Positions 1 to 64,000 of a DNA stretch of 64,000 nucleotides are shown here, piece by piece. The stretch is from Candidatus Saccharimonadota bacterium (lineage in GTDB: Bacteria > Patescibacteriota > Saccharimonadia > QS-5-54-17), in the NCBI GenBank assembly GCA_050486185.1, contig JBJHCT010000001.1, positions 178,866 through 242,865 of the forward strand, read 5' to 3'. The notes below the pieces were generated by a model. The model made no database searches. It was given only the letters and a program-made list of their open reading frames with translations, and was not told the DNA's origin. Positions within the stretch are counted from its first letter, which is position 1, and each line of letters opens with the position of its first letter. The position numbers and the translations under genes were made by a program.

Positions 1-119
1 CCATTAGCGTAAGGCCAGGCTACGAAAACTGCAATTTTTCCCATTTCGTGAATAATTTTATCACGTTCTGGCTGTTCTTCAGAGGATTTCTCTGTAATTA
101 ACTCATGATTCATGTACAT
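1..119 (-). CDS. Class I aminoacyl-tRNA synthetase, N-terminal fragment (MetRS-like); gene continues beyond window start
   Basis: Reverse-strand translation from 119 gives MYMNHELITEKSSEEQPERDKIIHEMGKIAVFVAWPYANG. This carries the P-Y-A-N-G element that precedes HIGH in class I aaRS. Partial, so it is absent from the ORF track. Confidence 0.4.
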   Translation of the reverse strand, partial: MYMNHELITEKSSEEQPERDKIIHEMGKIAVFVAWPYAN

Positions 120-153
120 ATTATAAACTAAACTTTATAAATAAGCAAATGTA

Positions 154-1134
154 TTAAGATATAATTTCAAATATTTTTTTATCAAATTGCTCAGGCCAAA
201 GCCTAAGTCTTATATAGTTTGCATCTTCTTGTCCAAACTCATCTCCTGAGCGAACAATTATACCTTGTCTTTTTAGTTCGTTTGCAATATTTATTTTATG
301 AGTTTGAATAAATATAAAATTAGCCTCTGTTTTAAAAAACTTTATGTTATTAGATCTTAAAAGCTTATATATCCTCTTCTTGTTCTGCTCATTTTTATTA
401 ATAGTATCTTGTATATACGTGTCTGTTTTTTTAAGAAGATACTCAAAACTATTATATTGTAAATCGCTAATGGAATAAGGGGTTAGTAGTTTTGCTAATA
501 CATTTATATTTTTTGAATTTGAAATGATATAGCCTAACCTTAAGCCAGGAAGCGCATATATTTTTGATAAGGAGCTTACCACATGTACATTTTCATATGT
601 TTCTATACTTTTTATCAATGAATTAATAGCGTAATTAGCAGAGAATCTTAGGTAGGTTTCATCTATTATAAAGTCGTGAATCCTAAAATGTTTTGCTAAA
701 CTAAGTATGTCTTCAGCGCTTATCAGTTTACCCGTGGGATTGTTGGGGTTGCATAATATTACAACAGCTGGCTTATCAATACTTTTACACCTCTTTTTTA
801 ATTTACTTACTACATTTTCTTGAATAGCGTTAACTCTAAATATTTTTGAGTCGTTTTTATTGTAAAATTCATATTCCCAGAATGTTGGGCTTAAAACTAC
901 TCTTGGACGATTTGAGAAATGATCAAGCAATATTCTAATAGCTTCAGTACTACCATTGGTTACCGATATCTGACCTTTTCCTAATGACATTATTTTTTCG
1001 ATAACTGAGTAGTCGTATTTACTATATTGATCACCCGCGTATTTGCCTAGAAAGCTCTCAAGATTTTTTTGTACAAAGTTTAAGTAGTTGATTGGAGGAC
1101 CTAAAGAGTTAAAGTTTTGAGATAAGTCTATCAT
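154..1134 (-). CDS. PLP-dependent aminotransferase, class I/II (HisC/CobD-like)
   Basis: The ILCNPNNPTG motif and the SLSKIYALPGLRLGY motif (PLP-binding Lys in the S-x-S-K context) are typical of histidinol-phosphate aminotransferase / threonine-phosphate decarboxylase family. Confidence 0.7.
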   Translation of the reverse strand: MIDLSQNFNSLGPPINYLNFVQKNLESFLGKYAGDQYSKYDYSVIEKIMSLGKGQISVTNGSTEAIRILLDHFSNRPRVVLSPTFWEYEFYNKNDSKIFRVNAIQENVVSKLKKRCKSIDKPAVVILCNPNNPTGKLISAEDILSLAKHFRIHDFIIDETYLRFSANYAINSLIKSIETYENVHVVSSLSKIYALPGLRLGYIISNSKNINVLAKLLTPYSISDLQYNSFEYLLKKTDTYIQDTINKNEQNKKRIYKLLRSNNIKFFKTEANFIFIQTHKINIANELKRQGIIVRSGDEFGQEDANYIRLRLWPEQFDKKIFEIIS

Positions 1135-1683
1135 TTAGATGTCTGAATAAATGTTACGTATATATTCAAGAAGCTGGACTAGGTTTTTTTCATTCGTATT
1201 AGGATTGCCTGGCATAAATCGTAAAGGGTAGATTAATGCACCCTCTTCAAATACTCCTTTGTCAGGAATGCTGAATTGGTGTACATGGTATTTACCTTCA
1301 TCAATTATTCTTTTGTGTATAGCCTGATTTATTTGATTAATTTCATTGATTGAAATTCCTTTTATTTCTGGTTTATACATAAACGCTACAGCGTTTATGT
1401 CTACATCGTTTACAGAAACAAAGTCAGTAGACTTATCAACCATATTTTTAAGTTTTAATGCCAGATTATGTCTATCCTCGATAATTAGACCATAACCTTC
1501 TCTTCCAATATTCTTTATCGCAAACCATAGTTTAAGGGACAGCCAAGACTTACTGCCTATGTTTGGTGTAATTTGACCGAAGGCGTACTGTTCTTTCATT
1601 ATTAGGTCAGAAATACTGGAAATACTTTTCATTTTACCTGGATCTTTAACAAGTAGTGCGCTGAGAGTGTAGGGTATATTCAT
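1135..1683 (-). pseudogene. C-terminal fragment of a group II PLP-dependent decarboxylase (MfnA/GadB-like); N-terminal half missing
   Basis: It starts about 10 aa before a DPGKMK (DPHK-like PLP-Lys) motif. It then matches the decarboxylase C-terminal pattern ...SKSWLSLKLWFAIKNIGREGYGLI...DINAVAFMY. It is only 182 aa, and the upstream space is occupied by an unrelated gene in another frame. Confidence 0.5.
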
Positions 1684-1730
1684 AACTTTATGTGGGTCAG
1701 TTGTAACACTGTCAAAAAGCTCAATTCCTT

Positions 1731-2783
1731 TTATTTTATGTTTGAGTTCTCTTTGTGTAGATACTCAGCGTGACGAAGATCTGCATCAGGACTGTCCAGT
1801 ATGTGTAGTGAGTACTGAAATGGAAGATTTTGGTACGGGCTTAATCCATCAAAATATGGTACTAAAGAAGAAAGCGTTTCATAATCAAAAAAATACAGTG
1901 GATATTCAAACCCTGAGAGAAACTCCGAAATACTATCCCGCTTTATAATCGGTCTGCCCGACCGGCTCGTTTCAAGATATAGGGCCTGTTTGGTCTTTAG
2001 TTTAAAGTCATCGGGTATATCGGAGATTAGATTAATACCAGCATCCTCAAGGTCGGCTAATTGTTTGGAGGTGAGTTGGTATAGGTTATAGATACTATCT
2101 GGCTCAACCTTCATGAGGTGTTTGTAAATATCTAGCCATTCCCGAAAAGCGTCCTTACTAGCTAGCGTAGGTGAAAGATCAGGCTTAACACCAGAGTTAA
2201 GCATATCTATCGCAGCTTGAGACTGCTCGGCAACAAGCTCCCTATTATCCTTAACTTTTTCGGTGATATCGGTTATCTCTGTTAAACCTTTTGCATCTAT
2301 GTCGCCATGGCGTACATACTGGCTGTTTACATGTACGACTGCAATATTTCGCACTTCAAATCCACACCCCTCTAAAACTATTGTTTGAAATGCTAAATCA
2401 ATCTCATGGTCAGGCTTGGCGCTACTACTAGACTTGATCTCATATAGGTCAACAGTTTTGTCATCTACAAGCTCGATAATGTCACAGATGAAGGTGCGGT
2501 CCTCATACTCAAAGCGTCCCTGGAATATAGTGGTTGCACCATCCTCTAAAGCTTTTAGCGTACGTTCAGGTAGCGTTTTATACTCTTCATAATTATCAAA
2601 TCCTAATCTTACTCCACCTGGGAATAGTGATTCTGCATAGGGTTCAAAAGCATTGCCTGTGTCGAATATAGCCTGTAGCTTGTCGCTGACTGGCGGTAGC
2701 TTAGAAGGGTCATGTTTTTTTAACCACAGCCAAGCTGGGTGTTTTAAGTACGTCATGTAGTCTGATTTAGAGAGTTGCATCAT
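1731..2783 (-). CDS. Cas4/RecB-like PD-(D/E)xK nuclease with a DUF2779-like C-terminal segment
   Basis: N-terminus MMQLSKSDYMTYLKHPAWLWL. D..E.K motif in CDIIELVDD...DLYEIKS. C-terminal FFDYETLSSLVPYFDGLSPYQNLPFQYSLHIL resembles the DUF2779 signature. Confidence 0.5.
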   Translation of the reverse strand: MMQLSKSDYMTYLKHPAWLWLKKHDPSKLPPVSDKLQAIFDTGNAFEPYAESLFPGGVRLGFDNYEEYKTLPERTLKALEDGATTIFQGRFEYEDRTFICDIIELVDDKTVDLYEIKSSSSAKPDHEIDLAFQTIVLEGCGFEVRNIAVVHVNSQYVRHGDIDAKGLTEITDITEKVKDNRELVAEQSQAAIDMLNSGVKPDLSPTLASKDAFREWLDIYKHLMKVEPDSIYNLYQLTSKQLADLEDAGINLISDIPDDFKLKTKQALYLETSRSGRPIIKRDSISEFLSGFEYPLYFFDYETLSSLVPYFDGLSPYQNLPFQYSLHILDSPDADLRHAEYLHKENSNIK

Positions 2784-3888
2784 TCAATTCATCGAGTAAA
2801 CTTCTGTAAATTGCAATAAACTCGTCAATTTCGGAAGATTTTGACATTTGATTTGGTGATATGTACAGCCTGCTGGATTTTATATTTTGATCACTTTTAC
2901 CAAACAATCCCTTTGAAATAACCTGACTGTATAAGTCGCGCAAGACATTAACCATCGGCGATTTTTTTTCATAGAAAAAGTACGAGAGCATTCCGTTTGA
3001 TTCAAACTCGTAGTTATATTTTTCATCAAGAAAGAATGATTTAGCAAAATCTTCATCGCCCCGCTTTGATTTATAGTACTCAATGCGTCCACCGGTTTTT
3101 GTAGAGAGTATCTTATTCAATTCGTGAATTTGTACTGCTTGTTTGACAGTTAGGGCACTCTTATCATACTGGCCAAGCTTCAATATGTTTAGAAATGTTT
3201 CTTCATCACATGGTTCAGAGTCAACATTAGTCCCGGTCTTTTTAGAAGTTGATACTTCCTTCTTAACTTCAGCACCATAGATTTTAGGAATAATTATTTC
3301 AAATGATTTATGCTTATAGTACTCAAGCTCCACAGCATACAAATCAAATCTGCTGTTTTGGTTTACAAAAATCACTAGATCCTTAAGTGCATCATGTAAT
3401 TTGTCCATAAGTACAACGAACTTAATGCTTCCGTCATGAAGGTTAGATCTAATTGTTGCAATGTTATCTGTTGCATCGTCTAGTTCAAAGAAATCGGCAT
3501 AGGCCTGACGAAAAGAGTTGGTAAACTCCTTTTGACAGTGCTCGTCGATTCTTGACTCAAAATCTTCAAAGTTAACAGCATGACGCCATAGAGATGCTCC
3601 ATAGTCTAGAGCCTGTGCTACGACCGTTCGTTTGTCTGGATTTTTATAAAGCTTGGTCTCAACAACATAGATATTGCCGTTTGCGTCAAATCCCAAAGCG
3701 TCTATAGGGCCACTCTTAGTGTTAAACTCTCGTGCCGCAATGAATAAGCGTGTATCTTCGTCTATATCGTAGAGTGGTATTGCATCAGGGTTATCATAAA
3801 TATATTGTTGCAGCTTGTCTTCAAGCCCAAACTGAGACTCATCAATACGTTTTGCGTCTTTCCCGTTTTCAGAAATAATTATTGCCAT
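2767..3888 (-). CDS. PD-(D/E)xK nuclease-fold protein (NucS/DUF91-like N-terminal domain), function unknown
   Basis: GPIDALGFDANGNIYVVETKL fits the restriction-endonuclease-like D-x(n)-E-x-K core. A long C-terminal region has no recognisable motif. It overlaps the downstream nuclease gene by 17 nt, which is operon-like. Confidence 0.45.
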   Translation of the reverse strand: MAIIISENGKDAKRIDESQFGLEDKLQQYIYDNPDAIPLYDIDEDTRLFIAAREFNTKSGPIDALGFDANGNIYVVETKLYKNPDKRTVVAQALDYGASLWRHAVNFEDFESRIDEHCQKEFTNSFRQAYADFFELDDATDNIATIRSNLHDGSIKFVVLMDKLHDALKDLVIFVNQNSRFDLYAVELEYYKHKSFEIIIPKIYGAEVKKEVSTSKKTGTNVDSEPCDEETFLNILKLGQYDKSALTVKQAVQIHELNKILSTKTGGRIEYYKSKRGDEDFAKSFFLDEKYNYEFESNGMLSYFFYEKKSPMVNVLRDLYSQVISKGLFGKSDQNIKSSRLYISPNQMSKSSEIDEFIAIYRSLLDELNDATL

Positions 3889-3998
3889 GTTTTGAGTTTA
3901 ACACTTTTTACATACTAAAGTTACTTTCACAAGCCCTATTATTAAGACCCGTACATCATAGGGTGAGTAATTCATGGACTTGCCCTTGGTGTCTGTAT

Positions 3999-4072
3999 TG
4001 GCTGGGGTGCTAGGATTCGAACCTAGGATCACGGTACCAAAAACCGTTGCCTTACCACTTGGCTACACCCCA
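3999..4072 (-). tRNA. tRNA-Gln (anticodon UUG)
   Basis: Reverse complement folds as a cloverleaf: UGGGGUG acceptor with U1-A72 and G73, anticodon loop UUUUGGU, T-arm GGUUCGAAUCC, 3' CCA. Confidence 0.75.
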
Positions 4073-4188
4073 TCAGTGTAGTTTAGATTATCCTTGATTA
4101 AACACAGCTATTGTAGCAAATCATAGGTATTAGCGCTACGAAAAGGGGTATTGCTTCTAACTCCTATCTATTAGATACTATATCTAAT

Positions 4189-5256
4189 ATGAAAAAGTTA
4201 GGTGATCTAATGCAGCTTAAAGTAGATGTAAGTAATAAAACTATTTTCAGAGTCTTTGCTGTAGCACTAGTATTTTTACTAGCCATACAATTTGTGATGG
4301 TAGCTCGCACTGCTCTAGTACTGATTTTCGTCTCTTTCTTCTTAGCCATAGCATTTAACCCGGTAGTTAGCTATCTGTCACAGTGGATGCCAAGAAAAAG
4401 TCGAGGGCTAGCAACTGCCTCTACCTATGTAGTGGTTATAGTAGTTTTTGGTGTATTGATCTCCTCCCTGCTACCTCCTATCGCTAGACAGACCGGTCAG
4501 TTAATTGATAGCTTGCCAGGATACATACAGCAGCTTCAGGAATCTGATGGAGTTCTGAGCTCTATAGTAGGATATTATGATACCGAGGATGCTGGTACTA
4601 ACTTGCAAGAAGAGCTAACGCAGAGGTTCTCTGGTGCTAGTGAGCCGGTATTAGCTTTCATGGGCCGCATATTTTCAAATGTAGTCTCTACTCTAACTGT
4701 ACTTGTTGTAACCTTCTTCATGTTGGTAGAAGGGCCGCGTTGGGTTAATAAGTTCTGGGATCTACATCCCAAACATCACCGCAAGCACCGTCAGAGTTTG
4801 GCCGATAAGATGTATAGGATTATTACAGCCTACGTCAACGGCCAGCTACTAATAGCCGCTATCAACGGTCTAGTTACTTTCATAGTCTTAAGTATTGTCG
4901 GCATCCCATACGCCCTATCACTAGCCGCTATATCGGCTCTACTTGGTCTAATTCCGGTCATAGGTACTACTTTAGGTGCAGTTATCATCATAACTGTCGG
5001 ACTATTCGAGTCAACAACTGCAGCTATCATCCTAACTATCTACTTCATAGTCTATCAACAGATTGAAAACAACGTTATTCAACCAGCTATACAGTCTAGA
5101 TCACTAGGCATGTCTCCACTTCTAATTTTGATCTCAGTGATTATCGGTTTCTCGCTAGCCGGTATCTTGGGCGGTCTATTAGCTATACCGATTATGGGTT
5201 GCTTGCGAGTTTTGGTACTTGACTACATTAAGCAACATCACCTTGCTAATGCCTAA
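4189..5256 (+). CDS. AI-2E family transporter (PerM/YhhT-like)
   Basis: Multi-TM protein with the family signature IVYQQIENNVIQPAIQSR. Confidence 0.8.
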   Translation: MKKLGDLMQLKVDVSNKTIFRVFAVALVFLLAIQFVMVARTALVLIFVSFFLAIAFNPVVSYLSQWMPRKSRGLATASTYVVVIVVFGVLISSLLPPIARQTGQLIDSLPGYIQQLQESDGVLSSIVGYYDTEDAGTNLQEELTQRFSGASEPVLAFMGRIFSNVVSTLTVLVVTFFMLVEGPRWVNKFWDLHPKHHRKHRQSLADKMYRIITAYVNGQLLIAAINGLVTFIVLSIVGIPYALSLAAISALLGLIPVIGTTLGAVIIITVGLFESTTAAIILTIYFIVYQQIENNVIQPAIQSRSLGMSPLLILISVIIGFSLAGILGGLLAIPIMGCLRVLVLDYIKQHHLANA

Positions 5257-5287
5257 AAAGAACTCTAAAAAGGAGTTTTAAAGTAAC

Positions 5288-6343
5288 ATGCAGGCAACTA
5301 TCGACATTTCTACCAAGGCAATCGTTAGAAGACTACTATTTGTAGTAGCTTTATTGGCTATAGCTACACTAGCTTACAACCTCCAGGGCGTTATTAGGAT
5401 GTTTATCATCGCCTTTTTCATAGCTTTAGTGATGCATGGACCAACCACTAAGCTGCAACAGTACGTTATAGCTCAAAACCGTAAACTAGCTGCCATAGTG
5501 GCCTTTATGTCGATTGGCTTTGTAGTCTCTGTCGTTATAGCCCTAGTAATACCAGTGATATCAAATCAAGCTAGAGAACTAGCCTTGCAAGCTCCGGGAT
5601 ATTTCCATGATCTGTCTAGTGGGGATGGATTTATATCTACTTGGATGCAGAATCTAGATATAGTTGGTAGTTTCCAGGACTTTCTAGCGAGTATTGCTAG
5701 TGGTTTAACTCTATCAGTTGATTTAATTATCGACGTTGCAGCTAGGGTTTTAGATAACATCATAACCTTCCTATTTACTATAGTTTTAGCCTTTCTGATG
5801 GTAGTTGAAGGGCCAAATTGGGCTAAACAGTCGAAGAAGTTCATACCAAAGTCCGCATCCCCTGCTTTAACTGAGTTGATGCCAAAGATGTACAAGGCAG
5901 TTACTGGTTTTGTGGCAGGACAGATTATTGTCACCTCTATAGCGGCTACAGCTACATTGATACTGTTATTTATATTCGGTGTTCCCGCTCCATTGTCTCT
6001 AGCGGCTGTCATATGGGTGACGGGCCTAATCCCACTCATCGGTAATACTCTAGGCGCAGTTATAGTTGTCGCAGTAGCGCTATCACAATCAGTCTTTGTA
6101 GCTATCTTCCTAGGAGTCTACTACATCATCTATCAGCAAATTGAAAACAATGTTTTTGAGCCGATTGTGCAGTCTAGAACAGTCAGTCTAACTCCACTAT
6201 ATGTCATTATCTCAGCCGTTATAGGTGTTTTTGCCGCCGGCTTTATAGGAGCGTTGATCGCTATACCGGTTGGAGCTTGTGTGAAGATTGTAGCTGAACA
6301 CTTCCTAAATGAGAGTTTAGACCCGGATAAATCTAGTACTTAA
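5288..6343 (+). CDS. AI-2E family transporter (paralog)
   Basis: Same architecture as the adjacent transporter, and the same YQQIENNVFEPIVQSR signature. Confidence 0.8.
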   Translation: MQATIDISTKAIVRRLLFVVALLAIATLAYNLQGVIRMFIIAFFIALVMHGPTTKLQQYVIAQNRKLAAIVAFMSIGFVVSVVIALVIPVISNQARELALQAPGYFHDLSSGDGFISTWMQNLDIVGSFQDFLASIASGLTLSVDLIIDVAARVLDNIITFLFTIVLAFLMVVEGPNWAKQSKKFIPKSASPALTELMPKMYKAVTGFVAGQIIVTSIAATATLILLFIFGVPAPLSLAAVIWVTGLIPLIGNTLGAVIVVAVALSQSVFVAIFLGVYYIIYQQIENNVFEPIVQSRTVSLTPLYVIISAVIGVFAAGFIGALIAIPVGACVKIVAEHFLNESLDPDKSST

Positions 6344-7148
6344 TACAGTAAAGTAAAGCGATGTTACGAGGGCGAGCTTCTGTCCCACCGCTATCTGCAG
6401 TATTGCCGGATATGCTATGAGTATGAGACCCATTACTGGTTGTAGACATAGTGCCATTACGGAAATACATTGTTGCATCATCATGTATCCCACCCTGACT
6501 AAAGCGAGGATTACTGCCGTCTTTTACTCTAAGTCCAGCCGTTTCACCAACAGTAGGTACAGTTATAGTTGGGCTAGATCCATTGTTTGCAATCATACGG
6601 ACTTGATTTAGGTAGTTCTGGGTATGTGTATGTGCTCCATCTGAGGCTGCTGTCAGTGATCCTGAATCATGTTGATGCTCTTTATTTTGATCTGCCTGAG
6701 CTGAACCTAAGTCTCTTCCGGTATCTACCCCTCTACCATCATCCCAAGCCCTAAGAAATTCACCCCTTAAGTCAGGTAGGTTAAAAGTAGTCGACCCATC
6801 ACCTACGCCATATTCAGTACCTATAATTGCAAATAAGTCTGCATACTGAGTGCGAGATACTGCCTGACCGTTACATTTCAGCCAGCCGTCAGGTTCTGCG
6901 TTCATAATAAAGCTCATAATAGCTCCTGGAGGAACCGAGGGTGCGCTGCTGCCAGTCACCCAAGTTGAGGTAGCCTCCTCATAGACCAACGTATCTCCAT
7001 CACTAGGACTATTAGCTGCAAGATTACTAATTTGCTCTAAGTTAATATTTCTCAAGCTACCATCTTGATTGTGGGCCACTTCAAGGAACTCATTTAGTAT
7101 GTCTCCCCAGGTACCAATATCTTCGCCTGGTATAGGCAGACGCGCCAT
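6333..7148 (-). CDS. Phage tail-collar domain (tail fibre-like) protein
   Basis: The MARLPIPGEDIGTWGDILNEFL N-terminus and GWLKCNGQAVSRTQYADLFAIIGTEYGVGDGSTTFNLPDLRGEF match the phage tail collar / T4 gp12-like motif (Y.ALF..IG..YG.GDG.TTFnLPDLRG). Confidence 0.8.
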   Translation of the reverse strand: MARLPIPGEDIGTWGDILNEFLEVAHNQDGSLRNINLEQISNLAANSPSDGDTLVYEEATSTWVTGSSAPSVPPGAIMSFIMNAEPDGWLKCNGQAVSRTQYADLFAIIGTEYGVGDGSTTFNLPDLRGEFLRAWDDGRGVDTGRDLGSAQADQNKEHQHDSGSLTAASDGAHTHTQNYLNQVRMIANNGSSPTITVPTVGETAGLRVKDGSNPRFSQGGIHDDATMYFRNGTMSTTSNGSHTHSISGNTADSGGTEARPRNIALLYCIKY

Positions 7149-7220
7149 AAACTATCTCCTTAATTAAAAACTATTTTTATATATATATTTTAGCATGAGC
7201 TTAAATATATGAGTAATAAG

Positions 7221-8591
7221 CTACACCCTACTCCATATCTGTCCAGCCGGCGTATCACGCACCTCCAAGCCTTTATCTAGTAGCCTGTCTCTGAGTTCAT
7301 CTGCTAGCTTCCAGTCACTAGCCTCTCTAGCCTGAGAGCGCTTCTCAAGCAGCTCCTTATCACTCTTCTTGATATCGGTAGTTTTAAGCAGGTCTAGTCC
7401 TAACACCTGATCTACTAGTCCTAAATACTCTTCAAACTCCTCTCTTTGGTTCTCACCTACCAAGTAATCAGAGATCATACGAAAACTATCACCTAGCGCG
7501 CTCAAGGCTTTAGGTGTGTTGATATCCTCAGCCATAGCTTTTAGGAAATTATCAGTATGCTTAGTGAAATCTATATTCGAATTATCACTTATGGGCTGCC
7601 AGCGTAAATCTGCTACTGCATGTAAGCTCTTTAGTCTAGTAGCGGCAGTATCTAGTAAATCCCAAGAAAAATCTATACTAGATCGATAGTGGGACTGCAA
7701 TATCAGTAGCCTTAGAGCCATAGGATCATATCCTTTATCTACAACCTCTTTGATAGTATAAAAGTTGCCTTTTGATTTAGCCATTTTAGAGCCTTTAATG
7801 TTTAGGAATCCGCTATGTAGCCAGTACTTAACGAAAGGAGTTTTTCCTGATATGGACTCCATCTGAGTGATCTCTGCTTCGTGGTGTGGGAAGATTAGAT
7901 CTACTGCTCCACCATGGATATCGTACTGGTCGCCAAAGATTTCTTGGGTGATGGCGGTATCTTCTATATGCCAACCCGGCCTACCACTACCAAAAGGAGC
8001 ATGCCACTCCGGTTCATTTGGTTTAGAAAACTTCCATAAACAAAAGTCATTCCAACCCCTCTTTTTATCACTCTCATCTATGCGGCTTTGAGCGTCATCC
8101 TCAGCTATCTCTGCTCGTCCAGATAACTTGCCATAATCAGGAAACTTAGCAATCTCAAAATAGATACCGTCGCCTTTGATGGTGTAGGCAAAACCTTTAT
8201 CTAGTAATACCTCTACTTGTTTGATGATGTTGTCGATATGATCAGTTGCTCTAGCATATTTATCTACAGAAACGTTGTTGAGTAACTTCATATCTTCTAT
8301 GTATAGCTTTTCGTACTTTTTGGCTAGTTCTTGTGGGTCTTTACCCTCAACTTCTGCTCTATCGATAATCTTGTCATCAATATCAGTGATGTTTTGTAAA
8401 TAAAACACCTTATACCCTAAAGCCTTTAGAGTTCTAGCTACTACATCCATAGCTACGTAAGTCTTGGCGTGTCCTATATGGGTATGATCATAAACGGTTG
8501 GACCACAGACAAAGAAGTTGACCCTTGTCTCATCCAGGGGCTTAAAATCTTCTAATTTACCACCTAAAGTATTATGCAGTTTTAGCTGCAT
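7221..8591 (-). CDS. cysS: Cysteine--tRNA ligase
   Basis: CGPTVYDHTHIGHA (HIGH) and KMAKSKGN (KMSKS) motifs; 456 aa. Confidence 0.9.
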   Translation of the reverse strand: MQLKLHNTLGGKLEDFKPLDETRVNFFVCGPTVYDHTHIGHAKTYVAMDVVARTLKALGYKVFYLQNITDIDDKIIDRAEVEGKDPQELAKKYEKLYIEDMKLLNNVSVDKYARATDHIDNIIKQVEVLLDKGFAYTIKGDGIYFEIAKFPDYGKLSGRAEIAEDDAQSRIDESDKKRGWNDFCLWKFSKPNEPEWHAPFGSGRPGWHIEDTAITQEIFGDQYDIHGGAVDLIFPHHEAEITQMESISGKTPFVKYWLHSGFLNIKGSKMAKSKGNFYTIKEVVDKGYDPMALRLLILQSHYRSSIDFSWDLLDTAATRLKSLHAVADLRWQPISDNSNIDFTKHTDNFLKAMAEDINTPKALSALGDSFRMISDYLVGENQREEFEEYLGLVDQVLGLDLLKTTDIKKSDKELLEKRSQAREASDWKLADELRDRLLDKGLEVRDTPAGQIWSRV

Positions 8592-9607
8592 TATTTATTC
8601 TCCTCATTACTGTAATACTCATCCATATACTTATCGGCCATTTTAACTAGCTTATTTCTGGCTTGCTTGAGAGATCTAGCCTCTATCCTACAACCAGCGG
8701 CTAGGTCATGTCCACCACCACCGAATTCCTCAGCGATTTTGCGCGCTACGGGTATATGAGCCCTCATAGTTATGGTAAAGAGATTGTGACCCACGTCAGT
8801 GACACCGATACTTAATTTAACGTCCTTAACGGTCAATAGCTCATATTTAATATATTCAGATATTGAGCCTCTAGTTTTCAGCCATTTGCGCAAACGCTTG
8901 CTAGTGCTAAAGATAGCGACTCTACCATCTAAATAGTATTTGGTTTTAGCAGCTAGTTTGCTTTTAGCTCGGTAGGTATCCTTGTCGATAGCAAAAGCCT
9001 GGTCATACTCGTAGTTAATATCGGCTATGTTGATACCATAATCAAGCAGCTCGCCAACTGTCCTGAGATGTTCTGAGCTGATCTTATCGATCATTAATTT
9101 ACGGGTATCATACATATATGCTAGTAATATGAGACGAGCAAACTCTTTATCTATGGGCCAATTTAGCTCTTTAGCGATTCTATAAACTATCTCAGCTGCA
9201 GCCGGAGCATTGCTATCTACAATTTTCAGATCGGCAAAATCAAAAGAGCCGGGTATTTCTGGATGGTGATCAATGATTATGAAGTTCTTTTTCTTAAGCC
9301 CTGGGCCTTGGTCTTTGAGAGCTTGAGAGATTAATTTCTCCTCATTAGTATCAGTTACTATTACAGTGTCGTATTCTTCGGGGAATTCATCGACAAAATA
9401 CTCACCAAATAGCTCCTCGTTAGCTCCTCTGAGCTGTTTGAGGCAGACCAAGGTATTAGCTACGTTGATAGAGTCAAGCCCCAACTTTATAGCTACTGAT
9501 GAGGCTAGACTATCAAGATCGGGATTATCTGGCTGAAGTAATACTACGTGATGAGAATCTAGTAACATATTATCTAGCTGTTTGATGAGCTGTTTGTTGA
9601 TACTCAT
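8591..9607 (-). CDS. nrnA: DHH/DHHA1 phosphoesterase (NrnA-like nanoRNase / pAp phosphatase)
   Basis: IIIDHHPE (DHH) and FGGGGHDLAAG (DHHA1 GGGH) motifs. Confidence 0.75.
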   Translation of the reverse strand: MSINKQLIKQLDNMLLDSHHVVLLQPDNPDLDSLASSVAIKLGLDSINVANTLVCLKQLRGANEELFGEYFVDEFPEEYDTVIVTDTNEEKLISQALKDQGPGLKKKNFIIIDHHPEIPGSFDFADLKIVDSNAPAAAEIVYRIAKELNWPIDKEFARLILLAYMYDTRKLMIDKISSEHLRTVGELLDYGINIADINYEYDQAFAIDKDTYRAKSKLAAKTKYYLDGRVAIFSTSKRLRKWLKTRGSISEYIKYELLTVKDVKLSIGVTDVGHNLFTITMRAHIPVARKIAEEFGGGGHDLAAGCRIEARSLKQARNKLVKMADKYMDEYYSNEENK

Positions 9608-10191
9608 ACTGCTTGCCTACCTTCTAGCGCTCTACTGAGGGTGATTTGATCGGCATATTCAAGGTCACTGCCCATCGGTAGACCCCTAGCCAGTCTAGTA
9701 ATCTTAACTTCTGGCAACATCTGGCGGATATAGTGGGCGGTTGCTTCTCCTTCTACACTAGGATTGGTAGCTAGAATCAACTCCTCTATATCACCTTCCT
9801 CTACTCTACTCTTCAAACTCTCTAAATTTAGATGTTCTGGACCGATGCCATCTACCGGTGAAATAATGCCGCCTATGACGTGGTAAACCCCCTCAAAGCT
9901 ACCGGCTCGCTCTATGGCTATGACGTCTAGGGCGTCTTCTACGATAGCGATGATGCCTTGATCTCTTTTGGGGTTCTCACAGATATTACAGGTATCCTCA
10001 CTAGTTAGGTTGTAGCAACTCTGACACTCTTGAATGTTGATGTGAAGATCACTTAGAACTTCTGATAGTCTCTTAGCTTCGCCTGCACCTTTTTTGAGTA
10101 TCGACATAGCTAACCTCTCGGCCGTCCTAGGGCCTACACCTGGTAGTTTATTTAACTCTACAACTAGATCTTCAAGGGCTTTAGGTAGCAT
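9604..10191 (-). CDS. recR: Recombination protein RecR
   Basis: HhH LPGVGPRTAERLA, C4 zinc finger CQSCYNLTSEDTCNIC, Toprim region. Lies in the dnaX-ybaB-recR context. Confidence 0.9.
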   Translation of the reverse strand: MLPKALEDLVVELNKLPGVGPRTAERLAMSILKKGAGEAKRLSEVLSDLHINIQECQSCYNLTSEDTCNICENPKRDQGIIAIVEDALDVIAIERAGSFEGVYHVIGGIISPVDGIGPEHLNLESLKSRVEEGDIEELILATNPSVEGEATAHYIRQMLPEVKITRLARGLPMGSDLEYADQITLSRALEGRQAV

Positions 10192-10202
10192 TAGCTATTT
10201 CT

Positions 10203-10478
10203 TTAAAATCCCAAGTTGCCTAAATCTGCACTAGCAGACTTCATCTTATCAGCAGCTACTTGTTGTGACTTATTGATCGCTTGAGTGATGGCTGATTCTA
10301 GCCATTTCTCTAGTTTAGCTATATCATCGGTTGCTTCAGGGTCAATAGTTACTTTTTTGACTTTTTGTTCACCGGTAATCTGTACTGTTACAGCGCCATC
10401 TCCAGCGCTAACTTCGACGACCTCTTTACTCAGTTCTTTTTGTAGTTTGCGTAACTGCATAAGTTGTTTGGGATTCAT
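10203..10478 (-). CDS. ybaB: Nucleoid-associated protein YbaB/EbfC
   Basis: 91 aa; the MNPKQLMQLRKLQKEL start is typical of YbaB. Positioned between dnaX and recR. Confidence 0.8.
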   Translation of the reverse strand: MNPKQLMQLRKLQKELSKEVVEVSAGDGAVTVQITGEQKVKKVTIDPEATDDIAKLEKWLESAITQAINKSQQVAADKMKSASADLGNLGF

Positions 10479-10547
10479 ATATTTACCTCTTAATTTAATC
10501 TTTCACTACATTATATCAAGCCTGGAGCTTCTAGGCTAAGTACGCTT

Positions 10548-12119
10548 CTATTCAGTTATGACGTAAAACAGTACTTTGCTTACTATGAGCTCCGAGAATC
10601 GCTTCTCTGCCTGGGCGGTATCTATCTCTAGCTTATCAGCTAAAACTAAAGACTCCTCATTCGCAGCTAATAGGATAGTTGCTTGATCTGATATATCTAT
10701 ACCATCTTCATAGTAGCTAACGTCAATATCACTGCGTTCAAACAGTAGATATTGAATCGGCAGCAGGCTTTGTTCATCAGCTATTACTAAATATTGCTGA
10801 CCTGCTTCTTCCTCTGGCTTTTCCTCTAATATATACTGAGCCATTTCATAGCTATGTTCATAACTAGCTTCGATTGCCTCTTTAGAGTTAGCCCAAGCTA
10901 CGAAGTAGAGGTTGTAGTTGTAAAAGGCGCTGAAACCTACCGATAGTACGATGATAGTAGCACCGATATGCCAAGCTACTACGTTGAATGGGAATACGCC
11001 GCGCCAACGCATTAGTAGTTCACTTAAACCAACTGCTGCTAATAGGTAGATAATCGGCATGGCTGGAGCTAACATTGTAGCGCTAGGAGCTAGCCCTGGC
11101 TCTAAAGTGACCGCTACTATTACAGTGATAGTTAGCAGGATGATTAAACTAGCGTAACGTAAGTTGCGCCATTTCGTAAAAGCTAGAATCAATCCCAGTA
11201 TGAAGAGAATACCGGTAAATGCATTTAAGTGAGCTGTTGTGGGTAGGTTAAACATATATGATGGATCGCCATTAATATGTAACATCATTAGCGTGCTCAA
11301 AAGAGCAGAGAACATATCAGTAAATCCAGTTAAACTAGCGTTAATGCCGCTACTAACTAGTGAGTAGATTGCCAGCGGTAGAGCCATAGCCATAGCTCCT
11401 AACAAAATGATAGCTAGCGGTTTATATACTCGTTTCAATCTATCTTTATGTACAAACCAGCTATAGGTTAATATAGCTAGAACAGATAACGGAATTATCC
11501 ATGTTAATGGATAGATATATAGACCTAGACCCGCTACTAGGCCGGTAGCTGTGTAATGTCTTGCCTTGTTGGTCTTAACCGCTATAGCTAGTAGCCACAT
11601 AGCTGTTGGTAGTATCAACATAGCTAGTGAAAAATCCATTCCCAGTCTGCTGATTTGAGCGGCCCAAGCCGAAGCTGCCATAAAGAATATAGCGATTAAG
11701 CCGGCTCTTTTGGAAAACCAGCTTTTAGCAGCTAGGTAGGTCATCACTACTACTACTATCGATAGTAGGGCCGGTATGATTCTCAGCATTAAGGCACTGG
11801 TGTTAGAAAATAGAGCCAACAGACTCTGTAGATAGATGAAGACTACTGAAGAACCCAATGCTCCTACCTCAGGAGCCATGAGGTTGCCAGACGCTATCTC
11901 TTTAGCTAGTAGCCCTATCTGGGCCTCTGCAGGGTAGATACCGACCGGCAATTGAGCTGATGGTGGCAATATTCCCCAGAGCCTAAATAGAGCAGCTACC
12001 ATCAAAGAGATAATTAGAATCGTCCACTCTCTATGATCTATCGCCCAATCCATGCCGGTTTCAACTAACCCTTGGGCTTTTTTAGCCAGGGTGGATAGTT
12101 GGTCAAACAATGTATTCAT
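10548..12119 (-). CDS. Polytopic membrane protein, GT-C-fold (ArnT/PMT-like) glycosyltransferase candidate
   Basis: About 12 predicted TM segments. The first-loop region resembles the ArnT/PMT motif area, but DE is replaced by AE (YPAEAQIGLLAKEIASGNLMAP). Confidence 0.35.
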   Translation of the reverse strand: MNTLFDQLSTLAKKAQGLVETGMDWAIDHREWTILIISLMVAALFRLWGILPPSAQLPVGIYPAEAQIGLLAKEIASGNLMAPEVGALGSSVVFIYLQSLLALFSNTSALMLRIIPALLSIVVVVMTYLAAKSWFSKRAGLIAIFFMAASAWAAQISRLGMDFSLAMLILPTAMWLLAIAVKTNKARHYTATGLVAGLGLYIYPLTWIIPLSVLAILTYSWFVHKDRLKRVYKPLAIILLGAMAMALPLAIYSLVSSGINASLTGFTDMFSALLSTLMMLHINGDPSYMFNLPTTAHLNAFTGILFILGLILAFTKWRNLRYASLIILLTITVIVAVTLEPGLAPSATMLAPAMPIIYLLAAVGLSELLMRWRGVFPFNVVAWHIGATIIVLSVGFSAFYNYNLYFVAWANSKEAIEASYEHSYEMAQYILEEKPEEEAGQQYLVIADEQSLLPIQYLLFERSDIDVSYYEDGIDISDQATILLAANEESLVLADKLEIDTAQAEKRFSELIVSKVLFYVITE

Positions 12120-12143
12120 TGGTATCTAGACTCTCCTTTTGAC

Positions 12144-13475
12144 CTATTGTCTTTGTTTTTCTAAATCTCTAAATTGGGTCTTCTCGGCATGGAAGTATAG
12201 TTCAGCCTGCCCAATAGGTCCATTACGGTGCTTTTTGATAAATAGATCGGTAATGCCCTGTCTATCGGTATCGGGATTGTAGTAATCTTCACGGTAAAGG
12301 AACATCACTACATCGGCATCTTGCTCAATACTTCCAGATTCACGCAAATCTGCTAGTTGTGGTATCTGTGGACTTCTAGACTCTACACTTCTAGATAGCT
12401 GTGACAAAGCTAGTACCGGTACATTTAGCTCTCTAGCTAGACCTTTAAGGCCTCTAGATATCTCAGAGACTTCCTGGACACGGTTTTCACCGTAATTACC
12501 TCTACCGCTCATGAGCTGCAAGTAGTCAACGATAATGAGGCCTAGGCCGTGCTGGCTCTGTATGCGTCTAGCTTTAGTGCGCATATCCATAACATTAGCC
12601 ATAGGGGTGTCATCTATAAATATAGGGGCTTCAGATAATACACCCATAGCATCACCGATCTTGGCAAAGTCTTTATCATCTAAGTTACCGGTTCTAAGTT
12701 TCCATGAATCTACACTAGCCTCGGCGCTAAGCAGCCTATCGACTAACTGTTCCTGACTCATCTCTAGAGAGAATAGACCGACCGGTATACCCTCCTCTAT
12801 AGCTACGTGGTGAGCAATATTAAGCGCAAATGATGATTTACCCATAGCCGGCCTAGCAGCTAGGATTAAAAGATCGGAGTTTTGTAAACCTGCTAGAACT
12901 TTGTCGATACTACGAAAGCCGGTAGGTACACCCCGCAATTTGCCTTTATCTTTACTTAGCTCCTCTATTCTATCGAAGCTTTCATTTAAAACATCCCCTA
13001 TTGAACGAAAGGCCTGACGGTTCTTATTCTCTGAAACACCATATAGTAGCTGTTCAGCCTGATCGATCAGCTCGGCCGTATCTTGGCTGTCGCTATATCC
13101 TAGAGTAGTAATTTCTTGAGCTGCACCTATTAGTCTGCGCAGGGTAGCTTTTTTAGCTACTATCTCAGCATATTCTTGTACGTGAGCAGCGCTAGGTACG
13201 GAGTTAGCGAGATCAGTTACGTAACTAGCTCCACCGACTTTTTCGATCAATCCACTGCTCTCTAGTTTTTCGGTAACTGTTAATATATCGATCGGTCTGC
13301 GCTGTTCATACAGCTGCAAAATACTAGAGAATATCTGGCTATGCCGATTTTCATAGAAGTCATTAGTACTAACCATATCGGCTATCTTAATCATAGCTTC
13401 TTGGTCGATTAGAACACTGCCTATTAGGCTAGCCTCGGCTTCAATATTTTGTGGAGGAATCTTATCGGCCACCAT
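12144..13475 (-). CDS. dnaB: Replicative DNA helicase DnaB
   Basis: N-terminal DnaB domain PPQNIEAEASLIGSVL, Walker A ARPAMGKSSFALN, and GLIIVDYLQLM. Confidence 0.9.
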   Translation of the reverse strand: MVADKIPPQNIEAEASLIGSVLIDQEAMIKIADMVSTNDFYENRHSQIFSSILQLYEQRRPIDILTVTEKLESSGLIEKVGGASYVTDLANSVPSAAHVQEYAEIVAKKATLRRLIGAAQEITTLGYSDSQDTAELIDQAEQLLYGVSENKNRQAFRSIGDVLNESFDRIEELSKDKGKLRGVPTGFRSIDKVLAGLQNSDLLILAARPAMGKSSFALNIAHHVAIEEGIPVGLFSLEMSQEQLVDRLLSAEASVDSWKLRTGNLDDKDFAKIGDAMGVLSEAPIFIDDTPMANVMDMRTKARRIQSQHGLGLIIVDYLQLMSGRGNYGENRVQEVSEISRGLKGLARELNVPVLALSQLSRSVESRSPQIPQLADLRESGSIEQDADVVMFLYREDYYNPDTDRQGITDLFIKKHRNGPIGQAELYFHAEKTQFRDLEKQRQ

Positions 13476-13518
13476 GCACCTCTTTAATAGTTATTGCCCT
13501 TTAGGGTCGTATTTAACA

Positions 13519-15042
13519 TCATACCGCCTCACCCCCCAATATACTAGTGACTTGAGATATGGCATCTAAATCCTCATCATTACTACCTTCTTGGCTAGTT
13601 TCTGGTTCTACATTGGCTTTACGACTAGCAGATCGTTTGCTCATAACTATATTGAGCTTGATATCGCTACCGGTCGCTTGGTTAAGGGCATCACTGATTA
13701 ATCCATAGTTTTTGGGTTCATTGAGTCTACGGTAGTGAAACTGAAAACCGACTTTGATATTGCAATCTTTATCACCTAAATCAACATCAGTATTAGCTAG
13801 TAGAGAATACAGGGACTGTTGTTTGACTTTAATAATACTTAAAGCTTTGATCCAGGCTTGATTATCAAGCGATTTATTCTCTCGCACCTCTTTAGCAGAT
13901 ACTGGACTTATATCGGTATCTACTGCCTGCTTTTTGGTTTCGGTGTTTTTAACAGTATTTTGGGTTTTAGGACTTGGGTCAGGCTTCTTATCCTTCTTTA
14001 CATCTTCTTTTGAGGCTAAATCTGGCTTTGCATCACTTCTTTCGCTTGAGTTTGAGGTATTAGTAGGGTTACTACTAGTTTCAGTAGCTGCTTTGAGTAA
14101 TAACACTTCTAGGGCAAATTCAGCATGTACTAGATTACTGGGCAGTCTTGAGAGGCTATCTAATAGATTAGAAACTATATCTATCGGTTGGTTATTCTCT
14201 AACCTATTTCTAATTTGTGATCTTAAACTAATTAGTAGTTGTTTGACCAAGACTTGTGGTGATATACCACCACTAATTATCTGATCATATATCTTAATAA
14301 CTTCTTGCCTATCACTAGACTCAACAGCTTCAATCAGTTTGTTGATGTCTTGGCTTTTAGCCAGCCCAACTACAGACTCTACTTCTTTGATTCCTATCTT
14401 TTTAGCTGGTGAAGAGCCGATCTGATCTAGCAAGCTGATACTATCTCTCATGCTACCCTCACCTAGTTCGGTGATGAGCTCAATAGCTGTATCATCTATC
14501 TTGATCTTTTCTAAATCGGCGATTTTGCGTAAGTGAGCTGCTACATCCTGTTTTGAGATAGGTTGGAATGGGAAGTGTTGAGTTCTAGAGATAATGGTGG
14601 CTGGTAACTTATGTGGTTCAGTAGTAGCTAATACGAAGATTACGTGAGATGGTGGCTCTTCTAGGGTTTTAAGTAGAGCATTAAAGGCTGCTGTTGATAG
14701 CATATGGACTTCGTCTATGATGTAGACTTTGTATTTAGTGTAGTTCGGAGCTATATGGACTTTTTCTCTTAACTCACGTATCTCTTCTACTCCATTGTTG
14801 CTAGCTGCATCGATCTCGATTATATCCGGATGATCGATTGCCTCCTCTAGCTCATTGACTCTTCTTGCTAAGATTCTAGCTGCGCTGGTCTTACCCACAC
14901 CTCTAGGGCCGGTGAAAAGGTAAGCATGAGAGATTATCTGATTCTTAACAGCATTCTCTAAAGCTTTTGATACGTAGTCCTGGCCGACTAACTCGGAAAA
15001 ATCCTGACTACGATAGTGACGATATAGAGCTAGTTTGCCCAA
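13519..15042 (-). CDS. dnaX: DNA polymerase III subunit gamma/tau
   Basis: AAA+ GPRGVGKTS and IIDEVHMLS motifs, with a tau-like C-terminal extension. Confidence 0.9.
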   Translation of the reverse strand: MGKLALYRHYRSQDFSELVGQDYVSKALENAVKNQIISHAYLFTGPRGVGKTSAARILARRVNELEEAIDHPDIIEIDAASNNGVEEIRELREKVHIAPNYTKYKVYIIDEVHMLSTAAFNALLKTLEEPPSHVIFVLATTEPHKLPATIISRTQHFPFQPISKQDVAAHLRKIADLEKIKIDDTAIELITELGEGSMRDSISLLDQIGSSPAKKIGIKEVESVVGLAKSQDINKLIEAVESSDRQEVIKIYDQIISGGISPQVLVKQLLISLRSQIRNRLENNQPIDIVSNLLDSLSRLPSNLVHAEFALEVLLLKAATETSSNPTNTSNSSERSDAKPDLASKEDVKKDKKPDPSPKTQNTVKNTETKKQAVDTDISPVSAKEVRENKSLDNQAWIKALSIIKVKQQSLYSLLANTDVDLGDKDCNIKVGFQFHYRRLNEPKNYGLISDALNQATGSDIKLNIVMSKRSASRKANVEPETSQEGSNDEDLDAISQVTSILGGEAV

Positions 15043-15136
15043 AGTAATTCATCTCCTCTAACAACTTTTATAACTTTAAGTATGACGCAAACAGCCAATA
15101 AATTCCAGGTAAGCCTGGGGCTGAAATTGTATTGGT

Positions 15137-15727
15137 CTAGCTAGTGATAGCTGCTTCTATAGCTGCCCACTCGGCCGTTTCATCCTCTGGGACTACTGCA
15201 GTAACCTGATCGCCAACTTGAGCTTTGAAATACGTTACGCTAGCTAGCAATACTCTATATTCGATATCATCAACTTTGACGTAGTATTGACCATTACGCT
15301 GCTCAACAGTACCGATGACTTTCTTGCGTGGCACAGGGCCGATCTGTTTGTAGATGAAAGTGCCATCATCAGCGATAGTTAGTTTCAAAATATCACCTTG
15401 AACTAGCTTGGATTTAGAGGCATAGTTGGCCGGCACTGGGTAGGTTTTACCATCTGGGCCAATCATGTTTTGACCATCGAATACACCTTCGATGACTTTA
15501 CCGATATCTTCACTAGAAACATGACGTGAGCTACTCTCTTCATCACCCACTAAACTAATGAGCAACTCTTTAGCTGCGGCTACACTTGTCTCTGCTTCGT
15601 CAAGTAGCGCTCGTAAGCGTTTTATTTGTTTGTCTGCTATGTCTGCCATTTTTGTGTCCTTTAAAAACGTAGAATAAAGCTCCCTAGCTTCATCTCTATC
15701 AACAACTATACTAGTAATAGTATACAA
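15137..15727 (-). CDS. Hypothetical protein
   Basis: 196-aa ORF with no recognisable motif. It may start at the internal MADIADKQIKRL. Confidence 0.35.
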   Translation of the reverse strand: MYTITSIVVDRDEARELYSTFLKDTKMADIADKQIKRLRALLDEAETSVAAAKELLISLVGDEESSSRHVSSEDIGKVIEGVFDGQNMIGPDGKTYPVPANYASKSKLVQGDILKLTIADDGTFIYKQIGPVPRKKVIGTVEQRNGQYYVKVDDIEYRVLLASVTYFKAQVGDQVTAVVPEDETAEWAAIEAAITS

Positions 15728-15827
15728 AAGTCAAAAAATTTATTCAATATGTTGACTCTGGTTAGTTTTGTTGTACTTATATTTTTTTATACCAAGCTTA
15801 ATTAGTTTCTTTGATAAACTCCATAAC

Positions 15828-16424
15828 TCATCGTGTCACCACTCTCCATCCAAAAACTCGCGTATTACCAGATGGATTATACAGTTCCAGTTTCATGCTC
15901 GATGCAGCCTTAGCTGCAAACAAAGCACTTAGGCCAAATGAGTCACCATTGGCGGCTGTACCATCAGACACTCGACCCAGCGATGAAGTAGTTCGATTTA
16001 TTGCCACTGTGTCATCAATCGTTAGGCGTACGCCTACACCAAAGCCCTGGATCGATCCACCAATCAGCTCAACTGGCACGGCAATATCAAAGATTGTGTG
16101 ATATGAGCTTGCTGATACTGACTGAGAAGTACCTTCGTGAAAGGTTAGCTCTCCTGCGTCTGCGGCTGTGATTGGTAGTACTACAGACTCCCCAATCTGC
16201 CCCTCAACCCATTGCTTATTAGCAACATCAGTGTCATTGACTGGATCTGCTACTTGCAATCTACCCCATTCATCATAGGCTGCTAGCCTACTACCTCCTG
16301 CTGTTGTTCCATCATGTACTCTAAGAGTTTTATTAGTAGTATCTACTGTAACTTCTCTAGCTGCTCCAGTGAAGCTATCGTTATCTGTATTACTACCACC
16401 TCTTAGTTGTACTTGGTCGGGCAT
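15828..16424 (-). CDS. Tail-fibre-repeat (HylP-type) paralog #1: conserved N-module plus unique C-terminal domain
   Basis: N-terminus MPDQVQLRGGSNTDNDSFTGAAREVTVDTTNKTLRVHDGTTAGGSRL matches the phage tail fibre repeat pattern QLR.GT...E...DT..L..GDG.T. The 5' ~230 nt are near-identical to four other loci. Confidence 0.7.
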   Translation of the reverse strand: MPDQVQLRGGSNTDNDSFTGAAREVTVDTTNKTLRVHDGTTAGGSRLAAYDEWGRLQVADPVNDTDVANKQWVEGQIGESVVLPITAADAGELTFHEGTSQSVSASSYHTIFDIAVPVELIGGSIQGFGVGVRLTIDDTVAINRTTSSLGRVSDGTAANGDSFGLSALFAAKAASSMKLELYNPSGNTRVFGWRVVTR

Positions 16425-16450
16425 AATCTACCTTTTTATATATAACCCTT

Positions 16451-16480
16451 ATACTAAACCAAATACTCTGGAGTAGTCAA
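16451..16480 (-). promoter_or_regulatory. Sigma70-like promoter of fibre paralog #1 (TTGACT-N18-TAGTAT)
   Basis: On the reverse strand: TTGACTactccagagtatttggttTAGTAT, then about 30 nt and an AAAAGGTAGA Shine-Dalgarno sequence before the ATG. Confidence 0.4.
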
Positions 16481-16487
16481 TTTTAAG

Positions 16488-16525
16488 ATCAAATAAAAAA
16501 ACCACTACCCTTTTAAAAGTAGTGG
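16488..16525 (-). terminator. Rho-independent terminator downstream of rplL
   Basis: Reverse-strand hairpin CCACUAC-loop-GUAGUGG followed by UUUUUUUAUUU, about 37 nt after the rplL stop. Confidence 0.6.
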
Positions 16526-16561
16526 TTAATTACCCCCTAACCCTAAAGAAGTTTTTTAGCC

Positions 16562-17020
16562 CTAGGCTAGCTCTACGCTAGCACCAGCTTCTTCTAGCTT
16601 AGCTTTGGCTTCTTCAGCTTCTTCCTTAGGCGCGTTTTCTTTAACTGCCTTTGGAGCGCCATCAACTATAGCTTTACTTTCAGCTAGGCCTAGTCCGGTA
16701 ATTTCACGAACTGCCTTGATGACGTTGATCTTGCTAGCACCAGCGTCAGTTAGAGTGATAGTAAACTCACTCTTTTCTTCTGCTGCGCCACCTTCAGCGT
16801 CTCCACCAGCTGCTGGAGCAGCGGCAACTGCCATAGGAGCAGCTGCTGATACACCGAAGTGCTCTTCTAGAATCTTAACTAGTTCGCTTAGATCTAGAGC
16901 GCTCAAGCTTTCTATATCTTTAACTATACTAGCAAACTTTTTAGGTATCTCTACCTTAGTTTCTTCTTTAGTCTCTTTAACTTCCTTAGTATCTTTAGTT
17001 TCTTTCTTATCTTCTGCCAT
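16562..17020 (-). CDS. rplL: 50S ribosomal protein L7/L12 with Lys/Glu-rich N-terminal extension
   Basis: ...[22 protein letters not shown]...[22 protein letters not shown]... is a conserved L12 core. It follows rplJ. Confidence 0.9.
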
Positions 17021-17048
17021 TTTAATCTCCTTATTTCTTAGTATTAAA

Positions 17049-17573
17049 TTAACTTTTAGCTTGGGCCGCTTTATCTAGTACTGTAACTAGACCTCGCAAG
17101 TTGCCCGATAGTACACCAACAAAGCCAGATAGTGGCGCGGCGATAGTGCCAACAAGCTGAGCTTGCAACACTTCTTTGGCCGGTAGATCAGCTAGTCGCT
17201 TGATCTCCTCAGCCGATAGTACTGTTCCTTGATCATCTATAGCCATGATCGGCTTTAGACTCTCATGTTTCTTGGCGTGTTCTGAGATAGTTTTAGCTAC
17301 TGCAACTGGATCGTTGTAGCCAAAAGCCATAACTACTGGGCCCTCTAGCTCGGATAGGTCCACATCTTTATGGGTTTCAGATACGGCAATCTTCAACATA
17401 GCGTTTTTAACTACTCTGAAGTTACCGCCTTGTTCCTTGATGGCCTTTCGAAGATTCTGAGAATCTTCTACAGATAGGCCGGTGTAGCTAGATAGAACAC
17501 TTAGACTGCTTTTGCTAAGCTCATCTTTGATATCGGCTACTTGAGCCTCTTTTGCTTGTCTGGATATAGCCAT
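17049..17573 (-). CDS. rplJ: 50S ribosomal protein L10
   Basis: L10-like sequence, immediately upstream of rplL. Confidence 0.85.
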
Positions 17574-17617
17574 AAACTATATTCTCCCTATATATTTAGT
17601 TGATTTTTTAAGTGAGC

Positions 17618-17658
17618 ATAAAAAAAGTCTTTGGATTATCGACCAAAAACCAAAGACC
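17618..17658 (-). terminator. Hairpin plus U-tract in the rplJ leader (attenuator/terminator candidate)
   Basis: Reverse strand: GUCUUUGG-15 nt-CCAAAGAC followed by UUUUUUUAUGC, about 45 nt upstream of the rplJ start. Confidence 0.4.
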
Positions 17659-17868
17659 TATCTTTTATCCTTTTTTAGATAGTTACAAAAATATCTATTA
17701 CTAGACCTTTTTTGGTAACTTTCACCTAGGTAGTCTGATTTATTAAGTTCTTTGTTACAAGAACGGCTACGGTCTTTGGCTCACTAGGGATTAATATACA
17801 CTTTAAATAGGCTATTTGTCAAAAAATCCTTCCTAAAAGTTGGCAACAATTGTATACTTCTTCGAGTT

Positions 17869-18513
17869 ATGAGTATAGATGACCAACAATCAGACAACAC
17901 CTTAAGTAGCGATATCGACGCTAAAATTGCCAAGGATATGACTAAGGTAGACTATGAGCAGAAGATCGCTGAGCTAGAGGCGAAAATAGAAGAGCTAGAG
18001 GGTCGAGTAGTGACCGACTTTCTAACCGGTATCTATAATCGGCGCGGCTTAGAGGCATTGATGAACCGTGAATGGAACAGAATTAAAAGACTAGATAGCC
18101 CTAAAAGCCAAATCTTTTCTATAATCTGTATCGATAAGGACAATTTTAAAAGTATTAACGACAAATACGGCCACCTAAGTGGTGATATAGCCCTAAAGTC
18201 CATCGCCGAGCTATTAGAATCGTCCGTGCGAGAAAGTGATATCGTGGCTAGGTTTGGTGGCGATGAGTTTGTAGTAGTGCTACTTTCAACCGATACTGAA
18301 GAAGCTAAGCGGATAGCCGATGAGCTTGTTGATGTAGTAGCTAAGAACAAGATCACTAGTATTGATGGTAGGGACTTCTACTGCAAGATGTCTGCTGGTG
18401 TAAGCACCTATAAAGACCATCAAGATTGGCGCGAAGTCCTACATGAAGCCGACCAGGCGCTACTACAAGTCAAGGCTAAAGATAAAGGCAGAGCCCTTGC
18501 TTACGAGGTTTAA
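17869..18513 (+). CDS. GGDEF-domain diguanylate cyclase with N-terminal coiled coil
   Basis: Contains GIYNRRGL and the RFGGDEF active-site motif. Confidence 0.85.
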   Translation: MSIDDQQSDNTLSSDIDAKIAKDMTKVDYEQKIAELEAKIEELEGRVVTDFLTGIYNRRGLEALMNREWNRIKRLDSPKSQIFSIICIDKDNFKSINDKYGHLSGDIALKSIAELLESSVRESDIVARFGGDEFVVVLLSTDTEEAKRIADELVDVVAKNKITSIDGRDFYCKMSAGVSTYKDHQDWREVLHEADQALLQVKAKDKGRALAYEV

Positions 18514-18707
18514 ATATCCTCTTGTATTAACTGCTTCCAGGTTTTGTAGTTGACAAGAGCCACTTATATCGAGTAATTTAGTTGGTATGTCAGTGCAACC
18601 AATCAATAGAATCATGTTTAGCAGTTCTCCGCTTAGCGGTCTGGTGCTAATTGTGGGTGATATTAGATAGGTTGAAGCCTCTGGCATAAAAAAGTTAAAG
18701 AAATAAC

Positions 18708-18746
18708 AATCCCGGGACTTCAACCAAGAAGCCTCGGGATTTTTAA
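18708..18746 (+). terminator. Terminator-like hairpin after the GGDEF gene
   Basis: AATCCCGGGACTTC-6 nt-GAAGCCTCGGGATT with 3 internal mismatches, followed by TTTTAATTT. Confidence 0.4.
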
Positions 18747-18882
18747 TTTAAAGTGTTTTGATGAAAGCTTTTATCGATAACGATAATAAAAGTTTTCATG
18801 GAATCGCTTCAAAGATTCCAATATTCTTGAGGGGCAACCTTCAGGATGTACATCAACAAAGCGGGAGAAAGGCAGATGAGGG

Positions 18883-19293
18883 ATGGATGCTATCGCGCAA
18901 CAAGAAGTGACTACTGACCCTTGGAGGTATCCGATGTTCGATCCCAAGTACGACAACAGCAACACTCAGCGTCGCCATATGTTGGCGGTCGGCCGAATTC
19001 CTAGACTGATTGGCGATCTAAAGAAAGGCAAAAGAACTCTCGACGAGAAGTTCGTGCGCCTTCTCTACTCGGAGTATCGGGCCTACTGGCGAAGTCGCCA
19101 TCCTTTCCACATGCGGCTGCAGCACTGTCAGATGAAGGAGACCGGTGCCTTCTATGGCTGGTCTCTTGGCAAAATTTTGGAGTACCTCAGCACTCCAGAT
19201 GACACCACCAAGGAGGGTGCTTGCGAGGCTGTATGCATCCTCAGAAATTCCGTCAAGGCTAATGTGGTTGATGACTTACTGGCTCTTAGCTAG
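18883..19293 (+). CDS. Hypothetical basic (Arg/Trp/His-rich) 136-aa protein in a GC-shifted islet
   Basis: ORF is visibly GC-richer than its flanks. Has the SD-like GGGAGAAAGG upstream. No recognisable family. Confidence 0.3.
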   Translation: MDAIAQQEVTTDPWRYPMFDPKYDNSNTQRRHMLAVGRIPRLIGDLKKGKRTLDEKFVRLLYSEYRAYWRSRHPFHMRLQHCQMKETGAFYGWSLGKILEYLSTPDDTTKEGACEAVCILRNSVKANVVDDLLALS

Positions 19294-19394
19294 AGCCTCA
19301 GACACCACTACTCCCCGGGATTGAGGCTGCAAAGGATGTACTTATCTAGTGAGTAACCCTTACTAGCTTTGGACATCGTGCCTCTTTCCCGACT

Positions 19395-19453
19395 GGGGCG
19401 GCGAGTCATAGTCATGTGGATGATAGATCCATCCTAGGCTGACTCGCCGCCCC
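19395..19453. repeat. Perfect 14-bp GC-rich inverted repeat (GGGGCGGCGAGTCA ... TGACTCGCCGCCCC) with 31-nt loop
   Basis: Read directly from the sequence. No U-tract on either side, so it is not a canonical intrinsic terminator. Confidence 0.6.
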
Positions 19454-19474
19454 TAACCAAACACTTCTCCCGCT

Positions 19475-21172
19475 TTAACTTCTATCTAGTAATTCACTAG
19501 TATTATCATAATTTGGCTTTACTGCTAATCCCTTTTTTCTTTGTGTGTAAGTAGAGTCAGCTAAAGTTTCTGCCATATCGAAAGTGGCATCTCTATAGCC
19601 ATAATCTCCACCTGGACGTATTCGTAAATGAGTTAGGTAGTCCCACTGCATAAGAGGGCCACTCATTAGTAATCTAGACTGATGTCCTAGTGGTAGTACG
19701 TGTTGCATAAAACCATAGTCTTGATCTGGGCCTAAGACAGTTTTTATATCTTCATAAAATCTATAGATATTATCATAAAGATCTACCATGTCTTGATTCC
19801 ACTCATCTTCCACAGACCTAAGGCTACTGGTTCTAGAGATGACATGGCTACGATTGAACCCAGTTCTAATTACGGCATCGTGGTTATCGGTCTCTAGCAT
19901 AGTTGCTAACCTGCCCATGGCTCGGTGCCTATTGAAGTCTCTTTGATAGGCTAGCGCAGTATCTATATCCATAACATGACCGCGTATATCAGCAGCGTTG
20001 CGTAAGATATTATGATGCGTGTGATCATTAAAGATAGTTCTTAGTAGATCGGCCTGCTCAACTTCTGGTAGTTGGTTGACAAATCCTAGCGCTTCATCGA
20101 ACCCTATATTAGGCAAGATAGTCATGATATAGCCAGCAACTACTTCATTTCCTGGACGAATTGCAGCATTAGCTTCAATAAGTTCTACGGATGTTTCTTG
20201 AGGACTTGGAGTAGTTTGCAGTCTAGATAGAGATAACTCTTTAAGACGACTAAACTCCGGTGTTTGATCCAGTGACTCTTTGAGTCTTTCGGTATTTTTA
20301 CTAATAGTATCAGAGCCTTTAGCGTACTTAAGTAGTCCTGCTAAATCGGCCTGTATATCCTCGCTGCCTTCGTAGCGTTTTAGGCTGAGCAGTGTAGTTA
20401 GTTGGTCTGCTAATCTTTGGCCATAGAAATCTTGACGTTGATCAAGCTGAGTAATTAAGCTGATAGCTTCTCTGACATCAAACTGCAAGGACATACTAGT
20501 TCTACCGCCAAACGGTATCCAAGCTCTAGCAGCATCCAAAGCTCTTTTGTCCATAGCCCCCTCTTTAGCATCTGGATGCTCTTTTCTAACAAAGTCCATC
20601 AATCCATCTTTTATAATAGGGAACCATTTAGCGAAACCATCGTGAGCTTGACGTTGCAAAACCTCCCAATCCGTCACTAACTGCTGCCTGCGAGCATCTT
20701 CTAAGCCGCTAATATCTACTAGGCTTTCTAGGGCGGTAACTGTTGGGTTCTTCAGCTCGACATATCTAGTAGAGGTTTCTTGACCTCCTACCAAAACCAA
20801 GTGGTTGAATATCCAATATGCCTCGCTCATAGGCAGGTTATTTAGATGCACCATAAGTGGGCTCATGTTGGCTATCGATTGGTGTCCATATCCAAAAAAC
20901 ATATCGATCTTTTCTGAATGGGTTACGTCTCTTATCTCTGCGTAAATACCTTCATGAGGGTCATCACTGCGAGAAGTTCTAGCGCCAGCCCACGGTATGG
21001 CTGCATGAACATCATATCCATCATTAAACTCTACGAACACAGCTGTAATGTCGGTCTCTGAGCTTTTTACATTAAATAGCCTTACACCGGTTTCTTTCGG
21101 GTCAGATACCGATAGCTCGTATTCTGGCGGTAGTTGTTGTGATTCTGGCTTGGTGGTTGTTTGTTCTGACAT
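19475..21172 (-). CDS. ThyX-like (FAD-dependent thymidylate synthase family) protein, expanded/tandem architecture
   Basis: N-half GHQSIANMSPLMVHLNNLPMSEAYWIFNH...GQETSTRYV aligns with the ThyX GHE..FEH...RHR...S.RY region, but has FNH in place of RHR. C-half has NRHRAMGRL and a VLPLGHQSR...YLTHLR tail like ThyX. Confidence 0.5.
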   Translation of the reverse strand: MSEQTTTKPESQQLPPEYELSVSDPKETGVRLFNVKSSETDITAVFVEFNDGYDVHAAIPWAGARTSRSDDPHEGIYAEIRDVTHSEKIDMFFGYGHQSIANMSPLMVHLNNLPMSEAYWIFNHLVLVGGQETSTRYVELKNPTVTALESLVDISGLEDARRQQLVTDWEVLQRQAHDGFAKWFPIIKDGLMDFVRKEHPDAKEGAMDKRALDAARAWIPFGGRTSMSLQFDVREAISLITQLDQRQDFYGQRLADQLTTLLSLKRYEGSEDIQADLAGLLKYAKGSDTISKNTERLKESLDQTPEFSRLKELSLSRLQTTPSPQETSVELIEANAAIRPGNEVVAGYIMTILPNIGFDEALGFVNQLPEVEQADLLRTIFNDHTHHNILRNAADIRGHVMDIDTALAYQRDFNRHRAMGRLATMLETDNHDAVIRTGFNRSHVISRTSSLRSVEDEWNQDMVDLYDNIYRFYEDIKTVLGPDQDYGFMQHVLPLGHQSRLLMSGPLMQWDYLTHLRIRPGGDYGYRDATFDMAETLADSTYTQRKKGLAVKPNYDNTSELLDRS

Positions 21173-21194
21173 CTCGATACCTCCTTAAAGGGTT

Positions 21195-21851
21195 TTACAT
21201 CATCTTCTCTACTTCACTAACTATCCTTTGATGAACTTCATCAGGACTACCGCCACCATCAATCAGTGGGATATTTAAATCCTCTGCTTCCTGCAAATAA
21301 CCGTTCATAATCCTAACCAGAACTCCTTCATCCATGTTTTCGAAGTAGTCCTTACTTCTGGTAGTATCACTTGATATCCTGCGCCTTCTTTCGCCTTCCT
21401 CTAGGTGGATTATCAACTCTAAGTCTGGAGTGGCGTGTGTAGTAGCTCGTCGGCACTCGTCTCTAACGTATTGTAGGTCTAAACCTTCACCATGACCCTG
21501 ATAGACATGTGATGAGAGTCTATTGCGGTCACAAATTACCCACTTGCCAGCATCAAGCTCTGGAGCTATCACCTGCTTCTGAAGCTCGATTCTAGCAGCA
21601 TTAAATAGATACAAATTAGTCTCTGGTTCTCGCTCTAGTTCGGGGTCTTTGAGTGTGGTTCTAATAGCCTCTCCAATTGGAGTGCCACCGGGCTCCCTAA
21701 TATCAGTTCGAGACTCTATACCTTGAACCGCTAGCCATCCAGCCAGCATCTTGACTTGAGTGGTTTTCCCTACTCCGTCTCGGCCCTCTATGACTAGATA
21801 TTTACCTCGTTCTGGCGGTTTTGCTTGCTGGCTTTCAATAGTTCGATTCAC
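21195..21851 (-). CDS. tmk: Thymidylate kinase
   Basis: P-loop LVIEGRDGVGKTTQ, DR.R.SSHVYQG and a lid region, in the typical Tmk arrangement. Confidence 0.8.
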   Translation of the reverse strand: MNRTIESQQAKPPERGKYLVIEGRDGVGKTTQVKMLAGWLAVQGIESRTDIREPGGTPIGEAIRTTLKDPELEREPETNLYLFNAARIELQKQVIAPELDAGKWVICDRNRLSSHVYQGHGEGLDLQYVRDECRRATTHATPDLELIIHLEEGERRRRISSDTTRSKDYFENMDEGVLVRIMNGYLQEAEDLNIPLIDGGGSPDEVHQRIVSEVEKMM

Positions 21852-22726
21852 TTGGACCTCCTGCGCTTGTTCTGTAAATCTTTAAGTTGGTGAATCTGAT
21901 CTGGTCTAGCTTTAGGTAGCATCATTTCTGGCTTCCAGTCCTTGATTAGATCTAGTAAGCTGGCACTGCGTTGGTAACTACCGGTATCTTCATAGGAGCC
22001 GGCAACTCTACCAGTACCTTCAAAAACGAACTGGCCAACCTCATAGCCAACCGGTATAGCTGTAGTTTGATTACGGCCATTTTCGGTCTCTACCGTCCAG
22101 CGGTTGATATATCCTGGATCACCTAGTCCTGCATCTCGACATACCTGGATAGCGTTTCTACCAGTAGTACTTCTAGCATACATTCTAGTAGTTCCAGGTC
22201 CCTTAATGCCGATAAATTCATGGCTGTGGTTTAAGTTTTGTTGATGGGGGCCAAATACAAACATAGGGGTATCTTCTGGGATATTTTCCCATTTAGTCCC
22301 GTGATTCTGAGCCGACCATTGTTTATGTGATATAGCTTGGTCTTTTCGGTAGTGTTTCTCTATATCCTGAGAGTCAAACATGTTGTGGAAAGTACCTAAT
22401 TGAGTATCGATTACATAAGTATGCTCACCAAGCACGAAATTGTAACTAGCTGGGTTTAGTTGTGATTCACTGTATGGATATATAACTATATGCCCATCAA
22501 GCAGGGCTTCTTTAATATCGAGGTTGCTATAGACACCGCGGTTTAAGTATTTATTGGGATCGTACTCGATTTCAGCTAATTCAACTCTGAGAGATATATC
22601 TTCTGGTAATTCCACATCACCCCACCCTGATTTCAGAGAACTCTTATATTCTTGAACTTCATTTCTAATAGCTAATCTATCTTTTTTCGATAGTTTACGT
22701 CGGTTGATTAAATTAATCTTTGCCAA
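21848..22726 (-). CDS. dCTP deaminase/dUTPase-family protein with N-terminal extension
   Basis: LNPASYNFVLGEHTYVI and ...GLGDPGYINRWTVETEN...GQFVFE align with the Dcd motifs (V.DVRLGN.F ; IDPGW.G...LE..N). Confidence 0.65.
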   Translation of the reverse strand: MAKINLINRRKLSKKDRLAIRNEVQEYKSSLKSGWGDVELPEDISLRVELAEIEYDPNKYLNRGVYSNLDIKEALLDGHIVIYPYSESQLNPASYNFVLGEHTYVIDTQLGTFHNMFDSQDIEKHYRKDQAISHKQWSAQNHGTKWENIPEDTPMFVFGPHQQNLNHSHEFIGIKGPGTTRMYARSTTGRNAIQVCRDAGLGDPGYINRWTVETENGRNQTTAIPVGYEVGQFVFEGTGRVAGSYEDTGSYQRSASLLDLIKDWKPEMMLPKARPDQIHQLKDLQNKRRRSK

Positions 22727-22810
22727 TTCATCTGCCCTCGTTTTGGTTGAAGTTAATTATGGCATGGCCAATCTCAACCACCAAGCACAGGCGTTTTAGA
22801 ATATGAGGTT

Positions 22811-23770
22811 TTAGATACTACTAATATCCAGCCTTATACTAGGCCCCATACTGGTAGTTAATACAGCTTTTTGCATGTAAACACCCTTTGATGAACCGGG
22901 CTTAGCTGCCTTAATAGCTTGCAGAAGGGTGTCAAGATTGTCTTTAAGTTGTTCTGGTTTATAACTAACTTTACCGACTGCTTGGTGGATTATGCCGTAT
23001 TGATCAACTCGGTACTCTACTCTTCCAGCTTTTAGTTCTTTGACTACTTTAGCTACATCGGTAGTGACTGTACCGGCTTTAGGGCTAGGCATAAGTCCTT
23101 GTGGCCCTAAGACTTTAGCTTGCTTACTTAAGTCTTTCATGACATCAGGATGAGCTACTAGTATATCGAAATCTACCTTACCTTTACTTATCTTAGCTAA
23201 GAGGTCTTCATAGCCTGCTAAATCAGCACCGGCTTTTTTGACCTTATCAACTTCAGAATCCGGTACTATAGCGGCGACTTTCTGAGTTTTGCCGCTACCG
23301 TGAGGTAGTATCACCTGACCCCTAACTAGTTCATCTGATTGCTTAGGATCTACTCCTAGGTTGATGTGGAGTTCAACAGTAGCATCAAACTTCACAGTTG
23401 AGCTGTCTTGAGCTAGCTTGATAGCTTCCTCTATAGGGTATTGCTTGCCCTGCTCAACTTTATCGCGGGCTGCTTGGTAACGTTTACTACTACGCAAATA
23501 TCTTGGTTTCGGTGGGTTAGCTTTAACTTTTGGCTTCTTGTCTTTCCCTTTAGCTGACTCTTCATCTTGCTTTGCAGCTTTAGCCTTGGACTTTGGTTTA
23601 TCATCTTCGTCCTCACTAGTTTTATTCGACTCAGCATCAGCTACAGCCTTGAATATGGCGCTTTTTAGATCATCAGCTCGCTTATATTCATCTGGGTTAA
23701 TACCTAAAGTGGCGGCGTACTCATTGAGCTCGCCACGTTTCATTTGCTTGATTTCGCTTTCAGTTGCCAT
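22811..23770 (-). CDS. rplA: 50S ribosomal protein L1 with ~90-aa Lys/Glu-rich N-terminal extension
   Basis: L1 core (KFDATVELHINLGVDPKQSDELVRGQVILPHGSGK...). The N-terminal ELNEYAATLGINPDEYKRADDLKSAIFKA looks like a SAP/Rho_N-like helix-loop-helix. Confidence 0.9.
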   Translation of the reverse strand: MATESEIKQMKRGELNEYAATLGINPDEYKRADDLKSAIFKAVADAESNKTSEDEDDKPKSKAKAAKQDEESAKGKDKKPKVKANPPKPRYLRSSKRYQAARDKVEQGKQYPIEEAIKLAQDSSTVKFDATVELHINLGVDPKQSDELVRGQVILPHGSGKTQKVAAIVPDSEVDKVKKAGADLAGYEDLLAKISKGKVDFDILVAHPDVMKDLSKQAKVLGPQGLMPSPKAGTVTTDVAKVVKELKAGRVEYRVDQYGIIHQAVGKVSYKPEQLKDNLDTLLQAIKAAKPGSSKGVYMQKAVLTTSMGPSIRLDISSI

Positions 23771-23781
23771 AGTCTAACTCC

Positions 23782-24111
23782 TTAATTTTCTTCCACTGCT
23801 TTTATAATATAAGTATCAGCTCCGTTTTCTGGAACATGCATAACTCTAGAACCTCTACTCTGCTCTGAGTGAACTATCACTACAGGCCTACTGCCGTTAC
23901 TGCCATAGATATCAGCATCGTATATATCCGGACTAGGTTTTTGATCAACGAGACCTAAGCTCATTCGAGTTATACCTATAAATCCAGATGACAAAAAATT
24001 TGCCGCCCGGTCTCTAGCTTGACGACGAAGTGAGTCGCCTTTGAATTGTCTAACTTCTTTCATGTAATCTCCTTCGTGGTTCAAACGCCAACTATGTATT
24101 GGCTCCCACAA
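23782..24111 (-). CDS. Hypothetical protein inserted between rplK and rplA
   Basis: 109-aa ORF with no motif. A probable real start is the internal MKEVRQFKG. Confidence 0.3.
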   Translation of the reverse strand: MWEPIHSWRLNHEGDYMKEVRQFKGDSLRRQARDRAANFLSSGFIGITRMSLGLVDQKPSPDIYDADIYGSNGSRPVVIVHSEQSRGSRVMHVPENGADTYIIKAVEEN

Positions 24112-24124
24112 ACTTTAGTTTATA

Positions 24125-24547
24125 CTAACTCTCTACCTCAACTCCCATGCTACGGGCTGAGCCGGCTACAACCTTCTTGGCAGCCTCTAAATCATCCGTA
24201 TTCATGTCTTGGAGCTTCTCTTCCGCTATCTCAGTAAGTTGGGCTTGGGTAAGTTTGCCTACCTTCTCCTTGTTGGGCTCACCTGAAGCCTTATCTATAC
24301 CGAGCTTTTCTCTGATAATCTCATCGGTAGCTCTACCTTTAACTTTAAAGTCAAAACTACGATCGTCGTAGATAGTGACGTATACTGGCAAGTCTCCTCG
24401 CATCTCTTTGGTCTGTTCGTTGAATGGGTTTATAAAGTCCATCATATTTACACCATACTGACCCAATATAGAGCCTACTGGTGGTGCCGGAGTAGCTTTG
24501 CCGGCCGGAATCTTCATCTTGATATTTGCTATTACTTCTTTAGCCAT
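24125..24547 (-). CDS. rplK: 50S ribosomal protein L11
   Basis: The KMKIPAGKATPAPPVGSILGQYGVNMMDF region is typical of L11. Confidence 0.9.
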   Translation of the reverse strand: MAKEVIANIKMKIPAGKATPAPPVGSILGQYGVNMMDFINPFNEQTKEMRGDLPVYVTIYDDRSFDFKVKGRATDEIIREKLGIDKASGEPNKEKVGKLTQAQLTEIAEEKLQDMNTDDLEAAKKVVAGSARSMGVEVES

Positions 24548-24559
24548 GGTTTTCTCCTA

Positions 24560-25108
24560 TTAAACTTTATCTACCTGCAGGGAATCTAGCTCTACAGGAG
24601 TTTCCCTACCGAATATATTAACTAGTACTTTAATCTTGCCTTTTTGTTCATCGATCTCAGCAACATTACCATCAAAGCCTTTAAACGGCCCATCAGTAAT
24701 ATTGACAGCTTCACCTTCGGTAAAGTTCATCTTGTATTTAGGCTCTTCTACACCCATACGCTTCTTGATAGAGCGGATTTCATCATCATCAACTGCTGTA
24801 GGAGTATCACCACTACCGACAAAGCCGGTAACGTTTTGAGTATTGCGGATAGCGTACCAGCTCTCATCACTCATAATCATCTCAACTAATACGTAGCCTT
24901 GGAAGATTTTGTTCTCTACCACTTTACGCTTACCGTTTTTAATCTCGATCTGTTTTTCTTTAGGTACGATCACGTCAAAAACTTTATCGCCCAAATCTAG
25001 TGATTCTACGCGCTGCTTGATACTTTCTGCTACTTTGTCTTCATAGCCAGAATAGGTGTGCAAAGCATACCATTTACGTTGATTGTTCTCTATCTTCTCG
25101 TCATTCAT
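24560..25108 (-). CDS. nusG: Transcription termination/antitermination factor NusG
   Basis: KWYALHTYSGYEDKV NGN domain plus a C-terminal KOW domain. Sits between secE and rplK. Confidence 0.9.
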   Translation of the reverse strand: MNDEKIENNQRKWYALHTYSGYEDKVAESIKQRVESLDLGDKVFDVIVPKEKQIEIKNGKRKVVENKIFQGYVLVEMIMSDESWYAIRNTQNVTGFVGSGDTPTAVDDDEIRSIKKRMGVEEPKYKMNFTEGEAVNITDGPFKGFDGNVAEIDEQKGKIKVLVNIFGRETPVELDSLQVDKV

Positions 25109-25121
25109 TTATATTGCTTCC

Positions 25122-25310
25122 TTATAGTCCTAAGATTAGGTTTTGTAATACTTCTATTAATCCAAAGTCGACAGTTGCGATAAAGGCGGCTACTAGTCCC
25201 GACATTACAATCACCGCAATAGTTAGCTTGATTGATGTTTGTCGATTAGGCCAAGTAACTTTTTCTAGTTCCTGCCATGACTCCTTAAAATAGGTTAGCA
25301 AAGCTCGCAA
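25122..25310 (-). CDS. secE: Preprotein translocase subunit SecE
   Basis: 62 aa, single TM segment, immediately upstream of nusG. Confidence 0.8.
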   Translation of the reverse strand: MRALLTYFKESWQELEKVTWPNRQTSIKLTIAVIVMSGLVAAFIATVDFGLIEVLQNLILGL

Positions 25311-25360
25311 GACTTCTAATCTCCTTTGGTTATTAGATAGACCAAGACATAGGTTCTTTC

Positions 25361-25390
25361 AAAAGAAAAAACCTATAAATGTATAGGCCT
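25361..25390 (-). terminator. Rho-independent terminator between the GC-rich island and secE
   Basis: Reverse strand: CCUAUA-CAUU-UAUAGG followed by UUUUUUCUUUU. Confidence 0.5.
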
Positions 25391-25519
25391 TTTGTCAATA
25401 ATACTACTATTTTTAGTAGTGGTCAACGTTTTATTGTGGTTTATAACATGAGCAACACTTCTTCTTTGTTTTCTAGTTTGGTCTTGTATCTATTGGGTGT
25501 CAAATATCCCAGTGACTGT

Positions 25520-26885
25520 CGAATGGTTCCGGGTTGCCTTGCATCTCGAAAGTTCCCGCGTCGAGGTCACAGACGATAAGCACGGTCATGGTGTCCTCCT
25601 ACGGCTCGATTGGATAGCGGATGTAGGCGACCCCGCGTCCACCGCGACCCGAAAAGGGACCTGTGTTACCAGCCGCACCGCCGCCACCTGCGCCTGTACC
25701 ATGCGTTCCGGCACCGCCTGTGGGAGACGCATCGCTACCTCCTGCGCCGCCGCCGCCAGCACCACCGGCACCGCCAGCATCACGACCGCCCCCGCCGCCG
25801 CCACCGCCGCGAATGACGCTCGACCCGGTGAAGTCGGATGACTCCCCGGCCCCACCGGCACCACCTGTCGTCCACGTCGGGCCGTTCGCCCCCGCCGCCG
25901 AGGTTCCACCGCCACCGCCGCCCGAGTCGTCAGCCGAGCCGTCGCCACCGTCGTTCCCTTGACCTGATGATCCACTGCCCCCGGTTGAACGAGATGCTCC
26001 ACCGCCTCCTGAACCTCCTGAGCCACCAACCTGCTGCCCCGAACCAAAAGTACCCCCACCACCGCCGCCACCAGTTGCAGTCACACCCGCAAACGTCGTG
26101 TTCGAGCCTGCATTACCTCGCCCACCGCCGGTTACACCGGCACCTTCTGCACCGACCACCACGGGGTAGACGGAAGCCGCGACCGGGACACTGCCCGTGC
26201 GCCGACCACCGGCACCGCCACCGCCACCGCCACGGATACCCGAAGATCCGCCACCAGCGCCGCCTCCAGCGACCAGGTAATACTCGACTTCTTCGTCCGT
26301 ACCCGGATCTAGAACCGTAAAGTTGGCTGACCCCGCCGCCGCGAACGTATGAAGCCTATACTGCCGACCGTCGATGGTGATGGTCGACTCGGTGCCGCCA
26401 GTTGCCGAGACAGAAACCCACACATCAGACGCAATGATCCCGCGACGAAGCAGCCGCATCAGGTGACCGCCTGTGCGCCGGTCATAACCCACTCGTTCGT
26501 AGCGTGCTTCGTGAGCACCGCCGTGCCGTACCGGTCGAGCGTCCCCGCTAGACGAACCGTAACCCCAGAGCCACCCACGACGGTCACGCCACCTGCACCG
26601 GCCGCATAGACCTCGATCACACTGCCCACCACAAACGCGACCGACGAGTTAGGCGGGACAGTGACAGTCACCGCGGCGGTATTGGTGAACCGCTTGACCG
26701 TCCCCGCGTCGGCCAGGGCGAGTGTGTAGGTCGTGCCCGATTCGTCAGAGAGCGCGACAGACGCGACAGAGTCGCCAATCTGTCCATCTACGTAGCCCTT
26801 GTTGGCGATATCAGCATCATCGACAGGATCGGCTACTTGGGCGCGACCCCACTCGTCATAGACTAGGAGCTTATGCCCACCAGCT
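25520..26885. other. About 1.36 kb strongly GC-rich island of foreign composition (by eye roughly 65-70% GC vs ~40% flanks; not computed)
   Basis: An abrupt shift to GCC/GGC/CCG-dominated sequence. The low-GC sequence resumes at ~26885 inside fibre paralog #2, and at ~25520 inside a 30-codon ORF. Confidence 0.8.
25599..26459 (-). CDS. Glycine-rich protein resembling minor tail proteins of actinobacteriophages
   Basis: Has ...TITIDGRQYRLHTFAAAGSANFTVLDPG...YYLVAGGGAGGGSSG, then long poly-Gly tracts, ending VAYIRYPIEP. A start at 26459 gives a TGATG stop/start overlap with fibre #2. The ORF track shows an alternative start at 26492. Other ORFs in this region are GC-mirror artefacts. Confidence 0.5.
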   Translation of the reverse strand: MRLLRRGIIASDVWVSVSATGGTESTITIDGRQYRLHTFAAAGSANFTVLDPGTDEEVEYYLVAGGGAGGGSSGIRGGGGGGAGGRRTGSVPVAASVYPVVVGAEGAGVTGGGRGNAGSNTTFAGVTATGGGGGGGTFGSGQQVGGSGGSGGGGASRSTGGSGSSGQGNDGGDGSADDSGGGGGGTSAAGANGPTWTTGGAGGAGESSDFTGSSVIRGGGGGGGGRDAGGAGGAGGGGAGGSDASPTGGAGTHGTGAGGGGAAGNTGPFSGRGGRGVAYIRYPIEP

Positions 26886-27007
26886 GTTGTTCCATCATGT
26901 ACTCTAAGAGTCTTATTAGTAGTATCTACTGTAACTTCTCTATTAACGCCAGTAAAAGCATCGTTCTCTGCTTCGGTTCCACCTCTTAGTTGTACTTGGT
27001 CTGGCAT
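26459..27007 (-). CDS. Tail-fibre-repeat paralog #2: chimeric, with low-GC conserved N-module fused in frame to a high-GC C-terminal domain
   Basis: First ~40 codons are nearly identical in nucleotides to the other paralogs. From ...HDGTTAGG|HKLLVYDEWGRAQ the protein stays homologous (DEWGRAQVADPVDDADIANKGYVDGQIGDSV), but the DNA becomes GC-rich. Confidence 0.7.
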   Translation of the reverse strand: MPDQVQLRGGTEAENDAFTGVNREVTVDTTNKTLRVHDGTTAGGHKLLVYDEWGRAQVADPVDDADIANKGYVDGQIGDSVASVALSDESGTTYTLALADAGTVKRFTNTAAVTVTVPPNSSVAFVVGSVIEVYAAGAGGVTVVGGSGVTVRLAGTLDRYGTAVLTKHATNEWVMTGAQAVT

Positions 27008-27053
27008 AGCGTTAGTTACTCTTCCTAAATCCTTATGGATTATTGTTGTCTCT

Positions 27054-27083
27054 ATACTAAGTTAGTGGGGTGAGTTTAGTCAA
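27054..27083 (-). promoter_or_regulatory. Promoter of paralog #2 (TTGACT-N18-TAGTAT); 5'UTR shared with paralog #5
   Basis: Reverse strand: TTGACTaaactcaccccactaactTAGTAT. The downstream UTR ...caacaataatccataaggatttaggaagagtaactaac matches the paralog #5 UTR. Confidence 0.4.
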
Positions 27084-27258
27084 ATCAGTGTGTGGGGCTA
27101 TACTCCAACAATGCTGAATTCAATCTTGCTTGAGAAGATGAGAATATTGCAAGATGAATAGTAGAAGTTTATAGAGTGAATCTCTCCAATATAAACAGCC
27201 ACTTCCTAAGCAGATATATGGTATATTTTGCTATAATTCTTAAATATTATGGAGAGAT

Positions 27259-27600
27259 ATGAGTAACGATAATACTTTTAAGAATTTTAAGAACTACTAT
27301 CATTCAATCTCAAAACAGAGCTTGGATGAGGAGAGCTTTTTGAGACTAGCTAGTAGAGCTATCTCTGCATACAAAGAAGATCCTAGTATGAGGGAAGATA
27401 TAGCTAGAATAATGACTGGGATTTGGATTAGCAATCTGGACGTAGAAGAAGGTTCAGAGATAGATTTAATAGGCGGTGAATTTGCTGATTTAGAATTACC
27501 AGATGCCCATATTGATATATCTGACTTTAGTAGTGTGGAAGAAAAATGGGGTGCTTTAGAGAAGAAAATTGACCAAGCAATAAGCTCGAGAAAGCAATAA
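27259..27600 (+). CDS. Hypothetical protein
   Basis: 113-aa acidic ORF with no motif. Confidence 0.35.
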   Translation: MSNDNTFKNFKNYYHSISKQSLDEESFLRLASRAISAYKEDPSMREDIARIMTGIWISNLDVEEGSEIDLIGGEFADLELPDAHIDISDFSSVEEKWGALEKKIDQAISSRKQ

Positions 27601-27641
27601 TAAATTAAATTTTATTCTAAGTCTTCTTGGTCGCCCTCTTC

Positions 27642-27851
27642 TTATTCTTCCTCCTGAGTTTGATCCTCTTCCTCAGGCTGATCTTCTTCAGGGGCTATAA
27701 ACTCACCATCTCTATAAGTCCAGCCTGGGCCGGCTGCACCGGTTACTTCTATTAGTTCTGTGCCTTCTGGTGGTGTGTATTGCGCTTCACCATCCCAAAC
27801 TATAACGTTAGTGACATTGCCGCTTTTGTCTACTACTGCATATCTTCCCAT
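27642..27851 (-). CDS. Small hypothetical protein with acidic C-terminal tail
   Basis: 69 aa: MGRYAVVDKSGNVTNVIVWDGEAQYTPPEG...EEEDQTQEEE. Confidence 0.3.
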   Translation of the reverse strand: MGRYAVVDKSGNVTNVIVWDGEAQYTPPEGTELIEVTGAAGPGWTYRDGEFIAPEEDQPEEEDQTQEEE

Positions 27852-27930
27852 ATTTAACCTCCATTAAAGATTTAAAATATTGATTTTGATAACTAAATTA
27901 TAGCAAATCTTTTATGCTAGGATAGTATAT

Positions 27931-29001
27931 ATGTCAGATTTAATCATACTGCTAGCCTGCTTATACGTCATAGGTCAACTAACTTATGGCTTTAAGGTCA
28001 AATATGCCTTTAGCGATGAATTAGACTCTAATAACGACTCAGATGATAACCTACCGACAGTATCACTACTGATACCGGCCCGAAATGAGACTCATGCTAT
28101 TACTAATGCCTTACATAACGCACTATCTCTAGAGTATCCCAAACTAGAAATTGTAGTGCTTGATGATCAATCGGGTGATAATACGTCAGAGAAGATTCGC
28201 TCCTTTGCTCATGATGGCATTAGATTTATAGAAGGAGAGCCCCTGCCTGAAGGGTGGGTGGGTAAAAACTGGGCCAACCACCAATTAGCTGAAGCTGCTA
28301 GTGGTGAGGTGTTAATTTTTTGTGATGTCGATGTTTGGCTCAACACTCAAGGTTTGCATCTATTGGTAGATCGGGTAGTGCATACTAGATTTAAGGCCGT
28401 CTCAGTAGTACCTAAACTACTACCTAAGAGTGGGCTTGAATTACTACTCTTTCCCGTGCTGCACTGGTTGCTAGTCAGCAGCTCTTATTTAAAGAGTAGC
28501 AATCTCCTAGCCTACAGTGGATTGTTAGCTTTTGATAGGTCGGCCTACCTCAAACACGGCGGGTATGCTAAATATGCCGATAAAGTATTACCAGAGTTTT
28601 GGATGGGAAAAGACTTTAGTAGAACAAGCAGCCTTGGTTTTAAAAGCTACCGCAATAACGGCTTTAATTTTACTTTCAAGAAAAAGCCTTCTAGTCTACT
28701 CGAGTCTCGTCTGCGCTACTTAAGGCCGATGTATAGAGGATTTCCCTTTATAGCGGCTAAACATATCATCTACCTAGCAGCTCCCCTAGCGGCCCTAATA
28801 ACTAGTTTGTGGGTCTATTTAGGAGTCAGCCTTGTATATAGTTTATCTATGCACCAACACATTAAACACTGGTGGTTAATACCCTTAACCTTGCCGGTAA
28901 TCTGTCTAGTAGAGCTAATCCTACTAGCTCTATCAATGTACCAACACCTAAGACAAGAGGTGTCCTGGAAGGATAGAGCATTACAGCCTAGTGCTCACTA
29001 A
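27931..29001 (+). CDS. Family 2 glycosyltransferase with C-terminal transmembrane segments
   Basis: VSLLIPARNE, VVLDDQSGDNT and FCDVDVW (DxD) motifs, with hydrophobic helices at both ends. Confidence 0.8.
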   Translation: MSDLIILLACLYVIGQLTYGFKVKYAFSDELDSNNDSDDNLPTVSLLIPARNETHAITNALHNALSLEYPKLEIVVLDDQSGDNTSEKIRSFAHDGIRFIEGEPLPEGWVGKNWANHQLAEAASGEVLIFCDVDVWLNTQGLHLLVDRVVHTRFKAVSVVPKLLPKSGLELLLFPVLHWLLVSSSYLKSSNLLAYSGLLAFDRSAYLKHGGYAKYADKVLPEFWMGKDFSRTSSLGFKSYRNNGFNFTFKKKPSSLLESRLRYLRPMYRGFPFIAAKHIIYLAAPLAALITSLWVYLGVSLVYSLSMHQHIKHWWLIPLTLPVICLVELILLALSMYQHLRQEVSWKDRALQPSAH

Positions 29002-29024
29002 TTCATAAATAGTTTAGATTTTTA

Positions 29025-30656
29025 CTACTTTTTATCAACTTTGGTTTTAGGATGTTTCGGTATGGCGCAATAAAAGGTAGAGCCTTTATTAAGTTTGCTC
29101 TCAAACCAAACTCTACCACCCATAGACTCAATTAAGCGCTTGGTGATATACAGTCCTAGGCCCGTACCGCCGCTTTGTCTGGTGCGGTAGTCCTCGCTAC
29201 GGTAGAACTTCTCAAAGACATGCTTTTGATCGGAAGAGGATATACCGATACCGCTATCTTCTACAGCTATAACTACCCCATCATCCTCGCTATCGGGTTG
29301 AGCCGATATGACAATCTCCCCTTTTTCGGTGTACTTAATAGCGTTGGTTATAAAGTTCTGCATGATTTCTTTAACAGCATCGACACTAGCCCAAACGCTG
29401 CCAACATCTTTATCGATATCAACTTTAAGTTTTAGATTCTTGTCGCCAGCTTGCTGCTTGTAGTCCTCTGCTATTTTTTCTAGCAATTCCTTAACATCAA
29501 CTTCCCCAACTTTAAGCTGCAATCTACCTCTTTCAGCCTGAGCTAATACATACAAATCATCTACTAGATTACTTAAGAATATTACGTTTTCGTGCGCTTG
29601 TTCTAGGAGTTTGCGCCCATCTTCATTTAGTTGGTCGGCAAACTTAGGTAACATAGCTGTTGATATGTTGGCTTCAGCTATAGCTATGGGGGTACGTAAT
29701 TCGTGTGAGGCTACCGATATGAACTCATCTCTTTGCTCATCCAGTGACTTTTTCTTGGTGATATCGCGCAGTAAGAATATGAAGCCTTCTTGCTGTCTAT
29801 CAGCTCCTGGAGTCGATACAGCCGAGGCATTAATACTCAAGCTGACCTCTGAGCCATCACCAGGATCAAATCCAATATCATCTCTCATCATAGATCCACC
29901 GGCCTTAGCTATATCGGTAACTAGATTAACCGACTGATCTTTGCCATCGTAAAATTTAGCTAGATCGTTGATATTGAGATCTTGCAGTGTTTTGTTGGTA
30001 TCAAATAACTCCAAAGTTGCGCCGTTATATAGCAGGATATTGCCCTTACTATCAGTAGCAATTACGGCATCACGCATACTGTTAATTAGCCTAAGCAACC
30101 TAGCACGCTCGAAATAGAGATTCTGATTGTCTTGTTTGTGAGTATCGGTATCGGCCTGTTGGTAGCTAACTACTCTCTCAAATAGTACTGCCAGAAAAGT
30201 AAGACCTGCCATATATAGACCTATTTGATAGATTAACTCCCCTGATATCGATCCGAACTGTACGGTTACAGCTGCGATGATAGTGCCGAAACTAGCTATT
30301 AAGCTACCTATAGCTCCGAAACGGCCATACCAAATAACGGAAGTAAATAGCAGTAGAGTTAGTATCTGAAAGTACGGACCGAAAATATCGGTAAAGAATA
30401 TCAACAGCACTGCAGCAATACTGTGGTGCAAGATCATCAGCAGACTTTTAACCCTAGGTGCAGTGAAATCTCCTACCGGAAAGAACAGTGCTGGGATAAT
30501 ACCCAGAGCTGGCAAAAGGTAGAAGAGGTTACCTAAAGAGGTAGTAATAGTATCGGTGATGGAGTAATCGATAATGACGGCTGTAGCGATAATAATCTGA
30601 ACTACGTAAACAGACCTATCCTGCCGCATTGACGATAGTGCTTCTTTAAGATTCAT
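29025..30656 (-). CDS. Membrane sensor histidine kinase (orphan)
   Basis: About 6 N-terminal TM helices, a PAS-like region, the HisKA H-box ASHELRTPI, and N/G-box ATPase motifs (NAIKYT, DSGIGI, GGTGLGL). Confidence 0.85.
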   Translation of the reverse strand: MNLKEALSSMRQDRSVYVVQIIIATAVIIDYSITDTITTSLGNLFYLLPALGIIPALFFPVGDFTAPRVKSLLMILHHSIAAVLLIFFTDIFGPYFQILTLLLFTSVIWYGRFGAIGSLIASFGTIIAAVTVQFGSISGELIYQIGLYMAGLTFLAVLFERVVSYQQADTDTHKQDNQNLYFERARLLRLINSMRDAVIATDSKGNILLYNGATLELFDTNKTLQDLNINDLAKFYDGKDQSVNLVTDIAKAGGSMMRDDIGFDPGDGSEVSLSINASAVSTPGADRQQEGFIFLLRDITKKKSLDEQRDEFISVASHELRTPIAIAEANISTAMLPKFADQLNEDGRKLLEQAHENVIFLSNLVDDLYVLAQAERGRLQLKVGEVDVKELLEKIAEDYKQQAGDKNLKLKVDIDKDVGSVWASVDAVKEIMQNFITNAIKYTEKGEIVISAQPDSEDDGVVIAVEDSGIGISSSDQKHVFEKFYRSEDYRTRQSGGTGLGLYITKRLIESMGGRVWFESKLNKGSTFYCAIPKHPKTKVDKK

Positions 30657-30696
30657 TTCCTTATGTAGTATATCAGGTTATGCTTATGCTTCTAAT

Positions 30697-31683
30697 CTAG
30701 CTAGTCATACGTAAAATACTTTCTGCAACTACAAAGTAGATGATGATACTGCCAACATCTAAAATTATAGTGCCCAAAGGCCCACTAGCTACAGCTGGGT
30801 CTCGCCCTAATTTAATAAATATTCTAGGCAAGATTACAGCTACTACACCAGCCGTTACTACACTAATTAATACCGCTATAGCTACTATGATAGCTAGGGT
30901 TAAACCACCCAACCACAAGGTAATCGCAGCTGCTAAAAGAGCGCTTAATACTAATCCCATACTCACAGCTACCAAAAATTCACGGGCTAAAATAGAGGTC
31001 AGTTTGCTGGATAGACCAAAAGCGTAAGCTCTGATATAGATAGTCTGTACTTGAGTACCGACAGCATCAGCTAGATAGACTACTAGTGGTATAAAGGCAG
31101 CTAGTAGTATCTGTTCATTTAATGAGGCCTCAAACCAATTAACCACTAAAGCTGCAAGTAAGCCTCCGATTGCACCGTAAACTAACCAAGGTAGTCTAAG
31201 TTTGATTTGTTTAAACACGCCCAATTTACTGCTTAGATCTCTAGCGATCACACCAGACTCTTTGAGCATATCTTCAACATGTTCACTATGTAGGATTTTC
31301 AGTAGTTTATGTGGAGATACTACACCTATGAAGTTATCACCATCCATAACTGGGATTGATTTTAGGCTTTTTTGTAGAGCTAGTTTGACTATGTGTTCCT
31401 GATCAGTTTCTGCTGGAACCGAAGTTATATCACTAGTCATAAAGTTATCTACTCTAGCGCTGTCTGGTTGCATGAATAGCTGCCGGAGCGGCAATATGCC
31501 GGTTAGTTGGTTAGAGTTATCAACTACGTAAACATAATCTAGAGTGTCATACTTATCGGCATTAGCACGCAACAGCTGCATGACTTGAGATACGCTACTA
31601 CCCAATGAAACTGTAGCGATATTGCGATCACAGATAGCGCCGGCAGATTCAGCAGGGTAAGTTTTATTTGAATCAATCATCAA
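30697..31683 (-). CDS. mgtE: Magnesium transporter MgtE family (tandem CBS domains plus MgtE membrane domain)
   Basis: N-terminal CBS pairs and a C-terminal 5-TM MgtE-like region. Confidence 0.75.
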   Translation of the reverse strand: MMIDSNKTYPAESAGAICDRNIATVSLGSSVSQVMQLLRANADKYDTLDYVYVVDNSNQLTGILPLRQLFMQPDSARVDNFMTSDITSVPAETDQEHIVKLALQKSLKSIPVMDGDNFIGVVSPHKLLKILHSEHVEDMLKESGVIARDLSSKLGVFKQIKLRLPWLVYGAIGGLLAALVVNWFEASLNEQILLAAFIPLVVYLADAVGTQVQTIYIRAYAFGLSSKLTSILAREFLVAVSMGLVLSALLAAAITLWLGGLTLAIIVAIAVLISVVTAGVVAVILPRIFIKLGRDPAVASGPLGTIILDVGSIIIYFVVAESILRMTS

Positions 31684-31760
31684 CTAGTATTATACCTTGC
31701 TTTGGCAAATGTAGTTTATATATGGTTATTCAGATTAGTTAGCTAATGGAGTGATTTAAG

Positions 31761-32075
31761 TTATTTTTTAGGGAACAGACGTCTTTGAGAACCTATGCAG
31801 ATAGAAGAGCCCATCATTCTTGAAATCTCTAGGGTGGCGTCACCTGTGTTAAAGACTACTTCACCACCTTCTTCATAACCTCGACGAGCAACGCTATCTG
31901 CTAACTCTTCTAAATCTATACCGCTAAAGGCAGCTCTACTCAATTCACCGCGAATAATATCTCTCATCTGTAGCCTAACATCATCTGATGGGTATAGAAC
32001 TTCTGCATCGCCTTCCCACGGTTCTCTTAATTCATCTGGATCCGTCAGTACGTTAGGTAGTTCAGGACTATTCAT
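31761..32075 (-). CDS. Hypothetical protein
   Basis: 104-aa acidic ORF with no motif. Confidence 0.3.
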   Translation of the reverse strand: MNSPELPNVLTDPDELREPWEGDAEVLYPSDDVRLQMRDIIRGELSRAAFSGIDLEELADSVARRGYEEGGEVVFNTGDATLEISRMMGSSICIGSQRRLFPKK

Positions 32076-32121
32076 ACTTATATATTACACCACATTTAGA
32101 TATTGCTTCAATCTTTATTTG

Positions 32122-32197
32122 TGGCAGGGGTACCAGGATTCGAACCCGGACTACGACTTTTGGAGAGTCGTGTGCTAGCCGTTGACACTATACCCCT
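32122..32197 (-). tRNA. tRNA-Trp (anticodon CCA)
   Basis: Reverse complement: AGGGGUA acceptor, anticodon stem CGACU/AGUCG with loop CUCCAAA, T-arm GGUUCGAAUCC, G73 and CCA. Confidence 0.75.
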
Positions 32198-32903
32198 TCA
32201 ACTCACTAAATTCAGTATAAATCATTTCTAGTAACTTTCCGAGTCTCCTATCTAGGTATCTTATACTAATGCACCCTGGATAGTTGATACGCTTCGTTTT
32301 ACCGGCATGCTTCTTTAAGTAAGGTTTATGGAACTGATTTATTGGTATTTTTGTTACTTGTGACCAATATTCTGTCTGTGTAAGCGCATCATGATAGCTA
32401 TGTAAATGTATTAATGCTCTAAACTTAGATTCATCTAAATCGAAACACTCCCTTAAATAGCCCATGAATATTCTTACCATATTTGGATCAGAGTTAGCGA
32501 ACTGTATTCCTGCCGATATATCCTTACCCCCTTCACACCAAAATAGCATTGAGCATACTAGTTTTTTGTGAGATATATCTAGATTTATGTTTTTAGCAAT
32601 ATTTCTGGCAGATAAAGTAATTTCTTGATCTCTAGCAAGCTTTCTTTCCTTATTTATAGTTGCTAATTTATTGATATTATCTCTTTGTGTATTCCGGATT
32701 TTATGATTAGAAAAGTCTATACCATTTGAACTAAGCTTTATATCTTTAGTCCATGCATAGGCTGTAGACTTGGCAATATCAAGTTCCTGTGCGATTTCTG
32801 AATAGAAAAAACCTTGTTTTCTTAGCGTTACTGCTTCTTTTTTTATTTTCGAACTATAGCTCACTAATAACATAACCTCTTTATATAAGAAATTATACAG
32901 CAC
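32175..32903 (-). CDS. HTH-containing protein, possible degenerate LAGLIDADG-type homing endonuclease; its 3' end overlaps tRNA-Trp by 23 nt
   Basis: N-terminal HTH (YSEIAQELDIAKSTAYAW). Central LFWCEGGKDISAGIQFANSDPNMVRIFMGYLRECF vaguely resembles a LAGLIDADG block. Inserted between rpmG and tRNA-Trp. Confidence 0.35.
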   Translation of the reverse strand: MLYNFLYKEVMLLVSYSSKIKKEAVTLRKQGFFYSEIAQELDIAKSTAYAWTKDIKLSSNGIDFSNHKIRNTQRDNINKLATINKERKLARDQEITLSARNIAKNINLDISHKKLVCSMLFWCEGGKDISAGIQFANSDPNMVRIFMGYLRECFDLDESKFRALIHLHSYHDALTQTEYWSQVTKIPINQFHKPYLKKHAGKTKRINYPGCISIRYLDRRLGKLLEMIYTEFSELKGYSVNG

Positions 32904-32931
32904 TTAAATCTAATTGAAAAACAAACTCAGA

Positions 32932-33111
32932 TTAGTGTAGCTTCTTCTTTGATTCTCGATATATACTGCGTCTCTTAAGTAGTGGGTTGAACTTCTTAAG
33001 CTCTAATCGCTCTTCAGTGTTTCGAACGTTTTTAGTAGTGGTGTAGGTGCGGTGTCCTGTCTCTGTACACTCCATAGCGACAATACGTCTAGCACCTTGT
33101 TTCTTAGCCAT
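32932..33111 (-). CDS. rpmG: 50S ribosomal protein L33
   Basis: Translating the reverse strand by hand gives MAKKQGARRIVAMECTETGHRTYTTTKNVRNTEERLELKKFNPLLKRRSIYRESKKKLH (59 aa; below the ORF-track size cutoff). This matches L33. Confidence 0.8.
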   Translation of the reverse strand: MAKKQGARRIVAMECTETGHRTYTTTKNVRNTEERLELKKFNPLLKRRSIYRESKKKLH

Positions 33112-33269
33112 TTGATACCTCTTAAGTTATATATTTAGTTAAACAAGTAAGGATATTTACAGTGATATATTAATAATATAGCCGTTATTATCCGAGAGTT
33201 TTTATCAAACGTGTATTTTACGCTACATATTAACTACATGCAACACCTGCATGTGTAACTACGGCATTG

Positions 33270-33932
33270 TTAGGTCGTGATTCCTAAATCAACTACCATC
33301 TGCCAGACTGGGCGTACAGGATCCCCTACAGTGAAGGTTCCAACAGCAGGATTCCCGCGTGTCTTGAGCGTCATAGGTGAACCTGTCCCTACAAAAAGAT
33401 GTTCACAATAGGCAGAAACATTGCCCGATGCATTTGCGGCGTTATAGATTGCGACTTGCTGTTGGCCGTTCGATCCGTTAGTGATAGTCATATTGCCGCG
33501 ACCAGCAGTTGATCCGGTTAGGACTACCGCGAAAGCCCGATAGGCATATAGGCGGCCAGTCTCGGTATTAAACGTGAACTCAGAGCCAACTAAATCGACA
33601 GAGGCTCCTTCTGAAACAATCTGTTGTGTAGTACGAATATTAAACGCAAATCCTCCTGTACCCCCAGATGTTGCAGATACTACACCGTCGGGCTTGGGAG
33701 TAATAACCCCATCCACATAGCTCTTGTTAGCTACATCAGTGTCATTAACTGGATCTGCTGTTTGCAGCCTACCCCATTGATCATAAGCTGCTAGTTTACT
33801 TCCACCTGCTGTTACTCCATCATGTACTCTAAGAGTCTTATTAGTAGTATCTACTGTAACTTCACGTTGTGCTCCTGTGAAGTTATCATTATCTGTGCTG
33901 CTTCCACCTCTTAGTTGTACTTGGTCGGGCAT
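33270..33932 (-). CDS. Tail-fibre-repeat paralog #3 (real start at the MPDQVQLRGG Met, not the longer track ORF)
   Basis: Conserved N-module; unique C-terminal ~140 aa (jelly-roll-like, GC-richer). An upstream TTGTCT-N17-TATTAT promoter-like element is present. Confidence 0.7.
   Translation of the reverse strand: MPDQVQLRGGSSTDNDNFTGAQREVTVDTTNKTLRVHDGVTAGGSKLAAYDQWGRLQTADPVNDTDVANKSYVDGVITPKPDGVVSATSGGTGGFAFNIRTTQQIVSEGASVDLVGSEFTFNTETGRLYAYRAFAVVLTGSTAGRGNMTITNGSNGQQQVAIYNAANASGNVSAYCEHLFVGTGSPMTLKTRGNPAVGTFTVGDPVRPVWQMVVDLGITT
33727..33863. repeat. Arm 1 of a ~137-nt near-identical inverted repeat (5' coding module of paralog #3)
   Basis: About 3 mismatches to the reverse complement of 34976..35112. 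Confidence 0.7.
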
Positions 33933-34068
33933 AGTGTGTTTACTACCTTTTATAGAATTATATATCATAAGCATAATACTAAATTTATTACTGTTAGACA
34001 ATCTAAAATAAAATCTATCAAACTACTTCTATGGAGTTTGATAGTAAGTTGGTTATAATATTGTCTGT

Positions 34069-34143
34069 GCCCTGATAGCTCAGTGGTAGAGCGCTTCCAT
34101 GGTAAGGAAGAGGTCGCGAGTTCAATCCTCGCTCAGGGCTCCA
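34069..34143 (+). tRNA. tRNA-Thr (anticodon GGU)
   Basis: GCCCUGA acceptor, D-arm AGCUCAGUGGUAGAGC, anticodon loop AUGGUAA, T-arm GAGUUCAAUCCUC, CCA. Confidence 0.8.
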
Positions 34144-34217
34144 TATTAAAATAAATAGTTTTTGCTATAATCAGAAGCTGTTAGTATTCGTTTCTTTCCT
34201 GATGATACAATTATTAC

Positions 34218-34628
34218 ATGTCCCTATGTAAGAATTGCAGTACAGGATTAAACAGATTATCTAGTGTTTATTGTTCTAATAAATGCCAGAAAAATTACGA
34301 ATATGCTACGTACATTAAAAAGTGGAAACAAGGTAAAGTTACTGGTAGCAGAGGGGTTGATGCTAAGAATATTTCTAGGCATATTGTTAGATACCTAATC
34401 AGCAAGTATGAAGGTAGATGTGTAGAATGCGGCTGGAACAAGCTTCATCCAGTTACAGGTAACGTTTTACTAGAAGTAGATCATATAGATGGTGACTCGG
34501 ACAATAATCAGGAAGAGAATTTGCAGTTATTGTGTCCAAATTGCCATTCACTTACTAGTACATACAAAAATCTTAATAATGGTATGGGCAGAGAATGGAG
34601 AAGGTCTAAGTATATAAAATCTTCTTAG
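34218..34628 (+). CDS. HNH endonuclease with N-terminal zinc ribbon
   Basis: CKNCSTG...CSNKC ribbon, and the HNH core CVECGWNKLHPVTGNVLLEVDHIDGDSDNNQEENLQLLCPNCHS. Confidence 0.85.
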   Translation: MSLCKNCSTGLNRLSSVYCSNKCQKNYEYATYIKKWKQGKVTGSRGVDAKNISRHIVRYLISKYEGRCVECGWNKLHPVTGNVLLEVDHIDGDSDNNQEENLQLLCPNCHSLTSTYKNLNNGMGREWRRSKYIKSS

Positions 34629-34636
34629 TGTTTTTT

Positions 34637-34712
34637 GCCACCTTAGCTCAGTTGGTAGAGCAACGCTCTTGTAAAGCGTAGGTCGTCGGTTCGAGCCCGA
34701 CAGGTGGCTCCA
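34637..34712 (+). tRNA. tRNA-Thr (anticodon UGU)
   Basis: GCCACCU acceptor, anticodon stem ACGCU/AGCGU with loop CUUGUAA, T-arm GGUUCGAGCCC, CCA. Confidence 0.8.
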
Positions 34713-34728
34713 TAAATAACATACATAT

Positions 34729-34815
34729 GCCAGGGTAGCGAAGCGGCCAAACGCATCTGACTGTAAATCAGACGGCTTCATGCCTTCGGGGGTTCGAATC
34801 CCTCCCCTGGCACCA
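34729..34815 (+). tRNA. tRNA-Tyr (anticodon GUA), long variable arm
   Basis: GCCAGGG acceptor, anticodon loop CUGUAAA, extended variable arm, T-arm GGUUCGAAUCCC, CCA. Confidence 0.8.
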
Positions 34816-34821
34816 CATAAT

Positions 34822-34851
34822 TTGACTGTTGTGCCCTAACTACCCTATTAT
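34822..34851 (+). promoter_or_regulatory. Promoter of paralog #4 (TTGACT-N18-TATTAT)
   Basis: TTGACTgttgtgccctaactacccTATTAT. The AAAGGTAGA Shine-Dalgarno lies 8 nt before the ATG. Confidence 0.4.
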
Positions 34852-34906
34852 CTAAGAATAACCAGTATTTATACTTTTTTTATATAACCAAAGGTAGATA
34901 ATAATC

Positions 34907-35587
34907 ATGCCCGACCAAGTACAACTAAGAGGTGGTACAGAAGCAGAGAATAATAACTTCACAGGAGCAGCCAGAGAAGTTACAGTAGATACTACTAATA
35001 AGACTCTTAGAGTACATGATGGAGAAACAGCAGGAGGAAGTAAACTAGCAGCTTATGATCAATGGGGTAGGCTGCAAACAGCAGATCCAGTTAATGACAC
35101 TGATGTAGCTAATAAGCAGTGGGTTGAAGGGCATGTTAGTGGTGCTGCTACTCGTCGCGCACTTGTGATTCGCGATGATGTTCAAACAATCCCTAATGCC
35201 ACCACTACAGCAATGATATTCCAGACAGAGGTTTATGACGACGATGGCATGTTTGATATCGGATCACCAACCATGCTTGTTGTGCCATCCGGTGCGTCGA
35301 AAGTACGTGTGTCCGCTAGCGTGGTATGGGGAAGTAATGCAGACGGTCTGCGACAAGCGTTTATTGAACGCGACACTGGTGCAGGATTTACTGCGAGCTA
35401 TAACGGAGTAGCCCGGTTCGCAATGGACCCCGGGACTTCCAATCAGGCTTACTGGACAATGGCGACTGCCTGGATTGCATGTGATCCAGGTGATAAGTTT
35501 CAATTAGCTGTGCATCATACACGAGGAACCACTCTGCAAATGCAAGGCAGTGGTCTAACATGGATGATGATGGAGATATTAACATAA
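34907..35587 (+). CDS. Tail-fibre-repeat paralog #4
   Basis: Conserved N-module (MPDQVQLRGGTEAENNNFTGAAREVTVDTTNKTLRVHDGETAGG). Unique GC-richer C-terminal ~150 aa. Confidence 0.7.
   Translation: MPDQVQLRGGTEAENNNFTGAAREVTVDTTNKTLRVHDGETAGGSKLAAYDQWGRLQTADPVNDTDVANKQWVEGHVSGAATRRALVIRDDVQTIPNATTTAMIFQTEVYDDDGMFDIGSPTMLVVPSGASKVRVSASVVWGSNADGLRQAFIERDTGAGFTASYNGVARFAMDPGTSNQAYWTMATAWIACDPGDKFQLAVHHTRGTTLQMQGSGLTWMMMEILT
34976..35112. repeat. Arm 2 of the ~137-nt inverted repeat (5' module of paralog #4)
   Basis: Near-identical to the reverse complement of 33727..33863. Confidence 0.7.
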
Positions 35588-35658
35588 GGATAATAGATAA
35601 TCCTCATCAATCCTAACTTAGCTTTAATACACGCCACACTAAACCCATCGCAAAAGTA

Positions 35659-36267
35659 TTATGCTGGCATATTCCTAATCTGTTCTCTGACTTCCTCAGC
35701 CTTTTTGTACTGTTTAGCATTTTCATAAGCTTCTAGTAAGTATTCTAGATTTCTAGGGCTAGGGTCTTCTTCTACTACGTCTTCTAATATATCTACTACT
35801 CGTTTATGGTTCTCCATTTTCTGCAATACTTTAGCAAATACCAACATTCTTTTTACGGTCGGCTCTAAATCGATAACTTTTTCTAGTGCCGTAGCGGCCT
35901 CCTCTAGATTGCCGGTTCTAAACTGCAATACTCCTAGGTTGTACAAACTAGCTACTGAAGGAGCCAGTGATGAGGCGATGTCTAAACAGGCTATAGCATC
36001 ATCGGTTCTATTCATACGTGAATACAGTAAACCTAAGCGGTTATATGCTGCTGTGTTTTTTGGATCGTACTTTAATATCTTTAGCAACGCTCTTTCGGCG
36101 CTTTGGTACCTGCCTTTTTCTATAGCAGTCTCTGTATAGCTCCAAAAGCGCTTTATAGCTTGAGTCATTTTGGGAGTTTTAATATCTTGCATGTAGTATT
36201 TTTGGTATCTTTTGACACCTATAACTACCAAGACCATAGCTAATATAAGTAGGCTAATTTCCGCCAT
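35659..36267 (-). CDS. TPR-repeat protein with N-terminal membrane anchor
   Basis: N-terminal TM helix, followed by several 34-aa TPR-like repeats (AYNRLGLLYS..., LYNLGVLQFRTGN...). Confidence 0.65.
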   Translation of the reverse strand: MAEISLLILAMVLVVIGVKRYQKYYMQDIKTPKMTQAIKRFWSYTETAIEKGRYQSAERALLKILKYDPKNTAAYNRLGLLYSRMNRTDDAIACLDIASSLAPSVASLYNLGVLQFRTGNLEEAATALEKVIDLEPTVKRMLVFAKVLQKMENHKRVVDILEDVVEEDPSPRNLEYLLEAYENAKQYKKAEEVREQIRNMPA

Positions 36268-37084
36268 CTACAACCCCTGCGTGATTATTTGCTAATGCGA
36301 CTGTATCTAGTATATAGCGCTTATTAACATTCGTCACCATCAATTCACTTGATTTAATAGTTGCAATCGATTTTTCTAACCAATCTTGATTACCTGCGTC
36401 ATTCTCTAGCATATATCTAGCGTATAGGACGATTTCATCTAATACTTCCGGTAGGTATTCTTGCAAGTCTTTAGCTGCTTTAAGCCTAGAGCTAGGCTGG
36501 CCACTTAGTAGCTGCTCAATTAATTGGTATCTTTCTAGAACCGCTTCTTTAACCTCTTCATCAGCAAGTATGCTGACTAAACGACCTGGCAAGTATCCAC
36601 TCATAACTAGAGCAGCTTCTAGCATGCCTTGATCAACGTCTTTAAACTCTTCACTAGCCCAATCAATCATTTCAGATTTACTTGGTGGTGGGAAATATAG
36701 GGCTTGGCTGCGTGATCTAATGGTCGGCAGTAACGCATAGAGGTCACTGGTGACCATAATGACAGCTACACTCTCTGGCAGCTCCTCAAGTGTCTTTAAA
36801 AAAGCGTTCTGAGCCGCTGCTGTCATCTTTTCAGCTGATTTAATTAATATATAGACAGTCTCTTTATGCCACTGCTTTAGTTTTAGCTGCTTGGTAAGGT
36901 ATTTAATCCCCTCTACTCCGATAGAGCCTTCCTCACCAAATATCTGCACGTTATTTACTCCTAAAGTCTCAACTATAGAGGAGCTCTTACCTATGCCTCC
37001 TGGCCCATAGACTATATAGACTCCAGGGGTCTTGATAGTATCGAGTACCGCATCGCTCTTAGAATTTAACAACATCATCGGCAC
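36254..37084 (-). CDS. holB: DNA polymerase III delta'-like AAA+ protein
   Basis: P-loop YGPGGIGKSS; size and position are typical of delta'. Confidence 0.6.
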   Translation of the reverse strand: MPMMLLNSKSDAVLDTIKTPGVYIVYGPGGIGKSSSIVETLGVNNVQIFGEEGSIGVEGIKYLTKQLKLKQWHKETVYILIKSAEKMTAAAQNAFLKTLEELPESVAVIMVTSDLYALLPTIRSRSQALYFPPPSKSEMIDWASEEFKDVDQGMLEAALVMSGYLPGRLVSILADEEVKEAVLERYQLIEQLLSGQPSSRLKAAKDLQEYLPEVLDEIVLYARYMLENDAGNQDWLEKSIATIKSSELMVTNVNKRYILDTVALANNHAGVVDGGN

Positions 37085-37138
37085 CTATTATATAGCTAAA
37101 AGAGGTAGCAGCCAAAACGGGCTACATTTCTTAGATAC

Positions 37139-37822
37139 TTACAAAGACTGCCAGTAGTTGGCCAGTTCATCTGGTAACTCGCTAGTGTAGCTAACCGACT
37201 CACCGCTCATATCGACAAAAGCGATACTTTTAGCATGCAGAAACTGTCTACTCAAACCCTTGGTCGATACTCCATATATGCGGTCCCCTAGTACCGGGTG
37301 GCCTAAGTGAGCTAGATGCACTCTAATTTGATGAGTTCTGCCCGTTAAAATCCTAACTCCCAGTAAACTTTTACCGTCTTTTTCTTCCAAGACTTCGTAC
37401 TCAGTGATAGCCATCTTACCACCAGATCTGACCTGTCTCTTGGCAGGATCCTTTGGCGATCTAGCTATGGGCCACTCGAGTCTTGCTTGTGGCAGTTTTA
37501 ATTTACCGCTAACAGCTGCTAGGTAGTATTTCTCTACCTGCCGGCTTTTAAATAGGCTTTGTAGGTATTCTCTACTTTTAGTATTTTTAGCAACCAATAA
37601 CACTCCAGAAGTATCTCTATCTAGTCGATGAACTATGCCTGGTCGATCAGAACCTGGATCATCTATTTGATCTGCTAGTATCTCTGCGACCGATAAGCCT
37701 ACTGTATCAGATGAGGCTGCATCAGCTTCCCTGCCAGGATGCACCAACATACCGGCCGGTTTATTTACTACCAGGTAATCTGGAGTTTGAAAGATAATTT
37801 CTAGATTATGAGCCATATACAT
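37139..37822 (-). CDS. RluA-family pseudouridine synthase
   Basis: Catalytic-Asp motif HRLDRDTSGVLLVAK. Confidence 0.85.
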   Translation of the reverse strand: MYMAHNLEIIFQTPDYLVVNKPAGMLVHPGREADAASSDTVGLSVAEILADQIDDPGSDRPGIVHRLDRDTSGVLLVAKNTKSREYLQSLFKSRQVEKYYLAAVSGKLKLPQARLEWPIARSPKDPAKRQVRSGGKMAITEYEVLEEKDGKSLLGVRILTGRTHQIRVHLAHLGHPVLGDRIYGVSTKGLSRQFLHAKSIAFVDMSGESVSYTSELPDELANYWQSL

Positions 37823-37864
37823 CAGCTAGTATAGCAGTTGAAACCTAAGGGCTTTAAGTAGGTT

Positions 37865-38281
37865 CTAACGCTTAGTGAACTGTGGAGCCTTACGAGCTCG
37901 CTTGAGGCCGTATTTCTTTCGTTCTTTGACTCTAGAGTCACGTTTGATGTATCCAGCTCGTTTCAGAGTCGATCTAAGCTGATCGTCCATAGCTACTAGG
38001 GCGTTAGCTATAGCTAGTCTGGCTGCATCGGCCTGGCCACTAATTCCGCCACCTTTAATTACCAAAGTTATGCGGTATTTATCTTCTTTATCAAGTAGTT
38101 TTAATGGCTGAGCGATTCTTTGTGATAGTTCTTCGTGGCCGAAATATTCTTCAGCCTTTTTATCACCTACCCAAATACCTTTATCTCCAGAGCTATATAG
38201 CCTAGCAGTCACTACTGCTTCTTTGCGTCTACCGATTCCGTAATAGTATTTCATATGCTTATGACCTTTCTTTCTTACCAT
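37865..38281 (-). CDS. rpsI: 30S ribosomal protein S9
   Basis: C-terminal ...GLKRARKAPQFTKR is typical of S9. Follows rplM. Confidence 0.9.
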   Translation of the reverse strand: MVRKKGHKHMKYYYGIGRRKEAVVTARLYSSGDKGIWVGDKKAEEYFGHEELSQRIAQPLKLLDKEDKYRITLVIKGGGISGQADAARLAIANALVAMDDQLRSTLKRAGYIKRDSRVKERKKYGLKRARKAPQFTKR

Positions 38282-38708
38282 CGAGCTTTAGCTCCTCTGG
38301 TTGCTGAGCTTCGTGAGTATGCTCTGCCCCTGGGAACACTTTTAGTCTCAACATTCTACCGTCCCGTAGTTTATTGCTGGGCAGCATTCCTCTAACTGAG
38401 CTGATTATAACTTGGGTGGAGTCTTTATCTAGCTGCTCACTCAAAGTACGTGACTTGATGCCTCCTGGGTAGCCACTGTGTCTGTAGTAGGTTTTAGCAG
38501 CTAACTTATTACCGGTAGTTTTAACCTTATCAGCGTTAATAACGATAATGTGATCACCACCATCAATATGCGGTGTGTAGCTAGCTTTATGTTTACCCAT
38601 CAAGTATTTAGCAACTACAGTTGATAGTCTACCTAACACTACGTCTTTAGCATCAACAACATACCATTTTCTAGCAACTTCAACCGGTCTTTGTGAGTAA
38701 GTTTTCAT
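38259..38708 (-). CDS. rplM: 50S ribosomal protein L13
   Basis: L13-like sequence, paired with rpsI. Confidence 0.9.
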   Translation of the reverse strand: MKTYSQRPVEVARKWYVVDAKDVVLGRLSTVVAKYLMGKHKASYTPHIDGGDHIIVINADKVKTTGNKLAAKTYYRHSGYPGGIKSRTLSEQLDKDSTQVIISSVRGMLPSNKLRDGRMLRLKVFPGAEHTHEAQQPEELKLDGKKERS

Positions 38709-39238
38709 TATTTATCCTCTTTCTTTTTGGCAGCAGAAGCCTTCTTAGCAGCAGGTTTCTTGGTTGTCGTTTTAGTTGCCGTCTTAGCGGTTGATTTAGC
38801 AGCGGTAGTCTTTTTAGTAGTGTCGGCTGTCTTTGTTGTAGATTTAGCAGTAGTAGCAGGCTTAGTAGCTGGTTTCTTGCTGTCTTCTTTAACAAAGCTA
38901 ATTGTAGCCATCTCGGTATTATCACCTCTGCGCCAACCGGCCGACTCAATCCTTAGATATCCGCCAGGTCTAGTCTTAAACCTAGGTCCTAAATCAGAAA
39001 ACAACTTATCTAGTGACTCTTTGGTGCTGATTTTACTCAAAACCAATCTGCGGTTGTGTTGGTTATCAACCTTAGCTTTAGTTATCAGCTTCTCAACGTA
39101 AGGTCTTAGAGCCTTAGCTTTAGGCTTAGTGGTCTTAATACTCTCATGAGTTATTAGAGACTCAGTTAAAGTCTTTAATAGGGCTCGGCGCTGATCGCGC
39201 TTTCTGGATAGTTTATGTCTTTGCGCTGGCAGTGACAT
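38708..39238 (-). CDS. rplQ: 50S ribosomal protein L17 with Lys/Ala/Thr-rich C-terminal extension
   Basis: L17 core ...RPGGYLRI..., then a low-complexity tail. Follows rpoA. Confidence 0.9.
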   Translation of the reverse strand: MSLPAQRHKLSRKRDQRRALLKTLTESLITHESIKTTKPKAKALRPYVEKLITKAKVDNQHNRRLVLSKISTKESLDKLFSDLGPRFKTRPGGYLRIESAGWRRGDNTEMATISFVKEDSKKPATKPATTAKSTTKTADTTKKTTAAKSTAKTATKTTTKKPAAKKASAAKKKEDK

Positions 39239-40146
39239 TATTTTAGCTCCAGTTCCTTTAGCTTACTTATAACTTCATCTAGGGCCTTAGCGCCGAAGCC
39301 CTTTAGGCCTTTAAGGTCAGAATCATTCATGGCAGCTAGTTGCTTCAGTGTGACTACACCGTTTTTCTCTAATGCATTGAAAGTGCGTTGTGAAAAGTCT
39401 AGATCAGCTACGCTGATGTTTAGATCTTCTGGCTCTTCTTCTGGCTCTTCTACTTCGGCTACAGCATTGCCACCGGCTATGACGTTGAATTGGTTAACTA
39501 GGATAGTAGAGGCTTGTTCTAAGGTGTCTCTAGGATCGATAGTACCATCAGTTTCTATACTGATAATTAGCTTGTCTAGGTCGGTAACTTGTCCGACACG
39601 AGTGTTCTCTACCTTGTATCTAACCTTTTTGATAGGTGAGAATAGGGCATCAAGTCCGATCATGCCTACACCAAAGTTTCCAGCCTGCTCATCAACTGTC
39701 TGATAACCGCGGCCTTTCTCTACCTGTAAGCTCATCTCTAGTTTAGATTTGTCGTTATCTAAAGTAGCAATGATTTGATCAGGGTTGACTACTTCAACCT
39801 CAGAACTACCTTCTAAATCAGCAGCCGTTACAGGGCCTTTGCCCTTTTTGCTGATTTTAAGAGTTTGTGGTTCATCGCTGTAGACTTTGAATCTAATCTT
39901 CTTTAGGTTCAAGCTGATGATCACTACATCTTCTTTAACACCATTTAGAGTGGTGAACTCATGGGTTGCTCCATCAACACTAAAGGCAGTAGCTGCTGCA
40001 CCGCTTAGTGAGGAAAGTAGCACTCGACGCAGTGAGTTGCCGATAGTAACACCGAAACCCCTGTGTAAAGGCTCGATAGTGTACTCACCGACAAAATCGC
40101 TTTCGTCTATAATCTTAACTTCTGGCAAATGAATATTGTATTGCAT
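39238..40146 (-). CDS. rpoA: DNA-directed RNA polymerase subunit alpha
   Basis: N-terminal domain ...GFGVTIGNSLRRVLLSS..., and a C-terminal domain with the HhH-like ...NGVVTLKQL.... Confidence 0.9.
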   Translation of the reverse strand: MQYNIHLPEVKIIDESDFVGEYTIEPLHRGFGVTIGNSLRRVLLSSLSGAAATAFSVDGATHEFTTLNGVKEDVVIISLNLKKIRFKVYSDEPQTLKISKKGKGPVTAADLEGSSEVEVVNPDQIIATLDNDKSKLEMSLQVEKGRGYQTVDEQAGNFGVGMIGLDALFSPIKKVRYKVENTRVGQVTDLDKLIISIETDGTIDPRDTLEQASTILVNQFNVIAGGNAVAEVEEPEEEPEDLNISVADLDFSQRTFNALEKNGVVTLKQLAAMNDSDLKGLKGFGAKALDEVISKLKELELK

Positions 40147-40168
40147 ATATTTCTCCTTCTTTTCTTGC

Positions 40169-40774
40169 TTATCTTGAGTAAAACTCTACTATTAATTGTT
40201 CATTGATCTCAGGCTCTGCCTCATCACGATTAGGTAGACCTGTTACTTTAGCGCTCATCTTACTTTTATTAAAAGAAAGCCAACTTAATTCTGGAGATCC
40301 TTCAATAGTAAGTGACTGGAAGTAAGTGTTTTTCGCACTTTTCGGTCTAATCGTAATCTCATCACCTGGCCTGACTCTAATAGAAGGTATATCTACGCGG
40401 CGTCCATTAAGCATAATGTGGCCATGAGTAACTAGCTGACGAGCTGATTGACGAGAAGTAGCTAGTTGCAGCCTATAAACTACATTATCTAGACGTCTTT
40501 CTAGGTATTGCAATATCAATTCACCGGTTACGCCTTCGCCTTTTTCGGCCTCTTTAACTAATTTACGGAACTGCTTTTCAAGTAGTCCATAGATTCTTTT
40601 GACCTTCTGCTTTTCACGTAACTGCGTAGCATACTGGGTAGGCTTTGATCTTCTAGCACCGGCATTTTCTCCCGGTAGGGACTTTCGCTTGGCCATAATC
40701 TTGTGAGCTTTAGGATGCAAAGCTACACCTTCTCTACGACTTCTTTTAGCAATCGGCATTAAATCTCTAGCCAT
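40169..40774 (-). CDS. rpsD: 30S ribosomal protein S4
   Basis: S4 N-terminus plus an S4 RNA-binding domain, in alpha-operon order. Confidence 0.9.
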   Translation of the reverse strand: MARDLMPIAKRSRREGVALHPKAHKIMAKRKSLPGENAGARRSKPTQYATQLREKQKVKRIYGLLEKQFRKLVKEAEKGEGVTGELILQYLERRLDNVVYRLQLATSRQSARQLVTHGHIMLNGRRVDIPSIRVRPGDEITIRPKSAKNTYFQSLTIEGSPELSWLSFNKSKMSAKVTGLPNRDEAEPEINEQLIVEFYSR

Positions 40775-40777
40775 ATC

Positions 40778-41173
40778 TTAAACCCTTCTAGCCTTTCTAG
40801 GCCTACAGCCGTTGTGTGGCACACCTGTAACGTCTTTGATACTAGTTACATTGATATCAGTATTCATCAGCGCTCTAATGGCTGCTTCTCGGCCCTGGCC
40901 AATACCTTTAACAAACACCTGAACCTGCTTCATACCGAAAGGCTTAACTTTCTCAGCAGCATTCTCACTAGCTAGCTGGGCGGCATAGGCAGTGCCCTTA
41001 CGAGATCCTTTAAAACCACTAGCACCAGCTGAGGAAGAAGCTAGTGTATTACCCTTGTTATCGGTAAAAGTAACTATGGTGTTATTAAAACTAGCGAAAA
41101 CATGCACCTGGCCGGTTGGGACAGATTTCTTCTGCTTTGCTTTAGTAGTAGTCTTTTTTGTAGCTTGAGCCAT
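40778..41173 (-). CDS. rpsK: 30S ribosomal protein S11
   Basis: Conserved S11 sequence and position. Confidence 0.9.
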
Positions 41174-41205
41174 TAAATATTACCTCTTTTATACCTTTCT
41201 TGATC

Positions 41206-41592
41206 TTAAGTTGGCGTTGGAGCCTTATTTTTCGCACCACCAACTGTCATTCTCTTGCCTCGTTTAGTTCTAGCGTTGGTCTTGGTTCTTTGTCCTCGTA
41301 CCGGTAGTCCTGCTTTGTGTCTCATACCTCTGTATGAGTTGATTTCTCGAAGACGAGAAATACTAACTCTAATACGTTGAGCAAGATCTCCCTCAACTTC
41401 GTAATCTTTATCGATAATTTCACGGATCTTACTTAGCTCTGTTTCTGATAAATCTTTGATTCTGACATTCTCATCTACTTTAGCTTTAGCTAGTATCTTT
41501 TGAGAGTTTGCTCTACCAATGCCGTAAACGTATGTCAGCGCAATAACTGCTCTTTTATCATCTGGAATGTTAACTCCTGCTATTCTAGCCAT
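41206..41592 (-). CDS. rpsM: 30S ribosomal protein S13
   Basis: [14 protein letters not shown] start is typical of S13. Confidence 0.9.
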
Positions 41593-41595
41593 TTT

Positions 41596-41709
41596 TTATC
41601 CTTGCCTCTGCTTATGTTTAGGGTTTACGCATATAACACGCACCACGCCCTCACGGCGAATAACTTTGCATCTGGCGCAAATCTTCTTGACGCTAGCTTG
41701 AACTTTCAT
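41596..41709 (-). CDS. rpmJ: 50S ribosomal protein L36
   Basis: Translating the reverse strand by hand gives [37 protein letters not shown] (37 aa). Missed by the ORF track. Confidence 0.85.
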
Positions 41710-41727
41710 ATTAAGCGTTTAAACCCC

Positions 41728-41949
41728 TTATTTATGTCTATAGGTGATTCTGCCCTTCTCTAGATCGTAAGGTGTCATTTCAACTGTCACCTTGTCCCCG
41801 GGCACAATCTTGATGTAGTGCATTCTCATTTTTCCAGCAATAATGCCTGTTATCTCGTGTCCGTTTTCTAAACGCACACGAAACATTGCGTTTGGCAACG
41901 TTTCTAGAATTGTTCCTTCAAATTCTACAACCTGCTTTTTGCTGGCCAT
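41728..41949 (-). CDS. infA: Translation initiation factor IF-1
   Basis: 73-aa S1-like OB protein; [15 protein letters not shown] is typical of IF-1. Confidence 0.9.
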
Positions 41950-41980
41950 AAGCTACAAGACTCCATTATAAGTAGTGGAC

Positions 41981-41998
41981 AGGGGTTTGTAAACCCCT
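41981..41998. repeat. Copy 1 of an 18-nt GC hairpin AGGGGTTTGTAAACCCCT
   Basis: Identical 18-mer recurs at 59277..59294. It folds as AGGGG-loop-CCCCU. Confidence 0.6.
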
Positions 41999-42206
41999 AT
42001 TTCACAACTTTTTTTATTTGTATTAATTAGCACTATATCACTAGTGGTAGGGATTTGCAAGGATATTAGTTTTGGATAAGCAAAGAATATGTGCTTAATT
42101 AATATCTGGAAATCTTGGATTTGAATAGTGATTACTCTAACGCAACACTCCTGGATCTCTCGCTAGAAGGAGGGTAATACCGTTATTGTTGGCATTTAAA
42201 CCACCA

Positions 42207-42866
42207 CTACATCTTCTCTGCAACAACAGTAATTACCCGATTCCTAAAAGTACTAGTGGCCGAAGATGTCGCATACTTTGCGGTAAACGTAGTAGTACCG
42301 GGGTTCAGCCCGCTAAGCAAAAACGTTCTGGAAGCCGTACCATGTCCTGACCCGGCCCAGGAATTCCCTATAGCACTACGGCTTTGCGCTGTCAGCCCTC
42401 CCCAAGTATCCCCAGCGGCGTATGTATTTGTTCCAGTCGCTGCAAGGTTCATTGACGTCACAACACCAGCACCCGAACCCCACATAAAGGCACTCAGCGA
42501 TACCAGGACTTTACCAGATGCTGGTACGTCGATTTCAATAGAAGGACCAACAGTGGCTAAATCAGTAAAAGATGTGCTAGTGGTTGACTCTTGTGCTGCT
42601 GTTTCTGAACCCTCGAAGCTTATTCCAGACTCTTCAACCACCCCATCTACATAACTCTTGTTAGCTACATCAGTATTATTGACTGGATCTTCTACTTGCA
42701 GCCTACCCCATTCATCATAAGCTGCTAGTCTACTTCCTCCTGCTGTTTCTCCATCATGTACTCTAAGAGTCTTATTAGTAGTATCTACTGTAACTTCACG
42801 GCTTACTCCAGTGAAGCTATCGTTATCGTTTGCTGTACCACCTCTTAGTTGGACTTGGTCGGGCAT
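42207..42866 (-). CDS. Tail-fibre-repeat paralog #5, inserted between secY and infA
   Basis: Conserved N-module. Unique Ser/Thr/Gly-rich, GC-richer C-terminal ~140 aa. Confidence 0.7.
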   Translation of the reverse strand: MPDQVQLRGGTANDNDSFTGVSREVTVDTTNKTLRVHDGETAGGSRLAAYDEWGRLQVEDPVNNTDVANKSYVDGVVEESGISFEGSETAAQESTTSTSFTDLATVGPSIEIDVPASGKVLVSLSAFMWGSGAGVVTSMNLAATGTNTYAAGDTWGGLTAQSRSAIGNSWAGSGHGTASRTFLLSGLNPGTTTFTAKYATSSATSTFRNRVITVVAEKM

Positions 42867-42912
42867 GGTGTTAGTTACTCTTTCTAAATCCTTATGGATT
42901 ACTGTTGTCTTT

Positions 42913-42942
42913 ATATTAGGTTAGTAGAGTAGGTTTAGTCAA
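42913..42942 (-). promoter_or_regulatory. Promoter of paralog #5 (TTGACT-N18-TAATAT)
   Basis: Reverse strand: TTGACTaaacctactctactaaccTAATAT, then a UTR shared with paralog #2. Confidence 0.4.
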
Positions 42943-42948
42943 CGCTAT

Positions 42949-44256
42949 CTACTTATAACTAGCGTTAATAATCTGTGAGTCGATTTGGCGCAAGCTTTCG
43001 ATACTAACACTGACTACAATCAATAGCCCTGTACCACCAAAGGTTAGAGCTTGTGATCCGGTGATGTATTCACCTATAAAGGGCAGTACAGCTATAAAGC
43101 CTAGGGAGATAGCTCCAAAGAGAGTAATCCTATTAACGATCTTCCTTAGATACTCCTCTGTTTGTTTACCGGGCCTAATACCGGGTATAAAGCCGCCTTG
43201 TTTTTGCAAGTTCTCAGCAATGTCGACTGGATTGAAGACTATACCGGTATAGAAGTAAGTAAAAGCTACTACTAAGCCAAAGTAGGTGAAAGCATAGATC
43301 ATATTGGATGGATCAAACCATACAGTTAAGTTAGTAGCTAGTGTTGCTAGCCAAGCTGCATCGGCATTAGCTAGAATCTGACCGATAAAGGCCGGTAAGG
43401 ACAGGAAGGCTACTGCAAATATGATTGGGATTACACCGGCCGTTAGAATACGGATAGGAAGCTCTGATTCCACCCCGCCATAGCCGCTGTTTTGCATCCG
43501 CTTAGCATAGGAGACTTTAACGATTCTCCTAGCCTCATTGAGCTTAACGATATAGTAAGTGATGATGAGCGAGGCGATTACAAAGAAGCCGACCTGCAGA
43601 ATTTCAGTAGTTGAGGCTTGAACTATCGAAACAGCCTGACCGAAGACACCTGGCAATTGAGCGATGATAGAGGCGGCAATCAATATAGATATACCATTAC
43701 CTACACCCTTCTCACTAATTAACTCACCCATCCACATCAGTAGCATCGAACCGGCCACCATAACTGTAATCATCAACACCCACTCATAGGCACTAGGATT
43801 ACCAATAATATCGGTCTGGCCCACCTGGATAGCTAATTGTCTAATAAAGAAGACGGTACCGATAGATTGGCCGATAGCTAATGGCAAGGTTAGATACCGA
43901 GTATATTGATTGATCTTGCGTCTACCCTCTTCACCCTCTTTTTTCAACTCCGAGAACTTTGGCACCACCTGGGTAAGTATCTGCATGATAATTGAGGCAT
44001 TAATATATGGGCCTAGACCCATTAGAGCAATCGAGAAGTTCGCTACCGCACCACCGGAAAATAGATCAACTAAGCCAAATAGACGATTGCTAGATAGTAG
44101 ATCAGTTAAAAAGTTACTTAAAGTCGCACTATCGGCAAAAGGAATAGGTACATGGGCCATAATCCTGTAGATTAATACCATAAAAAAGACCGCTAGGATT
44201 TTGTTACGTAAATCCTTATTGGTTAAAACGGATTTGAGTATCCTGTTGCCCTCCAT
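42949..44256 (-). CDS. secY: Preprotein translocase subunit SecY
   Basis: 10-TM protein with conserved SecY blocks. Follows rplO. Confidence 0.9.
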   Translation of the reverse strand: MEGNRILKSVLTNKDLRNKILAVFFMVLIYRIMAHVPIPFADSATLSNFLTDLLSSNRLFGLVDLFSGGAVANFSIALMGLGPYINASIIMQILTQVVPKFSELKKEGEEGRRKINQYTRYLTLPLAIGQSIGTVFFIRQLAIQVGQTDIIGNPSAYEWVLMITVMVAGSMLLMWMGELISEKGVGNGISILIAASIIAQLPGVFGQAVSIVQASTTEILQVGFFVIASLIITYYIVKLNEARRIVKVSYAKRMQNSGYGGVESELPIRILTAGVIPIIFAVAFLSLPAFIGQILANADAAWLATLATNLTVWFDPSNMIYAFTYFGLVVAFTYFYTGIVFNPVDIAENLQKQGGFIPGIRPGKQTEEYLRKIVNRITLFGAISLGFIAVLPFIGEYITGSQALTFGGTGLLIVVSVSIESLRQIDSQIINASYK

Positions 44257-44281
44257 GAATATGGACTCCTACCTTTAAGCT

Positions 44282-44761
44282 TTAAGTTACTTTGCTTTCT
44301 TCTGTCTTCTTGGGTTTCTCTGCTGTTTTAACTTTCTCTATGCTACCACCGGCCGACTCTATAGCTTCTTTGGCGGTCTTAGACATTTTAGCCAAGCTAA
44401 CTTTTAGTGATTTTTCTAATTTACCCCTATTGAGTAGCTTAACATCTATCGCCTTATCACTCACTAGTCCTGCACTAATTAGAGCCTGCTTATCAACCAC
44501 GCTTCCAGCTTTAAACTGGTTCAACTGATCGGTGTGGACTACCGCCGGCTTAGCTCTGTTAGATTTAAATCCCCGGCTCTTAGGTATTCTCTTTAGTAGT
44601 GGGTTCTGACCACCCTCAAAGCCTGGACGAGTACCGCCACCGGTTCGAGCGTTTTGACCCTTAGTACCACGTCCGGCCGTTTTGCCACGACCACTACCTG
44701 TGCCGCGTCCGACTCGTCTGGCTTTTTTGCTGCTTTTAGCTTTTAGTTCGTGGTACTTCAT
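44282..44761 (-). CDS. rplO: 50S ribosomal protein L15
   Basis: Gly/Arg-rich L15 N-terminus, in spc-operon order. Confidence 0.9.
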   Translation of the reverse strand: MKYHELKAKSSKKARRVGRGTGSGRGKTAGRGTKGQNARTGGGTRPGFEGGQNPLLKRIPKSRGFKSNRAKPAVVHTDQLNQFKAGSVVDKQALISAGLVSDKAIDVKLLNRGKLEKSLKVSLAKMSKTAKEAIESAGGSIEKVKTAEKPKKTEESKVT

Positions 44762-45255
44762 TATTTAACCTCTCCTGATACATCAACATCATCGATTATC
44801 TTATCCAAAGCCTTCATAGTGGCATAGCTGCAGTTAATCTTATTAGATGATCCTAAAGACTTAGATAGAATATCGGATACTCCAGCTGCTAGTAGCACTT
44901 CTCTAACTGCACCGCCAGCAATTACACCAGTACCAGGTCCGGCCGGTTTTAGTAATACCTTAGCTCCTGAGTGTTTAGCCTGAACTTCATGGGGAATAGT
45001 ACCATCATTGAGTGCGATTTTTCTCATATCTTTCTGAGCTCTATCGGTAGCTTTAGAGACAGCGGTACTAACATCAGCACCCTTAGATATTCCAACACCT
45101 ACGCTACCCTCTCCATCACCCACTACTACTAGGGCACGAAAACGGAAACGGCGGCCACCCTTAACTACTCGAGTTACTCTATCTATGCTGATAACTCGCT
45201 CGTCAAGACCTGAGCTTTGTTCTTCTAGTCTGTTATTTCTTTCTCGATTATCCAT
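44761..45255 (-). CDS. rpsE: 30S ribosomal protein S5 (directly followed by rplO; no L30 gene)
   Basis: S5 dsRBD and C-terminal domains. Confidence 0.9.
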   Translation of the reverse strand: MDNRERNNRLEEQSSGLDERVISIDRVTRVVKGGRRFRFRALVVVGDGEGSVGVGISKGADVSTAVSKATDRAQKDMRKIALNDGTIPHEVQAKHSGAKVLLKPAGPGTGVIAGGAVREVLLAAGVSDILSKSLGSSNKINCSYATMKALDKIIDDVDVSGEVK

Positions 45256-45569
45256 TAAAACTCCAATCCTCCCTCTCTAGCGGCTGTTGCTAGAGCTTTG
45301 ACTCTACCGTGATATAGCTTACTGCCTCTATCAAAAACTACTTGTTTGATTTTAGCTTTTTGAGCCTTTTTGGCAATATCATCGCCAACATAGGTTGCCT
45401 TATCGGTCAAGCTGCCCTTAACCTTACCAGCCATTGAGCTGCTGTGAGCTAGGGTAATGCTCTTTTCATCATCGATAATTTGAGCGGTAACATTACGGTT
45501 ACTAACACTAACGCTTAAGCGTGGTTTTTGAGAAGTGCCATATACTGCTCTTTGTCTTAATCTGCTCAT
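45255..45569 (-). CDS. rplR: 50S ribosomal protein L18
   Basis: Conserved sequence and order. Confidence 0.9.
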   Translation of the reverse strand: MSRLRQRAVYGTSQKPRLSVSVSNRNVTAQIIDDEKSITLAHSSSMAGKVKGSLTDKATYVGDDIAKKAQKAKIKQVVFDRGSKLYHGRVKALATAAREGGLEF

Positions 45570-46108
45570 TTTGCTACTCCTGCTGCTTTACCGGCTTTGC
45601 GGATTATATACTCGCCTTGGTAGTGAATACCTTTGCCTTTATATGGCTCAGGTGGTCTTAAGGCTCTAATATCGGCCGCAATCTGGCCAATTAACTGTTT
45701 ATTATATCCCGATATAGTAATTACGTTACCTTCCACTTGAGCTTCTACACCATCAGGCAAGATAACTTCATGTGGGTGTGAGTACCCTAAATTCAGTACC
45801 AACTTATTGCCGCTCAAAGATACCTTGAAACCAACTCCTTCAACTTCTAGGACTTTTGAAAAACCTTCACTAACACCAACTACAGCATTGCTAATTAGAG
45901 TGCGAATTAGTCCGTGTTGGGCTCTAGCTTCTGGTTCGTCGTTAGTGCGAGTAATTACTACACTTTCACCGTCTTTGGCTACCTTAACTTGATCTAGAAT
46001 ATCAACATGTAGTTCACCTTTAGGGCCCTTAACGTTAACTTTATCCTTATCGATATCAACGCTAACTCCGCTAGGTATTGTAATTGGCATGATTCCGACT
46101 CTACTCAT
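45566..46108 (-). CDS. rplF: 50S ribosomal protein L6
   Basis: Conserved sequence and order. Confidence 0.9.
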   Translation of the reverse strand: MSRVGIMPITIPSGVSVDIDKDKVNVKGPKGELHVDILDQVKVAKDGESVVITRTNDEPEARAQHGLIRTLISNAVVGVSEGFSKVLEVEGVGFKVSLSGNKLVLNLGYSHPHEVILPDGVEAQVEGNVITISGYNKQLIGQIAADIRALRPPEPYKGKGIHYQGEYIIRKAGKAAGVAK

Positions 46109-46130
46109 AAGATTATCCTTTAGCCTTTCC

Positions 46131-46520
46131 TTAAAATACCTTACATATCAGCTCACCGCCGATACTTTGTTTTTTAGCTTCTCGGCCGTCCATAATGCCT
46201 TTGGAGGTAGATAGGATGACCACACCCCTACCGCCTAACACCTTAGGTATCTCATCTTTAGATGCATAAACTCGACGGCCTGGCTTAGAGATACGGTGCA
46301 ATTCATTGATCGATTTAGTAGCTGAAGATAGATCTATCTCGATAATCTTGGTAGCTGGAGAGTCTCCAGAAACACTGACATTACCTAAGAATCCCTGCTT
46401 TTTAAGTACTTCTGCTATAGCGTGCTTCATTTTGGAATACGGCACCTCTACTCGGTCTTTGTTGACCGCTAAAGCGTTTCTAATTCTGGTTAACATATCT
46501 GCTATTGTATCCAACGTCAT
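46131..46520 (-). CDS. rpsH: 30S ribosomal protein S8
   Basis: Conserved sequence and order. Confidence 0.9.
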   Translation of the reverse strand: MTLDTIADMLTRIRNALAVNKDRVEVPYSKMKHAIAEVLKKQGFLGNVSVSGDSPATKIIEIDLSSATKSINELHRISKPGRRVYASKDEIPKVLGGRGVVILSTSKGIMDGREAKKQSIGGELICKVF

Positions 46521-46535
46521 AATCTCCTTTTAATA

Positions 46536-46721
46536 CTACCAACTGGCCTTAGTTATGCCTGGTATTTTACCTTCACTAGCTAATTCCCTAAAACATATAC
46601 GACAAAGCCCAAACTGTCTCATGTAAGCTCTAGGTCGACCACACCTATTACAGCGATTGATTTTCCTAGAACTAAACTTAGGCTTTCTAGCTGCTTTTTC
46701 TACTAATGCTTTTCTAGCCAT
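46536..46721 (-). CDS. rpsZ: 30S ribosomal protein S14 type Z (zinc-binding)
   Basis: 61 aa with [23 protein letters not shown]. Confidence 0.9.
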
Positions 46722-47265
46722 TGTCGCTCCTCTCGAATGGAAAACCCAAAGCTTCTAACAGAGCTTTTGAATGCTCCGAGCTCTTAGAGTCCATAATTAC
46801 GTTAATCTGCAAACCATGAGTAATGTTTAAATCCTCATAGCTTAGCTCTGGAAATATATTCTGATCCTTAATACCTAGTGAGTAGTTGCCACTACCATCA
46901 AAAGCTGTTGGTGATATACCTCTAAAGTCACGCATACGTGGTAATACAACACTAATTAGTCTATCTAGGAACTCATACATTCTCTTGCCCCTTAGAGTTA
47001 CCTTGACACCTATATCGGCACCTTCGCGCAACTTAAAGCCGGCAATGCTCTTCCTAGCTTTGGTAGTTACCGGTTTTTGTCCGGTAATTTTAGTCAAGGT
47101 AGTCTTAGCGGTCTCAAGCGCTCTTGAATCGTTAAGACTGCGTCCAGCACCTACATTAATGACCACTTTTTCTATGCGTGGTACTTCATGTAGGTTGTTA
47201 AGTCCCAATTTACTCTTGAGATCCTTAGCTACTTTCTGCTGGTATTGATCTTGTAATCTGCTCAT
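46714..47265 (-). CDS. rplE: 50S ribosomal protein L5
   Basis: Conserved sequence and order. Confidence 0.9.
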
Positions 47266-47576
47266 TTGACCTCTTTATTATTTGCCTGTCTATAAACGCG
47301 CTTCTTAGTCTCACCCTTGACTTCATAGCCGACTCGGCTAGCTCTTTTATCTTCATCAGGATGAACCAGACCGACATTGCTCACATCTATTGGAGCTGAC
47401 ATCTCAAATATCCCCCCTTTAGGGTTTTTCTGAGTAGGCCTAGCGGCACGTTTAACTATATTTATACCATCTACGACCACCTTATTCAAGGATGGAATCA
47501 CTTTAGACACGGTACCGACTTTACCCTTGTCCTTACCGGCTCTAACAATTACGTTATCTCCCATGCGGATTTTCAT
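47262..47576 (-). CDS. rplX: 50S ribosomal protein L24
   Basis: KOW-domain protein; correct order. Confidence 0.9.
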   Translation of the reverse strand: MKIRMGDNVIVRAGKDKGKVGTVSKVIPSLNKVVVDGINIVKRAARPTQKNPKGGIFEMSAPIDVSNVGLVHPDEDKRASRVGYEVKGETKKRVYRQANNKEVK

Positions 47577-47578
47577 AA

Positions 47579-47947
47579 CTACAGTACCTCCGGTGCTAGT
47601 GAGATAATTTTGGTAAACTTCTTATCCCTTAATTCTCTAGCTACTGGTCCAAAGACACGTGTGCCTCTTGGGTTGTCATTAGCATCGACTATCACAGCTG
47701 CATTTTCATCGAAACGAATAGTAGAGCCATCTTTACGGTTTTTGATGTGATTAGATCTAACTAGAACAGCTCTAACTATCTCTTTCTTCTTAACTCCTGC
47801 GCCTGGTGTAGCTGATTTAACACTGGCTACAAAGATATCACCAATCTTAGCGTAGCGTTTACCACTACCGCCTAAAACGCGAATACACTGTATCTCTTTA
47901 GCACCGCTGTTATCGGCCACTTTTAGTCGGGATTCCTGCTGTATCAT
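47579..47947 (-). CDS. rplN: 50S ribosomal protein L14
   Basis: [17 protein letters not shown] start is typical of L14. Confidence 0.9.
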
Positions 47948-48217
47948 CTACTTAGATCCTTTCTCGATGACTTTGATGACTTCCCAGCGCTTACGCTTAC
48001 TGGTCGGTCTAGTCTCGGCAATCTCTACTCTATCGCCAACCTGGTATTGGTTGTCTTCATCGTGAGCTAGAAACTTCTTGGTAATCTTGTATCTTTTGCG
48101 GTACAACGGGTGAGTCTTGAGCCTAGCTACAGCTACAGCTACAGTCTTGTCCATCTTATTAGACACTACATCACCCACTAAAGTTCTGGTTGGTTTTACA
48201 TTTTCAGCTTTACTCAT
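47948..48217 (-). CDS. rpsQ: 30S ribosomal protein S17
   Basis: Conserved sequence and order. Confidence 0.9.
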
Positions 48218-48407
48218 CTGTAAGCTCCTTTTCTCTAATCAAAGTCTTAATACGGGCAATATCTTTCCTAAGCTTCCTGCCTTGAGAGTTATCGCTAACT
48301 TTCTGGCTACTAATATCAGTTTGAAACTCTAGCCACTCACTAGTAGTTTTATCTAGCAGTTTCTGTAGCTCTTTGGCTGATTGTTTACGCAATTCTGTAA
48401 TCTTCAT
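48210..48407 (-). CDS. rpmC: 50S ribosomal protein L29
   Basis: 65 aa; correct order. Confidence 0.85.
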
Positions 48408-48832
48408 TATTCCGTCTCTCCTGCTGTGTGCCTGATGATGAACTTAGTTTTAACCGGTAGTTTATGGGCAGCTAGCCTCATAGCTTCTCTAGCTATTTCC
48501 TCACTTACACCAGACATTTCAAAAAGCATAGCACCGGGTCTAACTTTAGCCACGAAAAACTCTGGGGCACCTTTACCACTACCCATAGGGGTTTCATTAG
48601 GTTTCCTAGTTACCGGTGTATCTGGGAAGATGCGAATCCAGATTTTACCACCTCTTTTAACGTATCTAGTCATAGCTCGACGTGATGCCTCTATCTGTCT
48701 AGAGGTGATTCTAGCTGTTCCGTGTGACTGTAGCCCATAGCTACCAAAAGATACTTCATTAGCACGGTGAGCTAGGCCTTTAACACGGCCCTTCATCACT
48801 TTGCGGTATTTAGTTTTATTCGGTAGTAACAT
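48407..48832 (-). CDS. rplP: 50S ribosomal protein L16
   Basis: Conserved sequence and order. Confidence 0.9.
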
Positions 48833-48834
48833 AA

Positions 48835-49461
48835 CTACTCCTCCCCCTTGTATATCCAGACCTTAACACCTATAACGCCGTATGTGGTGGTAGCCTTAAC
48901 GCTAGCGTAGTCGATATCAGCTCTGAGTGTGTGTAGCGGTATAGAACCAACCGCTTCTTTTTCAACTCTAGCCATCTCAGCGCCATTTAACCGGCCTGAA
49001 ACCATAATCTTAATACCTTTAGCACCAGATCTCATGGTAGCATCTGCACTAGATTTGATAGCTCGCCTGAAAGATATTCTGCGTTCTAACTGAGAAGCGA
49101 TATTATCGGCTACTAACTTAGCGTATAGCTCAGGCTTTTTGATCTCTTCGATATTGAGCGTAATAGGTCCTTCAACTAGTTGTGATAGTTTATTCTTCAA
49201 CATCTCTACGCTCTCACCACCACGGCCGATAACTACTCCAGGTCTAGCTGTATAGATGTTAACTATTAGTGAATTAACCGATCTTTCGATCTCTATTTTG
49301 TTGATAGCGGCTCTACGGTCAAGCTGCTTTTCGATTAGTTCACGAATCTTGATGTCTTGATTTAAGGTTTTAGCATAGTCACGCTTAGGAGCAAACCACT
49401 TGGACTGCCAATTCTTATTGACCTGCAACCTCATGCTAGTTGGGTTAACTTTGTGACTCAT
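48835..49461 (-). CDS. rpsC: 30S ribosomal protein S3
   Basis: KH domain; correct order. Confidence 0.9.
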
Positions 49462-49796
49462 TATTTAGCCTCTTTCTTTTCTAATTGCACGACTACATTA
49501 CTTAGTCTGTGCCTCTGTGGTTTAACGGTACTCTTACCACCTATTTTGAATCTTTTAATCATACCGGCAGTATTAACATTGATATCGGCAATCTTGAGCT
49601 CATTAATATCGAGCTTGTCGTTATGTTCAGCATTAGCAGCGGCACTTTTGATGATCTCAGATAGATGTTTAGCAGCGCTTCTGGGGGTATTCTCTAAGAT
49701 TACTAGAGCATCAGCTACATCACGCTTTCTAACTAAAGCGGCTACTACACCTAATTTACGTTGGGAAGTCTTCACTCCCTTAGCTATAGCCTTCAT
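49461..49796 (-). CDS. rplV: 50S ribosomal protein L22
   Basis: Conserved sequence and order. Confidence 0.9.
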
Positions 49797-50071
49797 TCTG
49801 AATCTCCTTTAGCTAGTTTTCCACCGTGTCTAATAAATTTCCTAGTGGGAGCAAACTCGCCTAGCTTATGGCCAACCATATTTTCACTAACAAAGACAGG
49901 CACATGAACTCTGCCGTTATGTACAGCAATCGTCTTACCTACCATCTCAGGAGTGATAGTTGAGCCTCTAGCCCAAGTTTTGATAATGGTCCTATCATTG
50001 GTACCTAAAGACTCCACCTTCTTTTGAAGGCGTTCATCAATGTATGGTCCTTTTTTAAGTGATCTTCCCAC
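49793..50071 (-). CDS. rpsS: 30S ribosomal protein S19
   Basis: Conserved sequence and order. Confidence 0.9.
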
Positions 50072-50072
50072 T

Positions 50073-50903
50073 TTATCTCCTACTCTTATTTCTTGATCTA
50101 ACTATTAGCTCTTGGCCGCGCTTACGTCTACGGGTCTTCTTACCTATAGCAATCTTACCTGTAGGTGTACGTGGCAAGCGTCCAGGTCCAGATAGACCCT
50201 CTCCACCACCCATAGGGTGATCGACTGGGTTCATAGCCTTACCGCGAACACTTGGTCTCTTACCTTTACGACGATTGCGACCAGCACTGCCAATAGTGAT
50301 ATTTTGGTGCTGTTCGTTACCAACGCTGCCTAGTGTAGCGTAACAGTTCTGATGTATCAAGCGAACCTCACCACTAGGTAGTCTGACGAAAGCGTATTCG
50401 CCCTCTTTAGAGGTTAGCTGGGCTCTAGCACCAGCACTACGGACTAGCTGTCCACCTTTGCCGATATGCATCTCGATATTGTAGATACTACTACCTAGAG
50501 GAATACTAGCTAGAGGTAACCTATTACCAGGCTTAATAGCTGCTTCACTGCCTGCCTCAATCTTGTCTCCGACACTCATCTTGGCACCGGCTAGAATGTA
50601 GGCATACTGTTCATCTTCAGTTTTAATCAAAGCGATTCTAGCAGTTCTGTTAGGGTCATACTCGATAGATTCAACTACTCCTTTGATGCCATCTTGGAGC
50701 CTAAAGTCTACTTGGCGATATTTACGCTTAGAGCCGCCACCACGATGTCGGGTAGTAATCTTGCCGTCGTTACCGCGACCAGATATCCTTTGCTTAGGTG
50801 CAGTTAAGGATTTCTTGGGTTTCTTAGCCGTGATTGAGGAGGTGTCTTGAGATGTCATATCCCTTCTACCTGGTGTAGTTGGTTTGTATTTTTCAACTGC
50901 CAT
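50073..50903 (-). CDS. rplB: 50S ribosomal protein L2
   Basis: Conserved sequence and order. Confidence 0.9.
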
Positions 50904-51196
50904 TACTCACTCCCCTCAAATAGCTTAATACTGTCGCCATCTTTAACTCGCACGTAGGCTTGTTTTAGATCGCTTCTTTCACCGGTAATAAATCTGCGAC
51001 CTCTACGAACGTAGGTACGCTTGGTTTTGCCTTTATTAATCTTGGTACGCACAGATTCAACCCCTACTTCGTATCTATCAGACACTGCCTTAGCGATCGA
51101 TATCTTATCGGCGCTTTTTGGTACATAGAAAACGTAAGTATTCTCTTCATCTGCGAGAACAATAGCTTTTTCAGAAATGGCAGGTTTTAATAACAT
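50903..51196 (-). CDS. rplW: 50S ribosomal protein L23
   Basis: Conserved sequence and order. Confidence 0.9.
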   Translation of the reverse strand: MLLKPAISEKAIVLADEENTYVFYVPKSADKISIAKAVSDRYEVGVESVRTKINKGKTKRTYVRRGRRFITGERSDLKQAYVRVKDGDSIKLFEGSE

Positions 51197-51197
51197 C

Positions 51198-51833
51198 TTA
51201 TTCTCCTAGCCTTTCGCTGATTAGCTTTAGGGCCGGCTTAGTAATAAGTAGATTATCACTGTCGATAACTTGCTTGGTATTTAGGCTACTAGCCAGTACT
51301 ACTTGAACTGATGATATATTGTTAGCCGCACGTTTTAGGTCTTCGCTGACTTCATCAACCACTAATAGAACGTTTCTGTTGAGTTTTAGCTTATCTAGTA
51401 TAATCTTTAAACTTTTAGTCTTGCCGTCTTTGGCTTCAAGAGCCTCGATGATAGCTATATTGCCGCTACTAGCCTTGAGACTTAAAGCTTGTCTTATAGC
51501 TAATCTACCAGCTGTCTTATTCAGCTTTTTACTGTAGTTGCGCTCTTTGAGTGGGCCGAAAGTAATTCCACCACCGCGCCAGATAGGGCTACGGATCGAT
51601 CCAGCTCTAGCTCGACCGGTACCCTTTTGTCTCCATGGCTTTTTACCACCACCGCGGACATTGCTTCTAGTTTTAGTGTGGGCACTAGATTTGCGTCCGT
51701 TGCTCATATGAGTCTCATATGCTTGTTTGAGTAAGTGATGGTTTGCAACGTCTTCGCCAAACACTACCTTTGATAGGGTAGTAGCTTTGGTGGCCTTAGC
51801 CCCAGTCTTGGTGTAAGTTGCTGCAGTCGCCAT
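51198..51833 (-). CDS. rplD: 50S ribosomal protein L4
   Basis: Conserved sequence and order. Confidence 0.9.
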   Translation of the reverse strand: MATAATYTKTGAKATKATTLSKVVFGEDVANHHLLKQAYETHMSNGRKSSAHTKTRSNVRGGGKKPWRQKGTGRARAGSIRSPIWRGGGITFGPLKERNYSKKLNKTAGRLAIRQALSLKASSGNIAIIEALEAKDGKTKSLKIILDKLKLNRNVLLVVDEVSEDLKRAANNISSVQVVLASSLNTKQVIDSDNLLITKPALKLISERLGE

Positions 51834-52444
51834 TACTCTTTATCCCCTTTAGATTCAATTACCACAATGCCGCCTTTATTACCTGGAACTGCACCGCTAA
51901 TAGCTAGGATGTTATCAGTCGTATCAACAGCCTCGATTTTCAGTCCCTTAGTAGTAACTTTTTCATCACCCATACGACCAGGCATCTTCCTACCCTTATA
52001 GACCTTTTGTGGGTACATAGAACCAATACTTCCAAGTTTGCGTTTGCTTTGAGAACCATGGCTCATAGGGCCTCTACTGAAGTTATGTCGCTTGATAGTG
52101 CCGGCAAAACCTTTACCTTTACTAATACCACTAACTGTAACCTCGTCACCAACTTCAAAGTTAGAGACATCTACTTTGTCGCCAACTTTAGCATCAGAAC
52201 TTAACTTAAACTCACGCAAGTACCGATGGTTAGACTTGCTAGACTTTAAGTGTCCTGCCTGGGGCTTGCTTTGGTGCTTTGCCTCTCCATAACCTAGTTG
52301 CACAGCCTCATAACCATCTTTGTCTGAGTTTTTTAGGGCTGTAATAGTGCACGGGCCAGCCTCTACCAAAGTAACCGCCTTGGCGCTAGAGTCATCTGTA
52401 AAAATTTGTGTCATGCCGAGCTTACGCCCGATGATAGCTTTCAT
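51833..52444 (-). CDS. rplC: 50S ribosomal protein L3
   Basis: Conserved sequence. Separated from rpsJ by an inserted cassette. Confidence 0.9.
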   Translation of the reverse strand: MKAIIGRKLGMTQIFTDDSSAKAVTLVEAGPCTITALKNSDKDGYEAVQLGYGEAKHQSKPQAGHLKSSKSNHRYLREFKLSSDAKVGDKVDVSNFEVGDEVTVSGISKGKGFAGTIKRHNFSRGPMSHGSQSKRKLGSIGSMYPQKVYKGRKMPGRMGDEKVTTKGLKIEAVDTTDNILAISGAVPGNKGGIVVIESKGDKE

Positions 52445-52606
52445 CTTAGTTATTCCTTATCTAAACATAAAAATACTGCTACGAATTATACCTTTACTTT
52501 CAGGTATCTTCTAGCAGTCTCCGCCTAAAATATAGCGAATCTGTGTTTATATCCTAGGAATTGTAACAGTATATTTCCCCAGGTGTCAACTGTAGTAGCG
52601 AAAAAT

Positions 52607-53656
52607 CTATTTCCACTTACCTATAGCTGCATAACCTATTATAGTTTCTGTGCCAGAAGCCCTCTGATTGACATCTATACCCCTGATCGAAATGCTAGTG
52701 GTGGATATAGCGCTGACGGTGCCCCATGAAGCACTAGTACCCCACTTAAAGACAGTGGTTAGAGGTGTTGGGGTTTCAGAAAATTGCTGGGGGAAGGTGT
52801 ACGCCCTAACACCTTGGTAGAGACTACCGTAGGCGTTGTCAATGCTTTGATCGGTCACGGTTTCGACCTTGTGAATAATCATAGTTCCATCAGACCATTT
52901 CACCCAATTACCATTACTATCAGAACCGGACTCTACAACGGGAGCACCATTAGATACTAGGCCCCCTGCAACTACAGTACCGCTAAACTCTACTTCGCTA
53001 GTGCTGTGATCAACCGCTATAACATCTTCATCTTTTTGATAGTTCCATAACCTAATATCACTACTGGGCTGATCAAGATACCATAGCCATTTGCTCTCTG
53101 ATGAATCAGCTAGAGCAAAGCCGTGATAACTTGATGATCTGACCCGAATGTGCCCGCCCAAAACATCGAATATAGTGTTGGAGCTATTTGTACCTGGATT
53201 AACATTATTAACCCCTATCCTGCCCCCAGAATCTATATACAATCTGGCTTGAGAGTCTACGCCATCCCATATATATAAATCTCTAGTATTGTTACCGTTG
53301 TAGTCGGTGCCTATATTAAACCGGCCGGCACCTTGTTGTCTGAATTTAATTTCGCTATCCATACGAGTAGCAGAGTCTTTATCTATAGTGATGCCGCCCC
53401 AGTTATCGTTATGACGAACATGCAGCTTTGTTCCCGGAGTATCTGCGCCTATACCTACCCTACCATCTAATCTATAGATATCGTTCCCGCTAACTACCCA
53501 TGAAGACAGAGAAGAAGGCGTTATCCAGGCAGTATCATAATCATTAATAGAATCCTTGGCTAAAACATCACCACTAGCACCGCCAGCCGGAATGCCTTTC
53601 CCACCACCACCTCCTAGCGGCACCAACTCGCCATTTTGTTTTATCCAACGTGTCAT
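52607..53656 (-). CDS. Tail-fibre-like beta-rich protein (S10-operon cassette gene 5)
   Basis: GDVLAKDSINDYDTAW near the N-terminus, and the fibre-associated RVGIGADTPGTKLHV motif. No signal peptide. Confidence 0.55.
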   Translation of the reverse strand: MTRWIKQNGELVPLGGGGGKGIPAGGASGDVLAKDSINDYDTAWITPSSLSSWVVSGNDIYRLDGRVGIGADTPGTKLHVRHNDNWGGITIDKDSATRMDSEIKFRQQGAGRFNIGTDYNGNNTRDLYIWDGVDSQARLYIDSGGRIGVNNVNPGTNSSNTIFDVLGGHIRVRSSSYHGFALADSSESKWLWYLDQPSSDIRLWNYQKDEDVIAVDHSTSEVEFSGTVVAGGLVSNGAPVVESGSDSNGNWVKWSDGTMIIHKVETVTDQSIDNAYGSLYQGVRAYTFPQQFSETPTPLTTVFKWGTSASWGTVSAISTTSISIRGIDVNQRASGTETIIGYAAIGKWK

Positions 53657-53746
53657 TTTGTTGATTATTATACTCTCTTAGTAATACCTATAGATTAGCA
53701 CAAGCATATATCAGTCTCAAAAAAACACACAAACATTTAGCTAATG

Positions 53747-54526
53747 CTAAGTAGGCACTGCATCTACTCTATAATAGAGCCCCGTCTTCTCACTGTCACT
53801 ATCATTTAGGGTACCGGCCTGTCCTGTTAAGTTAAAATTAAAACTGTGAGTGCCGGAATTGAGAACTACCATGCCAATCCCAGCGGTTGTGCGCACGTGA
53901 CTATCACCTGTATTAACAGGCATAGCTACTCTTCTTATACTATTTCCATTAACTAGGGCATCGATATAAAACCAGCTAGTGGTTGTAGCACCACTGGGCC
54001 TTGCTGAAACGTTGAAATCCACGCTCAAAACCGCATTAAAGGGTAGCTCTATTTCTATATCTGTACTAAAAAAGTTAGTACCCCTATCCCAAGTACCTTT
54101 TGCAGCCTGGTCTTGAGCTAGAGTTAGAGCAACGTTATTGGCTCTAATCCATCCATCAACATCTAGCCTAACTTGCGGGTTTTCCACTCCTATACCTACT
54201 GAGCCGCCGCCGCTAGGCATAATCTTGATATCTTCACCCGCACCAGAAACAATGTTGTGACCGTTAACGTCTAAGTCACCTCCCAGTTGTGGCGAGTCAT
54301 CCTCCACTAATTTAGATATAGTACTCATACTATTAACTGTCCCTGCAACTTCATCTATTGCAGACTTAACATCTGTAGCGAGTAATCCTGATTCAGTATT
54401 GTCGTATGAAAGACTACTTATATCAATGCTAGCTTCAGATAAATCTATGGTGCCATCTGGATGCAAGACTATATTAGAATCCATAGCATCGGGATGCTGT
54501 ATTTTTGTAGTCTTAACGGTACTCAT
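53747..54526 (-). CDS. Tail-fibre-like protein (cassette gene 4)
   Basis: N-terminus ...KIQHPDAMDSNIVLHPDGTIDLSEASIDISSLSYDNTESGLLATDVKSAIDEV is paralogous to cassette gene 3. Has the SVGIGVENPQVRLDVDG motif. Confidence 0.55.
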   Translation of the reverse strand: MSTVKTTKIQHPDAMDSNIVLHPDGTIDLSEASIDISSLSYDNTESGLLATDVKSAIDEVAGTVNSMSTISKLVEDDSPQLGGDLDVNGHNIVSGAGEDIKIMPSGGGSVGIGVENPQVRLDVDGWIRANNVALTLAQDQAAKGTWDRGTNFFSTDIEIELPFNAVLSVDFNVSARPSGATTTSWFYIDALVNGNSIRRVAMPVNTGDSHVRTTAGIGMVVLNSGTHSFNFNLTGQAGTLNDSDSEKTGLYYRVDAVPT

Positions 54527-54532
54527 ACTTAA

Positions 54533-55408
54533 TTAACCTTCTAGCCAAAAGCCCCTAGTATAAATATTCTCCACCCAGGGTTGCCAACCACCCGAGTAAG
54601 CCCATATATAGAACCTACCCTCGGAATCCGTCTCTACATCATACTCTATACCCCATCTATCCACACCCACCCCCTGTATAGCAGGGGCATGGGAGGTCCA
54701 AGCATTCCCCGTAGTTGGATCGCCAAATGGTTTAGTCATCCAAAGCATTCCCGAAGCGCCAAGTCTTCTGGTAACTATATATAATTTTACCGCACCTATA
54801 CGACCAATTACTCCCTGTGGCAAGTGCTGACTCATATCTATTAGCTGTGGGCTGGTCGATAGTGGATTTTGTGTAAATATACTACTGGAAGCTAAAGGTG
54901 ATGATTTATCTAATCTATAGTATGCTCCTAGAGCTTTATAGTTAGAGAACTGTTCGTATCTAATGTTGTCGCCAACCCTCACCTCTCCATCAACATGCAG
55001 ACTGGCTTGTGGGTCATCTGTACCTACACCCACCCTGTTATCTGTAGTATTTACGCTAATAGTAGGGGTTTGGCCATCTGAAACCTTGAAAGCTTCAGTG
55101 TTGTTAGTGGCAACATCAACAGGGCCACTAAAGCTAGCCCCATCTAACGGGGCCTTTTTACTATCTAACTCATCGATTGCTTCCTTAACATTGTTTGCAC
55201 TAACAGTAGAGTTGGTATTGTCATAAGTGATACTGCTATTAGTGTCGATATTAACATCAGAGATATTGACCTTGCCGTCTTGATTGAAGGTAATATTGGC
55301 ATCTACAGCTTCAGGGTGTTTAATTGATGTAGTTTTAATTTCCCCAGTTTCTACAGTATTGGTATCCACTACATCACTAATTATTCTATTGGCCTTTATA
55401 TCAGACAA
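54533..55408 (-). CDS. Tail-fibre-like protein (cassette gene 3)
   Basis: ...SIKHPEAVDANITFNQDGKVNISDVNIDTNSSITYDNTNSTVSANNVKEAIDEL, with the RVGVGTDDPQASLHVDG motif. Confidence 0.55.
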   Translation of the reverse strand: MSDIKANRIISDVVDTNTVETGEIKTTSIKHPEAVDANITFNQDGKVNISDVNIDTNSSITYDNTNSTVSANNVKEAIDELDSKKAPLDGASFSGPVDVATNNTEAFKVSDGQTPTISVNTTDNRVGVGTDDPQASLHVDGEVRVGDNIRYEQFSNYKALGAYYRLDKSSPLASSSIFTQNPLSTSPQLIDMSQHLPQGVIGRIGAVKLYIVTRRLGASGMLWMTKPFGDPTTGNAWTSHAPAIQGVGVDRWGIEYDVETDSEGRFYIWAYSGGWQPWVENIYTRGFWLEG

Positions 55409-55511
55409 AATAACACCTCTTTATACTTAATTTTAATTAGGAGTTAAAACTACTAATACATATATACTACGCAAGCTACAAACAAGGTGTCAAATCAGTC
55501 ACGCTTAGGTA

Positions 55512-57281
55512 TTATCCCACTCTACCTAGTAATATGGCTACTTCGCTATCTACTGGCCACGGATTAAATTTACAACCCTGCAAGTCTATAGACTGTTGCA
55601 ACATCACTGGAGCCGGTGCTCCTGGAGTAGGGCAGTTTAGATGACCAAAGCCAAGTAGGTGACCGGCTTCATGATTGACCACCATATGACGGTAATCTCG
55701 CAAATTCCCACCGGCCTCATTCCAAGAAGGTGTAGCATTTCTCCACCTAACATCATTAATAATGACATCTCTACCGACTCGGCAACTATACTCTGCTGAG
55801 CAGAGAGTAGAGAAACTAGTCAGCTGATCAGCTGCTGCCAGCCAGATAGTGAAATCACTCACACCACTATCTACTCTGCGGAATCCTACGTCACTTCTAG
55901 ACCATCCTCGGCTATCACCTAGAGTTTGGGCAACCAATACTGCAAACTCATTAATATCAGCTACTGTATCCCCTCTAGTAGCGATATTGTAGGTCAATAC
56001 TAAGCTAGGACTTTTAATGCAATACTCTATAGAGCCCTCACCTAGTTCTACCTCGTCTGATTTAGCTGATATAGCTAATATGTAGCATTGATCTTCCAAA
56101 AAACTACCATCTACTACCCCTGATAGATTTACACTTAGTCTATCCTCGCTATTGAGGCTATCTAGTTGATTTGTATCTAAGGACATTCTTTCATCTATAC
56201 TTAGTGGCTGTTGATCACTATCGACAACAAGCTCTAAAGATTTAATAGTTGGCCCGCTTTTATGCAGCATAATATCAATACTTAACTCATCTCCAGATGA
56301 AACCTCTACAGAGCTGGTTGAGATCTCTAAATCTAGAGAAGACTCCTGGGGGTAGGCAAAAACTAACAAAGTTTCTGAGCCGACATATGGAGCATATACA
56401 GAAGCAGCCGAGAGACGTAAATCAAAACTATGACCTCTAATGACGTCTAAGATATTGGTGGTAGCAAAATCACTGTGCCACTCAGTAGAGCAATTTATGC
56501 TTCTTGGACAGTTATCACTAACAAATTGATACCCTGCACCCTTACTGGGTAGACCCTCATCAGTTTGAGTAGTAATATCACCACACTCTAGGTAGTTGAT
56601 ACACCACAGCTGATGAGACTCATCTTCATTGATAATATCTACACTACCTCCATCATCGACCCAAACAGCCGCCTTGTCGGCAAAATCACCATAAACCGGT
56701 GTCTCAAGATCTAAATTAGTATTCGCTATATCGATACTAAAGGGGTTTAATCTACTTAAGAGTGATGGCTTTTTAATAAACTTGGGAGACTTAGAGCTAG
56801 TAATGTCTTGGTTTAGATTTGGTACTCCTAATCTTACGTATTCTGCCCTAGCGCCGCTGTAGCGATATTGATCTGACAGTAAGTCTATAGTTTCATCAAT
56901 ATCACTACTACAAGCATGCTCACCACCGGTAGCTATATAAGTTGGCTCTTCTTCGATAGTCAGAGGCTTGTTAATATCATCTGCTTTGCCGTAAAGACTG
57001 AAGCTTCTAACTTGGTAATGCATTCCCTCTTGATTCCAGATCTCTGAGTCACTCTCATCATTACTACCATCGCTACTTTCTTCACCACCATCCCAGGAAG
57101 CGACTACATCACCATAGGAGACCTGGCACTGAGAATAATTAACATCAGCTATTACTGGATAACTAAACCACCAATAACCCCAAGAGGCTGTAGCTACTGC
57201 CAAGATACTCACAAGAGATATCAGTAGAGTCTTTGGTGAAGTTACTAGTTGCTTCATCCAAGCTCGGATTAATTTCATCAA
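55512..57281 (-). CDS. Membrane-anchored/secreted metzincin-type zinc metalloprotease
   Basis: N-terminal hydrophobic anchor. C-terminal HEAGHLLGFGH (HExxHxxGxxH) followed by a Met-turn-like APAPVM. Confidence 0.7.
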   Translation of the reverse strand: MMKLIRAWMKQLVTSPKTLLISLVSILAVATASWGYWWFSYPVIADVNYSQCQVSYGDVVASWDGGEESSDGSNDESDSEIWNQEGMHYQVRSFSLYGKADDINKPLTIEEEPTYIATGGEHACSSDIDETIDLLSDQYRYSGARAEYVRLGVPNLNQDITSSKSPKFIKKPSLLSRLNPFSIDIANTNLDLETPVYGDFADKAAVWVDDGGSVDIINEDESHQLWCINYLECGDITTQTDEGLPSKGAGYQFVSDNCPRSINCSTEWHSDFATTNILDVIRGHSFDLRLSAASVYAPYVGSETLLVFAYPQESSLDLEISTSSVEVSSGDELSIDIMLHKSGPTIKSLELVVDSDQQPLSIDERMSLDTNQLDSLNSEDRLSVNLSGVVDGSFLEDQCYILAISAKSDEVELGEGSIEYCIKSPSLVLTYNIATRGDTVADINEFAVLVAQTLGDSRGWSRSDVGFRRVDSGVSDFTIWLAAADQLTSFSTLCSAEYSCRVGRDVIINDVRWRNATPSWNEAGGNLRDYRHMVVNHEAGHLLGFGHLNCPTPGAPAPVMLQQSIDLQGCKFNPWPVDSEVAILLGRVG

Positions 57282-57288
57282 TTAACTC

Positions 57289-57555
57289 CTAAATATTGGT
57301 AGCGTCTAACACTATACCTATTGGTGCTACTAGACTCAAAATAGCAGCTATCAGTAAAATTGCGTACTCTATCTTGCGGTCTATCTGGAAATGATCGTGT
57401 GAGGCGAAAATAAGTCCTAGTATTAGACCTACGGGTACGGGTAGGTTTATAAACCCTACCTTTAGCCAGATAGCTCCCACCAAGAAATACATCAAGATTT
57501 TAAGAAAATACAGACTATCAGGCTCTTGTTTGTTTGTTTGTTTACTCTTAACCAT
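57289..57555 (-). CDS. Small membrane protein (2-3 TM)
   Basis: 88 aa with hydrophobic helices. First gene of the inserted cassette. Confidence 0.45.
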   Translation of the reverse strand: MVKSKQTNKQEPDSLYFLKILMYFLVGAIWLKVGFINLPVPVGLILGLIFASHDHFQIDRKIEYAILLIAAILSLVAPIGIVLDATNI

Positions 57556-57594
57556 TAGCTATATATTACTGTTAATCTCTGCTACGTGCAAATT

Positions 57595-57629
57595 AAAAAC
57601 CCTTGAGCGAATAACGTCCAAGGGTTTTT
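57595..57629. terminator. Bidirectional terminator-like hairpin between rpsJ and the inserted cassette
   Basis: AAAAACCCTTG-13 nt-CAAGGGTTTTT, an 11-bp stem with A/U-tracts on both sides. Confidence 0.55.
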
Positions 57630-57658
57630 ATAAGTAGTTAGGTTAGCTAAATCTACAT

Positions 57659-57985
57659 CTACATCTTGATTTCTGTATCTACACCGCTAGGTAGATTCAG
57701 ATTCATCAAAGAGTCAATCGTCTTATTAGTAGGCTCACTAATATCAATTAATCGCTTATGAACTCGCATCTCAAACTGTTCACGAGAAGATTTGTAGATA
57801 TGTGGACTCTTAACTACTGTGTAACTACTTCTATCGGTCGGTAGTGGAATGGGGCCAGCAACCTTCGCACCAGTTCTAAGAGCTGTTTCGATAATCTGTT
57901 TAGCTGATTGATCTATCAGCTTATGATCATAGGCCTTAAGTCTGATACGAATACGTTGCTTAGTGGGTGCTTCGGAAGTAGCCAT
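57659..57985 (-). CDS. rpsJ: 30S ribosomal protein S10
   Basis: ...[25 protein letters not shown]... is typical of S10. Immediately downstream of tuf. Confidence 0.9.
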
Positions 57986-59166
57986 TATTTATTGATTTTG
58001 GTTACTACACCAGCACCAACGGTCTTACCACCTTCACGAATAGCGAAGCGCAAGCCCTCTTCCATGGCGATTGGCTGAATTAGTTTAACTTTGAAAGTCA
58101 CATTATCACCTGGCATGACCATCTCGGCGCCTTCTGGTAGTTCTACCTCACCAGTTACGTCAGTGGTTCTGAAGTAAAACTGTGGCTTATATCCCTTAAA
58201 GAATGGGGTGTGTCGTCCACCTTCCTCTTTGTTTAGAATGTAAACTTCTGCATCAAATTCTGTGTGTGGAGTGATAGTTCCTGGCTTAGCTAGTACCTGT
58301 CCGCGCTCGATATCTTCACGCTCAATACCTCGAAGCAAGATACCAACGTTATCACCGGCCTGACCGCTATCTAGGTTCTTGTTGAACATCTCAACACCGG
58401 TAACGATCGATTTAGTAGTGTCTTTAAGTCCGACGATCTCTATCTCGTCGTTAACATTAACTACACCTTGTTCAATTCTACCGGTAGCTACAGTACCACG
58501 TCCTTTAATAGAGAAAACGTCCTCTACTGGCATCAAGAAGTCTTTGTCGATTTCACGCTTTGGCTCTTCGAAGTACTCATCCATAGCTTTAACTAGCTCC
58601 ATGATTGAGTCTTGGTGTTCAGCTTCACCCTCGATAGCCTTAAGAGCGGAACCCTTAATGATCGGAGCTTCTGCATCAAACTCGTACTTCTCTAGAAGTT
58701 CACGAACTTCCATCTCAACTAGTTCAATTAGATCTGGGTCGGCTAGATCGGTCTTGTTTAGATAAACAATAATACTTGGTACACCTACCTGACGAGCAAG
58801 CAAAACGTGCTCTCTAGTTTGTGGCATAGGGCCATCAGCAGCAGATACTACCAAAATAGCACCATCAACCTGAGCAGCACCGGTAATCATGTTTTTAACG
58901 TAGTCGGCGTGTCCTGGCATGTCGACGTGGGCGTAGTGTCTGTTCTCCGACTCGTACTCTAGGTGGGTTGTAGAGATGGTAATACCACGCTCTTTCTCCT
59001 CTGGTGCCTTGTCGATCGCTTCATAGGCAGTAGCTTTGTTAATTTCGCTAGGAACCTTTTCAGCTAGTACTGCAGTAATAGCAGCACTCAAAGTAGTTTT
59101 ACCGTGGTCCACGTGGCCCATAGTACCTACATTAATGTGTGTCTTGTCTCTTTTAAAATCAGCCAT
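57985..59166 (-). CDS. tuf: Elongation factor Tu
   Basis: [17 protein letters not shown] and NKTD GTPase motifs; 393 aa. Confidence 0.95.
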
Positions 59167-59276
59167 ATTTAATACTCCTTATTGGATTTTAATTGATATA
59201 GTAATATTTTTGCTAAATATTTGCATGCGAAATACGCACACGATTTATCATCAGTTTAGAATTATACTTTAGCCCC

Positions 59277-59294
59277 AGGGGTTTGTAAACCCCT
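59277..59294. repeat. Copy 2 of the 18-nt GC hairpin AGGGGTTTGTAAACCCCT (fusA-tuf spacer)
   Basis: Identical to 41981..41998. Confidence 0.6.
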
Positions 59295-59295
59295 G

Positions 59296-61377
59296 CTACT
59301 CCCCTGTTTGTACGCCAATGATTTCATCGGCAATATTCCTAGGTACTGGCTCGTAACGATCAAGCTCCATAGAGCTAGCAGCTCTTCCTTGGGTCATCGA
59401 TCGAAGATCTGTAGTGTAGCCAAACATCTCAGCTAGAGGTACGAAGGCATCGATGATTTTAGAGTTAGATCGATCTTCCATCTTCTCGACTCTACCTCTT
59501 CTAGAGTTAATGTCACCCATAACTTCACCCATGAAGTCTTCTGGAGTAATTACCTCTACTCGCATGACCGGCTCAAGCAGTACTGGTGCAGCTCTCTTAA
59601 CAGCGCTTTGAATAGCCATAGAACCGGCGATCTTGAAGGCTACTTCTGAGGAGTCGACGTCATGGTATGAACCATCGTGTAACTTCACAGCTACATCTAT
59701 AACTGGATATCCAGCGATAATACCGCTAGCTAGAGCCTCTTTAATGCCCTCTTCTACTGGCTTGATGTACTCTTTAGGAATAGATCCACCAACTATAGCG
59801 TTCTCAAACTCAAAACCTTCACCACGTTCTCTTGGCTCAACATCGATAATGACATGTCCATATTGACCGCGACCACCAGTTTGGCGGATAAACTTAGCCT
59901 CAACGTCTTTAACCGGTTTCGTGATAGCTTCACGATAAGCAACTTGCGGCTTACCAACGTCAGCTTCAACCTTGAACTCTCGCTTCATCCTATCGACGAT
60001 AATGTCTAGATGTAGCTCACCCATACCGGCTACGATAGTCTGACCTGTCTCATCATTTGTAGAGACTTGGAAAGTTGGGTCTTCTTCGGCTAGTTTCTGT
60101 AAAGCTATAGACATCTTCTCCTGATCGGCCTTAGTTTTAGGTTCAATCGCTACAGCTACAGGAGGTTCTGGGAAAACTATATTCTCTAACATAATTGGAT
60201 TCTTCTCATCACACAAAGTATCTCCAGTAGTAGTGTCTTTAAGACCTACAGCAGCAGCTATATCGCCGGTAAAGACCTTATCAACATCCTCTCTAGAGTT
60301 AGCGTGCAATCTAACGATTCTACCTAAACGCTCCTTAGTACCGGTATTGGAGTTAAGTGCATACGACCCAGCTTCAACTGTACCTGAATAGACTCTGAAG
60401 AAGGTCAGCTTACCGACATATGGATCAGTAGCGACTTTAAAGGCTAGGGCCGAAAATGGCTCCTCATCAGATACTTTTCTACTAGCAGGCTCACCGCTAC
60501 TAGGGTCTTCACCCTCTATGGCTGGAACGTCTAATGGTGAAGGTAGGAAATCAACAGCAGCATCTAATAATTTCTCAACAATAACACCGCGTCCATCACC
60601 ACCACTAACGACAAAAAACTTACCGGTTAAAACAGCGGCTCTAACGGCCCTTTTAATCTCATCAACACTTAACTCACCCGCCTCTAGATACTTCTCTAAT
60701 AATTCATCGTCATGCTCTAAAGCTGCTTCAATTAGCTGTTCGCGGTAGGTTTGGCATTTCTCCACCATATCTTCTGGTACATCACCGACCGTAAGCTCTT
60801 TGTCGGTAAAATCACTGTAACTGTAGGCTTTCATCTCTATTAGATCGACTATACCGTTGATAGCTTGCTCAAAACCTATAGGTAGATGGATCGGGTAGGC
60901 GTGTTTGCCTAGACGTTCATGGATAGTATCTAAACTAGAGTAGAAATCTCCACCGGTTTGGTTGATTTTGTTGATAAAGCAGATTCTAGGTACACGGTAT
61001 TTATCGGCCTGACGCCAAACAGTTTCAGACTGTGGCTCTACACCCATCTTGCCGTCAAATATAACTAATGCTCCGTCTAGCACTCTAAGGGATCTCTCTA
61101 CCTCAACTGTAAAGTCGATGTGACCTGGAGTATCGATAATGTTGATGCGGTGCTCGTTCCAAAAACAGGTAGTAGCAGCCGAAGTAATAGTAATGCCTCG
61201 CTCTCTTTCCTGCTCCATCCAATCCATAGTAGCTTCACCTTCATGAACTGCACCAATCTTGTGCGTTAAGCCAGTTCGATACAGTATACCTTCAGTAACG
61301 GTCGTTTTACCGGCATCGATGTGAGCGATGGTTCCTACGTTTCTAGTATTTTCCAGTGAGTATTCTCGATTAGACAT
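59296..61377 (-). CDS. fusA: Elongation factor G
   Basis: AHIDAGKTT and DTPGHIDF motifs; 693 aa. Confidence 0.95.
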
Positions 61378-61412
61378 TTTCTATTCCCTAACTTATTTAA
61401 GTTTTTAGTTAT

Positions 61413-61889
61413 TTAAAATCTAGCTAGATGCGCAAAGGCACGGTTAGCTTCAGCCATCTTGTGAGCATCTTCTTTTTTCTTAAAGGTTTCGCCGGCGTTA
61501 TTGTAAGCATCGATAATCTCATCAGCTAGAATCAGATACATCGGCTTACCGCTGCGCTTGCGAGTAGCTTGAACCATCCACATCATAGCTAGGTGAACCT
61601 GTCGGCTACCTTTAACTTCGAAAGGTATCTGGTAGTTAGCACCACCAATACGTCGACCCTTGACCTCTAGTTGTGGGTAGACATTACGCATAGCTGTTTC
61701 AAAAACATCCAAAGCTGGCTGTTTGGTGCGTTTTTCTACTTCTTCTAAAGCAGCATAAACTATACCTTCAGCTTTAAGTTTTTTACCGTCTTTCATCACC
61801 TTATTGATGAAGCGCTGGACTAATACGCTATTATACCTGCGATCTGGCTGAATTTTACGTTGTAGTGATTTAGTCTTTTTTCTTGGCAT
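61413..61889 (-). CDS. rpsG: 30S ribosomal protein S7
   Basis: Conserved S7 sequence; lies in str-operon order. Confidence 0.9.
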   Translation of the reverse strand: MPRKKTKSLQRKIQPDRRYNSVLVQRFINKVMKDGKKLKAEGIVYAALEEVEKRTKQPALDVFETAMRNVYPQLEVKGRRIGGANYQIPFEVKGSRQVHLAMMWMVQATRKRSGKPMYLILADEIIDAYNNAGETFKKKEDAHKMAEANRAFAHLARF

Positions 61890-61912
61890 CTTAGTTTATC
61901 TCCTGCTTGTTT

Positions 61913-62320
61913 CTAGCTCTTCTTAGTTCCGTATTTACTTCTACTAGTGGTACGCTCACTGACTCCACCGGTATCGAAGCTACCACGTACGATGTGATAT
62001 CTCACACCTGGTAAGTCTTTGACTCTTCCACCTCTAACTAAAACTACTGAGTGCTCTTGTAAGTTGTGGCCTTCACCAGGTATATAGGCGGTAATCTCTT
62101 TACCGTTAGTTAGTCTCACACGAGCGATTTTTCGCAAAGCTGAGTTAGGTTTCTTAGGAGTCTGAGTAGTGACACGTAAACATACACCTCTCTTGAATGG
62201 AGATGGCTTGGTGTAGTTTTTGTTAGCCAACTGGTTGTTGACATGGTGCAAGGCGGCCGACTTTGACTTCGACTTAGTGCTCTTGCGTGGTTTGGAAATT
62301 AATTGGTTAATCGTTGGCAC
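61913..62320 (-). CDS. rpsL: 30S ribosomal protein S12
   Basis: MPTINQLI start and [10 protein letters not shown] motif. Confidence 0.95.
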
Positions 62321-62371
62321 TTTATAGTGTCTCCTCTTTTAGAACCAGATTGTAGCTTAGCAGATGACGCA

Positions 62372-64000
62372 TTAGGCTTCAACCCCTTGAGTCTCTAAAT
62401 CAGCTACTGGGTCAGCCTCTTCAGCCTCTACTTCTGGAACATATCCAGTACCAACCGGTATCTTACGACCAATGATGACGTTTTCTTTTAGACCGTACAG
62501 TCTATCGGTGCTACCAGATGTAGCAGCGTTAATTAAGACTCTAGTAGTGTCCTGGAAGGAAGCCGCAGATAGCCATGAGTCGGTGCTCAATGAGGCTTTA
62601 GATATACCTAGTAATAGTTGTTTGTAGGTAATTGGCTGTTTGCCATCTTGACTGAGTTTTTGGTTCTCTTCAATCACAGTAGATCTAGCTACAACATCAC
62701 CGGATACAAATAGACTATCCCCTGAATCCTCTACTTGGACTCTTGATGTCATCTGTCTGATGATAGTCTCAAGGTGCTTATCTGAAATACCTGCACCCTG
62801 CAGAGTGAACACCTTTTGTACTTCGTTCATGACGTGACGCTGTACTTCAGAGGTACCGGTTAGCTTCAATAGATCTTGTAAGTTGACTGAGCCCACTATT
62901 AGTTGTTGACCGGCAGTAACTTTATCACCGTCTTTTACTAACAAGCTCTTGTATCTAGGGATGGTATATTCAGTGGCGCCAACTTTTTCGCCTTTAATCA
63001 CCACCTTGGTCTTAAGCACTTTAGCTATACCCTTGATAGTGGATGTAACGGTCTTCTTGTAGTCTGGGGAAGCTACTACTACATCACCGGCTTCAACTTC
63101 CTGGCCATCCTTGACCATAGCTATCATACCTTTAAGTGGATGTGAGCTAGTAGCATCACCTTCAGGAGAGATTCTCACTTTGTAGTGGTTTTCTTTCTCG
63201 CTTATATGTACAGTACCGCCGATATCAGCAATTTGCGCTAGACCTTTTGGATTTCTAGCTTCAAACAGCTCTTCAACTCTAGGTAGTCCCTGAGTAATGT
63301 CATCTCCGGCTGCACCACCACCGTGGAAAGTTCGAAGTGTTAGCTGTGTACCAGGCTCACCGATAGCTTGAGCTGCCATAACACCTACGGGTACACGTAA
63401 GCCCACCATCTGACCGGTAGATAGGTCTACACCGTAACAGTCACGGCAAACACCACGCACCGATTGACAGGTTAGTAAGCTGCGTATTTTAACTTGATCG
63501 ATATCGCTTGCAACTATTTCAGCAGCTGCTTCTTTACTAATTAGTTCACCGGCTTTAACGAACTTGCCGATATTCTCAGCAGCGATTCTGCCGGCTAACC
63601 TGTAAGCTAGGTCGCCACCAATCTCCTCAGTCTCATGACGATCAATGATGATACCATCTCTATCGCCACAATCATCTTCGATAGTAAAGGCGTCTTGCGC
63701 TACATCAACTAATCTCCTAGTCAAATACCCTGAGTCGGCAGTCTTTAGAGCGGTGTCGACTAGTCCTTTTCGTGAACCCCTAGCATCGATAAAGTACTCA
63801 ACGCTAGTTAGACCCTCTTTGTAGTTACTCTTGATTGGCAGCTCAATGATATTACCGTAAACATCCTGTCTTAGACCGATCATACCGATGATCTGTGACA
63901 CGGCACTAAGTTTAGCTCTAGCCTTAGAAACTACAGTAATAGTTGTAGAGTTGTTTTGCTCAGCAAAGCTGCTTTCTACGGCACCTTGAAGTTTTTCGTT
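62372..64000 (-). CDS. rpoC: DNA-directed RNA polymerase subunit beta', C-terminal part (gene continues beyond window end)
   Basis: C-terminus ...NAATSGSTDRLYGLKENVIIGRKIPVGTGY. The reading frame stays open upstream of the track's GTG 'start' through position 64000. Confidence 0.85.
   Translation of the reverse strand, partial: NEKLQGAVESSFAEQNNSTTITVVSKARAKLSAVSQIIGMIGLRQDVYGNIIELPIKSNYKEGLTSVEYFIDARGSRKGLVDTALKTADSGYLTRRLVDVAQDAFTIEDDCGDRDGIIIDRHETEEIGGDLAYRLAGRIAAENIGKFVKAGELISKEAAAEIVASDIDQVKIRSLLTCQSVRGVCRDCYGVDLSTGQMVGLRVPVGVMAAQAIGEPGTQLTLRTFHGGGAAGDDITQGLPRVEELFEARNPKGLAQIADIGGTVHISEKENHYKVRISPEGDATSSHPLKGMIAMVKDGQEVEAGDVVVASPDYKKTVTSTIKGIAKVLKTKVVIKGEKVGATEYTIPRYKSLLVKDGDKVTAGQQLIVGSVNLQDLLKLTGTSEVQRHVMNEVQKVFTLQGAGISDKHLETIIRQMTSRVQVEDSGDSLFVSGDVVARSTVIEENQKLSQDGKQPITYKQLLLGISKASLSTDSWLSAASFQDTTRVLINAATSGSTDRLYGLKENVIIGRKIPVGTGYVPEVEAEEADPVADLETQGVEA

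Follow-up and report, generated by a model that had tools for sequence, protein, structure and literature searches.

The receptor-binding protein Mtd of Bordetella phage BPP-1 is the founding member of the Mtd_N family, and its N-terminal domain has a homologue in the fibre-like protein described here, which a Saccharibacterium encodes between secY and infA. In both cases Mtd_N heads a receptor-binding-type protein with specificity placed at the C-terminus. Mtd is a virion protein of 381 amino acids (aa) with a C-type-lectin tip diversified by a retroelement, whereas the present protein has 219 aa, a predicted TNF/C1q-like tip and a chromosomal gene belonging to a family dispersed in several copies. 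The present tip has the signature TTSTSFTDLAT...TFTAKY in common with actinophage minor tail proteins (PHROG 7565; phages Cuke, Angel and Leo). The latter are long virion components from tail modules, whereas the cellular gene described here combines only their terminal domain with Mtd_N. The same jelly-roll fold is found in the N-terminal domain of BC2L-C (Burkholderia), in PLTL (Photorhabdus), in globular C1q and in the C-terminal domain of Pgp3 (Chlamydia), but sequence identity to the TNF-like lectins and heads is only 10-15%, and carbohydrate binding by the present tip is suggested by the modelled fold.

With respect to gene order, the canonical spc/alpha junction, e.g. that of Bacillus subtilis, reads secY-adk-map-infA-rpmJ-rpsM. 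The present locus retains the genes on both sides and their order, whereas adk and map are missing, and this applies throughout the sampled Saccharibacteria and not to this genome alone.

A further point of comparison is provided by the MAT fibres of the predator Bdellovibrio bacteriovorus, in which an invariant N-terminal domain is combined with swappable tips, including TNF-like and C-type-lectin folds; MAT proteins comprise about 600-1100 aa, form long trimeric beta-prisms or beta-helices and were shown to be surface-displayed (PMC10769870). Here as there, a bacterium living off bacteria possesses many paralogs with a constant base and variable tips, and the MAT tip Bd2734 (8okw) is among the fold matches of the present tip. 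However, the N-terminal domain of MAT has not been reported as Mtd_N, which forms the N-terminus of the present protein. Moreover, the present proteins are leaderless and belong to a different phylum, and a length of 219 aa leaves no room for a long shaft. The likeness to MAT is one of analogy and not of membership. A literature search retrieved no paper that links Saccharibacteria with Mtd or characterises their tail-fibre-like proteins; a preprint mentions an uncharacterised 'tail fibre-like protein' that is consistently found next to the Pam pilus operon in CPR genomes (10.64898/2026.03.03.709456).

Gene content of the secY-infA region

The window, i.e. the whole stretch of 64 kb that was analysed, contains the following features around the fibre-like gene.

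42949..44256, minus strand: secY, last gene of the upstream spc-type unit (ORF; 80 Saccharibacteria homologues, 46-93% identity)
42053..42947, minus strand: lineage-specific insert relative to the closest relatives, comprising promoter, gene and a 154-nt 3' tail
42913..42942, minus strand: promoter-like site TTGACT-N18-TAATAT, starting 6 nt past the secY stop codon
42207..42866, minus strand: fibre-like CDS (paralog 5), 219 aa (intact ORF; Pfam, PHROG, AlphaFold2, homologues)
42744..42854, minus strand: Mtd_N domain (PF18454), aa 5-41
42639..42728, minus strand: fibre 'neck' motif LAAYDEWGRLQVEDPVNNTDVANKSYVDGV, aa 47-76, where similarity between paralogs ends
42210..42623, minus strand: C-terminal tip, aa 82-219, TNF/C1q-like beta jelly-roll (predicted fold)
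41981..41998, minus strand: palindrome/hairpin AGGGGTTTACAAACCCCT, 18 nt, overlapping the -35 hexamer of infA
41965..41993, minus strand: infA promoter TTTACA-N17-TATAAT, 11/12 match, kept in relatives L001 and L006
41728..41949, minus strand: infA, first gene of the downstream unit (ORF; tblastn matches in 68 loci)

According to the ORF list, the upstream flank is rplO-secY and the downstream unit has the order infA-rpmJ-rpsM-rpsK-rpsD-rpoA-rplQ. The first-pass annotation had placed a fibre gene in the secY-infA gap, and an intact ORF of 219 aa (42207-42866, minus strand) indeed lies between the two genes. A search of the region 41400-43400 against Rfam gave no match within the insert; a sub-threshold Alpha_RBS hit (27.1 bits versus a cut-off of 38) was seen upstream of rpsM. 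The S10 cluster, which had been named as a parallel case, likewise contains at least one fibre-like gene (52607-53656; PHROG tail-fibre C-terminal end, 3.4e-20) in an insert between rpsJ and rplC.

Synteny was determined in 68 Saccharibacteria loci from GTDB species representatives in which both secY and infA are present. In this class infA directly follows secY with a median gap of 208 bp, so that the gaps are too short for adk or map. Neither gene was found between secY and infA in any of the 68 loci; the search near secY in 80 relatives was run at E <= 1e-4, a threshold that divergent copies in the flanks could escape. The 64-kb window did not contain adk or map either, as judged by tblastn with Escherichia coli Adk and Map and by Pfam scans of 40 non-ribosomal ORFs. 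The statement that adk and map normally occupy this position thus does not apply to the lineage, where their absence from the gap is a trait of the whole class, and the proposal that the fibre gene took their place is contradicted by the same count: nothing was displaced, because none of the 68 gaps contains either gene. The point matters only as a correction, the short spacer being an ancestral feature of the class and no evidence of gene replacement.

Unrelated inserts were present in the secY-infA spacer of 22 of the 68 loci, and the spacer is a recurrent landing site for lineage-specific genes. In the closest relative (L006; SecY 93% identical) the gap is occupied by a different fibre-like gene on the opposite strand; a blastn alignment with this locus ends 3 nt past the secY stop codon and restarts 103 nt upstream of infA. 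A full-length homologue of the fibre protein is located elsewhere in that genome. The next five closest relatives (L001-L005; SecY 72-86% identical) have no gene in the gap, which in L001 measures only 164 bp. The fibre gene at secY-infA is a lineage-specific insertion, and close relatives with a different gene or none were one half of what the first-pass annotation had named as an argument against its own reading.

Promoters and transcription units

The fibre gene had been credited with a strong promoter of its own. The site TTGACT-N18-TAATAT at 42942-42913 scores 9/12 in a promoter scan, and five promoter-like sites were found in the surrounding 2-kb region as compared with 4.2 expected by chance; the match taken alone is therefore not significant. 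Its credibility derives from conservation of the hexamers upstream of the paralogs: they recur in register before paralogs 1, 2 and 4, and the 73 nt preceding the ATG of paralog 5 share 88% identity with the stretch before paralog 2. Moreover, the pattern TTGAC[AT]-N16-18-TAnnAT occurs only seven times on both strands of the 64-kb window, and four of these sites are directly upstream of fibre paralogs. Two more are associated with the S10 insert, one just upstream of the gene at 54533-55408 and one just past the last gene of the insert, upstream of rplC. Hence, an own promoter is retained from the initial description, but not its strength. A 5'-UTR hairpin (AATCC-N4-GGATT) common to paralogs 5 and 2 was no more stable than shuffled sequences (z -0.77).

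The best promoter of the region is TTTACA-N17-TATAAT (11/12), which serves infA. The hairpin AGGGGTTTACAAACCCCT at 41981-41998 exists as described, but it overlaps the -35 hexamer and belongs to the infA promoter rather than forming a separate element behind the fibre gene. An identical 19-mer with the same spacing precedes tuf, between fusA and tuf (59276-59294), and within the window the hairpin pattern is confined to these two sites. By eye, a different hairpin is possible at the same position in L001, with changes on both arms.

Because infA has its own conserved promoter, the secY-infA site is the boundary of two transcription units. The fibre gene is physically inside the ribosomal gene array, but its description as embedded in a superoperon does not hold at a site between units. 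No intrinsic terminator was predicted after secY or after the fibre gene, and since none is predicted between these two genes, read-through from secY is probable.

Architecture and predicted fold of the fibre-like protein

The fibre-like character of the protein is supported at both of its ends. At the N-terminus, aa 5-41 match the whole 37-position model of Mtd_N (PF18454) with 40.4 bits (cut-off 26.3; 2.7e-10), and the C-terminus aligns with the terminal part of PHROG 7565 ('minor tail protein'; 1.9e-25). All five paralogs of the window score above the Pfam cut-off for Mtd_N, and a profile made from the family alignment matches Mtd of the Bordetella phage (1yu0) at 1e-15. The Mtd_N domain may serve as a docking or trimerisation module. 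The neck motif is 50% identical in the gap gene of L006 and can also be seen by eye in the phage protein P0002 (see below).

AlphaFold2 modelled the 219-aa protein with a mean pLDDT of 83.6, values ranging from 86 to 98 in the tip (from aa 81-82 to 219). Foldseek matches of the tip include Pgp3, the TNF-like lectins PLTL and BC2L-C, C1q, a cyanophage short tail fibre and Bdellovibrio Bd2734; those to TNF-like heads have E values of 2e-5 to 5e-4 and target TM-scores of 0.45-0.58. Of the viral fold matches with a name, some of the best are to actinophage proteins; no C-type lectin was found by the fold comparison. The tip is confidently predicted to be a TNF/C1q-like jelly roll. Folds of this kind form trimeric lectin or receptor-binding heads, and the present protein may accordingly be a trimer. 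A signal peptide or transmembrane segment was not detected in any of the five paralogs, which makes the analogy to MAT weaker.

A family of paralogs with a constant 5' module

The numbering as paralog 5 proved correct: exactly five paralogs with a common stretch of about 80 N-terminal residues are present in the window. Besides the gene at secY-infA these are the following.

15828..16424, minus strand: paralog 1, just downstream of rplJ-rplL
26459..27007, minus strand: paralog 2, with a GC-rich tip resembling Gordonia-phage minor tail proteins
33270..33932, minus strand: paralog 3, with a conserved ATG at 33932
34907..35587, plus strand: paralog 4, with a tip resembling tail proteins of Staphylococcus, Caulobacter and cyanobacterial phages

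The DNA of the paralogs is 76-91% identical for about 220 nt from the ATG (about 73 codons) and unrelated beyond; the switch occurs at the neck motif, and the tips are mutually unrelated. In paralog 2 the GC content at third codon positions (GC3) is 0.77 in the tip as compared with 0.34 in the 5' module. At least nine copies of the family, whose proteins measure 180-370 aa, are encoded on the 264.5-kb contig of this genome, five of them inside the window. One paralog follows rplL and one is located upstream of nusG. Family members of relatives are also found beside or inside core gene clusters, e.g. between ftsI and mraY in the dcw cluster of GCA_040904145.1, and related MAGs hold several intact copies.

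Phage relatives of the tip

Residues 90-214 of paralog 5 match positions 762-878 of the 882-position PHROG 7565 profile (1.9e-25), and the terminal domain alone is common to both, not the full-length profile. Among the best 150 tip homologues (123-1519 aa) almost all matches end within a few residues of the C-terminus. Of the 103 isolated phages with a match to the tip, 85 are Mycobacterium phages, the gene being mostly annotated as minor tail protein, and the C-terminal ends of these proteins are 36-44% identical to the tip. Homologues are located in tail modules of siphoviruses, in the interval from the tape-measure gene to the endolysin gene.

A close relative is P0002, a phage protein that is 75% identical over aa 69-217 and whose DNA is 70% identical over 381 nt. 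Its phage, which is present in samples SRR29149963, SRR29149942 and SRR29149958, resembles Streptomyces phage Faust in portal (48%), major capsid protein (49%) and protease (33%), with matching gene order; its capsid has its nearest named relatives in an Actinobacteria MAG (65%) and in Streptomyces phages (51%). These similarities suggest an actinobacterial host. A Collar-domain fibre of the same phage shares 49% identity at its C-terminus with the window gene at 6333-7148. Its GC content is 0.48, that of the present genome 0.42 and that of Streptomyces phages 0.47. In this genome the tip has a GC3 of 0.40, which is genome-typical and rules out a recent import of the tip; in the P0002 phage, by contrast, the tip has a foreign composition, with a GC3 of 0.65 versus about 0.42.

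Of the tips in this family, the two whose phage relatives are closest both match proteins of actinophages. This pattern does not extend to all paralogs, as the tip of paralog 4 matches phages of Staphylococcus, Caulobacter and cyanobacteria. Paralogs 1 and 3 gave no tip match in isolated phages, and neither did the Gly_rich_2 protein, the latter probably being masked as low complexity.

The Pfam-scanned 64-kb window did not contain any of the following: (i) integrase, capsid, portal or tail genes; (ii) sheath, baseplate or tape-measure genes; (iii) a reverse transcriptase among the scanned ORFs. A blast of the window against itself revealed no flanking repeats that might be attachment sites, the junctions having been compared with L006 and L001; no template/variable repeat pair of a DGR was detected by self-blast, the only repeats being the 5' modules of the paralogs and one pair of AI-2E transporter genes. 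A prophage remnant is not supported, there being no adjacent phage genes or attachment-site repeats in the window. Assignment as a PHROG 7565 virion gene is not supported either for a gene whose neighbours are secY and infA and which has no phage structural genes in the window. A DGR target of the Mtd type was discarded in view of the TNF/C1q-like tip and a window without such repeats or a reverse transcriptase. Two other Mtd_N proteins on the same contig, P0034 and P0035, end by eye in ...GFRVAWYA, as is typical of DGR targets; they showed no detectable similarity to the Mtd-like C-type-lectin protein of the P0002 phage.

Discussion

The explanation that we favour, and to which we assign roughly an even chance of being right, is that the gene encodes a trimeric adhesin which is modular in design, derives from phage and recognises hosts or surfaces, and that it is carried as a self-promoted cassette at an operon boundary; both function and export are inferred. 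The cassette would consist of a promoter and the coding sequence of a small protein that descends from receptor-binding proteins of phages, its constant 5' module (promoter hexamers and first 73 or so codons) being joined at the neck to a different tip in each copy. It would have landed at the junction between the spc-type unit, of which secY is the last gene, and the infA-alpha unit, and would be transcribed from its own promoter, probably with a contribution of read-through from secY. The constant N-terminal module may dock onto a common partner, while the variable tip may bind a glycan or receptor on a cell surface, which would most likely be that of the epibiont's actinobacterial host. The multi-copy family as a whole probably serves surface or host recognition.

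In the reading of the first-pass annotation, the fibre gene replaced adk and map in the ribosomal superoperon for the sake of co-expression, as a second deliberate embedding of this kind. Its position between secY and infA with no terminator predicted after secY fits this idea, as do the paralogs beside ribosomal operons (after rplL and upstream of nusG), the fibre-like insert between rpsJ and rplC and the family member inside the dcw cluster of a relative. This reading is nevertheless highly improbable: neither adk nor map is in the gap in any of 68 loci with a median gap of 208 bp, the insert is missing in L001-L005, and the gap gene of L006 is a different one in opposite orientation. Furthermore, infA has a conserved promoter of its own, which indicates an operon boundary, the paralogs carry their own promoters (hexamers before paralogs 1, 2, 4 and 5), and in a small genome with a window dense in ribosomal operons such proximity is expected by chance. 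It is also distinctly unlikely that the gene is a decaying remainder of phage DNA, such as a moron or a piece of prophage, which persists without function at an intergenic site that tolerates it. The two halves of the protein are each of phage type, a tip with 75% identity exists in a phage, and not even L006, the closest relative, has the gene at this position; yet the Pfam-scanned window lacks integrase, capsid, portal and tail genes, the ORF is intact and its fold confidently predicted, and the tip has the GC3 of the genome (0.40), which argues against recent arrival. In addition, there are five intact paralogs with a conserved 5' module, four of them preceded by the promoter hexamers, and several intact copies are kept in related MAGs.

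A role in trans seems unlikely, in which the proteins would be interchangeable fibres of a tailocin, contractile injection system, GTA-like particle or resident phage encoded elsewhere. Mtd_N would then dock on a fibre or baseplate of the particle as Mtd does on BPP-1, and release by lysis would explain the missing signal peptide. Leaderless proteins, an Mtd_N domain whose homologue is part of the receptor-binding protein of BPP-1, and the presence on the contig of P0034 and P0035, in which Mtd_N is combined with C-terminal ends resembling C-type lectins or DGR targets, are consistent with such a role, but no tail, sheath, baseplate or tape-measure gene was found in the 64 kb. The genes are dispersed singletons with housekeeping-type promoters and are not clustered with structural genes, and genomes of the Saccharibacteria class, at about 1 Mb, leave little room for a tail-like cluster. 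Finally, the protein might be an anti-phage decoy that masks the cell's own receptors, or might mediate recognition between Saccharibacteria cells, both of which we regard as very improbable indeed. The 75% identity between the tip and P0002 would suit a decoy, and the GC content of the P0002 phage (0.48) is near enough to that of the genome (0.42) to make a Saccharibacteria host conceivable; however, structural genes and gene order place this phage with Streptomyces phages (GC 0.47), the nearest named relatives of its capsid are linked to Actinobacteria, and the paralogs have no export signal. To our knowledge there is no precedent for a chromosomal family of such design acting as a decoy.

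The preferred reading, a phage-derived adhesin in a self-promoted cassette, can be extended, though tentatively and with considerable doubt. This Saccharibacterium and related Saccharimonadales may keep a set of small trimeric adhesins in which tips derived from phages of the host are mounted on a common Mtd_N adaptor, the product of the conserved 5' module with its own promoter. The tips would have been captured from phages infecting the actinobacterial host, the epibiont would recognise that host through them, and an exchange of tips at the neck motif could change host range. Boundaries of core operons would be preferred by the cassettes because a genome of about 1 Mb offers few safe, well-expressed intergenic sites.

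Host recognition by ultrasmall CPR epibionts is largely unexplained; pili have been implicated, and determinants of specificity have not been identified. A constant adaptor with exchangeable phage-type tips, some of them close to actinophage proteins, would be a candidate for such host-range determinants and would have a counterpart in the fibre set of the predator Bdellovibrio. Comparison of fibre tips with phages whose host is known might, in addition, allow the hosts of uncultured Saccharibacteria to be predicted.

Gene order around secY and infA

At the end of the ribosomal gene array, the minus strand of the window carries rplO, secY, a 219-aa ORF (ORF219), infA, rpmJ, rpsM, rpsK, rpsD, rpoA and rplQ. 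SecY homologues placed the organism in Saccharibacteria/Saccharimonadales, the best relatives being loci L006 (93% identical SecY) and L001 (86%). The first-pass annotation had taken ORF219 for a fibre gene occupying the place of adk and map, with a strong promoter of its own and a GC-hairpin element following it. The observation is real: ORF219 is a genuine gene, and the promoter-like site and the palindrome were both confirmed in position. The headline interpretation (adk/map displacement, hairpin element after the fibre gene) is wrong.

Features of the secY-infA region
42949-44256, minus strand: secY
42942-42913, minus strand: TTGACT-N18-TAATAT, first base 6 nt past the secY stop codon
42053-42947: 895-bp insert relative to L006 (alignment borders)
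42207-42866, minus strand: ORF219, 219 aa
41981-41998: 18-nt palindrome AGGGGTTTACAAACCCCT, sequence confirmed
41728-41949, minus strand: infA

The order secY-adk-map-infA is found in many bacteria, for example Bacillus subtilis. Neither adk nor map was detectable within the 64-kb window. For comparison, rplO, secY, infA and rpsM were mapped in the secY loci of Saccharibacteria species representatives (80 loci). In all 68 loci with both genes, infA was the next recognisable gene past secY; the median gap was 208 bp (n = 68), and in 46 loci it was 79-281 bp, insufficient for adk or map. Matches to adk or map were found nowhere in the loci compared. Given this adjacency and the short gaps, secY-adk-map-infA is not the reference state for the class, and ORF219 does not stand in for the two genes.

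The secY-infA spacing exceeded 400 bp in 22 of the 68 loci. The rplO-secY spacer was similarly variable (15/71), while the infA-rpsM interval was that long in only 4/67. Genes inserted between secY and infA are unrelated and differ from clade to clade; judging by eye from translations, sortase-like proteins, a phosphoesterase-like protein, several hypotheticals and a copper ATPase accompanied by a small regulator-like gene are among them. The spacer is a recurrent landing site. One clade (L035, L036, L043, L045, L046, L053, L060) has a 3.8-kb insert (about 7374-11164 in L036) which, by eye, encodes a 748-aa copper-type P-type ATPase, a small regulator-like protein whose tail is rich in Cys and His and, on the opposite strand, a membrane-anchored protein. 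A sortase-like gene occupies the gap in L023 and L080.

The alignment with L006 ends 3 nt past the secY stop codon and restarts 103 nt upstream of infA. In five other close relatives (L001-L005, SecY 72-86% identical) the gap is without a gene. In L006 the gap is 1.4 kb and holds a 225-aa gene on the opposite strand which has only a 30-residue neck motif (50% identity) in common with ORF219. The MAG of L006 does encode a full-length ORF219 homologue, P0004 (43% identity over 98% of the query, BLASTP), located away from secY-infA next to a 626-aa sortase-domain gene. Comparison of synteny, as suggested in the first-pass annotation, showed the insertion to be lineage-specific and to lie at a border between transcription units.

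The palindrome belongs to the infA promoter

The best promoter-like site of the region is that of infA, not that of ORF219: TTTACA-N17-TATAAT at 41993-41965 (11/12). The palindrome AGGGGTTTACAAACCCCT overlaps the -35 hexamer of this promoter and of the tuf promoter of the same type (41965-41998 and 59260-59294); the 19-mer found between fusA and tuf is identical, and the promoter architecture there is the same. The infA promoter, spacing included, is kept in L006 and L001, both of which are devoid of the ORF219 insert. The palindrome is likewise kept in L006, and in L001 a different hairpin, with both arms changed, can be drawn by eye at its position. Since the -35 hexamer lies inside the palindrome, the promoter is conserved in L006 and L001, and a copy precedes tuf, the hairpin is part of a promoter type that highly expressed genes use. 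In this position it signals where the infA unit begins, not where a fibre element stops. The palindrome could be an operator, or a joint 3'-end hairpin and promoter for highly expressed genes.

The 257-nt spacer between ORF219 and infA (41950-42206) folds more stably than shuffled sequences (-58.9 kcal/mol, z -3.05, 0/200 as good) and has no Rfam match. Conserved leader and promoter sequence of infA makes up its distal ~100 nt; the 154 proximal nt occur in this genome alone. At 41560-41614, across the rpmJ end and the rpsM start, Rfam gave a match to the Alpha operon ribosome binding site that stayed below threshold (27.1 bits, gathering score 38, E 0.001).

A modular family with a constant 5' part

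ORF219 is the fifth of five paralogs inside the window, the others being located at 15828-16424, 26459-27007, 33270-33932 and 34907-35587 (paralogs 1 to 4). Apart from one transporter pair, their 5' modules (210-300 nt, 76-91% identity) are the sole DNA repeats in the window; identity extends from the ATG to about +220 nt and falls to background beyond. The -35 and -10 hexamers are in register upstream of all five genes. The sequence flanking them is divergent, the exception being the pair of paralogs 2 and 5 with 88% identity over 73 upstream nt. The pattern TTGAC[AT]-N16-18-TAnnAT has only seven sites in the window, both strands included, of which four lie directly upstream of fibre paralogs. 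With a score of 9/12 the ORF219 promoter is near chance (5 such sites in the region against 4.2 expected), so its designation as strong is not supported; it is credible because the hexamers are conserved among paralogs. Across the family, promoter and N-terminal module stay constant and the tips are exchangeable.

At least nine members are present on the 264.5-kb contig, with tips including glycine-rich domains and two C-type-lectin-like ends. The latter (P0034 and P0035, 364-367-aa Mtd_N proteins outside the window) terminate in ...GFRVAWYA, which is typical of C-type-lectin/FGE-like targets of diversity-generating retroelements; on account of these ends, the genome may hold such an element acting on family members. 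In the related Saccharimonadales MAG GCA_040904145.1, a Mtd_N plus Gly_rich_2 member lies between ftsI and mraY in the division/cell-wall cluster, and a second member adjoins an 884-aa VirD4/TraG-like coupling protein gene (L091:10001-10969 and L091:16330-17370). Within 33723-35116, an inverted repeat of 229 nt (91% identical), made up of the 5' modules of paralogs 3 and 4, flanks ~940 bp with tRNA-Thr, an HNH endonuclease gene (34218-34628), tRNA-Thr and tRNA-Tyr. This layout would allow inversion of the segment through homologous recombination.

Another four-gene insert (52607-57281) separates rpsJ from rplC. Two of the seven promoter-pattern sites belong here, one just upstream of the 54533-55408 gene and one just beyond the last gene, upstream of rplC.

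Features of the rpsJ-rplC insert
52607-53656: C-terminus matches a PHROG tail-fibre family (3.4e-20)
53747-54526 and 54533-55408: fibre-like by eye, N-terminal motif in common
55512-57281: N-terminal membrane segment, DUF3152 domain, HEAGH motif
55493-55464 and 52589-52560: consensus TTGACA-type promoters

Domains and fold of ORF219

All five paralogs passed Pfam Mtd_N (residues 5-41), and the family-alignment profile matched the solved Bordetella phage Mtd (1e-15). Residues 47-76 of ORF219 form a fibre neck motif, GRLQVEDPV..D.ANKSYVDG. AlphaFold2 (61-sequence alignment; mean pLDDT 83.6) gave an all-beta domain at residues 81-219 (pLDDT 86-98). Foldseek matches in the PDB were TNF/C1q-like jelly rolls: the Chlamydia Pgp3 C-terminal domain, the trimeric lectins PLTL and BC2L-C-Nt, C1q heads, a cyanophage short tail fibre binding domain and the tip of Bd2734, a Bdellovibrio MAT fibre. 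Among predicted viral structures, top named matches included Actinoplanes, Streptomyces and Arthrobacter phage proteins.

The tip matched the last ~117 profile positions of PHROG 7565 'minor tail protein' (1.9e-25). It also matched protein C-terminal ends in isolated phages, with Mycobacterium phages accounting for 85 of the 103. When 1.84 billion representatives were searched exhaustively with HMMER, 4827 matches reached E <= 0.001; in the best 150, from proteins of 123-1519 aa, the end of the tip nearly always lay no more than a few residues from the C-terminus. Among the matches listed, Mtd_N and this tip were combined at full length only in P0001 (the window's own protein), P0003 and P0004, all from Saccharimonadales MAGs. 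Two tip homologues viewed in context lay in siphovirus tail modules between tape-measure/distal-tail genes and endolysin. No signal peptide or membrane segment is present in any of the paralogs. ORF219 is built of two modules in the manner of phage receptor-binding proteins.

Relationship to phage proteins

The phage protein P0002 and residues 69-217 of ORF219 share 75% identity (DNA, 70% over 381 nt). The P0002 gene directly follows the portal gene of a phage present on several metagenomic contigs. Portal (48%), major capsid protein (49%), protease (33%), adaptor, endolysin and gene order match Streptomyces phage Faust, and both phages have a GC content of 0.466. The nearest named relatives of the capsid protein are from an Actinobacteria MAG (65%) and Streptomyces phages (51%), with no Saccharibacteria among them. 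By these sequence comparisons the phage appears to group with Streptomyces phages. A 271-aa window protein (6333-7148) has a Phage Tail Collar domain (1e-26), and its last 197 residues are 49% identical to the Collar-domain fibre of the same phage (L081:940-2208).

The P0002 gene and the next small gene (L081:8001-8878) have a GC3 of 0.58-0.65 against about 0.42 in the rest of the phage. Their neighbours are the portal gene and the protease gene; Faust carries a small gene for a 'membrane protein' at this place. They look like an accessory insertion in the phage also. As GC3 of the ORF219 tip is genome-typical (0.40) and the P0002 tip is foreign to its phage (0.65 vs about 0.42), transfer of the tip between phage and cell could have run in either direction.

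In paralog 2 the tip has matches among minor tail proteins of Gordonia phages. The GC3 of this tip is 0.77 and that of the gene's 5' module 0.34, an indication that the tip was imported recently from a high-GC source. A GC-rich island (25599-26800; up to 0.61 per kb vs 0.42 for the window) just upstream of nusG-rplK-rplA comprises this tip and an overlapping gene (GC 0.67) for a 297-aa Gly_rich_2 protein matching PHROG 2295 (1.9e-39); it too looks like a recent import from such a source. The tips do not all point to actinophages: that of paralog 4 matches Staphylococcus, Caulobacter and cyanobacteria phages, and paralogs 1 and 3 had no isolated-phage matches.

Proposed role

Solved structures of Mtd and of the TNF/C1q family show Mtd_N and TNF-like heads as trimers, on which grounds the ORF219 protein would trimerise. 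The constant N-terminal module may dock onto a common partner, and the tip would bind a surface ligand, most plausibly on the epibiont's actinobacterial host. The closest functional analogue is the Bdellovibrio MAT fibre family, in which an invariant N-terminal domain carries swappable tips, including TNF-like and C-type-lectin folds, and for one member binding to prey glycans has been demonstrated (PMC10769870). A preprint on Pam pili of the Saccharibacterium Mycosynbacter mentions, as uncharacterised, a 'tail fibre-like protein' that is consistently encoded next to the pam operon (10.64898/2026.03.03.709456); our literature search found no characterisation of such proteins in the phylum.

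Export is the main weakness of the proposed role, the paralogs having no leader sequence and a docking partner that is putative. Supply of the fibres in trans to a tail-like particle encoded elsewhere in the genome may apply and would account for the absent leader. An inert phage remnant is contradicted by a family that is intact, conserved and self-promoted, with no phage genes neighbouring ORF219. The synteny data contradict purposeful embedding of a fibre gene in the ribosomal operon as well as replacement of adk and map. A decoy or self-recognition role requires that the P0002 phage infect Saccharibacteria, and its structural genes argue otherwise.

ORF219 belongs to a modular family of phage-fibre-like proteins, a variant of a known design, and this family is a candidate host-recognition system in Saccharibacteria.

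Follow-up and report, generated by a model that had tools for sequence, protein, structure and literature searches.

In this Candidatus Saccharimonadota genome, the ribosomal protein genes rpsJ and rplC are separated by 5,214 bp, and the locus raises the question of whether fibre and protease genes were inserted as one block into the S10 operon or whether the junction has another history. The window, i.e., the whole stretch of DNA that was analysed, is 64,000 nt long. The gap lies between rpsJ (S10; 57659..57985, minus strand; Pfam Ribosomal_S10, 1.1e-37) and rplC (L3; 51833..52444, minus strand; Pfam Ribosomal_L3, 3e-13), which opens the downstream ribosomal-protein unit. It is occupied by five intact genes, all on the minus strand, as the initial annotation had described: tm88 (57289..57555), an 88-aa ORF for a small membrane protein in which two to three hydrophobic segments were computed, in line with the earlier description, and which has homologues at the junction in other genomes; mp589 (55512..57281), a 589-aa ORF for a DUF3152 zinc metalloprotease (Pfam, 3.9e-23); and three phage-fibre-like ORFs, fib291 (291 aa, 54533..55408), fib259 (259 aa, 53747..54526), and fib349 (349 aa, 52607..53656). 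The fibre trio follows the protease stop codon and precedes the rplC promoter, and fib291 starts with TTG downstream of the Shine-Dalgarno sequence AAAGAGGTG. In GC, GC3, and codon usage, the four long cassette genes were at or below the window's median distance, so the near-native GC noted earlier was reproduced. Repeats at the cassette flanks were no longer than expected by chance, Pfam and PHROG gave no integrase, capsid, or packaging matches in the window that would mark a prophage or integrative element, and the five cassette proteins gave zero matches to the anti-phage defence models of PADLOC.

Promoters and terminators were called as consensus matches in the sequence. An intrinsic-terminator-like hairpin was found 3' of rpsJ (57586..57630, minus strand; 13+2 bp stem, 5' A-tract, 3' UUUUUAAUUU tail), with the stable GC-containing stem and directly following U-tract of a Rho-independent terminator. 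It folds at -17.7 kcal/mol (z = -5.6), 0 of 200 shuffles folded equally well, and the strong hairpin with U-tracts claimed at this position is thereby confirmed; equivalent hairpins lie 3' of rpsJ in most loci of the clade. The ATG of rpsJ and the stop codon of tuf share 1 nt, and rpsJ was therefore taken to close the tuf unit. The spacer before rplC (claimed as 160 nt, measured as 162 nt) is accompanied by a promoter-like site, TTGACA-18-(TG)TTACAAT (52560..52589, minus strand; 11/12 match, extended -10), which has a counterpart 110-160 nt upstream of rplC in 16 of 16 clade loci. Immediately 5' of the rplC ribosome-binding site is a two-tier leader hairpin with a U-rich tract behind it (52475..52518, minus strand; the leader folds at -26.9 kcal/mol, z -3.8); the hairpin is present in locus L007 with compensatory changes, and similar hairpins were seen in L003, L006, and L009. 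The fibre genes are preceded by a promoter-like site of their own, TTGACA-18-TAGTAT (55464..55493, minus strand; 10/12 match). The stretch between fib349 and rplC yielded no terminator, so transcription of the fibre genes may continue into rplC.

These predicted signals indicate that, in this lineage, two transcription units meet at the rpsJ|rplC junction. The re-wired transcription proposed in the initial annotation fits the putative terminator 3' of rpsJ and the promoter-like site 5' of rplC; the claim that the fibre genes are embedded in the S10 operon does not fit the clade-conserved rpsJ terminator and rplC promoter and leader, nor the candidate promoter of the fibre genes. The gap, the predicted terminator, and the rplC promoter-like site with its leader set the locus apart from a canonical S10 operon. 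As in the E. coli-type operon, the gene order from rplC onwards (rplC-rplD-rplW-rplB-rpsS-rplV-rpsC...) is retained, and the L4-controlled leader that precedes rpsJ there has a parallel in the structured leader and U-tract before the first gene of the unit here. The differences are that rpsJ is split off from the unit and has its translation coupled to that of tuf, that the promoter and leader stand before rplC, and that the rplC leader matches no Rfam family.

Contiguity of rpsJ and rplC, which the initial annotation had taken as the norm, was borne out by related genomes: outside the clade, the two genes were 20-314 nt apart in 64 of 64 loci with both genes, other Saccharibacteria included. 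Within the clade, the gap ranged from 581 to 8,823 bp among 11 GTDB representatives, and three metagenome loci had gaps of 2.8 to 6.3 kb. Its cargo varies by genome and includes, from a by-eye reading of sequence motifs, RarA-like, aquaporin-like, and aminotransferase-like ORFs. Homologues of tm88 were found between rpsJ and rplC in L003-L008, L010, L109, L117, L118, L121, and L122, and the tm88-DUF3152 protease pair occupies the junction in at least seven relatives (pair-bearing loci include L007, L109, L117, L118, L121, and L122), none of which has the fibres. The three fibre genes were absent from all 127 related loci, and their products formed singleton clusters among 15 billion proteins. 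Since the pair occurs in relatives without fibres, the L007 protease-rplC spacer aligns to the fib349-rplC spacer of the window (rplC promoter-like site included), and the fibres are singletons, the cassette appears to consist of two layers of different age, an old tm88-protease pair and fibres unique to this genome. The claimed single 5.2-kb insertion did not survive this comparison: tm88 and the protease recur at the junction clade-wide, and the whole five-gene cassette does not. Accessory genes come to be parked at the rpsJ|rplC boundary, where tm88 and the protease are an old resident pair.

The older pair has a compact arrangement, with the mp589 start 8-10 nt past the tm88 stop; in other loci, protease homologues of 235-250 aa abut or overlap that stop. 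tm88 carries the conserved motif DHFQIDRKIEY and matched no Pfam family, and its match to holin_phiLC3 was weak (E 0.0076) and far below the cut-off. For mp589, the DUF3152 match scored 82.6 bits against a cut-off of 25.1 (residues 444-568), HEAGHLLGFGH was located at residue 537, and transmembrane prediction returned a single N-terminal hydrophobic segment (residues 12-37), consistent with a membrane-anchored HExxHxxGxxH zinc protease. Of the membrane-anchored metzincin claimed earlier, the anchor, zinc motif, and family thus stand, and a Met 13 residues downstream of the motif is a candidate for the Met-turn; no solved structure of an mp589 relative was found. The proposed link between protease and fibres is contradicted by relatives that keep the protease without any fibre. 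Mycobacterium tuberculosis Rv3207c is listed as a DUF3152 protein (PMC3726780). mp589 shares with such actinobacterial proteins the catalytic domain, the HExxHxxGxxH motif, and a predicted exported or membrane-anchored location; it differs in its genetic pairing with tm88 and in an extra ~350 aa before the catalytic domain, common only to the L007 protease, a 39% identical full-length homologue. No functional test of a DUF3152 protein from any organism was found in the literature.

Among the fibre-like proteins, fib349 gave the clearest family assignment. It ends in a phage/pyocin tail-fibre tip domain, a lectin-like beta-sandwich at residues 240-349 (52610..52939, minus strand), which matched phrog_2712 (tail fiber) at 3.4e-20. 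The AlphaFold model of the tip had pLDDT above 90, and Foldseek retrieved the R1 pyocin fibre (6cl5, E 8e-6; 6cxb, TM 0.62) as well as H-type lectins. Homologues of the tip were present on at least 236 IMG/VR contigs, and a 572-aa protein behind the Tal gene in siphovirus contigs showed 50-55% identity; identity to phage proteins, annotated Pseudomonas phage tail fibres included, was 42-55%, and the nearest phage relatives belong to Pseudomonas and Vibrio phages, not actinophages. For the tip domain, the fibre nature proposed for fib349 is well founded on these matches. Compared with R-type pyocin, siphophage, and myophage fibres (R1 PALES_06171, PDB 6CL5/6CXB; Pseudomonas phage KPP25; PHROG 2712), the ~110 C-terminal residues are homologous and the predicted fold matches the lectin-like 'foot'; the known fibres measure ~570-700 aa against 349 aa here, and the N-terminal two thirds of fib349 are unrelated to them (residues 1-235 had pLDDT below 50 in the AlphaFold model, which is of a monomer only). 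fib349 also has no adjoining tail, baseplate, or chaperone gene and lies between ribosomal-protein genes of an episymbiont. Its neighbourhood holds the protease, two fibre-like genes, and rplC, with no tail or baseplate morphogenesis module, and no structural tail genes (tube, sheath, or baseplate) were found in the 64 kb.

The motif VGIG..P...L(H/D)V, reported earlier as common to the three fibre ORFs, was found in all three (twice in fib349, and as VGVG..P...LHV in fib291) and nowhere else in the window; at the DNA level, it forms a 48-nt repeat family. The N-terminal module (YDNT.S...A..VK.AIDEL in fib291) ascribed to two of the three also held: fib259 and fib291 are paralogous over ~130 N-terminal residues (34% identity, E 3e-19), and fib349 has only the motif in common with them. 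fib259 matched phrog_31104 (unknown function) at 3e-6 and phrog_677 at 1.8e-3, and its residues 41-117 matched pelagiphage tail fibres at 5e-5 to 2e-3; its AlphaFold model was unusable (mean pLDDT 36), and its C-terminal domain is an all-beta orphan. The C-terminal domain of fib291 is likewise an orphan, and no homologues, PHROG matches, or phage matches were obtained for this protein. Neither protein has a family-level match, so the claim of three fibres is upheld for the fib349 tip, and fib259 and fib291 may be called putative fibre proteins at the motif level. At least 120 viral contigs carry the YDNT...AIDE motif, and when ORFs with the motif were sampled, half of them matched PHROG tail-fibre families. 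Because of this distribution and the evidence for the fib349 tip, the fibre genes appear to be of phage origin. They look to be in use because their ORFs are intact, with a Shine-Dalgarno sequence, promoter-like sites, and native codon usage. An N-terminal hydrophobic segment was found in none of the three proteins, which leaves no obvious Sec route to the surface.

At least 10 phage-tail-protein genes, the fibre trio among them, are present in the window, all at housekeeping-operon boundaries. Five are Mtd_N paralogues with a common 5' UTR and ~80 aa, and the -10 type of the fibre promoter-like site recurs upstream of Mtd_N paralogues: mtdA (26459..27007, minus strand; Pfam, 1.9e-11), mtdB between secY and rpsM (42207..42866, minus strand; 2.7e-10), mtdC beside tRNA-Thr (33270..34001, minus strand; 2e-12), mtdD directly 3' of the rplL terminator (15828..16424, minus strand; 5.7e-12), and mtdE beside tRNA-Thr/Tyr genes (34907..35587, plus strand). 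The others are a Gly-rich phage protein inside a high-GC block upstream of nusG (25599..26492, minus strand; Pfam Gly_rich_2, 4e-17; phrog_2295, 1.9e-39; 14 viral contigs) and a tail-collar-domain protein downstream of cysS (6333..7148, minus strand; Pfam Collar, 1e-26). mtdA is chimeric by GC profile and DNA alignment with its paralogues: a native, low-GC portion comprises the 5' UTR and the first ~42 codons, and the remainder has 60-68% GC (60-78% across the high-GC part of the chimera), which suggests that its distal part was replaced by high-GC actinophage-like DNA via recombination inside the N-terminal 'handle'. Its product is 40-47% identical to Gordonia phage minor tail proteins, and mtdB matched phrog_7565 (minor tail protein) at 1.9e-25 and 85 Mycobacterium phage records; actinophage affinity was limited to two of the five paralogues. 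The N-terminal domain of the five is that of Mtd of Bordetella phage BPP-1, a diversity-generating retroelement (DGR) target, and the two paralogues with actinophage affinity have C-terminal likeness to actinobacteriophage minor tail proteins (PHROG 7565; Gordonia phage Bizzy gp40). They differ from these proteins in being short (182-243 aa), single, and scattered by housekeeping operons outside the rpsJ-rplC cassette. They also differ from BPP-1 Mtd in that no reverse transcriptase match was obtained among the scanned window ORFs and no template/variable repeat pair is present in the window, where long repeats are confined to the paralogous 5' ends and the VGIG motif; a DGR target is defined by both. 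The initial annotation had missed the other phage-tail-protein loci, among which the fibre trio is one of several.

The fibre-like genes could be dispersed parts of a phage-like particle (a tailocin, a gene-transfer-agent-like element, or a prophage elsewhere), with N-terminal modules that dock to a common baseplate or adaptor, C-terminal domains that set the target range, and release by lysis, for which a signal peptide is not needed. This reading is unlikely, though it would account for the conserved 'handle' and variable tip in two families, the missing signal peptides, the pyocin-fibre-like tip of fib349, the recombination within the mtdA handle (as in phage fibre swapping), and the weak holin-like score of tm88. 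There is also precedent in the Rhodobacter gene transfer agent (RcGTA), in which fibre and head-spike genes lie at separate loci. Against a particle, none of the ~55 window ORFs scanned matched a tube, sheath, baseplate, tape-measure, capsid, portal, terminase, or integrase protein, tm88 and the protease are vertically conserved and housekeeping-like in relatives without fibres, and ten fibre-type genes would be unusual for one particle. Alternatively, the trio may be what remains of a phage tail module that landed in a permissive intergenic region and is now decaying, without a function in the cell. Singleton proteins found in no relative, without partner tail genes or an export signal, at a junction that takes unrelated cargo in other genomes, would suit decay, but it was judged improbable given three closely spaced, intact ORFs with translation and promoter-like signals, fully native codon usage and GC3 (in contrast to the high-GC block, which is obviously recent), and two multi-copy families whose conserved N-termini argue for maintained function. 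Saccharibacteria genomes are, moreover, small and compact.

A single fibre/protease cassette within the S10 operon, in which adhesins would be made alongside ribosomal proteins and then processed by the protease, is suggested by the single strand, the tight packing between rpsJ and rplC, and the lack of a detected terminator between fib349 and rplC. It is very improbable in view of the strong, clade-conserved rpsJ terminator, the separate promoter-like sites before fib291 and rplC, and the greater age of tm88 and the protease, which occur without the fibres; comparison of related loci largely refuted this model. Foreign phage DNA joined into the contig by an assembly or binning error has hardly any probability. 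The source is a metagenome-type assembly and many related contigs end at the junction locus, but the cassette genes are native in GC and codon usage, both flanks and the tm88-protease pair are collinear with relatives, a 264,553-bp contig is on record with the same proteins, and the fibre promoter-like site resembles other promoters of the genome.

The junction is probably best explained as an operon-boundary parking place in which the fibre trio is phage-derived extra cargo, part of a wider repertoire. The tuf-rpsJ unit would end at the intrinsic terminator, rplC would begin a new unit from a sigma-70-type promoter and structured leader, and the extra cargo in this genome would be three phage-derived tail-fibre-type genes with their own consensus-like promoter. 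The proteins would be built like phage receptor-binding proteins, with conserved N-terminal modules and unrelated C-terminal domains (in fib349, a pyocin/phage-type lectin-like tip). More tentatively, the favoured function is host-surface recognition: the proteins may be expressed by the cell for its own use and bind glycans on the surface of its bacterial host (an actinobacterium in the case of cultivated Saccharibacteria), with specificity diversified by exchange of the C-terminal domains. A general concept of bacterial genome evolution is that of integration hotspots, or 'islets', which lie between conserved core genes. The junction resembles them in its conserved flanks and in cargo that varies in size and content, and differs in that it has no integrase, tRNA, or flanking repeats and is flanked by the first two genes of an operon that is elsewhere almost universally contiguous.

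On the minus strand of the window, the gene order is rpoC', rpsL- and rpsG-sized ORFs, fusA, tuf, rpsJ, five ORFs, rplC-rplD-rplW-rplB-rpsS-rplV-rpsC, and the rest of the S10/spc/alpha block. The five ORFs, named by length in amino acids as tm88, mp589 (the protease), fib291, fib259, and fib349, lie in the 5,214-bp rpsJ-rplC gap at the positions assigned to them in the initial annotation, and the S10 and L3 identities of the flanking genes were backed by Pfam. Coupling of rpsJ to tuf follows from the overlap of its ATG with the stop codon of tuf. In GC, GC3, and codon usage, the inserted genes do not stand out from the rest of the window, in agreement with the earlier remark that their GC content is close to that of the genome. 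The locus was searched for hints of a mobile element, and no flanking direct or inverted repeats were found; PADLOC gave no defence-system match for the five gap proteins.

Relatives were collected using an S10 scan with one genome per species, which placed the organism in Saccharibacteria/Saccharimonadia (best S10 identity, 82%). The claim that rpsJ and rplC are adjacent in essentially all bacteria held outside the clade of closest relatives, where the two genes are 20-314 nt apart in 64/64 loci holding both (among them other Saccharibacteria, Doudnabacteria, Chloroflexota, Actinobacteria, and Bdellovibrio), but not in the 11 closest Saccharibacteria, with gaps of 581, 645, 815, 1,563, 2,143, 3,549, 3,573, 4,391, 5,233, 5,243, and 8,823 bp. 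The gap cargo varies between clade genomes. A tm88 homologue is inside the gap in most of these 11, and a DUF3152 protease is encoded 3' of it in L007 and in the metagenome loci L109, L117, L118, L121, and L122; L126 shows this in part. The protease of these relatives usually has just 235-250 aa and a start that abuts or overlaps the tm88 stop, and extra cargo occurs on either side of the pair. Fibre homologues were found in 0 of 127 loci. Since the L007 protease-rplC spacer can be aligned with the fib349-rplC spacer of the window, the fibre trio is placed 3' of the protease stop and 5' of the rplC promoter. Together, the spacer alignment, the pair in relatives, and the 127 loci indicate that what had been described as a single 5.2-kb fibre/protease cassette is two-layered, with an old clade-wide tm88-protease pair that recurs elsewhere and a genome-specific 2.9-kb fibre block that does not. 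Anecdotally, several contigs of related genomes (L002, L004, L013, L109, L117, and L126) start or stop no more than a few hundred bases from rpsJ, tm88, or the protease gene; variability of the junction across the population could be the cause of such broken assemblies.

The hairpin 3' of rpsJ, noted earlier as strong, folds at -17.7 kcal/mol (z -5.6) and has a U-tract 3' of it, and most clade members have a comparable A-tract/stem/U-tract hairpin in this position. The spacer upstream of rplC, initially put at 160 nt, is 162 nt long and holds a TTGACA-18-(TG)nTACAAT site; an equivalent promoter-like site was present 110-160 nt 5' of rplC in 16/16 clade loci examined. Between this site and rplC lie a two-tier hairpin and a U-rich tract, and the leader hairpin shows compensatory changes in L007, has related forms in L003, L006, and L009, and has no family in Rfam. 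A TTGACA-18-TAGTAT site of its own precedes the fibre block, and fib291 has a good Shine-Dalgarno sequence 5' of its TTG start; no terminator turned up in the fib349-rplC interval. On the evidence of the rpsJ hairpin, the rplC site and leader, and the fibre promoter-like site, the junction is predicted to be an inter-operon boundary, with the fibre genes as a separate transcription unit. A promoter duplication as the source of the 9-11-nt identity between the fibre and rplC promoters (TTGACACCT) was considered and set aside, the identity being too short for evidence.

The rpsJ-rplC spacers of other Saccharibacteria and of Doudnabacteria (L025-L027, L034, L036, L041, L042, L048, L049, L051, L054, L058, L060, and L065) contain a conserved structured RNA motif, GUAAAU-UAG-UUCU...AGA(A/U)AACGAUUUAC, followed by a hairpin and a U-run. 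Compensatory changes were seen in 8 of its 15 predicted pairs, and the motif had no match in Rfam; upstream of rplC, it could serve as a ribosomal-protein leader or attenuator. A related AGGUCU...AGA(U/A)ACC core is kept in clade members L003, L005, L006, and L009.

The tm88 protein (88 aa, 2-3 hydrophobic segments) has no Pfam family, a weak holin-like score far under threshold, and a singleton cluster in a collection of 15 billion proteins. The protease mp589 consists of a single N-terminal membrane segment, approximately 400 residues without a family match, and a DUF3152 domain (Pfam, 3.9e-23) containing HEAGHLLGFGH; a PDB sequence search with mp589 gave nothing meaningful. In many other Saccharibacteria (metagenome contigs L084-L100), a DUF3152 protease homologue is found away from the junction, approximately 5 kb from a tuf-like GTPase gene and often near the ends of 0.4-0.9 Mb contigs.

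The claim of three fibre proteins was borne out best for fib349. A match to PHROG 2712 "tail fiber protein" (3.4e-20) covers its final ~110-125 residues, and the C-terminal part of fib349 is 50-55% identical to the C-terminus of 572-aa siphovirus proteins encoded directly 3' of a Prophage_tail (Tal) gene on ~36-kb temperate siphovirus contigs, matches annotated Pseudomonas and Vibrio phage tail fibres, and occurs on at least 236 IMG/VR contigs. Residues 240-349 were modelled by AlphaFold as a beta-sandwich (pLDDT >90), for which the top Foldseek match was the R1-pyocin tail fibre (6cl5, E 8e-6; 6cxb, TM 0.62), with H-type lectins and tailspike or fibre tips ranked lower. The case is less strong for fib259 and fib291. 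They have ~130 N-terminal residues in common (E 3e-19), and the VGIG..P...LHV motif is the only feature that fib349 has in common with them. Their PHROG and pelagiphage matches are weak, PDB sequence searches with both gave nothing meaningful, word-based searches found no fib291 homologue and only fib259 itself for fib259, fib291 had no tblastn match in phages, and the fib259 AlphaFold model, built from a two-sequence alignment, had no usable fold. The YDNT.S...A..V..AIDE motif of the common N-terminal module was found on at least 120 viral contigs using a hand-made DNA pattern search (chance expectation far <1), and 5 of 10 evenly sampled carrier ORFs match PHROG tail-fibre or tail families. 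An alignment scan of viral contigs with the module returned uninformative peptide patterns and confirmed nothing; a profile of the module matched 22,639 proteins, mostly giant repeat proteins, and Pfam scans of eight of these gave spurious repeat hits only. Each of the three fibre proteins is a singleton cluster in the 15-billion-protein collection.

A 300-nt repeat family in the window resolved into five paralogous genes, in which the first ~80 residues and ~60 nt of 5' UTR are 75-85% identical and the C-termini are unrelated. All five have the Pfam Mtd_N domain (phage major-tropism-determinant N-terminal domain), and each has its own TTGAC(T/A)-17/18-TAGTAT-like promoter site. They are mtdD (15828-16424, minus strand), directly 3' of the rplL terminator; mtdA (26459-27007, minus), upstream of nusG; mtdC (33270-34001, minus) and mtdE (34907-35587, plus), on the two sides of a tRNA-Thr/Tyr cluster; and mtdB (42207-42866, minus), in the secY-rpsM interval. 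The C-terminal domain of mtdB resembles mycobacteriophage minor tail proteins (phrog_7565, 1.9e-25; 85 phage records), that of mtdE resembles Staphylococcus phage and cyanophage tail proteins, and for mtdA the resemblance is to Gordonia phage minor tail proteins, over their C-terminal ~140 residues; the phage matches of mtdC and mtdD are confined to the Mtd_N part. A tenth phage-tail-type gene of the window, a 271-aa tail-collar protein (6333-7148, minus; Pfam Collar, 1e-26), is directly 3' of cysS. A 1.35-kb block (25550-26880) spanning the distal three quarters of mtdA and the Gly_rich_2 gene that follows it has 60-78% GC, compared with 42% for the genome. The GC switch falls at about codon 42 of mtdA, within the conserved N-terminal coding region. 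The DNA 5' of the switch is nearly identical to mtdB and, 3' of it, the protein homology continues while synonymous sites turn G/C, a pattern characteristic of recombination with a homologue from a high-GC donor. A diversity-generating retroelement as the explanation of the Mtd_N genes was unsupported within the window.

The structural and evolutionary statements on the locus are well supported. The modular "handle plus tip" build, native codon usage, own promoters, multiple copies, and recent tip replacement point to genes in use, and for function we infer host-surface recognition by the fibre-type proteins, which is favoured as the most economical reading because cultivated Saccharibacteria live attached to Actinobacteria (PMC10633639). 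The main rival is that the proteins belong to a phage-like particle, as their lack of an N-terminal hydrophobic segment in 3/3 cases, and hence of an export signal, and a possible unseen tail module elsewhere in the genome would allow; capsid, portal, terminase, tube, sheath, baseplate, and integrase genes numbered 0 among ~55 window ORFs scanned. Decay of a phage fragment is less likely. Also less likely is the initial proposal that the fibre genes are embedded in the S10 operon, in view of their own promoter-like site and the rpsJ terminator-like hairpin and rplC promoter-like site conserved in the clade. An artefact of assembly is unlikely.

Extending host-surface recognition, a speculative proposal, which we hold to be more doubtful than probable, is that the host-recognition apparatus of the episymbiont consists of captured phage receptor-binding proteins with tips renewed from phages of the actinobacterial host. 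The repertoire would comprise at least 10 genes of two or more families, each driven by a strong promoter of its own and located at the margin of a housekeeping operon, with the opened rpsJ|rplC junction as one of these sites. Specificity would be renewed through recombination inside the conserved N-terminal "handle" with incoming DNA from phages infecting the actinobacterial host, and the mtdA chimera, with its Gordonia-phage-like high-GC distal part, may capture one such exchange in progress. The epibiont and the phages of its host would then share the same surface receptors or compete for them.

For the way in which ultrasmall Patescibacteria locate and attach to host cells, still largely an open question, published work implicates type IV pili and a small number of glycan-binding surface proteins (PMC10633639, PMC12206443). 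No mention of phage-fibre-like genes was found in the literature on Patescibacteria host binding, and no paper was found that ties Saccharibacteria to phage-fibre-like genes, Mtd-type proteins, or a split S10 operon. A phage-type receptor-binding repertoire with swappable tips, if real, would provide concrete, testable candidates for host-range determinants and would tie the host range of the episymbiont to that of phages. Neither captured phage receptor-binding genes nor islets between core genes are new in kind; what is new here is the location and the host organism. The genome comparisons show a near-universal rpsJ-rplC linkage dissolved across a whole Saccharibacteria clade and replaced by a predicted terminator, a variable islet, and a predicted promoter and leader. 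The split junction and the structured RNA before rplC in other Patescibacteria are relevant to how ribosomal-protein operons are regulated and to the use of the S10 block as a marker of synteny or phylogeny in metagenome-assembled genomes.

Further observations were made in the window. An HNH endonuclease gene (34218-34628, plus; PHROG HNH families down to 1.5e-17) is located between tRNA-Thr(GGU) and the tRNA-Thr(UGU)/tRNA-Tyr genes, flanked by mtdC and mtdE. A 136-aa ORF (18883-19293, plus) of atypical composition (GC 0.52, GC3 0.61), for which no Pfam or PHROG family was found, adjoins a GGDEF diguanylate-cyclase gene (17869-18513) with strong scores against several PHROG families. Ribosomal protein L1 (22811-23770, minus) has an N-terminal extension of ~120 residues, with the Pfam domain at 123-310 of 319 aa, and L7/L12 (16562-17020, minus) has ~30 extra N-terminal residues.
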